From NCBI GenBank assembly GCA_964016885.1, contig OZ024742.1:256804001-256868000 (forward strand): DNA of 64,000 bases, read 5' to 3'. The first letter of the stretch is position 1, and every line of letters starts with the position of its first letter. The position numbers were made by a program, and so were the translations under genes. Source of the DNA: Eledone cirrhosa. Taxonomy: Eukaryota. Below are positions 1 through 64,000 of the stretch, piece by piece. Below the pieces are notes generated by a model, which did not search any database, had not been told where the DNA came from, and saw only the letters and a list, made by a program, of their open reading frames with translations.

Positions 1-648
1 TGGTCCACTAAATACCGGATCGTGGCTTTGTTGCCACGACGCGCCTCCGCCACTTGGGCCCATTGAACGGCTTTCGTCCCCTCGTGTCTGAGAGCACGCA
101 CCCCAACTCGGACAACGCAGTCTTCGTGCTTTGTATTGAAGAATTGGTCAAGGGCCAATTTCGCCGCAAGTACGTCGGTAGCGATGCCTTTGCTAAGCGC
201 CTCGTCTAATTTTCTAACTAATTCTCCCTCTGCTCTATTTTTCTCTGTGGCTACAGCTTTACTAAACCTAATGGACTCTATTCTAATTGCGCTTTTCAGA
301 GCAAACCACCACTTGTTGTTGACGATGGCCCCCGTCAACGCCTGCTTAACTAGTTCGCTAATCCGGTCTCTGTAGGCCTTGCGCGCTGGTAAGTACGCGT
401 TTAGCTTCCAGTAGCCGGGTCCTCGTCAATGAAGCCTATCTAAGTCAAGCACACACATCACGAATTTGTGGTCCGTGTAGCTGACTATATAGAATTGTGG
501 ACAGCATATGCTAGACCTATCTATTTCCCTACAAAATACTCTATCTAGATATGATCTGGATGACCCTATGCGATTAGTCTAAGTCCACATTGGCACATCC
601 GGGAAATCCAATCGGTACCTGTCAGACAGTTCAAAACCTGTCAGAGGT
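1..648 (-). mobile_element. L1/Tx1-clade non-LTR retrotransposon fragment (end of APE endonuclease plus linker of ORF2), degenerate
   Basis: Minus-strand translation gives SRSYLDRVF...SYTDHKFV...RGPGYWKLN, the APE motifs (R-x-D, S/T-D-H) followed by the GPGYWKLN signature. It contains stops and runs off the window start. Confidence 0.75.
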
Positions 649-733
649 TTACGCTAGCAGTAAACCTCTTCAAATGAAGTCGATGTTTATTACGGTAGGT
701 CGAATATATTTATCTATAAAACTGTTTACATTG

Positions 734-799
734 TATTTTGTCTGATGAAGGCATAGCATATTGTTAATATGATATCCCCGAAATATATATAATGAAATA
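734..799 (+). ncRNA. Type I minimal hammerhead ribozyme (PLE pLTR-type)
   Basis: tattttgt CTGATGA [aggcatagcatatt-gtt-aatatgatatcccc] GAAA tatata TA atgaaata. Stem I is 8 bp with G-U pairs, stem III is palindromic, and the base of stem II is mismatched. A related copy lies at 51347-51412. Confidence 0.65.
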
Positions 800-927
800 A
801 ATATGGTTTTATAAATATAGTTTTCCATTTATTTAATATTGTAAATATACTCCAAATATTTGTCGAGTGCTTTTATATCAGTTATAAATATTTACTAGTT
901 GTAACCCAACAATTTTAAATATAACTT

Positions 928-989
<62 letters not shown>

Positions 990-1077
990 GTAGGAGGTAA
1001 GTTTTATTGTAGAACAATAAACCAATGTAAATATCGGATAAGTAGCACTGAACAGTACACCTGTTTGTGTGTGAGTG

Positions 1078-1147
<70 letters not shown>

Positions 1148-2479
1148 ATATCCCCTTCCTTCCTTTTATACATACAAAAAATCACACAAACACACACGGA
1201 TATTGTGTGACAGAGGATGGACAGAAGTTGGTCAAATTCATATACATGTGAATCGAGTTCCACTGAAGCAGTTAGAGAAGTTCAAGTGATGCAGTAATGC
1301 GCCAGCTTCAGCATTCAGTAGTCAAATGGGAGGTAGGTGTAATAGCCAAACTCTCTGTCTTCCTAGTATTGCTACCGACCCGTAACTAGGGTCATGAATC
1401 TTCGGTAATGACCGAAAGAATACGATTTCAGATACAAGTGGCCGACATGGGGTTCCTCCGATGCGCATTTAGATTATTGTTACACGATAAAGTGCATATC
1501 TTAGAGATGAGAGAGTCACTGCAGATAGAGCCAATACTTCTCCGCATTGAGAGATTAACAGCACCTATGCTATGGGCATGGGGTTAGAATGTCCCAGGAA
1601 ACATCCGCTGAACAAATTTTAGAGGCAACACCAACCGGCAGGAGACTCAGACTTAGACCCTGACCAAGATAATTGTATAATATCCATGAGCTTGTCTGGT
1701 CACGGTTTGGGAACCAGATGGATTAGTTAGAGAAGTTTGCTTCTGACAGAATCGCTGGAAGAAGTATTTGAGGAGGACTCTGCCTCCACGACCCTCTAAG
1801 AAATAAATAGGCGAAGAAGAAGATATTATCAATTTAATTTTCAATTTCCTTATCATAACTATATGCATATTTTGGTATAATACCAATATGCACATTATAT
1901 GGTGGCAGAAAACTACTCGAAGGGTGGTTCTTTTGCTTGTGTAAATAAATATTACAGAAGCCGATACACAATAATCATTAGTAAGAGATAAATAAAAATA
2001 TTATCATCTAAACACATAATAATATAATAAGAAAGACATGATCGCATCGTCTACACACAGGTGCAACACACACACACTAATACATATATATATATATGAT
2101 TATCAGCGAAATCATTTAATTATAATATAACGTTTATAACATTCACTATAGTTGGGCTAATCACAAGAATCACACCTACAAAGGTAGTCATATATTTATC
2201 TACATAGGTGACAGGATACTGTGCAAATTAATCATATATATATATGTGTATGTAACGTTCGTGTTTATGGCGTTTTGTTTGGAATTATTTTGTAATATTT
2301 CATTCTGCAATATTTCAAAATCTTTCCAAAGACGGATTTATAAATAATTGCTGTAGGTTCTGTTATGTTAGATCAATATAAATTATATGAAATATCTCCG
2401 TTTCGTTCTTCTGATTAACATACATTGTAGAGCTCACGCAGAAAATACATTCACATACATGAATTCATATATATATAGA

Positions 2480-2537
<58 letters not shown>

Positions 2538-2757
2538 TAATAAAAATAATGAATAAAAACAAAGAAACAGTTCCTTATATTAAATAATTCATCATTTTAC
2601 GATCGCTTCTAGGATATATATGTGTGTGTTGGTATGTATATTATATAGATCTATGTAAAATTTTTACAAACTATCAGAGGGAATATACATACCTACATAT
2701 ATATATGCTGTCTTCAGAAATAATTGGACACTACCGTACATTTTGGTAGATTTATCT

Positions 2758-2844
<87 letters not shown>

Positions 2845-3155
2845 GAGAAAAGACGAAGTTGGAAATGTAAATAGCACGGGAGATATATTTAAGGGTCCGT
2901 TTTTACATTGTGTTTAGTCAAAGCGATATTATCAAAATTCCTCATTAATTAAACCCAAGACAGGTAAAAACTCCAGGGTCTTTCAGTCGTACATAAAACA
3001 AATTAATTTGTTTCATGTCCGAGTGAAAGATTCTGGAGCTTGTACCTGTCTTGGGTTTAATTAATGAGAAATGTTAATGTTGCTTTGACGTATCAAAAAG
3101 GAAAAACGGACCCTTAAATATAACTCCCGTGTTATTTCCAACTTCATCTTTTCTC
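2845..3155. repeat. Imperfect fold-back palindrome, arms ~150 bp
   Basis: Centre is aaacaaattaatttgttt (~3003). Arms include ctcattaattaaacccaagacaggta / tacctgtcttgggtttaattaatgag and atatttaagggtccgttttt / aaaaacggacccttaaatat. Confidence 0.85.
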
Positions 3156-5307
3156 TATATCCACTGATTTCCTTAGAATCTAATATATATATATATGTAT
3201 ATATATATATTCTGTGTGTGTGTGTGTGTGGGGGGGGGGGGGGCGTGTGACTGCGTGATCGTGTACGCATACACACTTATGTATATATAACAATAACTGT
3301 CCCCATTATTCGTCAATATTATTCCTCTTATGTTTAATGTTATTGTAATTATCAATCTAATCAGTGGAGATGAATGTTTATTTGAAACTTTCATCAACGT
3401 GTGTTTTACTCTGGGTCATAAAGTAACATTTGCACTTAAAACAATTGCTTTAGAAATCGGTCAGCTATTAATAATCGATTATATATTGCACTTGTCCAAA
3501 TTATCATTCGACTGAATTTTGTCGTAAATTTTGAATGAAGTTTATCTAGATCCCCGCAATAAGCTCACTGAAAAAAATTGTCTTAATACAAATATTATTT
3601 GAATTTATTATATTCATCGGGAAGGCGACACATTTTTTAATTCGTTAGAGAATCTCATTAAAAATATAACGCGATTCTTCCAGTTCACTGCACTCTGAGT
3701 ATGAAACTGGCGGGGATAAGTAACCATTCCCTCAAAGTTTATTTGTAAAATACCTGTCTAGTATGTGTGTTAATTCATTCTCATTGTCACATTCAAACTC
3801 TACTCCATCCCTCAAGCTCGCTCTTTATCTCTCTCTCATACACACAGCCTTTTTCACTTCCAATTACACACTCATCTATGTATATTCACACACCACCAAG
3901 ATACATACACACATACATAATAACCCCGCACCTACGCGCACTTTCCAGCCATATACATAAATACACTCCTCACACAATTGTTTTTAATGTTGACAAAAGG
4001 CCAGCAATTTTAGTGAAAGGAAAAGTGGATTAAATTGAGCAAAGTGCTTGACTTTCACTTTATTTTATCTACACCGGAAGGTTGAAATGTAAAGTACACC
4101 TAGGCAGCATGTATACGAAGAGAGCAAAAACAAATATTGCTAATTATTAGTCCGACACTCTAAAGCAGGTTTTCTCAGTCAGGATGATCCTGCCCAAAGT
4201 TGAGCGATTTAAACTGTTTGGTGGGTGATGAGCACCTGAACAGAAAATGTTAAGCAATTGAAATTGTTGATGTAAGATCACACATGGAATTGACAGAGGC
4301 GATGCCTTCGCATAACATTGAAGACATGCCGTAGACAAAGAGATGAAAATGACAATGCCAGATATAATATGAGATGGAGCCAGTTCACAACTCAATGCGC
4401 AATCTCATACAAACAGACAGCTATTTGAAGTTGGTGGACTTTATTGATCACAAATTGAGTGCAATTATTGAAAACAGTATTAGAAGAAAGATGTGTCTAT
4501 TGTACTTATTATTTTCTCTTTGTTCTGTAGCATTTTTAAACACCCCAATTGTCTCAATTTAAGAAAATATGCTATAAATACAGATTTGTTTTTATTTCAT
4601 ATTATGCGTTTCTCACTTCTTATCAAATCAGTCAATTAACTATGTGATTTATGTGCAAACGAAACATTAAGTAATGAAGCCACGAAGCCTTTACACATAA
4701 CGTATCATATATATACTAAGCATGCTGAAATGAAGACAAAGTGTTGTTATATTTCTTACAACTTCAATACTTATTCAAAAATTGTGACTTGTTAATCTCG
4801 GAATTTCAGAAAGAAACTACGCAGCAATGTAACGGGAAAATTGCGCCGTGCAACAATGCATTACATGTCAGAAAATCCAGTAAGTCCCACACTACAGGAG
4901 AAAAATTATATAGACTTGTTTTTGAAGTAGTTCTCTCGAATTCATTGCATAAAATTCCTGACACAATTATGAAAACAAGGCTACTTAGTTATAACACAAG
5001 CTAAATTATATGCATTTTGATTACATTTGATAATATATAGATTAAAACAGTCAAATTTACTTTCACATTATCTTTACGATAGCAGAAGCAGCCAAAAAAA
5101 TCAGCGATATTTGTTACCTGACTTTGGTAATGGTTTTTTACTGCATTATAAAAAGTATTTTTACGAATCCGTAACAAACATCTACGAAGCATTTTTGGTA
5201 CACATTTGTATATTTACTATATAGATGAACAGTGAGATCTTTTTTCAGTATGAAAGAGGGTGATCATGCAAAATATTTAGAGATACACATAAATCTCTCT
5301 CTCCCCC

Positions 5308-5376
<69 letters not shown>

Positions 5377-5450
5377 TTCTCTCTGTTTCTCTCTCTCTCT
5401 ATATATATATATTTATTTATTCATATATAATATATATATATACATGTATG

Positions 5451-5496
<46 letters not shown>

Positions 5497-5579
5497 TATA
5501 ACGAAGGAAATATGGTAAGGAACCAGGTAGACCAAAACGCACCAAAGTACTAAATAATTAGGGTAGTAGAGTGGGTAAT

Positions 5580-8230
5580 AGGGACGAGTAGGATCCCGAC
5601 GGTTGAGCTCAAGCCGTTTCGACGGCTAATTCTGGACTAAATGAAAATGTTTATCCTGGTATATGAATAGCCGAGCTTCTCAGAGGGTAATTCCATATAT
5701 GGTAAAAGTGATTGTCACAAGGATTGGTCAAACGTTTGTTGTTGAGACATAATAATTATATCATGGCAATTTGTGGAGGGACGGGGTAGCTGAACCTGCC
5801 AGTAGAAGAAAGAGGGAGAGGGGGTGGAGGAAACATAGTCGTGCGTTGATAGTGCCAACTACAGCTGGGCAGGAGGTCAAAGAAGATACTAGGGAGGGGG
5901 AGGGGGAGGAAGTCGAAACAATAAGTAAGACAATATGGGGTAAATATATAGAAAAAAACCGAGTCTTCAATTAAATGTAAAAAAAAAACATTTCTGGTTA
6001 CTATAACATAAGGACAGCTATCAAGTCTCTCACTGGTACTGCTAGACTAAAGAAAGGTTTACTAGGTGCGACAGAATTATAATGAGACCTTTTTAAGAGG
6101 TATAAGTAAACAACCGAATATATCTTACGTGGGGGGGGGGGGGGGCAAAATACTAAAGAAACTACCACTAAATAATAATTCAGAGTCCCGAGACCAGTAC
6201 GAAATAAAGGTTTCTACCCCAGGCACAAGGCCAGCAACCACCCAGTGCAAAAAATACGAACTAATACGAAATAATAATTCGGAATCCCGAAAAAGAATAC
6301 TAATACTATCTCTAAGGGTGCCGCCACGATACAAACATTCTAGTGCGAACTACATGAATGCTCGTACGAAGTATATGTAAAATTTGATACGGAAAATTAA
6401 TTAAGAATCTCCCCCCCCCCCCCCCCCAAAAAAAAAATACTGATATACGAGAAATTAAATCAAAGATGACACTAAGAAATATAGAAAGCACGGAAAAGGG
6501 GCAGCCATCGGATAAGAAGGCAAGTATCCGGGGTCTAACACATCTGCTATAAAAAGCATAGTCGGCCAAATCTATCATAGAATAGGGGAAAGGGGTGTGG
6601 GTACTGAGGCTACAAAGGACCGAGGGGCTGCCTCGGGTGGGCGAGAAGGGAAAAGGACGACGACAAAGAAAGAGGACTGGGGTGGAAGGACTAGGGAGGG
6701 ATGGGGGAAGAAGAAAATATTGAGGAAGCGATAAAAAGACATAAAAGAAGATCTTACGTCTACCTTTGCAAGCAGGGGTTACCCATTACAAAATCGGCAA
6801 GTGGGGTGTTATAGCCATGGTCTACTACCCCCCCCCCCCCCCCGGGTCATTATGGGGTTTGAGGGCGAGGTAAGTCCTACGAAATCTGTGTTTACATGCA
6901 GTTACTAGTTCGTCGTTCTTGTTTAGGAGTTGGTCCGTCGAAAACAGCATTTGTAAAGTTTCCTCCGAGCATAAATTGAACGGACGGCGTCCTCCCGTGT
7001 AAGAGTTGGCTCTGGACAGTAAGCTCCAAGTTAGGTCATAGGTAATATTGTTATCCTTGAGGTCCCATATGTGGCCCGAAAGTGTAGTGGCGTGACGTCG
7101 GGCCGGGTTTCGGAAGGTATGTCTGTGTTGGTATAGCCGGGTGTTGAAGTCACATGCGGTTAATCCTAAATAAGCTTTGTTGGAGGTGTCCGTCCTCACG
7201 TTGCACTGGTAGATCACATTACGATCTCTGCATCTGTTGTCGAGGGGGAAAATGGATCCATCCGGACAGTTGCACCTCCTGGTCGGCTCTCCACTGCTAT
7301 TTAGCTTATTTCTTCCATAGGGGTTGAGTTTTTTGTTGTTAGAGGAGACGGTGTTTTGTGCAAAGTTTGGTGTAGTGCTCTAGGAGAGTTTGATGGTATT
7401 TTTGTTAATTATGTTGTGGTAGCGGTGTTGTAGTGGGAAGTGTTTTTCAATGAGCCTAAAGAAGATTTTCCCGATAGGAGTTGTCACCTCGGCGTTGTGG
7501 GGAGGATTGAACCATGTTACGTTGCGTGAGCGGCGATGTCGCTTGCTGGTTCCGCTAATGGAAGTTGGACAGTAGGATATTTCCTCCCGGAAACCACTCC
7601 GCTTGAGGGCCTGGTTGTAATATGGCGCATGTTCCTCGAATATCTGCTCATTAGCTGACAAACGAGATATGCGGAGGAAGATGTTTTTAACCACGTTATT
7701 GGTGATGTTCCTAGGATGGTTTGACCGGCGGTGGATGTAGTGCAGGTTGTCGTTGGGTTTCCTGTATGGGTAGTACAGATCATTATCGAGGTCAAGTGTA
7801 ACGTCCAGGAAGTTTACTCGGGTCAGGGACGTTTGTAGAGTTATTTTAAATCCCCAGTCGCGGAAGAAGCTGATTAATTGTTTACGGACCCGATTTGTAC
7901 TACTGGGGTTGTACCCATTAAGGGTAAGGAGCCCATCATCACGGTACACTCCACCGCCGAATGCAGAAACATATCGGTGAGTTTGGCTATTAGGAATAAT
8001 CCTATAAGATCTGTGTCCTCAGCCGAAACCGTCGCACCCATGCTGACGTCGAAGGGTGAGTCGGGAGTTCTCTTTATCCATTTGGAGTTGTCGAAGAGTA
8101 AGACTGTCTTCCTGGCGTGGAGGATGATGTTTCTTTCCTGGTCGGTGATGGGCACAAGTGTATCAGTGAAGTCCAAGGCAGCCGTAAGTAGCGGTAAGGT
8201 AATTGAAGCATAGTAACTCTCTATGTCAAA
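5580..8230 (-). mobile_element. Penelope-like element (Naiad-type, family A), 5'-truncated: RT, GIY-YIG and ~1.2 kb 3' tail
   Basis: ORFs 7874-8176, 7380-7949 and 6825-7217 contain FDIESYYAS, FDVSMG, YRDDGL, NFLDVTLDL, YRKPN..YIH..SNHP, WFNPP, RRCNCPD, IYQC..AYLGLT..F..R..H and LLNK.DELVTACKH. The frame is shifted. Confidence 0.93.
5593..5688 (-). ncRNA. Hammerhead-like motif at the 3' end of PLE family A (core CTGAGAA)
   Basis: accct CTGAGAA gctcggctattc...gaattagccgtc GAAA cggcttgagctcaaccg TC gggat. Position 8 is A rather than G. Confidence 0.6.
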
Positions 8231-8239
8231 CCACCGCTA

Positions 8240-9641
8240 TAGGATTAACCGCATGTGACTTCAAGACCCGGCTATACCAACACAGACATACCTTCTGAAA
8301 CCCAGCCCGGCGTCACGCCACTACACTTTCGGGCCACATATGGGACCTCAAGGATAACAATATTACCTATGATTTCCCTTGGAGCTTACTATCCAGAGCC
8401 AACTCATATACGGGAGGACGCCGTCCGTGCAATTTATGCTCGGAGGAAACTTTACAAATGCTGTTTTCGACGGACCAACTCCTAAACAAGAAAGACGAAC
8501 TGGTAACTGCATGTAAACACAGATTTCGTAGGACTTACCTCGCCCTCAAACCCCATAATGACCCGGGGGGGGGGGGGGTAGTAGACCATGGCTATAACAC
8601 CCCACTTGCCGATTTTGTAATGGGTAACCCCTGCTTGCAAAGGTAGACGTAAGATCTTCTTTTATGTCTTTTTATCGCTTCCTCAATATTTTCTTCTTCC
8701 CCCATCCCTCCCTAGTCCTTCCACCCCAGTCCTCTTTCTTTGTCGTCGTCCTTTTCCCTTCTCGCCCACCCGAGGCAGCCCCTCGGTCCTTTGTAGCCTC
8801 AGTACCCACACCCCTTTCCCCTATTCTATGATAGATTTGGCCGACTATGCTTTTTATAGCAGATGTGTTAGACCCCGGATACTTGCCTTCTTATCCGATG
8901 GCTATTAGTATTCTTTTTCGGGATTCCGAATTATTATTTCGTATTAGTTTATTTTTGTTGCACTGGGTGGTTGCTGGCCTTGTGCCTAGGGTAGAAACCT
9001 TTATTTCGTACTGGTCTCGGGACTCTGAATTATTATTTAGTGGTAGTTTCTTTAGTCTTTTGACCCCCACTTGCTGACCCGTCACCATAAGATATATTCG
9101 GTTGTTTACTTATACCCCTTAAAAGGGTCTCATTGTAATTCCGTCCCACCTAGTAAACCTTTCTTTAGTCTAGCAGTACCAGAGAGAGACTTGATAGCTG
9201 TCCTTAGGTTATAGTAACCAGAAATTGTTTTTTTTTACATTTAATTGTTTTTTAAGCCTCGGTTATTTTCTATATATTTACCCCATATTGTCTTACTTAT
9301 TGTTTCGACTTCGTCCCCCACCACCTCCCTAATATCTTATTTGACCTCCTGCCCAGCTGTAGTTGGCACTATCAATAGCACGACTGTGTTTCGTCCACCC
9401 CCTCTGCCTCTTTCTTCTACTGGCCGGTTCAGCTACCCCTTCTCTCCACAAATTGCCATGATAGTATTATTATGTCTCAACAACAAACGTTTGACCAATC
9501 CTTGTGACAATCAATTTTACCATATATGGAATTACCCCCTGAGAAGCTCGGCTATTCATATACCAGGATAAACATTTTCATTTAGTCCAGAATTAGCCGT
9601 CGAAACGGCTTGAGCTCAACCGTCGGTGTCCTACTCGTCCC
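8240..9641 (+). mobile_element. Inverted 3' segment (GIY-YIG C-terminus plus tail) of PLE family A, joined to the 5' truncation point
   Basis: Reverse complement of ~5580-7170 with an internal deletion. ORF 8458 reads MLFSTDQLLNKKDELVTACKHRF, matching the end of ORF 6825-7217. Confidence 0.93.
9534..9629 (+). ncRNA. Hammerhead-like motif, inverted copy of 5593-5688
   Basis: acccc CTGAGAA gctcggctattc...gaattagccgtc GAAA cggcttgagctcaaccg TC ggtgt. Confidence 0.55.
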
Positions 9642-9882
9642 TATATATATATATACGGGATAACAGATTATCGTTATAGGTTGTCCACTTAGGTGTAGTC
9701 CAGTTACGGTACTCCGAGTAGTCGATGTTATCAACGCTTGGCTAATTTTTACTCAACAGGGCGTTTCCATAGTGATGTTGGGAGTACGCGGTCATTTCTA
9801 TGTTGTTTACACTTGGAGTAATGATAAATCAAGAAAGAAGAGTGACACGGTTTGCTATACAAAAAGGGGTTCTCTCTTGATG

Positions 9883-9934
<52 letters not shown>

Positions 9935-9937
<3 letters not shown>

Positions 9938-10192
9938 ATAATAATAACTTTGAAGACTAAAATCCAAAGAGGGCTCGATAAGGATAAATATATTTGAAAT
10001 ATATAAGAACCGCAGAGCAAATATTTATTAAATAACAGATTAAAGTTTAAGCAAAGAATCGCTGATTTCACCCTTAACGGGATCTTCTGAAACTAACAAA
10101 GTCAATCTGTAAACGCAGAAGTGGATATTTCAAAAAACGTTGCAACCGGAGGAAGACAGGAAGACGATACTTTGGTTCGTGGAAACGTTCCC
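9935..10192 (+). repeat. Dispersed non-coding repeat family, fold-back prone and unclassified
   Basis: gaagactaaaatccaaagagggctcgataaggataaa...aagcaaagaatcgctg...gttgcaaccggaggaagacagg recurs at ~43670-44180 (-), 47435-48260, 53025-53150, 53500-53780 and 58245-58450. Confidence 0.85.
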
Positions 10193-10559
10193 TTCACAAA
10201 ACATACATGTAATATATACTTAACTATGCAAATATGTAATGGTATAAACATAACTTATACTTAGCTACCACATCAAGACGTAAAATATGCACGTATAGAT
10301 CGTACTATCCGTTAGGGTATAATGTGTGACTGTAATATAGGAAGGTTTTGTGCAATTTATGTTTACAAGCCGAAATTGCCTCAGATTTTTTGTTTAAGAA
10401 GTGGTCTGTGGCGTAGAGCATTTCCAGGGCCTCAGCGGCGCAGAGGTCGGATGGTCTTTTATTTCCGTTATACGATCTAGCCCTAGACAGGATCTCCCAG
10501 TGTAACTTATATTGGGTGTGGTTGATTTTAGATTCCAGATATAAACTGAAAGTAACGTC
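10193..10559 (-). mobile_element. Inverted 3' segment of PLE family B (GIY-YIG C-terminus plus start of 3' UTR)
   Basis: ORF 10305-10589 reads HTQYKLHWEILSRARSYNGNKRP.DLC..EALE.LY..LNK.SEAISACKH, homologous to 12129-12488 and 42793-43089. Confidence 0.9.
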
Positions 10560-12487
10560 TGGGTGTAAAATCACCTCTGATCTCAACATGCTGGACCGGA
10601 CTGAAACTCTTGTCCCTTTTTCTCCCCACTTTACCCTGAAGGATCACAAATCCTATTTCCCGAACAACCCCTCTATTCGGCTTATTAACCCTACGAAGTC
10701 TGATTTAGGTAGATTTAGTAAAAGGATTTTTGATAAGAATTATACCTGAAATTAGAAGTTTGGCCTCTCTTGCACTGTTGAACATTTCTTTCTCGGTTAT
10801 TGATTGGTTCAACGGCATATGCAACAAGGAACATTGCCGTTTTCTCCAATTCGACATCAACAATTACTACTCCTTCATCACTTCACGACTTCTTAGAGCT
10901 ATCAATTTCGCTAAAATTATCATAGTTAAAGTTTTCGAAGTTGATGTCATCCTCAATGCCTGTAATTCGGTGATTAATATCAACGACTCTATTTGGATTA
11001 AACATTCTAATAGTACCCCATTCGACGTGAGTATGGGCGTCAGCAATTCTGCGGAGGTTACTGATCTTCTCGGCCTTTTCCTTGTTTTCTCTATCAAGGA
11101 CGAATTCCCCAACGTGGGTGGTGGTTTGTACTGTGATGACGGTCTTTTGACCATGACTAAGTCCGGCCCACGTGCTTGCGACACGTTCAGAAAAGAACTC
11201 ACAGCCTTCTTTAAAGGCTTCAATTTCTTCATACAGATTGAGGCAAACCTCTCGGTCGTTAATTACCTCGACGTTACCCTCAATTTGTCGAATGGCTTAC
11301 ACTACACGTATAGAAAGCCGAATGATACGCTTAATTATATAAGTAAGCATTCTAACCATCCTGCCAGCATAACCAAGAAACTGGTAAGAAACGTTTCTTT
11401 GAGGCTTTCCCGTCTATCTACAAACGAGCATATTTTCAACGACCATTCCACATATTACAATGAAGCTCTTGCTCGGAGTGGATTTGTCGATAAGGTAGCA
11501 TATACAGAGTACGAGAATAGACTTAGGAAAAACAGATCCCGACGCATTATATGGTATAACCCAAGTCGGTGGATTGGCAGTATCGGTAGAGGGTCGGACG
11601 CCATGCTTTCCAGCATAGTTACGTCCCTTTACGATCTGGGTTCAAATCCCGCCGTGGTTGACTTTGCCTTTCATCCTTACGGGGTCAATACAATAAAGTG
11701 CCAGTAATGCATTGGGTAATTGCTGGCCTTGTGACTAAAGTAGAAACAATTATATGGTATAACCCACCATATAATATGGATGTGGCCACACCATTAGCTA
11801 ATATCTTTCTCTCCCTTGTTAAGAAGCATTTCCCCCAGCACATAAATATATTAACATTTTTAATAGAAATACCATTAACATTTCTTACTCTACGACTCCC
11901 AACCTTGTGCATAACATCGCAGCTTCAAATTTAGCTAAATTACCTAGCCGTAGGAACACGTGCAACCGTGTAGCTAGTACTAACTGTAATTGAAGGAATC
12001 GGGTTGACTGCCCCCTATCCGGGAAATGCATCTCTAGTAACATTGTCTACAAATGTAAAGTTGAAACACCCTCGTCCCGCAGGGCCTACTTAGGGTAAAC
12101 CGCAAATAGATTCAAGCAGCGTCTTTACATGCATACCCATTCTCTTCTTAACCCTTTAAGAATGAATATGACATCACTTTCAGCTTATATCTGGAGCCTA
12201 AAAGACAACCACACCCAATATAATTTACACTGGGGGGTCCTAGCTAAGGCTAGAACGTATAACGGAAATAATAGACCATGTGACCTCTGTGCCGCTGTGG
12301 CCCTGGAAATACTCTACGGCAAAGACCACATCTTAAACAAAACATCTGAGGCAATTTCGTCTTGTAATCATAAATTGCACAAAACTTTCCTGTATTACAG
12401 CTCCACATTATACCCTAACGGATATTACGAACTATACGCGGATATTTTACGTCTTGATGTGGTAGCTGAGTATATGTTATGTTTATA
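10560..12487 (+). mobile_element. Penelope-like element (Naiad-type, family B), 5'-truncated and degenerate, with a SINE insertion
   Basis: TLKDHK..F..NP..RLINPTKSDLG, FLQFDINNYY, FDVSMG, GGLYCDDGL, VNYLDVTLNL, YRKPND...SNHP, WYNPPY, NCN*RNRVDCPLSGKC, IVYKC and RPCDLC. Confidence 0.93.
11565..11748 (+). mobile_element. tRNA-derived SINE (resembles the octopus OK family), inserted in a PLE with an 18-bp target-site duplication
   Basis: A-box-like tggcagtatcgg, B-box gttcaaatcc and the domain gcctttcatccttacggggtc. The direct repeat attatatggtataaccca occurs at 11546-11563 and 11749-11766. Confidence 0.9.
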
Positions 12488-12808
12488 AATTTCAAAGATT
12501 TGACTGAAATGACTGTGAAGGAAAGAGTGACTCGTATAGCAACAAAAATATAAGTATCTCCGTTGGTTTGTGAGCACTGTCAGCGTAAGTGGCCTGTAGA
12601 ATGAAGAGGGAAAGAAAGAAGGGCAGCAATGAGAAGGAGCGAAAGAAAGGAGAGAGATAGTAAGAAGGAAGGAAGAGACAGCTGATGAGTGAATTTAAAT
12701 GGTTGTGATCTCTTGTCACCCATTTTATTTCTTCCTTCATATCAATACTTCGAGCCGCTGATTTCCATCCTTCGATATTCTAGTTAATGTTTTTTACACA
12801 CACACACA

Positions 12809-12875
<67 letters not shown>

Positions 12876-13418
12876 TCCAGTCAACATAGATCAGAATAAA
12901 TGCAAACAACAGCTGGCACCAAGTCAATGAGCAAGTTCACTGACTATAATAAAACCACGGTAATTTCGGGACTGATGCGTCTCCGTGTTTGAGTCGAATT
13001 TGAAAATTATATTCGTATAGCTGTGTTTGGTTTGATTTTAATCTATGCTGCTCTCGTGGGCTAAATGAGAAACAGTTATTTACCAATTACGCATTCACGA
13101 ACGGCAAACAATCAAATAGTTTTTTTGCGTTTCACTAAATATTTTGTTATGCTATAATTGCAATGAGAAAAGATGAAGTAAAAATAAATATTTTTCGACG
13201 AAATAAAATATATTTATTAGACATTTTATTCCGTATATAGATATTCAAGATAAATATTTAATTAATGGAAATTTACAAACAATGTTTTGAAATTACGAAT
13301 GAAGACAACAACAAGAATTGTCATTTAAATTGAATGTAATTCCTATAAAGGGTAAGAAGCTTTGGAATTTGAATATCTTCACTTTATTAATTATTTAAAG
13401 AAAAAAAAAAGAGAAAAT

Positions 13419-13506
<88 letters not shown>

Positions 13507-13756
13507 CGTGCGTGTGTGTGTGAGTATGTGTATGGCTGTGTGTGTCTGTATGTATGTCTTAAACATAATGGTAACAATAATTGTAGTCTTTAAGAATTTA
13601 TCGAAGATGAATTGATAATTTTTAAACTTAACGATGTTAAATAGATATGATAATTTTTCCTTTTTGTGGAACGTTTAGAAATATCATCATTTCAGTAACT
13701 ATAATCTCTTTCTACATATATATCTAGTTCTTAAATATATCCTATCTATCTGACAT

Positions 13757-13948
13757 GCGGTGGATTGGCAGTATCGGTAGATGGTCGGACGCCATGCTTT
13801 CCAGCATAGTTACGTCCCTTTACGATCTGAGTTCAAATCCTGCCGAGGTTGACTTTGCCTTTCATCCTTACGGGGTCGATAAAATAAAGTACCAGTAATG
13901 CACTGGATAATTGCTGGCCTTGTGCCTAAAGTAGAAACAATTATTTAT
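13757..13948 (+). mobile_element. tRNA-derived SINE, same family
   Basis: gcggtggattggcagtatcggtag...gagttcaaatcc...gcctttcatccttacggggtcgataaaataaagtaccag...gtagaaacaattatt. Confidence 0.9.
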
Positions 13949-13959
13949 TTCGAATGCCT

Positions 13960-14320
13960 CGTTCGAATGTACTGCACAACGAAGGAGTATGTTCACAGAA
14001 TTAAATTAATAAACACAATTGTATTTCATTGTACTATTGATTCACACTGAAAATCAAGTTATACTGTATTCTTCCAACACTAACAATAATCTGAACAACG
14101 ATGATGTATGTAATGGATTACTGATGTGTATACAATCAATTTATTAACAGCAAACTGATGATGTTAGTCATCCCAATACCAGTAATTTGTGCAAGTTGAT
14201 TCTTGTTAATCCGGGAATGTTCATATATGGTGATGTGGGTTGTAATATGATTAAAAGTGCGGGCAACCTATAAATATTTCCATCATGTTGATCAGGTATA
14301 TATTGGAGGATTTCTGCACA
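13960..14320 (+). mobile_element. Possible highly decayed Helitron Pif1-helicase remnant
   Basis: Collinear weak matches across frameshifts: NLNNDDVCNG (cf. NL...LCNG), IKSAG-Q (cf. INKSQGQ) and DQVYIG (cf. GQLYV). Confidence 0.3.
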
Positions 14321-15146
14321 GATCATTCACCAAATAACTTCATTTTGCGTAAATGAGAAATTCCGGATAATTCAAGGTGGTGAAATCCCCATTGAATACA
14401 TGGACACTAAGAATGTGATTACTTGGGCCTAAATACCAAATTCTATCAGAATATTATACTCAGTGAAATTTATCCACATACATGTTACCGCGACCCTAAA
14501 TATGGAACATCTTTTTAACATAACAAATCGTAATTAATATATACATAAACGGCACACACACAGATACAGACACAATCACTCAACACATACTGTACATCTT
14601 TTAACCTTATATATACATATATATATATATATAGCTTAAAACGGATTGGGAGCAAGAAGAAAGCAAGAACAGGGGGGGGGGGGAGTTTTCCTCATCAGTT
14701 GTCTACTGGGGTTCTCGGATATTTCTACGCTTTAAAGACAATATATCGACCGCCCTGAGCGACAATACCTGAATAAATTATTAGGAAAACGGAGGAGGGA
14801 GGGAAGGAAAACAAAAGGGAAGAAAATATAAAACAGTAAAAAACATCGAAAAAAAATAACAAACCAAGCATTTTAACTCTTTCAATATCACATTTCTAAT
14901 GAAATGCATTGTATTTCAATTAATTAAGAATTTACTAAAATTGTTAATTATTGCATCATTAACTCTTTAGTATTTACATTACTCTATAAATATATACTAT
15001 TGTATTTTTTGTGGTAAAGACTTTATATTACATAATTATCTCACATAATATCGAAACTATGAGATGATGCTGTTATTTGTTTTGAGAACAATACCTTAAC
15101 GTCAGAACAATACTGTAACGTCAGTATGACCGGCCAGTTACAGTTG

Positions 15147-15194
<48 letters not shown>

Positions 15195-15204
15195 CGCAAC
15201 CAAA

Positions 15205-15555
<351 letters not shown>

Positions 15556-15976
15556 CGTTACTGGTTTGGCAGTTCTTCTGCTTTTCAAAAGTAGAATTGA
15601 GATGGAGGGTCTATGGTTTATCTCACACACACATATATATATATATATATCATCATTTCATCATAATTTCAGTTTACGTCCGCTTTTTCCCTATGTGTAC
15701 ATAGCATCATACATAAATACATGCACATATACATACAATTGAAGATTAAAATAAAGATAAAGATATATATATACTCACACATACACACACTTATACAAAG
15801 ATACACCTATGAACATGCACACATTACAACTATTTATATATATATATTTATAGATACATATATATACACACACACATACATACACACACACACATATATA
15901 CACACACGTAAACTCACACATTTCCACACACACATACGAACACATACGTACATAAACATTGCCTACACACGCACCT

Positions 15977-16017
<41 letters not shown>

Positions 16018-16631
16018 TATATAAGTATATATATATAGATATATACACACAAAAAAAAAGAAAAAGTGACAACTTAACATCCATACGCATATCCACATAT
16101 ATATATAGAAATACCCACGCATAGGCCGAACTACATACATCTACACATACGTGCGCATACATGCTGCCGCATGTATACACCTACACGCATGCACACCTAC
16201 CTACCCACACGGAAGTGCCAGCACATATACATGTACATATATAAACACACCTGTAAGTGAACAGTTGAAAATACATTATGCAATAAAAAATAAAATAATA
16301 ACATAAAACTGCATAATAACATAAGAAACATATAATGAAATATAATATACAATGTGGTATACATATACACACAGACATACACACATATATATATATATAT
16401 AAATGAAAATTAGAGTTAATAACTCTTATTGAATCCCTGTAACTATTAAGCTCCAAGTATAAAATTCTGAGCATTATAATAATAATATATATGCAGTAAG
16501 AAACACAGTAAACCGTGTGTCTAATATTACAAGGGTTGAAAGATCACATTTGTTTGAAATATTTAACCAAGAAGCAGACAGAATGATAAAATAAAATTAT
16601 ATTATACACACCGTCTCAATAACAATTATAT

Positions 16632-16709
16632 CTCTCGGACAGATTATCCCTAATCTGTTTTGCCCTGAGTGTGTTTGCAACAGATAGACATGGGCATCAT
16701 CAGCGAGAG
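16632..16709 (-). ncRNA. Degenerate type I hammerhead ribozyme between ~160-bp direct repeats (16400-16557 and 16872-17029)
   Basis: ctctcg CTGATGA t gccc...gggc AAAA cagatta ggga taatctg TC cgagag. Stems I and III are perfect, and G12 is changed to A. Confidence 0.7.
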
Positions 16710-17476
16710 AATCTGATTAAATGCGACAAACACTATGCAACAACGTTCACACAGAAAGATGAATTTATCACCTCGTGCGCCGCTAGTCAAACGTGGTAAA
16801 CGTGTATTGGTTAGAAACAACAGTCCAACACACGCAACTTAATAAGCTCACCTCATGAGGGAGCCGTAATATAAATGAAAATTAGAGTTAATAACTCTTA
16901 TTGAAACCCTGTAACTATTAAGCTCCAAGTATAAAATACTGAGCATTATAATAATAATATATATGCAGTAAGAAATACAGTAAACCGTGTGTCTAATATT
17001 ACAAGGGTTGAAAGACCACATTTGTTTGATATATATATATATATATACATATATCCCCCTATTATACATATACACACACACACATACACATATGCACCTA
17101 CGTATACATATATACACACACATACACAGACGCACACAGACTCATACGTACATATACGCATATATACGGGTATGTATAGAGGGTATGTGATAAAATAATA
17201 CAACATGAATAATAATAATAATGAAAAAAACATATATAGTCCGTATATAAACATCCGCACACATTCCCAGGGGATGCACATAAACACATATTTGTATGCA
17301 CAAATACACATACACACATATAGAGGCCCGTGAATGCATGCGCCTGCACCCACACACACAGCGACATATATACACCCATACACACCCACACACATATATA
17401 CACACACTTACCCGCCCGCACGCACATACACCTAATCATATGTGGCTATACGTACTTACTCACTCATACACATATA

Positions 17477-17540
<64 letters not shown>

Positions 17541-18584
17541 TATGCTCACATATAGACACACGTATACAGCCCCCCCCCCCACACACACACATACACCACG
17601 ATTCTTACACATATGTATATATATGTGCACATGTCTGCACGTACATGCGCGCATAAGCTCGTGCACCCACGCACTCATGCCCATACACACACCGCAATAC
17701 CCACCAACGCATACACATACAACCACATACATACGCATCTACACACACACACGCGCACATATCCCCACACTCATGTGTCCACACATAAAAAGAACTCGTG
17801 AACATAAACACAATATGATAATAAAATGAAATAAAAGATGTAAATAAATTTACAAAATTATAGGGTACATTAAATGTATATGTAACTGCATAAAGGTGCT
17901 GGAAAAGAAGGAGTAACAAAGGAACGGGTAAAATAAAATAGAAAAACATAAAAAAAGAAACGGGGGTGAGGTATATGAGAAGTTGCGTGCGTCCATGTGA
18001 CGTACTACACATTGGCATTATGAGATGCAGGCTCGTGTCCGTGTATACAACAGGTAACAGTAACAAAACAATGATATAACAATATTAACAATCACTTTTC
18101 CAAAGTGGAGTAGGTGTAAAGTATATAGTCACGATTAGAATCAGCCAGATCCATACAAGGACCATGACTGGAGCTACATGCCGGCGAAACATTTGTAACA
18201 TGAAATAAACTAAGTGCAGATGCATCACTGATTTTTCGTTTGCTTGATAATATATACACTCTACTCTGATGAATATCGGGTGCTAATTTCGGCATACCGC
18301 CTACAGAAGCACCATAGATACCACTATACACAAATATATATATATATATATACATGAACGAACATGTATACACGCATTTATATGCAATAACATGCAAATA
18401 TACATATAAATACGCATACACACATAAATAAACAGGCAAACAAACTCGTACATACACAGAATATTGTTATTCACATAGACTAAAATAAAGTATAGATACA
18501 CAAAAAAAATATATATATATAAACCATATATGGTAAATTGAAAATAATGTGTATACACAAAAACATCACATATGTTGATATATA

Positions 18585-18621
<37 letters not shown>

Positions 18622-19047
18622 AACGGAAAAAATGAAACTAAATTTCATTTCCCACTCTTAGTACGGCTGGTATATATATATATACGAGCAACGATGGTGG
18701 CTAGACACTACGCCTTAATACGGGATGTTTGTTTACAAACACACCGAGCATTATAATACATGTTCGGTGAATCCATACGTACATATATATATGTGTGCAT
18801 GTATGTATATATATATACATACTACTGTACGTATGTATACATATATGTATTTACGCATACATACTTATATTTAAGTAACAGCTGTACTATGAGTGGGAAA
18901 TGAAATTTCGCTTCACTTTTTCTATTTATCGTTTTCGGTGCACCCGGCCAATTAACCCACTCGATATGGAAATTAGGCTGCTCAGCCGTTAATATGCATA
19001 AGGAAAGTATATACTTTCAGACGTTCAATCATCTGGCAGGAAGGTAT

Positions 19048-19090
19048 ACGTTGCTGACGATAGCTAATAAGCTTGAAACTAGTACAGCGT
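19048..19090 (+). ncRNA. Type I minimal hammerhead ribozyme inside a ~428-bp partial tandem duplication
   Basis: acgttg CTGACGA tagctaataagctt GAAA ctag TA cagcgt. Stem I is 6 bp and extendable, and stem III is palindromic. The unit start repeats at ~18684 and ~19112. Confidence 0.8.
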
Positions 19091-19293
19091 TTCTTTGTCA
19101 GTGTTGAACAAACGAGCATCGATGGTTACTAGACACTACGGCTTAATACGGGGTGTTTGTTTACAAACACACCGAGCATTATAATAAATGTTCGGTGAAT
19201 CCATAAGTACTTATATATATATATATGTGGGCATGTATGTATATATACATACTACTGTATGTCTGTATACATCTCTGTATGTACGTATACATA

Positions 19294-19409
<116 letters not shown>

Positions 19410-19468
19410 TATACACACACATACATACGTATAGATACATACATATAAGTAGATACACACACACAAAG

Positions 19469-19499
<31 letters not shown>

Positions 19500-19504
19500 C
19501 ACAC

Positions 19505-19540
<36 letters not shown>

Positions 19541-19544
<4 letters not shown>

Positions 19545-21372
19545 CTTGTGTTTCTTTCCATCTTCCGTTAGCTTTCCCCTGTGTTGTTTACTTGTCTCAC
19601 TCGCTTTACGCGTTTCAATTGTCCCAATAACTTAATTTAGTTATTGTCGCACCAACGTGAGGTATATGATTTTTAATGCGATGAAATACCAATGATCGTT
19701 GGCAAATCACTGATGAGGGACTCATTTTAATACATCTAATCCATGTGCAACCATGCAGTATTCTTCTACCCATATTTTTCATATATTTACCTAAACTGCG
19801 ATTCTATGTTTCTCTATTTCTCTCTTACTGCTCCCTCGTTCTCTCTGTTTCTCTTACTTTCTTTCGTCCCCTCTGTCATGTCAGTTAACACTTTCTCTCT
19901 ACTGACCTCTTCCTCGCACTTCCACTCACTCACTCTCTGTTTCTCCTCTTCTTACTTCCTCCCGTCCGCTACGAACCCTATTTTCCTTCTTTCTCACATC
20001 GGATTCACTAGCGAAAGGTCTGTTACTTACTCGCTCATGTATTCACCCAGCCTATGCTGACAGAATAACCAAGTTGCTTGTGTTTCTTTCCATCTTCGGT
20101 TAGCTTTCCCCTGTGTTGTTTACTTGTCTCACTCGCTTTACGCGTTTCAATTGTCCCAATAACTTAATTTAGTTATTGTCGCACCAACGTGAGGTATATG
20201 ATTTTTAATGCGATGAAATACCAATGATCGTTGGCAAATCACTGATGAGGGACTCATTTTAATACATGTAATCCATGTGCAACCATGCAGTATTCTTCTA
20301 CCCATATTTTTCATATATTTACCTAAACTGCGATTCTATGTTTCTCTATTTCTCTCTTACTGCTCCCTCGTTCTCTCTGTTTCTCTTACTTTCTTTCGTC
20401 CCCTCTGTCATGTCAGTTAACACTTTCTCTCTACTGACCTCTTCCTCGCACTTCCACTCACTCACTCTCTGTTTCTCCTCTTCTTACTTCCTCCCGTCCG
20501 CTACGAACCCTATTTTCCTTCTTTCTCACATCGGATTCACTAGCGAAAGGTCTGTTACTTACTCGCTCATGTATTCACCCAGCCTATGCTGACAGAATAA
20601 CCAAGTTGCTTGTGTTTCTTTCCATCTTCGGTTAGCTTTCCCCTGTGTTGTTTACTTGTCACACTCGCTTTACGCGTTTCAATTGTCCCAATAACTTAAT
20701 TTAGTTATTGTCGCACCAACGTGAGGTATATGATTTTTAATGCGATGAAATACCAATGATCGTTGGCAAATCACTGATGAGGGACTCATTTTAATACATG
20801 TAATCCATGTGCAACCATGCAGTATTCTTCTCCCCATATTTTTCATATATTTACCTAAACTGCGATTCTATGTTTCTCTATTTCTCTCTTACTGCTCCCT
20901 CGTTCTCTCTGTTTCTCTTACTTTCTTTCGTCCCCTCTGTCATGTCAGTTAACACTTTCTCTCTACTGACCTCTTCCTCGCACTTCCACTCACTCAGTCT
21001 CTGTTTCTCCTCTTCTTACTTCCTCCCGTCCGCTACGAACCCGATTTTCCTTCTTTCTCACATCGGATTCACTAGCGAAAGGTCTGTTACTTACTCGCTC
21101 ATGTATTCACCCAGCCTATGCTGACAGAATAACCAAGTTGCTTGTGTTTCTTTCCATCTTCGGTTAGCTTTCCCCTGTGTTGTTTACTTGTCACACTCGC
21201 TTTACGCGTTTCAATTGTCCCAATAACTTAATTTAGTTAATGTCGCACCAACGTGAGGTATATGATTTTTAATGCGATGAAATACCAATGATCCTTGGCA
21301 AATCACTGATGAGGGACTCATTTTATAACATGTAATCCATCTGCAACCATGCAGTATTCTTCTCCCCATATT

Positions 21373-21378
<6 letters not shown>
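19541..21378. repeat. Tandem array of a 532-bp unit, ~3.45 copies, near-identical
   Basis: Unit start gttgcttgtgtttctttcc occurs at 19541, 20073, 20605 and 21137. The array is flanked by (TA)n on both sides. Confidence 0.97.
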
Positions 21379-21458
<80 letters not shown>

Positions 21459-22039
21459 GTGAATAATACACATAAAAACATACATTTACGTAGAAAATAT
21501 AAATACACTCATGCAATGTCCAAACAAATTGTTTTTAATGAATTAAGGGCACATACGTACATGTCTATGTCTACATTATATGGGCACAATTTATACACAA
21601 ATTGTACGTAAAATCATACAAAAATATATACGATTACACATACAAATTTATATACAAATACATACACTCACATGCTTATATATATACATATATATATATA
21701 TACATACTATATATATATACTCGTAAGTTCATACATAGTAAAAGTGTAGAGAGAAGTTCTCGGTGTCATAATAAAGAATTGGTAAATGTTATGTGTAAAA
21801 CTTATAATCAAATATACTTAATTATATGATTGTTAAATAGAAAGAAGTGGGGTTTCAATCGTCATATTGAGTATAAGATTTGAAAGAAATGAGAGTAGTT
21901 ATAGGTATTTAATATATATGTAATCATAGTAAATATGTGGGTGTTATTTGTGTGTTATGATTATAGTTAAATGTATGTGTTCATAAAGAAAAAGAGTTCG
22001 GGGTAGTGGGTGTAGATGCTATTTCATAGCTGTAATAAA

Positions 22040-24110
22040 GATCAGGGTGGTTGAGTATCCAAATTGATATTATGTTTATTCCAACAGGAAAGAAGATGTG
22101 GTTTCATGCGTGGACAACTTCTGAAAAATACAGCTTTAGAGTTGAGACAACTATTAGGAGATATCATATATTGTAGGATTCTATATTTCTCGGTTATGCA
22201 CAAAGTACGTCTCTTTGTGCCTTTTTGGTATTTTTTAAATGGTCTAAAATAGACCAATCAATGAAATATGGAATCCCATGTCCTTTCATCTCCCACTCCT
22301 CTATTTTCCTGAGCTGTAGCCTTCTTTTTTTCTGGGTGTCTGAAGGAATCAATATGTGTGTAGTATCTTAGTTTGCATTCGTCTTGAGGCATACCCACAT
22401 ATAACTCACTGATGGCTGGTTGGTTGGTGTTTATAGTTATAACTTTAGCCTCATGTACGACGGATTTTGTGTTCCATTTGCCCTGTAAAAGACATTCTTC
22501 TAAATATCTGTAAAAACATCCTGGATTTCCTCTATGTGTATTCTCGTTGGTAATCTTGGATTTCAATGATGGATAGCAAGAATAGCTAATCTTAACTAAG
22601 TTGCTATTAAAAATGTCATGGTATCTATCTTATTGGGGGAATGTTTCTCTAAAAGATCAAGGAACGTTCTACCTACGTTAGTTTCAACAGTTAAAGAAAA
22701 TGAGTGTATGAAGGAATTTATTTTATTTTTCTATTATTATGTATAGTAGTATTAGGAGGAGTAGTTATACATTTAATTTGTTCGTTGAATCCGCTATTTT
22801 TAAGGGCCTTATTATAGTAAGGGGCTGCTTTATTAAACATTTCCTCAGAGGAAGATATGGTTGTAAATAAAATTGGAAGATGGCATGAATCTTTGTATAT
22901 TTTAGATTTTCGTTAGGTATATGATAGGGTTTAAAAGAAGCAGTAAGTAAATCAAGATTGATATCGAGGAAGTTACTATTGGTTAGGTTAGTATGTATTG
23001 TAATTTAAAGTTTAGATTATCTAATTTTCCGAAATGTTTCAATGTTCTGACCATCTTTTGTATGAGCGTCTGCCAGTCCTTCTTCTCGGTATAACCCGAT
23101 AGTGTGGTTGGGGAATTTCTATTTAAGTGTGTGGAGGAGGAATAAGCCAAGTAAATAGCATACATCGGCACTATCAAAAGAACCCATTGAGACATCAAAA
23201 GCGTTTTCTGAGGTTGATTTTTTCACCCAGGTTTCATCTTTGGCAAAAAGTATAGTTTTTCTGGCATGCAAAATTACTCCGTCCTCTAATTTTGATATAT
23301 TAGTAAATCTAATACTTTGGCTAATAAGGAGTGAGTGATAGAAGACTAGAAATCTACTATATCAAATTGGGTAAATCAGGACTTATTTTTCTCTTGTATA
23401 TTATTAAACCAAGCTATAGCAGTGGAAGTATTTAACTATTGTAATAATTCTCTTTTACTTCTTATTTGATAAATGATACTTCTTAAGATTGTTTTACTAG
23501 CAAGAGCAATTTCTGATTTAGCAGGGTTAATAAGCCTACAAATAGGTCGTTAATTGAAGTCTAATTTATGGCATTTACGTGTAATATAGCCTTCACGTTT
23601 TGTTAGGCTTTCAGTTCGATTGTCCATTCCTAATTTTCCAGCTGAATCTTTAGCTTCATTATTTATAATTATAGTTGTTATTATTACCTTTTGGGTATTT
23701 AGTAGTAATACTATCCGTTAAAAGTTGGTTATATAAATGGTTGATAACTTCATATAGATATTTTGTTTTATCGGAAAATATAAACGTATTATTAGAGGTT
23801 TTAATATTAGAAATATCATTAGAAAGTTTAGTTTGAAAATGATTATTGTGCTTACAAAATTTTAGTTGGTTGATCATATTAACTAAGTCTAATTCGAAGG
23901 GTGCCATATCTTTAAATGTTGGTAGGTAGTTGTATGACTTAATGTTGAATTAGTACGGAACTGCCCGTCAAATACCATAGCTGCCCATCTCATTCTTTGT
24001 ATAAAACGTTCAAATGTATCAATTAACATTTTGGGGTAAGATGCATTAGAAGGTGTCGGAATATTTTCATATATATCCATATTCAATGTTGGTAAATTTC
24101 CTATAAATGT
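22040..24110 (-). mobile_element. Penelope-like element (Naiad-type), nearly full ORF, heavily decayed
   Basis: NIPTPS..Y..MLI...E.FI.RMRW, PFELDLVNMI, FSDKT..LYE, FDVSMG, YVGM...K.RYYTH..SFRHP and CLNSK..F.RSCPRM. There are many stops and frameshifts. Confidence 0.88.
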
Positions 24111-24408
24111 AGAGTGTTCAACTTATCGGGTTGGAAGATGCCAATCAGAGTAACAAGATTCAGAATTGCTTCAAACATTTCGGGTGGGAGCTATTTATGT
24201 GTTAGGTATTTCCGTAGAAAAGATAAAGGAAAGAAGAATGTTCTAGGTATAGTACAAACTGTTTAATTATGTAATAAACAACACAATATAATTATCTAAT
24301 TAACCAATGTTTCGCGAAGTTAGACGATTCTAACGGAAACCTCTAATTTCATTCATAAGATGAAAAATCTATATTACGGATATAAGATATGAAATACATA
24401 TATATATA

Positions 24409-24454
<46 letters not shown>

Positions 24455-24633
24455 TTACAGTAATCAAAGTTCAGTTTAAGTAATTTATTTGCTTACAATT
24501 GTTTCCTCCAAACCGAGGTTTGGATTCTTCGGAGCAGCTATTTATAACATACTTGACCTCCTTTTCAACCCAAGAGACACATAAAACATATGCGCATATT
24601 GATCAACAGTATATATACATAGTAAAAGAGATA

Positions 24634-25410
24634 GGGACCCGACAGCTGAGCTCCGGCCGTTTCGACAGCTAGTTCTGAATGAACGCAGTATTGTTAGGAC
24701 AGCATAGTCTGGCGGAACTTATCAACGCTAATTCCATATATGAGCATACACTCGTGTCAAACAGTTCTCAAAGTTGATTTATCAGGGGAGTGGTCAACAT
24801 TTTTGTAAACGCAGTTAAATTCCTTCATAACGGCGGGTGGGGTGGGGTAACTGAACTTCCCTGTAGAATAAGTAAGCCGATCCTGCGTTAAGAGGAAATT
24901 CTATATAGGGATTAGGGAACTTATGATGAATAAAGAAAATGTGAAATTAAGCGTTGACTACGAGGCAAAGCAAATATAATTTGATATAAAATTCCAAATT
25001 TATAAAATTTGTAAAATGTAAGCAAACATAATCTGATACAAAAGCCAAATTTATAAAATCTACAAAATTTAGTTATTAGTTCATCCAAAATAATAAAACA
25101 TCGTCTCATAATGGTAAAATATCAATAATTTCGTCCGTAATGATGCACCCCTCCACCCCAAAACAGGAAACACAGGCTATATTTTCAGCCAGTGCTATAT
25201 AGGTACAACAGGGGTGGAGATACCTGGGTTAATCAAAGGAATAATGAGGCTGAAAATAAGCGATGGGCCGCCTAAGTGGAAGGAGTGTGCAACTAATGAA
25301 GAAAAAAGGAAAATGATAGAAGGAGGGAAAGAAAGTAAGAAAGAAGAAGAAAGAAAATTGTTACTTCTACCTAAGTATGCTGGGGCTTTCTCTATCTTAG
25401 TCGGCAAATA
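24634..25410 (-). mobile_element. Solo 3' tail (pLTR) of a family A-related PLE, ending in a hammerhead with core TTGATAA (24636-24730)
   Basis: Reverse complement of ~46215-46956 (tatttgccgactaagatagaga...gtcGAAAcggccggagctcagctgTCggg). Confidence 0.8.
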
Positions 25411-25697
25411 GAAAAAAATATTACAGCCGTTGTCTACCCACCCTGGCCGTGATGGGGTATATTATTAATAAATATGGTTTTATACATATAGTTTCCATTC
25501 ATTAATATCAATGATATTTAATATATAATAAACAATACAATAAACAATACAATATAATTACCTCATTACCAAAGGTTGCCCGAATAAGAAACGTCCGCAT
25601 CCGTTCGTCAGACAAGGCAATTTAAAACATAGTGAAATATTTGAAACATCTCTTCAAGTAAGGCTAAAATTTTAACGGGCAAAACATAAATAAAAGT

Positions 25698-25887
25698 AAT
25701 AATTGTTTCTACTTTAGCCACAAGGCCAGCAATTACCCAGTGCATTACTGGTACTTTATTTTATCGATCCCATAAGGATGAAAGGCAAAGTCAACCTCGG
25801 CGGAATTTGAACTCAGATCGTAAAGGGACATAACTATGCTGGAAAGCATGGCGTCCGACCCTCAACCGATACTGACAATCCATCGCC
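25698..25887 (-). mobile_element. tRNA-derived SINE, same family
   Basis: Reverse complement of the SINE at 13757 (aataattgtttctac...ggatgaaaggcaaagtcaacctcggcggaatttgaactc). Confidence 0.9.
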
Positions 25888-26611
25888 TTTTTTTAATACA
25901 AGGAATGTATAAAAAATAAAAATAAAGTTATATATTAAGGGAATGTGTATAAATGTGTGTATATGCACATACATATGTACATGTATGTGTATGTACAACT
26001 TCATTTGTATGGTGAAAATATGTGTGCGTAAGTACATACATGAGGGCAAACTTATTAGTGTATGTGTGACCACAAATACATATATATATATGTTGAAAAT
26101 AGAAAGTGTAAGATAATGGAGTTAGCGTACATACAGACTTAGGGACGAACGGCTGAAATATATACACACACAAGGATAAAAGGACGCACGCGTATAAACA
26201 TACACACACGCACAACCACATACATGTATTTGATATATACAGGGATAGTAGTGTATAAAGTTAACGCAGTGTCAGGCGGAAGGTCGATACAAATATAAAA
26301 TATGATGAATAAATGAAATAATATATAAGATAAGAATAAAAAAAAAGATTAAGGCAAAGAGAAAGTAAGTGGGAGGGGGTAATAAATAAAATACACAAGA
26401 AAAAATAAATAAAAAGTCGAAAACATGCATATACGTGAAACAAGTTCATACACACATACATATATATATAAATATATATACATACAGACATAAACACGTA
26501 CACAAAAGCATACATACACATACACGCATATACATACATATACAGGCATGCATACATACATCTACACATATATACACATACATGCACATCTATTCACACC
26601 CATGCACGCGA

Positions 26612-26674
<63 letters not shown>

Positions 26675-26725
26675 TATATATTATGAAAATAAACCAAAGA
26701 AGCCTTCAATACATCAACAGTCCTT

Positions 26726-26770
26726 ATTAGCCAACAATGTTTCGTCCTATTAAGGACTCATCAGGGCAAT
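26726..26770 (-). ncRNA. Type I minimal hammerhead ribozyme with canonical core
   Basis: attgcc CTGATGA gtcct taat aggac GAAA cattg TT ggctaat. It lies downstream on the same strand as the GIY-YIG fragment at 28548. Confidence 0.85.
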
Positions 26771-28547
26771 TAAAGCTATAAGAAGCACTATCGGCCAATA
26801 CAAGCCAACAAACTCAGAAGAATATGGAGTGTACAAACATTAAAGCATAGGAAAATATCAAGTAAAAATTGCTAAGGAAGTGAATAACATTTTGAACCAT
26901 ATTACAAATATAGTCCAATGTAAAAACTAAAGCTAAACAGATGTGGTAATATAGAGCGGGAATTATTGCACTATATATAATATAATATAATATAATATAA
27001 TATAATATAATATAATATAATATAATATAATTGATAATAATAATAATAATATTAAAAGGCCCAATATACATATATATATATATAGATATGTACACACATA
27101 TACATATATATCAATACACATTTCCATCAATCCAAGCACAAACTAACCCTTATTAAGAGTTTATATATAAATAATAATAATAAGAAGAAGAAGAAGAATA
27201 AAAATAAAGATAAAAATAAGGATAAAAATATAATACATATATTATTTACAGTATAAAATGAAGAATAAATGAGAATAAATGATTAAAAGTAATCATATAA
27301 TATATAATAAATCTATATAATTATATAATAGATAATATCCGGTTAATTTGCACAAACAATATAAATGTTACAATAACACTATAATAACAATATTAAAGTA
27401 TAATGGCATATAACTTAACAAATCATATAGAGTTACAGACCAGGTGACAAAAAATATTGTACAGAAATAAATTATGATGGAAAAATTATGTTGGAAAAAT
27501 ATCAAAACCATTGCAAGAAAAACAGATGGATGTCAAATTTCTATACAATTGGTGTAAATAAATATTATCCAAACATTACAAGAATTATAAAAATACAAAC
27601 ATATTACATAATTTACAAAATTTAACATAGCATAATGGTACATTTAATAATCGGTAAATAATAAAGATCAGTAGTACGTTTACAAAGAGTGGAATGATAT
27701 AAAACTTCAATATAAAATATTGAAAATAGTATAATATACATAATTATGTGGTTGGTGGACAGACATTTGTGAATAAATGAATGAGAACCAGAGAGAAAAC
27801 TAAGCACAGTAGTATAAATATATAAATAAAATCAACCGGAAATCGAAAAACAAAAACAAAAGTATTTACTTAGGTGCCATATGCAGTTAAGTAAAAAAAA
27901 AATGTAGGAAACAAACCCGGATAAATGACTAGAAAACCCCATTAAATTAATTAATATTGAAAGTATCTAAAATACATAATAAGTCAATACAAAATTAGTT
28001 ATGGTTTAAGTAATCGAAATCTCTAAATTTTAAGATATGACTATAAAAACATCTGGAAAAGAATGAAATATTCAACTATCAGTTGAATAACGTTATCTAG
28101 TAAACAGACTTTAAATAGAATTATGGTAGGCCAATGGGGACAGAAAAAGAAATGTATGTATGGATACGAAGGAGCATAACATCATAATCAATATACTGTA
28201 TAATACAATATAAAGGAGCATAAAAGGGAATAGAATATAATTATAGTATATATGAAGGGGCGAATGACAAGTGTGTGTGTATGGGGGGGGGGGGGGGTGT
28301 TAGTTATCCAAAGAATCCAAATAAAATGAAATAAAATAAAATAATATAAAATAAAATATATAATCAGATATAAACTCTTAATGTGTTAATAGTGAAAATA
28401 TAATATTTAAGAAGATAGATATGGTATGGTAGCCAAAAGACTATGAAAGCCAGAATGAAAAGCCGTTAAAAACCAGTAATAATAATGATGATAATGATGG
28501 TGGTAAACAAAATAAACCTAAACTAAAAAGATAAGGGAATATAGCAG

Positions 28548-28930
28548 CTAATTGATACAATTTACACTATTAGAACCTTTAGGTTTATAATAAAAGTAAG
28601 AATTTGAAATGGCGTGGGGGCAAGAAGAGAATATCTCAGACTTTCTATTAAGTAAGGTTTCCCTAGAGAAAATTATAGAGTGGGTCTCAAGGATACAGAG
28701 ATTACAAAATCTAGTATGTGTTGAAAGGTTATTAGAGCGTGCTACTATACGCCAATTAAGGCTATATGGTATATTAGCCCCCTTATGATCCCAGATATGG
28801 TGTGCTAGAGAAGTCGAATTCTTAAACCTAACATGTTTAAAATTAGAGATATGAGAATTAAACCTAGTCTTAAAAGTGTTAGGTGTAGAGCCTATATATG
28901 TGCTATTAGAGGAATTGGTTTTAACTACAT
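28548..28930 (-). mobile_element. PLE GIY-YIG endonuclease fragment; a probable long AT-rich tail runs toward ~26700
   Basis: YVVKT..STYIGST..FKTRFNSH.SNF...STSLAHHIW.....LNWRIV...FCNLCILE...LLNRKSEIFSSCPH. Confidence 0.88.
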
Positions 28931-29164
28931 ATATATATACATGTGAAAACTCATACGTAAACGCACACACATGCACACATACACGCACACATACGATTGC
29001 ATTCGTATACATATACAAACACGTATACACATACATGCACTCATACGCATACATACATATATAAAAAAAACAACCGTATGAATAAACGGGTATAAAATAG
29101 ACGCAAGTATACATACATAAAAGCGGCTGAGGGACAACGGAAAATATTGGCAGTTAAAAACACA

Positions 29165-29563
29165 AGTGACAACCACCAGCAGCAACCTAGCAGCCACCAG
29201 CGAACGATATGTGGGTATGACACAAGACAAATTCAAAACGCGTTATTACTCACATGTCGCATCTTTCCGACATCCTTAACAAAGATTTGCAACAGCTCTG
29301 GCTAGCAGAATTTGGGATTTGAAGGACCAAGGTATCCATTATAAATTTGATTGGTCAATATTGAACCACTCTAAAGAATACGCAAGAGGAACAATAACAT
29401 GCGCATTCTGCATAAGTGAAAACTACTGGATTTTACAGACTTTAAATTACCCAAAACCTGCTTAAATGCAAAAACAGAAATGTTCACCTGTTGCATACAA
29501 ATGAAAGCACACTTGCTTTCCAGCTCATATAAACCTAATCACTTTCAGACAGATCCTCCATGA
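29165..29563 (+). mobile_element. PLE GIY-YIG endonuclease fragment from another family, flanked by ~220-bp inverted repeats (28945-29170 and 29771-29985)
   Basis: RYVGMTQDKFKTRYYSHVASFRHP*..ATALASRIWDLKDQGIHYKFDWSIL...CAFCISE. Arms are gctgagggacaacggaaaatat / atattttccgttgtccctcagc. Confidence 0.82.
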
Positions 29564-31264
29564 ACTCTTGTTCTTCACTTTCCTTAATTACCTTCTATAT
29601 AGACTTCTCATTCGGTTTTACTTATCTTTTATTTTTATTTTTACTTTACATCCACTAGTGAGCCCCCCCCCCCTCCCCCTGCTATTTGATTCATTAACTT
29701 GATATCTTAACAATTATACATTATTTACATTTATTTTGCTTCCCCCTTTTTTTTCACTACCAGACATCACATGTCACTTGTGTTTTGAACTCCAGATATT
29801 TTCCGTTGTCCCTCAGCCGCTTTTATGTATGTATACTTGCGTATATTTTGTACCCATTTATTCATACGGTTTTTTTTTATATATGTATATATGCGTATGT
29901 GTGCATGTATGTGTATACGTGTTTGTATATGTATACGAACATATTCGTATGTGTGCGTGTATGTGTGTATGTGTATGTGTGCGAATATCCAAACGACACC
30001 TACCAGATTTATACGTTTTTTACCATAGGGAAACATGCGCAAGACGTGAACTGGAGGGACTATTGAGTGGCGTTATTGAATATCATGTGGAGAGGATTTA
30101 TTGGGGTGATAAACACTTCAATAGTTCAGTTATTAATAGCTACGCATATTTACATTATCTAGAAGATTTCTTCGATATATAATATCTACCGGTATGAGAA
30201 TTATGTATATATTTTCATTTTCTTATTGTTATTAAAAGGTATATCGTTTGCAATATATGTTGTTTAATTGGTGAATTCTTACAATTAAATCCATCTCGCG
30301 CTGGGAATAAATTCGGCCTATACATTTGCAATCATACACACACTCACACCACAGGATAAAACGAAAATCACCATTACAAGAAAGCTTTTACTGATATACA
30401 TTTATCTTGTCTTTCTTTCTTTCTTTATTTTCTAAATTCTTCAGATACTTATGAATTGTATATCCACTCTCAAAAGGATCCCTTCCAATTATATTAATAT
30501 CTATGTTTGTATTTGTATTTCAACTTGTTCTATTCTGCAAACCCTAAGCATAATTTTGATCTCTTAACACAATGGGGACATAACGCATACACACAACGCA
30601 AGGCAAAAAAAAAATCAGTATCACTAGCATTTTTGTTTCGAGCTCGTAGACTCATCAATGCAGTGCATATCACGTTTCCTGGGCGTGAAGCGATCGAAAT
30701 TACAAGTCTTCTCCTCACACAGTATGCGTGTCTATTCGAGGGTTAAACCCCAGATATTGCGGATACATATTTTCAACCTAATATATCGGAGCCAACTGAA
30801 ATGGAGGGTTTTGATAAAAAACACAACCCAGTGGTGGAATTTAACCCACGATATTATGATCGCAAGCCCTTACCACTAAGACACGCGCCACCATTGTATC
30901 TTTGTTTAGCTATCTTTAGCAATTCTCACAAACACTGAAATTTTAACAGAATACAAGCCCATCAATATGCACACAAGTTACACACAATAGAAAATAGAAA
31001 GCTGTATCTGGATCATTAACATAAATAGAGAACGAATTTTTTCCATTTTAATCAAAACAATTTTATAGTGAATCAATTGAATCCCTACGTGACACAACCA
31101 GTCAGGTCGACGCCTGCAAATGATTGCATATACTTTATTGGTGAGGGGGAATTAAATTCGAGCCGAGACGCTACCCAATGCCATACATCTAAATATAAAT
31201 AAACACACACACATATACACCCCATCCCCATATATATATATATATTTATACGCAATAAGTTGAC

Positions 31265-32140
31265 GGAAATAGCATGGGTTTCACTGCTAGAAGCGGTTCA
31301 TCTCAGCGTTCTCAATATGTGATATTATGTAAACTCCCAGAATAGACACATAGTTATTTACTTCAATACAACATACGTAAATGGGTACCTTCAATCTTTA
31401 CCCATACTCAAATTTCGACTACACAGGAATAGAATGCAACAATAGAATGCACAGCATCTATTGTCAGCCTTTATTATGAAACAATGCACAATCTGCGCAT
31501 GTCGCTTCATCAGCGGGTTTCGCCTAATCAATAAACAATCAATCAACAAAATTCGATTCCAGTATGTGCCAGCCACGGCAGTTGTGATGGCCAACACAGT
31601 AAAACATTAGCAATGAAATCCATATATTGCTACTGATTCAGAAATGTACAAGAGTTATTAGAGCTTATATAAAACACAACAATAAAAATGTGAAACATTC
31701 TTAAACTTAGTTTTATTGTTAATCTGCAAGATGAAAAAAAAAATGAAAGTAAGATCACGGAACTAGCATGGGTTTCACTGCTAGTACTGTTTGAATCTCA
31801 GCGTACTCAATAAGTAATGTTAAGTAAACTCCCAGATAAGACACATACTTATTCACTTCAATACAACACACGCAAATGGTTAACTCTAATTGATACCCGT
31901 ACTCGATTTTCGGCCACACTTAATGCAGCAATAGAATGCACAACACACTCTGTCGGCATTTATTAAGCAACAATGCACAAATGGCGCATGTGGCTTCATC
32001 AGGGAGTTGTGCCTAATCAGTTACTAATACATCGAAATAATTCGATTCCAGTCCGTGACGGCCCAGCACAGTAAATCATTAGTAACTGAAATCCCTAACG
32101 TCATCTTAATGCCGTCCGCCGATTGGCTACCGATTCAGTA
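31265..32140 (-). repeat. Old, diverged tandem duplication (~490-bp period); each copy has a hammerhead with a long stem II (31400-31518 and 31895-32007)
   Basis: Copy 1: acccg CTGATGA agcgacat...gtgtagtc GAAA tttgag TA tgggt. Copy 2: CTGATGA agccaca...tgtggcc GAAA atcgag TA cgggt. Confidence 0.65.
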
Positions 32141-32189
<49 letters not shown>

Positions 32190-32465
32190 GATAAACTAAC
32201 AGAGGTATAGGCCGTCGTTATTCCCTGTAAATAATGTGCTCAAAGGGGAAGAGATCCTGAGCCCTTTTCGCTCCTAACAACAGCCTTTCCTAACTCTGTT
32301 TGGTTGAGCACTCTTCTCTGAGTGGCTTTGGGCTGCCCTTTCTAGCAGTTCGTCTCTCAGAGGCCACTGGTTCACTGCCCTTAAACACGCTGTGACTTCT
32401 CTCTCCCACGTGTGGCTGGACAGTCAATTGTAAAATTCTCTTAGTGTTGTCTGAGATGTATAGCC

Positions 32466-32548
32466 TTACACACGCTGATGAACCGAGACTAACATTTCTT
32501 TCAACGATTTCTCTGGCGAAACATATCTCTGGATTTGTACGTGTGTAA
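32466..32548 (+). ncRNA. Type I hammerhead ribozyme
   Basis: ttacacacg CTGATGA accgaga...tctctggc GAAA catatc tctg gatttg TA cgtgtgtaa. Stem I is a perfect 9 bp. Confidence 0.8.
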
Positions 32549-32712
32549 TATAGTTACAGAGGTATTTATTTACGCTTTAATTTATATTTTTAATTATCGT
32601 GTCTATAGTCTGCCTTTCATAGGTTATAGATTCCATACACTGGTGGTTTTTTCCCTGTATTATTGATAACGCACTATATATCTCTCTCTGGTGTGTTACC
32701 TTCTCAACATAT

Positions 32713-32772
<60 letters not shown>

Positions 32773-32969
32773 TTGTACTTGGGGAGGGTCATATTTGTGT
32801 AATATTGCCAGAATTAATAACAGAACACACTCACTGTTTGGTTAGTTTTCGCTTCTTGCTCTCTTTTATATCGGTAATCTAACTTACTCGGTCCTCAATG
32901 TTGCCATTGACTGACCGACGGTCAAAAATAATACAGATATAATATAGACACAAACACATATATATAGTT

Positions 32970-35606
32970 TATCATAAATCTTTCGTTGCACATCTGCAAC
33001 ATCGTCAGTGGTGTTATATTTTCCTCCTGTTGTGTTGTATGTCTACGCCATTTTTATTCAGTCTGTCTATATATTTATTTATTTATTTGCTTGTTTGTTT
33101 ATTTTATTTTGTCTTCTTTGCGCATGCGTTTGCGTGTGTGTATAGTGTTTTGTTTGCTGTGTGATGGGTGACTAGTGTGTGTTTATGTGCTTGTTGTTAT
33201 TGTGCTTGTGTATGTATTTATTTATTTATTTATTTATTTTATTTACTTATTTATACTTCTCTTAGGTCAGTGTCGTTTGTTTGGGTGTTTCTGTTATTCC
33301 ATTCATTCTTTCTGTTTAGCCTTGGTCTTCTAATTTCTATTTCACTGGCCTCTCTGACTTGCCTATCTGCTATGTCATTTCTATGTTTAGATATTATTCT
33401 AATTTCTATGTTGTCTATGTTACCGTCATGTTGTTGTCTAGCATGTTCGTATAGTACTGACCCGTTTTTTCGTCCTTTTAGTTCTCCCCAGTGTTGGTCT
33501 ATCCTTTCACCTATGCTACGAGCTGTGTCACCTATGTATGTTGTTGTCATGTTTCTGCAAGTACCCTCTGTACATCTTATGCTATAGACTACGTTTCTAG
33601 TTTTACAGTTTATCCGGCTTTCACCTTACATATGATACATTTCCTATTAGTACAGTGGGTTTTCTTAAAAGGGTAGGTTTTGCTGATCAGGGATTTTAAG
33701 GTGGTTCCTGGCTTTTCTACCACTTTTATTTTTAAGTGGGTCTTTCTCAGGGCCTTTCTACACTGGTTAGCTAATTTCCCTCCAGGGGTGGCGTCACAAA
33801 CATGACTCTCTGGTATCTCTGGTTGTCGTACCATGAGGTGGCTTTCCCTATCTTATGTCTAGCCCTATCTAAGCTATTCCATGATTTGCTCCTGTATAAT
33901 GGGCAAATTCCTTTCATGTCCAGTTATATGAGGGTCTTAAACTTTTCCATGGCTCCTTTGTGTACTCTGACTCTGTCTCTTTGGTTGTAGCCAGATAACT
34001 GCATGCGGTTGATGAAGTGTTGGATGTGTCATTCCATTTCTGTTGGGTCGCACATGCGGGACACATTCTTCATCACTCGTACCAAATCTGCGATCAGAAT
34101 ATTAAACTTAGCACTACTGGACATTGCTGAGTTTTTGAGTATCAGGTATTTGGAGGCCATGGGTTTAGCATAGTGTGAGTGGAGAATTTGGGCTCTCTCG
34201 TCTATAGTGTTAATCCAGAGTTCTGTGTCTAATACAGGTAGTCTATTGTTAGGGTGTTTGGAAGGGAAGTCGATAGTTACAGTTATACTCTGGTGTATGG
34301 AATTAGCTATCTGCTGGATGCTTTCCATCGTGCTACGTTCTAATTCAAACTTGTTAGCGCTCTCTAGTGGGAGTGTTCTTATAACTATATTGATATCGTC
34401 TATATAACGAGAGTACATGATGAGGTCTATGGAGCTTTCATTAAGGAGATCTTTAAGTCTCCTTTCCCACCATACCATGAAAAGGTTGGCAACATCACCA
34501 GCTATGCTGACGCCGATGGCTGCTCCCTCATTTTGGGTGTAGAATTTCTCGTTGAACTTAAATTAGTGGCCCTTTAGGGTAGTTTTGATACTAGCCCCTA
34601 TTGCATGTGCGACCATTTTTCTTACCTGATCATTGTTTTGGGGGGTCCGTATAGCTTTGGTCCACCCAATCCACCTTCCCATGGGAGTCTTTTTTGCCAT
34701 TGAGGTTATGGTGGGGGGTCTACCTCTTATAGGTCTACTAGGGCAGAAACATCTAAGTTCATGGCTGTCTAGGTAGTCAGTGTGGTAGGTAAGTCTAAGT
34801 ATGAGGCCCAGTTCGTCCGTGTCGACGTCGCAGAACTCCACCTCACTCTCAATGATCATCTCCACATCTTTTCACAGCAAAATCAATGTTAATGGATGGG
34901 TACAGTGACACCACATCCATGCTGCCTATTATGCAGTTGGATAGGCTCCTGTTTTTGTTGCACTCACTGATTCTGCTGAGGAGGTCCTCTGTACTGTCAC
35001 ATGCATCTGGGGACATCTTGATTATGGGGCGTATAACCATTGAGAGGAAGTAGGAGATCCTGTAGTTGCTAGCTATATTAGCTCTGCATACGGGTCTTAT
35101 TGGTGGTCCTGTTGTCGGGTCGTCGACTACCTTGTGGTCTTTGCGGAGCCATACAAGGGTGGTATGCTATTGTTAGACGCCTGGAAGTTGTTGGCAGTGC
35201 GTCTGCTTGGCTTTATGATGTCAGTCCACATCATCATGTGAGCGTTGAGGATTTTCTCTCTCCCATCGTGTGTTTGTTGTGCAATTTCGCTCGTGATGGT
35301 GATGTGGGTTTGCATGGCCCCGATGTAGTTCGACATGCTATCTATTGACATCCTACCAGACCTATCCGTGGGTAGACATACTACCTCACCATCCCTTGTG
35401 CGCTGCTTGAGGCTAACCAAGCCTTCTACAGGTTTCCTCCCAAGTTGTTGGGCCTCTGGTCTGCTCCGTCTCTTAGTATACCTGTCTACTATTTGTCTAA
35501 TCTTATTTCTAGCTATGGTGAACTGTGCCTCTGTCTCGTCATCTATTTGTTGTGGTATGCAAACTCTTTTATTAAAGGGTAACCTCGTAGGATAGATATT
35601 ACCCAT
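32970..35606 (-). mobile_element. Penelope-like element of a different clade (RT plus GIY-YIG), frameshifted, with a decayed hammerhead at ~32970-33013
   Basis: LPTDRSGR, GSMDVVSLYPSI, EGAAIG..IAGDVAN, YSRYIDDI, LPVLDTELW, CTNRKCIIC, YIGDTARSIGERIDQH and LNRKNEW. Tail motif is CTGACGA t gttgca gatg tgcaac GAAA. Confidence 0.9.
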
Positions 35607-37189
35607 CTTATATGTATATATAGATATATATTACCCATCTTATATATATATATATTAACTAGAAATGGATTGACATATATATATAATAAATACATGAAAC
35701 AATCACATGACAACCCTTAATTTTAATTTTGGATATATATATATATATAATATGTTTATGGGTGCATTCCCAATAGGTATCAGGAGCTGACATTTGGTAG
35801 TTACCACTATGATTGGATAACCTCACGGTGAAAACGGTAAGAGCTCAGTTATGAGACTGTAACTCATTACAATTCATTAACTCAACGTTCTCAAGTATCG
35901 CGCGAGCACTAAGCTTAACAATTGTCTTACTAATTTGAATGTCTTGTACTTAGTTACATTTACATCTGTATTAACGCGCACACATTAAATTTCAAACCAA
36001 TATTTATACCAAACACAGCGCTCAAAATTGTTGCTTTAGACTAAGCATGTGGAGACATGGCCTAATAATTACGATCCGAGTCTGTTTCCAGTACATGTTA
36101 ACGTGGGCATGTGTCATTTAGAATAGCCTTTGGTTGACCTATGTATTGTGAGTGAAATTGGTTAGAGGGAAACACTTTGGAAGCGTGTCGGATAGACTAC
36201 AACTATAATTATCACCCCCCCCCCGGTCACTCTTAATCACTGTGTACAAGGATCCAGGGATTTGTTTCGTCACGGGTCCCTCACCATCGGAACAGATCGT
36301 GGTCTGTTGACCATCTTTATTTGTCTTCTCATGAAAAAATAATTTTTCAGATATTTATCCGTTACACTCCATGATGTATTTCAGGATACAATTACAATAT
36401 GTAATAAACCGTTCTACAAGAAATTGAGCAATTTAAAGTTTTAATGTATTAAATATTATATACTACGTGTCATTACAATCCTCTTTATATTTTTCAGGTC
36501 AATTTCGAAGCGTCTCACCATTTTCTTGGTAATTTACGATGACAATAAAACTATTAATACGAAACATCTGGTATATATGTTTCTTTTCTCATCAGTTAAT
36601 GCCTACATTAAACTTACAAAATATTTATTATGGTCTAGAACAATTTTAATTAGGAATTTATTTATATATTTACGACTTGAGATTGTCTTCTTTCCTACTA
36701 AATTAGAAACCATTACTAATATTATTTTCATCACCATCGTTTTACATTATTGTATGTTTCATAAAGGAAAAGATGGCGTTGGAGTGTCTCAGAATATACA
36801 GTTGACATATAGTGCTAAGAGCACTATATGTAAGCTGGTGGCCTACTCCTCTCCGATTTCACCCTTTCATAATTCTTTCTTTTCCGTGCCTATTAATATG
36901 CGTATGTTCCGTATAGTTTACATCTTGAATATTTCATATTCTACTGAATTTTCAACCCTTTTATGTTATTTTACTTACCATCATTTTGCACCTATATTTA
37001 AATGTAAACCTACACACATGTTGACATAGCATTATTCTGAATATTTTTCTACGGAAGACGTAACCAAATTATTAATGGATATTTATTGAAACAGTACAAT
37101 TCGACATGAATTAAATCAAATATCTAGTATATAAGTCTTTCTTATTTAGACACAAACCCAGTAATTTAAGTGTAGTGAAAGCCGATTAT

Positions 37190-37540
37190 ATCGACACCAG
37201 TGCATTACTGGTACTTTATTTTATGAACCTCGTAAGGATGAAAGGTAAAGATAACATCGGCAGGATTTTAACTGAAAACTTAAAGGAGCGTAACTATATG
37301 CCATAAATGATGTTGTCCGACTCTCTACAAAGCGTGCCAATACACGAACCTTATCTAGTATATTATTGGACAATAGAACCCGACATTTTATTTTCTGATT
37401 TTAAACCCCATCAAGGTCAAACTTCCCATCCTATGTTCTGATGAGAGTAAAATAAAGTACCATTAATTATTGCGATGGATATAATCAATGTTCCCATCAC
37501 ACCAAATTTGCAGGCCTTGCGTCAAATGTAGAAACAATTA
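37190..37540. mobile_element. Two older diverged SINE copies in opposite orientation (37190-37350 minus, ~37400-37540 plus)
   Basis: cagtgcattactggtactttattttat...ggatgaaagg and aaaataaagtacc...ggccttgcg..gtagaaacaatta. Confidence 0.7.
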
Positions 37541-39119
37541 TCTGGCAGATTACTTTGTATTCTTTGTCCCTCCCTAACGTGTAGCAAAGCTCTGTTCATC
37601 ATAGATATACATAGCTTTGTTTAGAATACGTCATTTCTATTATATTGAAATTACAATACATAAAATGTATGGAGCGCATAGACCTTCTATTATTCGATTT
37701 CCCTCATGCTGTTCGTTTTTTGTAACGGCTGATCTCCTTCTTGAGATGATATTAACCTCCCACGTTTGTTCAGGTGTTGCGTTTTTGATTATTACTTTTC
37801 AAACACCTGTCACAATCACGGAATGTTACATTCGAATATTTTATTACCGCAACAAGTATCGATTCCTTAAATTATTTATGACACTCATTAAGTCAATAAA
37901 AAGTGAATGAGCTCTTCTCGTGTAGATTAAATTCTACAATGACAAATCCAATAATATACAACCCTATATTATTGCAAAAATATTCAGAATATCCGCGAAG
38001 GCTCTCGTCATCCTAACAAAAAATTATGCATTTCGTTTCTGACGCATTTCATTACGTGGTGATGAGAGTTACGTATAAAATTATTATTCAACCATGTAAT
38101 TTTATTACAAAAATTGTAACAGAGCTAATGTATTATACCTTACATTATTCACATACTGTAATTGAATTCAGTCGGTTTCGATGATGGTTGTTCCAGTTGA
38201 TCTATAAAAAAATATACCCTGCATATTAAATTAAGGTGAGAGTGACTAAGCATTACATAGATAGGTCTACTCCTAAAATAAAACACAGTAAGTAATCCTG
38301 AGCCTTGCAAATATGTTTAATCTACAGAGTTGTACCCATAGGTTATGGCTCGACGATCCCTGACAATGAACGGAACAAAGCGAAGATAATACGTCGTTAT
38401 ATGGAGCGGCGAGAACAATTTCACGCAAAGACAAAACTAATTTATTGTATAAACGGAGTTATTAGACTAATATTCTATTTAGGAAACCGAATGATTCTCG
38501 GCTTCGGAGTTTAGAATAATGTAAATAAATGTGTTGAACGAAGATGATAGAGTTTATTAAAATCATAAAGTCAATACTAATTAAATATATACATACACAC
38601 ATATATACACGTGCATACGTGAAAACACCCGCCATACATATGCATGCACATACACGTAGACAAGTGCACACGTACGTAAACCCGGCGCGACACATACCCA
38701 CGTACATATATATATGTGTGTGTTTATATAATTATATATACAAATATAAATATGTTCAACAAACGAACATATATTCACACCCTATGTACGCATATACAAG
38801 ACATACATACGTTCAAATACACATACACACTCATAGAACCCATATATACACATATATACATACGAGGAAGTCAGAGAGAGGGAGGAGGGACAGAGAGAAA
38901 GAGAGATAGTGATGGTGATCAACATTACGTAGTTTGTTACTCGATACGTAAGGAAGTAACATGTAAGCATCATAATAATGTTCTGCTCTACGGCTAAACT
39001 GTCATCGATTGAAAACACATTCAGACACACACACACATACACAAACACACACACACACACACACACACATACACACACACACACACCCATACACACACAC
39101 ACATACACATCGCTTAAGT

Positions 39120-39150
<31 letters not shown>

Positions 39151-39155
<5 letters not shown>

Positions 39156-41197
39156 TAAATCATGTCTTTAGAATTATTAGATAAAATATATACCATTTCA
39201 TGTCCCAATCAGCATAATTAACCATATAAAAAATCAATTGGACCAAGCTATAAGAATAAAGGCTCTTATGAAGAAATCTCCGACAAATAACCGAAAGTGG
39301 CCTCTTCGCGGTGGCCCCAATAGAGTATTTATCCAACATTTCGACAGCATGTAGAAACTGACTAAATATACCATGAACCATACACAATTAGGTGTAAATT
39401 CAAACTTAGAAGGAATGTGTACATACCGTAATTATATCTCTACCATGATTTCATCCGTATTTTTAGACATCCAATTAATAGGAAATGCCCAGTTTTCGGA
39501 TTCATCAATATACAAACTCAAAATTAGACACTTAGTTTTCCAAAGTGATCGCGCCAAAATTAGATTCAAAAATGGCTTAGAACCGCAATGTGGCAGTGCT
39601 CAAGTTAGAAAGAATGTGATTGGTTGCTTACGGCGGGTAGGCTTGTTGTTAGAAAGCGCAGCCAAATATCGCCAAATTGTATCTCAACCTAACGGGAGAT
39701 TATTAAATATAAAGGTTTACATATACATAAAGTTATAGATATATATGCTGCAACCGGTCACTTTGTGGCTCTATAAAGAATTAATAAATTAAATAATAAG
39801 AGCAATATATCATAAATCATGTCTTTAGAATTATTAGATAAAATATATACAATTTCCTCTCCCAATCAGCATAATTAACCATATAAAAAATCAATTAGAC
39901 CAAGCTATAAGAATAAAGGCTCTTATGAAGAAATCTCCGACAAATAACCGAAAGTGGCCTCTTCGCGGTGGCCCCAATAGAATATTTATCCAACATTTCG
40001 ACAGCATGTAGAAACTGACTAAATATACCATCAAGCATACGCAATTAGGTGTTAATTCAAACTTAGAAGAAATGTGTACATACCGTAATTATATCTCTAC
40101 CATGGTTTCATCCGTATTTTTAGACATCCAATTAATAGGAAATGCCCAGAGTTCGGATTCATCAGGAGACAAACTCAAAATTAGACACTTTGTTTTCCAA
40201 AGTGATCGCGCCAAAATTAGATTCAAAAATGGCTTAGAACCGCAATGTGGCAGTGCTCAAGTTAGAAAGAATGTGATTGGTTGCTTACGGCGGGTAGGCT
40301 TGTTGTTAGAAAGCGCAGCCAAATATCGCCAAATTGTATCTCAACCTAACGGGAGATTATTAAATATAAAGGTTTACATATACATAAAGTTATAGATATA
40401 TATGCTGCAACCGGTCACTTTGTGGCTCTATAAAGAATTAATAAATTAAATAATAAGAGCAATATATCATAAATCATGTCTTTAGAATTATTAGATAAAA
40501 TATATACAATTTCCTCTCCCAATCAGCATAATTAACCATATAAAAAATCAATTAGACCAAGCTATAAGAATAAAGGCTCTTATGAAGAAATCTCCGACAA
40601 ATAACCGAAAGTGGCCTCTTCGCGGTGGCCCCAATAGAATATTTATCCAACATTTCGACAGCATGTAGAAACTGACTAAATATACCATCAAGCATACGCA
40701 ATTAGGTGTTAATTCAAACTTAGAAGAAATGTGTACATACCGTAATTATATCTCTACCATGGTTTCATCCGTATTTTTAGACATCCAATTAATAGGAAAT
40801 GCCCAGAGTTCGGATTCATCAGGAGACAAACTCAAAATTAGACACTTTGTTTTCCAAAGTGATCGCGCCAAAATTAGATTCAAAAATGGCTTAGAACCGC
40901 AATGTGGCAGTGCTCAAGTTAGAAAGAATGTGATTGGTTGCTTACGGCGGGTAGGCTTGTTGTTAGAAAGCGCAGCCAAATATCGCCAAATTGTATCTCA
41001 ACCTAACGGGAGATTATTAAATATAAAGGTTTACATATACATAAAGTTATAGATATATATGCTGCAACCGGTCACTCTAGGCTCTATGAAGAATTAATAA
41101 ATTAAATAATCAGAGCAATATATCATAAATCATGTATTTAGAATTATTAGATAAAATATATACCATTTCCTCTCCCAATCAGCATAATTAACCATAT
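39151..41197 (-). repeat. Tandem array of a 657-bp unit (~3.1 copies) with one hammerhead per unit, ending in an inverted partial copy (41218-41396)
   Basis: Unit start tatcataaatcatg occurs at 39151, 39808, 40465 and 41121. HHR on the minus strand: tgtctc CTGATGA atccg...cggat GAAA ccatgg TA gagata. Confidence 0.93.
40092..40171 (-). ncRNA. Type I hammerhead ribozyme (identical copy at 40749-40828, decayed copy at 39435-39514)
   Basis: Canonical CTGATGA/GAAA/TA core. Stem I is tgtctc:gagata, stem II is atccg:cggat with a long extension, and stem III is the palindrome accatggt. Confidence 0.85.
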
Positions 41198-41388
41198 GCT
41201 TGTTCTAATTGATTATTTATATGGTTAATTTTACTGATTGGTAGAGGAAATGGTATGTATTTTATCTAATAATTCTAAAGACATGATTTATGATATATTA
41301 TTCTGATTATTTAATTTATTAATTCTTCATAGAGCCACAAAGTGACCGGTTGCAACATATATATCTATACCTTTATGTATATGTAAAC

Positions 41389-41425
<37 letters not shown>

Positions 41426-41550
41426 GATATCTACCAAAATATACGGTAGTATCCAATACGTATGAAGAACTCAACGTAATCCAAAAATCATGAAAAGAGA
41501 AGATGTATTCAAAGTTTTTTCGATGAAATACACAGAAAAACAGAGTCAAG

Positions 41551-41589
<39 letters not shown>

Positions 41590-41593
<4 letters not shown>

Positions 41594-41935
41594 AGATCAA
41601 CAGATGGTTAACAGAGTTCCATGTATTTTATTATTAGCATTTCAAAAACAAATATCATCATGTAATAACATTTGCATTTTCGTCAGATAAAATAGGGAGA
41701 CATGATATGAAGGTTAAAACACACTTGTCAATAGTGCAGTTTTAAATCAACATATGAAAATTACTTTTCATATGTTGATTTAAAACTGCACTATTCACAA
41801 GTGTGTCTTAACCTTAATATCATGTCTCATTATTTTATCTGACGAAAATGCAAATGTTATTGCATGATGATATTTGTTTTTGAAATGCGCATAATAAAAT
41901 ACATGTAACTCTTTTAACCATCATTTGATCCTATA
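41590..41935. repeat. Fold-back palindrome with a hammerhead in each arm (41624-41694 minus, 41831-41901 plus)
   Basis: Centre is catatgaaaa ttac ttttcatatg. HHR: tattttat CTGACGA aaatgcaaatgttattgcatgatgatatttgttttt GAAA tgcgca TA ataaaata. Confidence 0.85.
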
Positions 41936-42088
41936 TATTATTTATACTCCAGTCCTACAAACTGTAGAGTGCTATTTATCCGATATCTACAATAAAACTC
42001 ACCTCCTATATATATATATATTTATTAAAATAACAGATTAAAGTTTGAGCAAAGAATCACTGCTTTCACTCTTAACGGGATCTTCTCA

Positions 42089-43660
42089 ACCTCTCTATAC
42101 AAGTTGAGGCCAATCTCTCGGTCGTTAATTACCTTCACGTTACCCTCAATTTATTGAATGGGTTGTATTACGCGTATAGAAAGCCGAATGATACGCTTAA
42201 TTACATAAGTAAGCATTCCAACCATCCTGTCAGCATAACCAAGAACCTGGTAAGAAACGTTTCGTTGAGGCTTTCCCGTCTTTCCACCAACGAGCGCATT
42301 TTCAACGACCATTGCACTTATTACAATGAAGCTGTTGCTCGAAGTGGATTTGTCGATAAGGTAGCATATACAGAGTACGAAAATAGACCTAGAAGAAATA
42401 GATCCCGTCGCATTTGTTGGTTTAACCCACCATATAATATGGAGGTGGCCACACCATTAGCTAAGAACTTTCTTTCCCTTATTACGAAGCATTTTCACCC
42501 TACACACAAATATAGTAACATTTTTAATAGAAACACTATTAAAATTTCTTACTCTACGACTCCTAAACTTGCACATAACATCACAGTTTTAAATTTAGCT
42601 AAACTACCTAGCCGTAGGAACACGTGCAACCCTGTAGTTAGTACTAACTGTAATTGAAGGAATCGGGCTGATTGCCCCCTATCCGGGAAATGCCTCTCTA
42701 GTAACATTGTCTACAAATGTAAGGTTGTAACACCCACGTCCCGTAAGGCCTACATATGGTTAACCGCCAATAGTTTCAAGCAGCGTCTTTACATGCATAC
42801 CCATTCTTTTCGTTACCCTCTAAGAAGGAATATGACGTCTCTTTCAGCTTATATCTGGAGTCTAAAAGACAACCACACCCAATATAAGTTACACTGGGAG
42901 ATCCTAGCTAGGGCTAGATCGTATAACGGAAATAAAAGACCATGTGACCTCTGCGACGCTGAGGCCCTGGAAATACTCTACGCCACAGACCACATCTTAA
43001 ACAAAATATCTGAGGCAATTTCGGCTTGTAAACATAAACTGCACAAAACTTTCCTGTATTACAGCCCCACGTTATACCCTAACGGATAGTACGATCTATA
43101 CGTGGATATTTTACGTCTTGATGTGGGAGCTAAGTATATGTTTTGTTTATTCCTTTACTTATTTGCATAGGTAAGTATATATTACCCGTATGTTTTGTGA
43201 AGGTATGTATAACTTCTCGTACGTATATTTGATTGTTATGGCGTATAATTTTTATATATTCTGGTATTTAGGTTTTGGCTATGTGTACACGGCAGTTTTG
43301 CGTCTGCGTGAGTATGCAGGTTCGTACGTATGGTGGGTATGTGTATATGTGTACTTCTTGTTTTAGTTGACTTACGTCTCCGAACATTCGTGTATTTATA
43401 TGTAGGTATGTGTGTGCGCTTGTTATGTACGTATTTATTTACTTATATACGTTTATATAATTATTTATTTATTTGTACACAAGCATACACACGCATACAT
43501 ATTTATATGTGCGTGGTTTTGTATACCTATGGTAAGGTTTTGCGTATGCTTGTGTATGTACGTATTTGTTTGCGTGTATGTATTTCTTTCTTTCTATTAC
43601 TTCTGTATTGTATTTATTTACTTTGTTCTTAACTCTGTAGCGGAGATTCATTTGGTCTCC
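42089..43660 (+). mobile_element. Penelope-like element (family B), 5'-truncated: RT thumb, linker, GIY-YIG and 3' UTR, with a single in-frame TGA at 42655-42657
   Basis: ORFs 42154-42657 and 42793-43089 are in the same frame. The sequence between them reads STNCN*RNRADCPLSGKCLSSNIVYKCKV...KAYIWLTANSFKQRLYMH with no other stop. Confidence 0.93.
43181..43249 (+). promoter_or_regulatory. Candidate eukaryotic SECIS element in the PLE 3' UTR
   Basis: tac ccgta tgtttt GTGAA g gtatgtat AA cttctc gtacgtat att TGAT tgt tatgg c gta. It shows helix I, an internal loop, a GUGA/GA quartet, helix II and an apical AA. The 5' arm of helix II is 1-2 nt shorter than typical. Confidence 0.55.
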
Positions 43661-44175
43661 TAGTTAGAATTTTAGTCTACGACTTCTGCTATACAATTTA
43701 CGTGGTTTTGTCTTTGCGTGCTATTGTTCTCCACGCTCCACATATGACTTACTATCTTCATTTTTTCGTTCATTGCCAGAGAACGTCTCTATGCACCACC
43801 GAAGAGAACATTAGTCTACGACTTCTTTTATACCATAAACGTGGTTCTGTCTTTGCTCGAAATTGTTTTTCACCGCTCCTATTAATGACGTATTATTCGT
43901 TTTTTCCCGTTCTTTGCCAGCGAACGTTTCCACGAACCAAAGTATCGTCTTCCTGTCTTCCTCCGGTTGCAACGTTTTTTGAAATATCCAGTTCTGCGTT
44001 TACAGATTGACTTTGTTAGTCTCAGAAGATCTTGTTAAGGGTGAAAGCAGCTATTCTTTGCTTAAACTTTAATCTGTTATTTTAATAAATATTTGCTCGA
44101 CGGTTCATATATATTTGATATATATTTATCCTTATCGAGCCCTTTTTGGATTTTAGTCTTCAATTTTATTATTAT

Positions 44176-44213
<38 letters not shown>

Positions 44214-44426
44214 GTGAGGTTTTTTTTACAAAATTAAAAGAAATACGAGGTGTCCTACACGAGTGAAAGTATAAGGAAAAAATATGAAATCGAAAATGCA
44301 ACTGGAGTCTTTATATATATTTATTTGGTTCCGAAACCGGTAAAGGAACCAAATAAATATATATTTAAAAAAAAAACGTCTCCATTTGCATTTTCGATTT
44401 CATCTTTTTTCTTTATAGATATGTAC

Positions 44427-44500
<74 letters not shown>

Positions 44501-44575
44501 TTAAACTTTGGGAGGGTCATTTGCCAATATATATATATGTATATATAAAAGTAGTAACAGAACAGTTAGTTCACC

Positions 44576-44970
44576 ATACGGAGAACAATTATTTCACCCT
44601 AGCGGATCTTCAGCTCGTATTCATCATAGGTATACGGAACAGGAATAACAACCGTATGAACGCACATCCGCAGCAACGGTCACTTAATCCAAGCCATGAA
44701 AAGCCACGGGCGAAAGTTGTAAGGGAGATAACTGCGAAAGTCCGGAAAAGGTGTTCGAGTTGATTAGAAAATTAGGATGTTGTTGTTATTCAATCAAGAG
44801 CTTTGTAGATATGCAAGAGGTGTTTCCAGACATGTGGACAACCTGAGAATATTCCATCTTCGATTTAGGCAATCGCTATTGCATAATCTCTTTAGAATAG
44901 TTATCCTATCTCCAATACACTGTCCACAAGACGTATTGAATAACAACATTCTAATTATCTATTCAACTCG
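44576..44970 (-). mobile_element. PLE 3'-end remnant with a hammerhead at 44576-44620
   Basis: CLNRR..IFSGCPH-like C-terminus (frameshifted) near 44830-44880. HHR: atacgag CTGAAGA tccgctagggt GAAA taattg TT ctccgtat. Confidence 0.65.
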
Positions 44971-44975
44971 AACAC

Positions 44976-45011
<36 letters not shown>

Positions 45012-45186
45012 GGCTTCTACAGTGCTAGAACTGTTACATGCGGAAGAAAAGTTCAAGAAAACCTGGTCTTTCGAGATGAATTCTTCCGAACGAAACAGTT
45101 CTAGTCCTGTAGACGTCTTTTCTATATTAAATATTCATACTCAGCCTTCTATTGAGTATCTTACTTACTGTGGTGGCCACGGATTG

Positions 45187-45255
<69 letters not shown>

Positions 45256-45269
45256 CATTTACATTTTCT

Positions 45270-46956
45270 GCAAGTTACCTTCCACCTCGAGAATAATTTG
45301 TATTACCCATATGGGAAACTCAACGACAACCCAAACTATATCCACCGTATTTCTAACCATTCTAAGAATATAACTAATAACATACTTAAAAAGATCTCCC
45401 TCCACATATCTCGAATGTCTGCAAAGAGTAGATATTCAACGAACACGCGCCATATTACAACCATCGCTCAAGAGAAGCGGCCTCCGGGAGTACATCTCAT
45501 TATCCAGCGGATCCAGGAGGGATAGCCGCCGCTCACGCCACGTGACGTGGTTCGACCCTCCCCATAATGCGAAGTTACAACACCAATTGGGAAGATCTTT
45601 TTTAGACTCCTCGACAAACACTTCCCACCACAATATCACTAACATAAACACCGTCACACTTTCCTACAGAACGCTACCCAAGTTTGCATAAAACATCGCT
45701 TCTTCAAGCAACAAAAAATGTCTCTCTAACAAAAGAAATAACCATGATATTAGTGGAGAGCAGACTAGGAGGTGTAATTGTCCGGATAGATCATCATTCT
45801 CCCTCAACCACAGATGCTAAGAACGTAACGTGGTCTGCCAGTGCAATGTGAGGGCGGAAACATCTAACAAAGCCTACATCGGATTAACTGCCTGCGATTT
45901 TAAGAAACGGTATTACTAACACCGACATACCGTTAGAAACCCGGCACGGCGACACGCAACAGCACTTTCGGGTTATATTTGGGTTCTCCAAGACAATAAA
46001 ATCACCCACCTTCTAAGTTGGAGCATACTTTCCAAGGCAAACACTTACTCGGGACGACCCCATCCGAGTAATTTATGCTCCGAGGAAACGATCCAAATGC
46101 TGTTTGCTAAGGGCGAACTCTTAAAAAATAACTATGAACACAGAATGCGTAGGACATACCATACTTATAAACCTCCTCATGACCCAGATCATTACACCTC
46201 GGCTCTAACATATTTTCCTATTTGCCGACTAAGATAGAGAAAACCCCAGCATACTTATGTAGAAGTAAATATTTTTCTTTCTTCTTTTTTCTTAATGTCT
46301 TCCACTCTATTTCCTCTTACTTTTCTTTTTTCTTCATTAGTTGCTCACTCCTTTACACTTGGTTGCCCATCGCTTATATTCAGCTTCATTCTTCTTTAGA
46401 TTAACCCTAGTATTTCCACTCCCGTTACATCTACATAGCACTGGTTGAAAAAAAAACCGGTGCTTTCTCAAGAGATGATGTTCTAGTGTTTTGGACGAAC
46501 TAATAACTACATTTTATTAATTTGGATTTTGGTATTTAAATTTTATTTGCTTCGCCTCCTGGCCAACGGTTAATTCTACGATTTCTTTGCTCATCACAAG
46601 CTCCGAACCTCTTTTAGAGATAGCTGTATATAATTCCCTCTTAACGCATGACCAACCTACCTCTACAGGTCAGATTGTCATCTTACTCCTTCCCCTTGTA
46701 CTACAGGCAAGTTCAGCCAACCTCTACCCCACTCGCCTCTATAAAGAGATTTATCTGTTTTTTACAAATCCTTTGACCACTCCCCGTGATTGAAAAGCAA
46801 CTTTGAGAACTATTTGACACGACCCTACTGGGACGCTTTCATTTCATGCCCATATATGGAGTTATCCCTTGATAAGTTCAGCCAGGCTACTGATGTCCTA
46901 ACAATACCGCGTTAGTTCAGACATAGCTGTCGAAACGGCCGGAGCTCAGCCGTCGG
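45270..46956 (+). mobile_element. Penelope-like element related to family A, 5'-truncated and decayed, ending at a hammerhead
   Basis: LYYPYGKLNDNPNYIHRISNH, VTWFDPPHNA, RRCNCPD and AYIGLTACDF. The tail is homologous to 24634-25410. Confidence 0.88.
46864..46956 (+). ncRNA. Hammerhead ribozyme variant with core TTGATAA (U3-A8)
   Basis: atccc TTGATAA gttcagcc...tagctgtc GAAA cggc cggagctca gccg TC gg. The 3' strand of stem I is truncated in this copy. Confidence 0.6.
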
Positions 46957-47369
46957 TTTCATGAATAAAGCGAAACGCAATTTCCGAGTTATGAGGCAAG
47001 CGCTCCATGGAGTAAAAAAAGACGAGAGCATTAAACATAGGGTATAGAGGCCAAACAAACTAAGGATGGCGGTCAAGAAGCCATCAGCCACCTAAGCCAA
47101 AAAAACGAAGCAAGCTAAACCGGTGAAACAAAAGAATATTTACCTGGACCGCTGGAATTGATGGTATAATCCAGTAAAGGGTTTCCGCGACACCTAAATC
47201 AATTATGCTGCCTGCTTCCATATTATGCTTTTGGTATATTGAGCGAAAAAGGCTGCCACTTCGTCAACAGGTATATATATATATATATATATGTGTTTCG
47301 TCAACTGGTATATATATATGTTTCGATGTAGAACGGTGTTCCATCTCACCACGATACATACGATACATA

Positions 47370-47434
<65 letters not shown>

Positions 47435-47435
<1 letters not shown>

Positions 47436-48258
47436 TAATAATAATAGATTTGAAGACTAACATCCAAAGATGGCTCGATAAGGATAAATATATATCAAAT
47501 ATATAAGAACCGTAGAGCAAATATTTATTATAATAACAGATTAAATTTTAAGCAAAGAATCGCTGCTTTCACCCTTAACGGGATCTTCTGAAACTAACAA
47601 ATCAATCTGTAAACGCAGAAGTGGATATTTCAAAAAACGTTGCAACCGGAGGAACACAGGAAGACGATACTTTGGTTCGTGGAAACGTTCGCTGGCAAAG
47701 AACGTGAAAAAACGAATATAATACGTCATTAATAGGAGCGCTGAAAAACAATTACACGCAAAGACAGAAGACAGAACCACGTTTATGGTATAAAAGAAGT
47801 CGTAGACTAATGTTCTCTTAGGTGGTTCATAGAGACGTTCTCTAGCAATGAACGGAAAAAACGTGGTTTTGTCTTTGCGTGCAATTGTTCTCCACGGTCC
47901 ACATATGACGTATTATCTTCGTTTTTTCCGTTCATTGCCAGAGAACGTCTCTATGAACCACCTAAGAGAACATTAGTCTACGACCTCTTTTATAGCATAA
48001 ACGTGGTTCTGTCTTTGCGCGTAATAGTTTTTTCACCGCTCCTATTAATGACGTATTATATTCGTTTTTTTTCCCGTTCTTTGCCAGGGAACGTTTCCAC
48101 GAACCAAAGTATCGTCTTCCTGTGTTCCTCCGGTTGCAACGTTTTTTAATATATCCACTTCTGCGTTTACAGATTGACTTTGTTAGTTTCAGAAGATCCC
48201 GTTAAGGGTGAAAGCAGCCAGCGATTCTTTGCTTAAACTTTAATCTGTTATTTTAATA

Positions 48259-48262
<4 letters not shown>
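47435..48262. repeat. Large fold-back of the dispersed repeat family, arms ~340 bp or more
   Basis: 47520-47860 is the reverse complement of ~47920-48260. Confidence 0.9.
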
Positions 48263-48293
<31 letters not shown>

Positions 48294-48339
48294 AATTAGT
48301 TTTGGGAGGTTTTTTATATGAGATCGTGTGTCGAAACAA

Positions 48340-48744
<405 letters not shown>

Positions 48745-48848
48745 AAGGCGGGTTAAATTCCCGAGATCCATGGACGAGTTCTCTCCAGCGGTCTCTGTCC
48801 CTCATTATCGCTGCCATGTCCTGCGTCTCCAACATATATATATATATG

Positions 48849-50912
<2,064 letters not shown>

Positions 50913-51051
50913 TATACACTCCGGAACACTGAAGGATCAGGAACTAAGTTTCTTGAACAATTCTTCCATAACTCGTAGAGTAACCTCTTACCGTACGTCA
51001 ACCATATCCAGTGTAGTAATTAACTAACACTACATCTTGGATAATCCTATA

Positions 51052-51144
<93 letters not shown>

Positions 51145-51194
51145 ATATATATACGTATATATATATACATATACATATATATATATACATATGC

Positions 51195-51500
51195 AATATA
51201 TTAATAAATAGAAAGTATATTTATAAAACCATAATTATTTTATTATATATATTTCCAGGGCAAACAAGGCATCAACTCAGGGAACTTCAACCGTTAAGGT
51301 TGTCTTTTTTCCGGGTATGTCAATATTTATTTATAAAACATATCTGTACTTTATCTGATGAAAGCGCACCATAATTTGCCTTGGTTATCCTTGAAATATA
51401 TACAATAAAATAATGATGGTTTTATAAATATAGTTTCCATTTATTAATATATTGAATATTTACTCCACTAAATTGTTGAGTGCTTTATATGAGTTATACA
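51195..51500 (+). mobile_element. Remnant of the HHR-bearing repeat seen at 700-900, with an inverted partial copy; hammerhead at 51347-51412 is decayed
   Basis: tactttat CTGATGA aag...ctt GAAA tatata CA ataaaata (U16.1 changed to C), followed by the shared tail atggttttataaatatagtttccattta. Confidence 0.6.
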
Positions 51501-51543
51501 TTTTTTAAGCTTGTTGAATCCGAACAAATTAAATATAACCTGC

Positions 51544-51623
<80 letters not shown>

Positions 51624-51757
51624 TATGTGTGGGAGGTGTGTGTGTGAGTGTGTGTATGTGTATTCTCTTATGTTACTTTATTCAAACACGTAGATACATT
51701 TATAAACCACAATATGTATAGCGGTAGATCACGTTTGGCTTCATTATTTATTAAGGA

Positions 51758-52300
51758 GGGCGGTGGATTGGCAGTATCGGTAGAGGGTCGGACGCCATGC
51801 TTTCCAGCATAGTTACGTCCCTTTACGATCTGAGTTCAAATCCCGCCGAGGTTGACTTTGCCTTTCATCCTTACGGGGTCGATAAAATAAAGTACCAGTA
51901 ATGCACTGGGTAATTGCTGGCCTTGTGCCAAAAGTAGAAACAATTATTTATTAAGGGCGGTGGATTGGCAGTATCGGTAGAGGGTCGGACGCCATGCTTT
52001 CAAGCATAGTTACGTCCCTTTGCGAACTGAGTTCAAATCCCGCCGAGGTTGACTTTGCCTTTCATCCTTACGGGGTCGACAAAATAAAGTACCAGTAATG
52101 CACTCGGTATTTTGCTGGCCTTGTGCCTAAAGTAGAAACAATTATTTATTAAACTAAGTTACGTCCCTTTACGATCTGAGTTCAAATCCCGCCGAGGTTG
52201 ACTTTACCTTTCATCCTTACGGGGTCGATAAAATAAAGTACCAGTAATGCACTGGGTAATTGCTGGTCATGTGCCTAAAGTAGAAACAATTATTTATTAA
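51758..52300 (+). mobile_element. Head-to-tail cluster of three SINE copies (two full, one 5'-truncated)
   Basis: Copies start at ~51758, ~51955 and ~52158. Each is bounded by attatttattaa. Confidence 0.92.
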
Positions 52301-52601
52301 ACAAAGCCAAAAACAGATAAACATATTGATGACTATAAATACATTAATGTATTTAGCAACGACGTCTTTTCAACTAATGAAATGTCACTATGAAGATGTT
52401 TCGACATTTTCCATCAAATAATTAATAATTTGCAAATCCATTAACAATTTGCAGCTGTTGGAAAGTTCTAATGCCCAATTAACTCGAAATAATCACATAT
52501 TTGAGGGAGTATTAGTCGTGATATGTTTCTTTATTGTTTTTCTTTCATGATTTATTTATGTAATCACTGCTGCTTTCGTTGTACTTGCGACTTTACATAT
52601 T

Positions 52602-52655
<54 letters not shown>

Positions 52656-52685
52656 AGAACAAAAGATGGTTAAAAGAGTTCCATG

Positions 52686-52757
52686 TATTTTATTATGCGC
52701 ATTTCAAAAAACAAATATCATCATGCAATAATATTTGTGTTTTCATCAGATAAAACA
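52686..52757 (-). ncRNA. Type I hammerhead ribozyme (same family as 41831)
   Basis: tgttttat CTGATGA aaacacaaatattattgcatgatgatatttgtttttt GAAA tgcgca TA ataaaata. Confidence 0.8.
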
Positions 52758-52933
52758 TGAAGACATGATATGAAGGTTAAAAAACACTTGTGGATAGTTC
52801 AGTTTTAAATCAACATATGAGAAGTAGTTTTATTATATATATTATATTATGTATACTCCAGACCTACAAACTGTAGAGTGCTTATTATCCGATATCTGCA
52901 TTGCTTTATTGTACTACAATAAAACTCACCTCC

Positions 52934-53026
<93 letters not shown>

Positions 53027-53150
53027 ATAATAGTAAATTTGAAGACTAAAATCCAAAGAGGGCTCGATAAGGATAAATTTCAGAAGATCCCGTTAAGGGT
53101 GAAAGCAGCGATTCTTGGCCTAAACTTTCATCTGTTATTTTAATAAATAT

Positions 53151-53204
<54 letters not shown>

Positions 53205-53212
<8 letters not shown>

Positions 53213-53490
53213 AGAAAATGTCTGTCTGTCTGTCCCGCTAAAACTTGAGAAACACCCAACCGATTTTCAACCGATTTTTAAACTTTACACATGTAATACT
53301 TATGGTCGTGTTAGTGTTTTGAGCAAAACCATTTCAAATTTTCAATATCCTCGGGACCGCATTAGGCGAAAAACTGCATATTTTAGGATTTAAAGGCTTT
53401 TTTGAGGCATAAGGTAACAATAATCCAGCGATTTCTTCAAAATGTGCATTACTTATGTCGTTTAAAGTGTTTTGGGCAAAAAATATGTTC
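53205..53490 (+). mobile_element. Possible non-autonomous Helitron-like 5' fragment
   Basis: tatataa...tgtctgtctgtctgtcc...aaccgattt, a layout typical of invertebrate Helitron derivatives. No 3' hairpin or CTAG was identified. Confidence 0.35.
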
Positions 53491-53954
53491 TCATTTTTTG
53501 AAGACTAAAATCCCAAAAGGGCTCGATAAGGAAAAATATAGTTCAAATATATAAGAATAGTAGAGCAAATATAAATGGGTATTATCTTCGTTTTTTCCCG
53601 TTCTTTTCCAGGGAACGTTTCCAAGAACCGAAGTATTGTCTTCCTGTCTTCCTTCGGTTGCAACGTTTTTCGAAATATTCGCTTCTGCGTTCACAGATTG
53701 ATTTTTTTTAGTTTCAGAAGATCCCGTTATGGGTGAAAGCAGCGATTCTTTGCTTAAACTTTAATCTGTTATTTTAATATATATATATATATAATGTAGG
53801 AGGTGAGTTTTATTGCAGTACAATAAAGCAATGCAGATATCGGATAAGTAGCACTCTACATATTGTAGGACTGGAGTATAAATAATATATAAAATATGTT
53901 GATTTAAAACTGCACCATCCACAAGTGTTTTTTAACCTTCATATCATGTCTCCC

Positions 53955-54025
53955 TATTTTATCTGACGAAAACGCAAATGTCATCGCATGATGATATTTG
54001 TTTTTGAAATGCGCATAATAAAATA
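53955..54025 (+). ncRNA. Type I hammerhead ribozyme (same family), in the right arm of an inverted repeat 52650-52940 / 53792-54058
   Basis: tattttat CTGACGA aaacgcaaatgtcatcgcatgatgatatttgttttt GAAA tgcgca TA ataaaata. Confidence 0.8.
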
Positions 54026-54121
54026 CATGGAACTCTTTTAACCATCTTTTGATCTTATATCTTATATATATATATATATATATATACTTGCGTACGCACA
54101 CACACACACACACAGATACAT

Positions 54122-54155
<34 letters not shown>

Positions 54156-54184
54156 GTGTGTATATATATATATATATATGCCAT

Positions 54185-54640
54185 GTTTTCACCGAGTATT
54201 CGTCATGAGAGACTTCCTGAGTCAGAAAAAACCTGAAAGTGCAAATCACTCCAAAATGGTAATACAGAAAGTGTAGTGACTGAAAGGACAAGCAGGGGAT
54301 AGTTTTTAATATTTAGAAACACGGACTACGGCCTTCGGAAAGACTCTTGTGACTGTCACACAAGAGAGCTGTATTCTGGTGATTTGAAAGCCATTGTTTC
54401 ATGGGAGCCAGTCAGTTATAGGAACTAAACCGGTAATTCAATGTGAGCCATACCACAATTCATCGGGAATTAAAATGTATTGGTAAGGTTACACAATTTC
54501 TGCATGATCTCTCTGCACCAATCATAAACAACGCATTGACTACCGTGCATCACAGCGTTCTTCTCAGCAGAAAATTTCTCTCTTGAACAGTCATTAATGC
54601 AATCGCTTGTCAGATTACAGAAAATGGTGGATCTTTAGGC
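54185..54640 (+). mobile_element. Partial, diverged second copy of the mariner transposase 5' half
   Basis: Aligns with 55220-55670 (ctgaaaggacaagca..tagaaacacggactac..gccagtcagttata..caattcatcgggaatt..catcacagcgttct). Confidence 0.65.
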
Positions 54641-55072
54641 TAAAGCCAGTCACACAAACCTGTAACATATCTGAACAAGCAATGCCTGTGCTTTGAAGGT
54701 TTTTTAAGTGGTGAAAGGCCTTGCACTCGAAGAATCGTACCCGGAAAGGAGAAGCCGCAGGTTTATTTACAGAGTTTCCCACTCTTAGAAATGTGTTGTG
54801 AGAACAACTGGGGGCCTTTCACTCCCAGGTCCCAGGTGTAAAAAAAAGTACTATTTCGATGGCAGTTCATTCTGCTTAGCTTCCTTTGACGGGTCTTGTA
54901 TTTCATTCCACAGGGTGTCCAAATATTACCCTCCTCACAAAGCACGCTTGGTGGGGTTGCCGGTTTAGTCGCCGACGAACCGACCATGTGTCAGGATGTA
55001 CAGGGTTACATGTTACCAGTAGCAACCTTGAACGACCTGAAAACACATACACACACACACGCACACACACAC

Positions 55073-56150
<1,078 letters not shown>

Positions 56151-56581
56151 ATGCAAGAATGGTGACAAGACAAAATTAACAAATAAATACATTTTATAGC
56201 GTGTTTTTTTTATTGTTTTATTGAGCCTTTAATATTGGACATAACTTTCATTGCAACATATTATATATATATATATGAATACAAACGAGGAAGTTTTGTT
56301 TACATGTGTTACGTACGTACCCCAGATGATTGGCTCAGGGTCACCCATAGAGCTTTTTACACATATGGTTTTCATTTCTAGTCTAAAGTACAAATCAATA
56401 ATTGAGTCGGGTGCATGTTATCTATGGATAACCGGGAGCAAATGCTCTACGAAACGTGCGTAACTGTTCGATACATAATAACAGTCTAAATACATGTAAA
56501 CAAAACTCCATCGTTCCTATCAATATAAAATGTCTGCCTGTGTATAGAGGTATAGATTGCTTGCTAATCTCTGAAACACCT

Positions 56582-56631
<50 letters not shown>

Positions 56632-56770
56632 TAAATCACAACAGAAACACAAACCCTCCATCTCAGTTTTACTTTTGAAAAGCAAAAGTTCTGTGAATCA
56701 GGTAAAGTAAGTAAATAGATATTCTTCAAAGACTCCAGTCGCGTTTTCAATTTCTTCCTCTTATATATAT

Positions 56771-56834
<64 letters not shown>

Positions 56835-58189
56835 ATAGATAGATATAGATACAGATATAGATATAGATATATAGATATAGATATAGATATAGATACACAT
56901 ACTTCCTTTTTTGTTTTTCTTTTGCAAGACTTTTCATCTAGAAATGTGTGTTGAGACAGATATATGGTGATAATTTGAGGGAACCATGCTGCCAAAGAAA
57001 ACGCACGTCCCTGTTAGATTTCACTTCATTTTATTTCAAATGCCCAGTTGCTTAGTTTAATTACAGGATGGTTGTTTTATTTGTTGTCAAAGCTCTTTCA
57101 TCACATATTATGTGAGCTCCTCAGTGACTAATTTGTTTTCTTGGGTATCTCTATTTATATATCTTATAACTTCTGGTTTTTGCGTGGTGTGTGCTGTGTC
57201 CGTGTGTTACGCATGCGAAATATCCGAGTGTTATATTATCTATTTATTTATACGTGTATTTACTTGTCACTAGTTGGTTGGTTGTTATATCTGAGTTTGC
57301 CTGGTCTGTTTTAAATTGTCCATGGTGTAAGCATTCACTTAGATCAATTGCTCTCAGAGACCCAGGTCACATTCATACTATTCAACAACACGTAACATCA
57401 TTTCCTCCACATATGAATCAGTGATTCTTACAGACCCAGGTCACATATGGCCGTCTTATTCCCCAGTGTCCCTAATGACATCTCTATATCTTTCAGTATT
57501 TTTCATTAGAACCATAAAACACACGAGCAAGCTTTTCAAAGGTCAATAAGTGTATAGTACAAAATCAGATAAAAACAGAAGCAAAGATTTTCTGGGACAA
57601 ATCATGGCTCATCTGTCTCATAGTTGTTCATATCTATATTTTATTTTATATATACACTATATACATTACTGTATCCTCTTAATTCTTTCCTTGGCAAAAA
57701 TACCAAACCCAAGTGCCAAGTGCCGCTTGCTTGACATATCCTGCTCTAGTTTATTAGGACTTTTTACGAATATTTTCTATCTACATTAGAAAATATATAG
57801 AAAACAATTTATTCTCGTAGACGCTACCAATGGTGAGGTAATTCGAATTACGTGACATTATACATAACAACATATATTATTCTATAAACCATGAAATCGT
57901 TTTAGGTTTTTTAAAACCTGTTTATTAGTATATACTAAAAGACTTCAATTGTTGATCAAATTGAAATTAATTAAGCCCGGATAACATTTAGAAGAGAATC
58001 ATTATACTTAACTAGATTCTTCAGATGTAAGATCAGAAGTTTAGATGATGTCAATAGAATTTTAATAAATATTTTGCAACACAATTTTCATAGAAATCGA
58101 TTCAAAGACCAAGCTTTGTTTCATTCGGTCTTAATTAATTTTCATGTCAAATTATTTACTATATATATATGTGTGTGTGGGGGGGGGAT

Positions 58190-58240
<51 letters not shown>

Positions 58241-58476
58241 TATATAGTAATAATAATAAAATTGAAGTCTAAAATCCAAAGAGGGCTCGATAAGGATAAA
58301 TATATATCAAATATATAAGAACCGTAGAGCAATTATTTATTAAATAACAGATTAAAGTTTAAGCAAAGAATCGCTGCTTTCACCCTTAGCGGGATCTTCT
58401 GGTGAAAGCAGCGATTCTTTGCTTAAACTTTAATCTGTTATTTAATAAATATAAATATATATATATATATATATAC

Positions 58477-60534
<2,058 letters not shown>

Positions 60535-60537
<3 letters not shown>

Positions 60538-60750
60538 CATCCTAATGCCTGTGCGCCCCCCATACATATGAGTTCCTTGAAGGGTTTGCCAGCCGGCGCG
60601 TTTGTTGGAAAAAGCCATAAACGAAAAAAGACGGTTCTTTGTTCTTTTCGTGTTTTTTCGTTGATGGTTTTTTTCTAGCAAACGCGACGTCTGACAAACC
60701 CTTCAACGAACTCATATGTATGCTGGGAGCATAGGCATTAGGATGTGTGT
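60535..60750. repeat. Imperfect palindrome, arms ~100 bp
   Basis: catcctaatgcct...catacatatgagtt..ttgaagggtttg / caaacccttcaa..aactcatatgtatg...aggcattaggatg. Confidence 0.85.
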
Positions 60751-60989
60751 TTTCCTGCCAGTGGCATATCAAATAAAGTAATATTCATCTGAGGAAGCCG
60801 TTCTCATAATCAACAGCAAATGCATGGAGAACCGTAGAATAATTATTATGATTAAACGATATATGTAACCTCAGCATGTTATTTTATTATTTTTATAAAA
60901 TTCTCCATCGTAACTAAAATAACGTTTGTTGAGAGCTTTCTCCTGCTTACTCCTGTTTTTACCAAAACAATCTTTTCAGACCACATACA

Positions 60990-62990
60990 GCTCCAGCACT
61001 GTTGAGCACTTTGAGAATAAACGGCTGAAAATAGGATGCAATCTTCTAGCATCGCTGAAGGACATTCCCTTGCCCAGCAAAAAGGAGTACACCAGACAGA
61101 TAATCCTTAAAATAGACTCGTTTGTATGCAGAATGCGATGGAAGGCCTTCCACTACGATGGGAAAACCCATACGAATGATGTGAACACTCACTGGCAGCC
61201 CGGACTGTACGTTCGGTTTTAAATCTAAAAAAATCCATCGCAAAACAAACTTATGGTGTGCTTTGAGAAAGAGATGGCCAATATTATTTCAGGCGTCAAA
61301 TTCATGAGTTTCCCGTCTAAGGAGCAGCCTCACCTCAAGAAACTGGCGAATAGGATCTCTGCAGTAAAACGCCCAGACGGAATTCTGGTTCATGCGGATA
61401 AAACGGGTAACCTCTACAACTTGGATGTGGCAACTTATAGAAAACGAATACTTAAGGAACTTAGAAATAATTACAGAAAAACTACACAGGCTAACCAAAC
61501 GACATTAACGAGCGGACTAATGGAATAGTGAATAAACTGAGCATTGCGGATAGGACCAGGCCTTATCAACTCAAAGAACCCCGTATCTTGCTGAAGGATC
61601 ACAAACCGAACTTCGAAACGGAACTCCCAGTCAGATGTATAGTACCATCAAATCTGACATCGGGTGTATTAGCAAGCAAATACTGGACAGAATCTTACCA
61701 ACCCTTAGGAAAAAGATCCAATTACAGCAATGTAACGGGGGAAGTGATTGAGTGGTTTAACGGCCTGCAGTGCAAAGGTAGGACACATTTTATACAGCTT
61801 GATATATGTAACTATTACGCATCCATATCGCCGGTGGTTCTTAACAAAGCACTTATGTTTGAACGCAGGCATACTGATTTAAACAGGGATTAAATTAACT
61901 TCATCCATACAGCCAGGAGGACACTGATAGCTTTCAATTTTGACATCATGATGGGATCTAGTGACTCGGCGCAGGTTTCTGACCTGGTGGGCCTCTACAT
62001 CCTCAGTGACCACCTGAAAAGCGAGATCCCATCGTTAGGTGTGGACTATACCGCGACGATGCGTTGTTTACGCTACTCGACCACAGCAACAGCATGATAA
62101 ATAGGACTAGAAATAACTTGATTACATTTTTCAAAAATATAGACCTCAGGATAGACAGAAAATAATAGAAAGGTAGTCAACTTCCTAGATGTTACACTCA
62201 ATCTAGAGTCTGGCCCCTACTACCCGTACCACAATCCGAACGAGTGCCTCAAGTACGTGAATGCCAACTCCAATCATACCGGGTAAGTCAGGAGGGCCAT
62301 TATTAATAGTGTATCCCGTAGGATTTCTTCTCTGTCAGCTAGCCAGGAAACCTTCCATAGCGTAGCTAGCTACTATAATGCTGCCCTTAGTAATGCTGGT
62401 ACGAAGAATGAATTAAGTTTATACCTAGTCTAATGAATTACGGTAACGCTGACGGTCACACTTCAGTGGGAATGAACGACAGGATCAACACGACTAGGAC
62501 TTCATTACTCGTCCCTGATACAACTCCACTGAGTAATCATGGATGAACTGCTAACCATGGCTTATCATGAAGTGACCGGACCTCGCCTATTTTGGAAAGC
62601 AGTGAAGCCGACACAGTGGAGCCGTGGGGGACATATGTGGGACCGGGAGTGAGCGTAGAATGTACTAACGCCTCCCTCGCTATGAGTGGTGACCACTCAG
62701 CTCGGGGTGCTCCGACCGGCGTAACCAGTCCAACAGGCAGCGACGAATTGGGGGTCATGGCTATTCCAGACGTCCACAGCGTATATATAACGCATGATCT
62801 GACGGGACGGGTGCAGGTACTGTTGACTACAACAAGAAGCGAACCCGTTCCCGTAATGTCATTTGGTTTACGCACCCCCCTTTACGCCGGTTTACGCAAC
62901 AACATAGCGGCCTCTTTCTTCAGGGCTTTGGATAAGCACTTACATAAGAAAAAAACCGGTACCACGCCATCTTCAATAGACTAAAATAGA
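60990..62990 (+). mobile_element. Penelope-like element (Naiad-type): N-terminus plus RT, decayed, with GIY-YIG missing
   Basis: SLKDIPLPSKKEY...DSFVCRMRWKA, VHADKTGNLY, LLKDHKPNF, FIQLDICNYYASIS, FDIMMGSSDSAQVSDLVGLYIL, GLYRDDAL, VNFLDVTLNL and WFTPP-like motif at ~62865. Confidence 0.9.
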
Positions 62991-63493
62991 TTAAAAATCG
63001 TCCGCAACTCCAGGGGAAACAGCAACCGTGAGAAGACGCACTGAAAGCTTTGATCATTGCTGACCAATGATATAATATATATATATACTGATATAATAGC
63101 GAAGTGAGGTTTTGCTGTTCTGCCCCAGTAATCATAGCATCAATAATCTCTTTGCTTCTGGACTGGGCTATCGGACGCGAAATGTGTACGTAGTTCCAAT
63201 TAGAATCGAATATAATATTATTTATGATGGTTATGTTCTGAGTCTTATTACTGGCTTATAATTCATGAGTTTCACTTATATTATAATTGTATGATTAGAC
63301 ATGTGTTATGATTGGTGATGGTATAAGTAGACATGCAAACATCTAGAGTAAGTTAACTCAATTATAAACCAAAATAAATGATTTCAAATCCGACTTGATA
63401 TTGAATATTTATTCCTACGTCCAACAACATGCATGCATAAATAAATAAATAAATAGATAAATACAGACACACACATCACACATAGACACACGC

Positions 63494-63595
<102 letters not shown>

Positions 63596-63603
63596 GTGTG
63601 TGT

Positions 63604-63649
<46 letters not shown>

Positions 63650-64000
63650 CTGTGTGTGTGTGTGTACATACACAATGTCTTTTGTGTCAACGGCGGAAAA
63701 CTTTTAGAGTTGAAATTCAGAAATAATTTCCACATCCATTTATTCCTTGCACGAAATTTTTAATATATTTTTATATTTGAATGCTCAATCTTGCCTTTGT
63801 TGTTTGACTTCAAGTATTTCGTGATATTTTCTTCGTGATATGTCCGTGTTTTAATGTATTTTGCCATCAGTAATTACGAATTATTTAAAACCCGCAAGGA
63901 AAATATATGTTCACTGATTATTTCTTTACTATCCTATTCCTTTATATATATATGTGTATCTCTCTTACTTCAAATACATATGCATAGAACTGTTCCAAAT

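Follow-up and report, generated by a model that had tools for sequence, protein, structure and literature searches.

The locus analysed here raises the question of whether a SECIS-like stem-loop, located behind a retrotransposon reading frame that carries an in-frame TGA, is what is left of an element that once directed selenocysteine (Sec) incorporation, and whether the retrotransposon family bearing it encodes a selenoprotein. The window (the whole 64,000-nt stretch of Eledone cirrhosa DNA that was analysed) is microsatellite-rich animal DNA with many decayed Penelope-like elements (PLEs), and the stem-loop belongs to one such family, referred to here as family B.

A Penelope-like element with Hydra-clade motifs

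The copies of family B on which the analysis relies, and the principal features of the copy at 42 kb, are the following:

42018–42092, minus strand: piece of the element 3' end in inverted orientation, directly adjoining the site of 5' truncation, as is typical of PLE insertions
42086–43089, plus strand: 5'-truncated ORF with reverse transcriptase (RT) thumb, CxCx5C linker and GIY-YIG endonuclease (EN) with CxxC and CxH, ending at TAG 43087–43089
42655–42657, plus strand: in-frame TGA at the second Cys of CxCx5C in the 42-kb copy, candidate Sec codon
43090–44178, plus strand: 3' UTR of about 1.1 kb with a GT-rich tract and a duplicated unit of about 140 nt, followed by (TA)n at 44179–44207
44023–44047, plus strand: hammerhead-like core CAGAAGA...GAAA near the element 3' end
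10560–12486, plus strand: copy 2, interrupted by a SINE at about 11563–11753 and ending before the hairpin
11991–11993, plus strand: the same in-frame TGA in copy 2, candidate Sec codon
9906–10559, minus strand: inverted copy with the EN 3' part, the UTR up to the 5' core of the hairpin, a deletion and the element 3' end

Domain order determined by tblastn showed a C-terminal GIY-YIG endonuclease after the RT, and the motif residues (C192-N-(TGA)194-x5-C200; C290/C293, E296, N309 and C318/H320; no CCHH) match the definition of the Hydra clade given in the accessible part of PMC8557442, which would place family B in this clade. According to the same part of that source, Hydra-clade elements including Hydra-1_Obim share with family B the CxCx5C linker, the lack of CCHH, the CxxC and CxH motifs around E and N, the (TA)n insertion that is also present here, and a 3' hammerhead-type core, whereas family B differs in its longer UTR and in having A for the usual U in the hammerhead core. 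Identity with Hydra-1_Obim was rejected, as that element represents another family and its linker retains Cys codons (by eye). The core reads CAGAAGA, as against CUGANGA, in all seven listed family copies (44023–44047 and those at 10089(-), 47590(-), 48190, 53081, 53715 and 58401(-)), with A replacing the U of published Hydra cores, and this can be interpreted either as a ribozyme that has degenerated while the family still spreads or as a tolerated variant.

An AlphaFold model of the linker and EN had a pLDDT of 90.8; Foldseek returned nothing significant for this model (best E 0.78), its top rows being GIY-YIG nucleases (Hpy188I, T4 EndoII), and the family proteins had no match in Pfam. The copies of family B in the window lack the 5' end; a relative, P0182, carries RWR and DKT motifs and is 56% identical over the RT part. 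Protein searches for members of family B (near, shorter and longer lengths; 50% representatives) gave best identities of 45–49% and none above 56%, and a GTDB contig scan gave one weak, irrelevant locus out of 53 candidate stretches. The accessible part of the supplement of the O. vulgaris repeat paper held no match to three family motifs, and the associated Zenodo consensus library may contain the family (PMC13282606).

The ORF can be linked to the 3' end of the UTR because of the inverted fragment at 42018–42092 together with the inverted copy at 9906–10559. The latter had been described in the earlier note as truncated near 10193, inside the stem-loop, but it instead has an internal deletion, whose ends correspond to 43203 and 43919 and coincide with a 3-nt AGG microhomology, and it then continues to the element 3' end. 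Copy 2 stops at the equivalent of 43150, upstream of the hairpin. The complete hairpin is therefore seen in one copy only within the window, so there is no covariation among copies to draw upon. The duplicated unit of about 140 nt lies at 43666–43939 in the UTR and has a related copy at 38352–38530, and the SINE-like repeat of about 190 nt that interrupts copy 2, with a target duplication, occurs at 11563–11753, 13757–13949, 25698–25889 and 51743–52300.

The remainder of the window holds a variety of other repeats. At least three more decayed Hydra-type PLE families were found, at 22069–24068(-), 28548–29435 and 60986–62421(+), as was a decayed PLE of another clade at 33251–35630(-), in which the RT is followed by GIY-YIG with cysteines between the motifs and which is Neptune/Nematis-like by eye. 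An array at 58573–60487 repeats a 310-nt unit 6.2 times at 99% identity, each unit having a minus-strand CUGAUGA...GAAA hammerhead core, and looks like a retrozyme or a PLE pseudo-LTR tandem. Another repeat family with inverted 3' ends (41551–41946, 52612–52956 and 53777–54086) has a CUGACGA hammerhead-like core by eye, further hammerhead-like cores lie at 19054(+) and 26764(-), and tandem arrays at 19541–21385 and 39148–41399 have units of about 532 nt and about 657 nt that are 96–99% identical.

An in-frame TGA at a conserved linker cysteine

Both of the two family B copies that cover the linker have TGA in place of its second Cys, and this is the sole stop that they share over the 337 codons compared. 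The position is Cys in 120/120 listed homologs (of 200 found). Of 370 proteins fetched, with duplicates retained, 364 span it, and 345 of these have Cys, 13 a gap and 6 another residue. Both sets contain open frames only, owing to the way in which they were built, and any relative with a stop is thereby kept out of them. None of 40 fetched early-ending proteins terminates at the linker Cys. Family A of the same window has TGT at this site in both of its copies and is sister to family B together with P0182 in a quick tree (48 rows, SH-aLRT 98), and because this sister family carries TGT the TGA is a derived state. The copies of family A (5578–9644 and 45259–46189) are in inverted arrangement, with no relaxed-pattern SECIS match (see below) behind the ORF.

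The simplest alternative to a Sec codon is that the TGA is a real nonsense mutation, that the source element made RT only or nothing while EN was supplied in trans, and that the hairpin arose by chance from the GT/AT-rich sequence of the UTR. Non-autonomous PLE derivatives, as described in the accessible part of bioRxiv 10.64898/2026.07.22.740005, lend this some credibility. The placement of the stop speaks against it, as only 7 of the 139 single-base changes that create a stop fall in invariant Cys codons, so that a random shared stop would strike such a residue in about 5% of cases, and so does the EN frame after the TGA, which is open in the 42-kb copy with its catalytic and Cys/His motifs intact. 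Among 32 other stops in the Hydra-type copies of the window, one was aligned to a Cys, and it was off-frame.

Selection between the two TGA-bearing copies was evaluated from four-fold and zero-fold degenerate sites. The RT part had 16/72 four-fold and 25/345 zero-fold changes (p=0.0007), indicating purifying selection, and because the RT part diverged in this manner both source lineages bore the TGA while under selection; judged from these substitutions, the TGA probably passed through active lineages. The EN showed no purifying signal between the same copies (four-fold 5/52, zero-fold 22/269; p=0.78), in line with a nonsense mutation, and the private changes of copy 2 in codons 262–337 were 11 nonsynonymous and 1 synonymous. 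Zero-fold divergence of the EN (22/269) was nevertheless well under the synonymous level of the RT (p=0.002), which argues against an EN released from selection and thus against the nonsense interpretation, while its four-fold divergence was not significantly lower than that level (p=0.09). On this substitution evidence constraint on the EN would be a better explanation than its release from selection, barring homogenisation of the 3' part by recombination.

The stem-loop compared with published SECIS definitions

The stem-loop and the structure that competes with it comprise the following parts:

43181–43249, plus strand: type I SECIS-like hairpin of the 3' UTR, the sole complete copy within the window
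43197–43201, plus strand: G followed by UGAA, 5' strand of the kink-turn core in its GUGA form, the same in the inverted copy
43202–43229, plus strand: helix II with a 2-nt asymmetry, consisting of a 9-nt 5' arm, an apical loop (43211–43218) and an 11-nt 3' arm
43230–43233, plus strand: UGAU, 3' side of the core, fitting KGAW
43152–43203, plus strand: competitor of the SECIS-like fold, an upstream hairpin of -13.8 kcal/mol in which the GUGA is base-paired; only one of the two structures can form at a time

Its core is laid out as G43197, UGAA at 43198–43201 and a 5' arm of 9 nt at 43202–43210, after which AA (43211–43212) opens an apical loop of 8 nt, at the lower limit of the 8–30 nt range, and the 3' arm (43219–43229) has the canonical length of 11 nt. 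The pairing drawn by eye in the earlier note (helix I, UGAA/UGAU, helix II and apical AA) is borne out by the fold of the isolated 69-mer at -12.0 kcal/mol, with pair probabilities of 0.81–0.96 in the upper part of helix II, and the placement of the hairpin in the 3' UTR is likewise correct, the ORF in front of it being that of a Penelope-like element. Two registers are possible for helix I: the one originally drawn pairs 43183–43190 with 43237–43245, and the other pairs 43188–43194 with 43240–43246 (7 pairs, 4 of them G-U) using only bases common to both copies. The inverted fragment near 10193, which had been taken to preserve the 5' part of the structure, does keep the GUGA and the seven bases of the alternative helix I, but it differs at 43186–43187, inside the helix originally drawn, and that register is not preserved in it.

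The likeness to a type I SECIS consists of the UGAN/KGAW core, the apical AA, the two helices and the 3' UTR location. The core has UGAA and UGAU opposed, with tandem G-A pairs, and the hairpin lies 541 nt beyond the in-frame UGA (minimum 51–111 nt) and 94 nt beyond the TAG. It differs from a type I SECIS in its 9-nt 5' arm, its 2-nt bend, its GUGA and its lack of an Rfam match; the GUGA_AA variant is known and is rare in invertebrates except sponges, according to the accessible part of PMC3473315.

Four SECISearch1 patterns, re-implemented from the accessible supplement of PMC3753652, allow 10–13 nt (loose) or 11–13 nt (default) between UGAN and AA. The hairpin matches 0/4 of the re-implemented patterns because its 5' arm places only 9 nt between these motifs, and no match to any of the four occurs on the sense strand of 43090–44180. 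Short spacing had been recognised from the start and does lie below the published ranges, although the usual span from UGA to AA is 11–14 nt (loose) or 12–14 nt (default) and not the 11–12 nt then assumed. Rfam scans likewise gave the hairpin no covariance score above background of the kind that the earlier note had looked to, with no SECIS family at E≤10 in either a 2.5-kb or a 101-nt stretch, and none window-wide at the gathering threshold. In addition, its stability is that of the background (z=-0.40; 63/200 shuffles fold equally well). These three results are all as expected if the TGA were a nonsense codon and the hairpin a chance fold, and the same holds for the low cost of loose patterns in this DNA, where the four patterns gave 4, 6, 34 and 140 matches (default 6, loose+ 140) before energy filters in the 128 kb of both strands. 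The four strict-pattern matches lie elsewhere in the window and none folds as a SECIS; that at 41658 (minus strand) sits in the hammerhead-like stem of another repeat (by eye), and such false matches arise because of the long stem in the CUGACGA repeat family.

When the default pattern was relaxed to a 9-nt arm, it gave 14 matches in the 128 kb, among which the minimum free energy (MFE) structure had the SECIS shape for this hairpin only, and the hairpin was the sole match on the sense strand of 43090–44180. Shuffles of this stretch preserving 2-, 3- and 4-mers matched the relaxed pattern in 28, 27 and 22 of 1000 cases and combined it with the SECIS shape in 2, 3 and 3 per 1000, and a separate custom descriptor was matched by 8/2000 shuffles. 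Motif and shape together thus occur in just 0.2–0.3% of shuffles, which counts against a chance fold; the relaxation was chosen post hoc with the hairpin already known, so that a fair range for chance is about 0.2–3%. The filter and grading code of SECISearch3 (stem2 7–15, bending ≤2, energy ≤-4) was applied by hand, and the hairpin passes in its bulged register with 9 pairs and -6.3 to -7.5 kcal/mol, with its loop of 8 and its bending of 2 both right at the limit. The unbulged register is excluded by its energy, and the resulting grade is B at best, as computed without the Covels term.

A 2-nt loss in the 5' arm was suggested in the earlier note as the cause of the short spacing. Slippage of this kind is plausible because the 42-kb copy alone lacks 2 nt in another TA run in comparison with three other copies. 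Duplication of a dinucleotide early in the 5' arm produced in silico a 12-bp helix of -14.2 kcal/mol, although this arm-lengthening is unspecific because the default pattern accepts 155 of 160 two-base insertions. Since the spacing falls short and the covariance models found no match, the 42-kb hairpin cannot be filed as a canonical SECIS and is considered borderline. The element context supports a SECIS, with a TGA at a near-invariant Cys, a place in the 3' UTR, and a motif and shape that are rare among shuffles.

Flanking sequence changes the predicted fold in favour of the overlapping hairpin at 43152–43203, which takes up the GUGA. Helix II had a probability of about 0.58 in 151 nt, 0.02–0.08 in 311 nt and about 0.15–0.4 in 0.7–1.6 kb, and that of helix I was ≤0.03 once flanks were added. 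ViennaRNA scores neither kink-turns nor SBP2 binding. The competing hairpin gave z=-2.9 (4/500 shuffles; folding window chosen post hoc) and may either act as a switch or have arisen by accident in this copy. With the 5' flank of the inverted copy and an arm longer by two bases, the full SECIS was the MFE structure in about 150 nt (p about 0.75) and not in about 310 nt (p 0); this result is context-dependent and is not counted as SECIS support.

The competing hairpin also bears on a second alternative, in which the UGA is leaky without selenium, near-cognate decoding sets the ratio of RT to RT-EN, and the SECIS-like hairpin is unrelated or part of the 43152–43203 structure. Leakiness would account for the conserved UGA, the constrained EN and the non-canonical SECIS, and the competitor is more stable than the SECIS-like fold in the 42-kb copy. 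In the inverted copy, though, the competitor is far less stable (-7.9 as against -13.8 kcal/mol), no unusual stem-loop that might promote read-through lies directly after the UGA in either TGA-bearing copy (z between -0.2 and +0.8), and insertion of a near-cognate Trp or Arg would break the conserved Cys site. UGA-A is, moreover, not the leakiest stop context, and we regard this alternative as improbable. That the UGA encodes Sec through a working SECIS elsewhere, the hairpin being incidental, would explain its non-canonical form but is very improbable, as the sense strand of 43090–44180 has 0 matches to the published patterns and this hairpin as its sole relaxed match.

Candidate selenocysteine coding and known elements

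In our assessment the hairpin is, with a probability of roughly 0.6, a type I SECIS that decayed after insertion, belonging to a Hydra-clade Penelope-like family with one selenocysteine codon in its single RT-EN ORF. A nonsense codon followed by a chance fold is judged unlikely, although it is the alternative to be taken most seriously, and family B would in that case be an ordinary decayed PLE. Under the selenocysteine interpretation, the UGAA/UGAU quartet of the active source element would form a kink-turn bound by host SBP2, which would recruit eEFSec and Sec-tRNA, and the UGA upstream of the hairpin would be decoded as Sec within a Cys-rich, putatively Zn-binding linker. Sec would then take the place of a putative Zn ligand and the endonuclease would be translated, while termination at the UGA would yield an RT-only protein. 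After its insertion, the 42-kb copy would have had the 5' arm of its helix II shortened by 1–2 nt, and it may no longer work. These steps are modelled on established SECIS biology and on the precedent of the Naiad elements, to which the anatomy of this locus can be compared.

Selenoprotein-encoding transposons were described in the accessible part of PMC8557442 only in four Naiad families, and its authors predicted that more would be found behind apparent stop codons. In clams and spiders, Naiad elements carry UGA codons at the positions of Zn-finger cysteines together with type I SECIS elements, and none of the Hydra families in the table of that source is annotated with UGA or SECIS. Naiads and family B have in common that they are Penelope-like, with in-frame UGA at conserved Zn-finger-like cysteines, a type I SECIS or SECIS-like structure in the 3' UTR and (TA)n targets, and in spider Naiads the UGA is found in a CX2-5CxxC motif that is described there as partly shared with the Hydra linker. 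They differ in that Naiads have an N-terminal EN with CCHH, whereas the EN of family B is C-terminal and lacks CCHH, and membership of family B in the Naiads was rejected for this reason. Furthermore, the portions of PMC8557442 available report 3–4 UGAs and grade A SECIS elements for Naiads, in comparison to one UGA in the available part of family B and grade B at best by hand. The Naiad SECIS lies 1–21 nt past the stop in three of four families, as opposed to 94 nt in a 1.1-kb UTR, and its first bases in Fig. S3 contain AUGA where family B has GUGA.

Among the literature matches listed, from a search that most subscription papers fell outside, no Sec-coding Hydra-clade or cephalopod element was reported, and the accessible main text of the O. 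vulgaris repeat paper has 0 occurrences of 'seleno' (PMC13282606). We lean, by a narrow balance, towards the view that a Hydra-clade family independently switched its linker Cys to Sec and gained a GUGA-type SECIS, which would extend selenoprotein coding in transposons beyond the Naiads for the first time, as at least its third origin.

If this is true, such families are mis-annotated as dead, and Sec would have been reached repeatedly and convergently at a Cys-rich motif beside PLE endonucleases, here in a distant clade with the opposite domain order. A single UGA between RT and EN would also offer a clean test of selenium control of retrotransposition and of the spread of SECIS elements to host genes, as 5'-truncated copies would scatter SECIS-bearing UTRs across the genome. 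With Sec positioned between the reverse transcriptase and the endonuclease, the selenium supply of the host could gate synthesis of the endonuclease and hence transposition.
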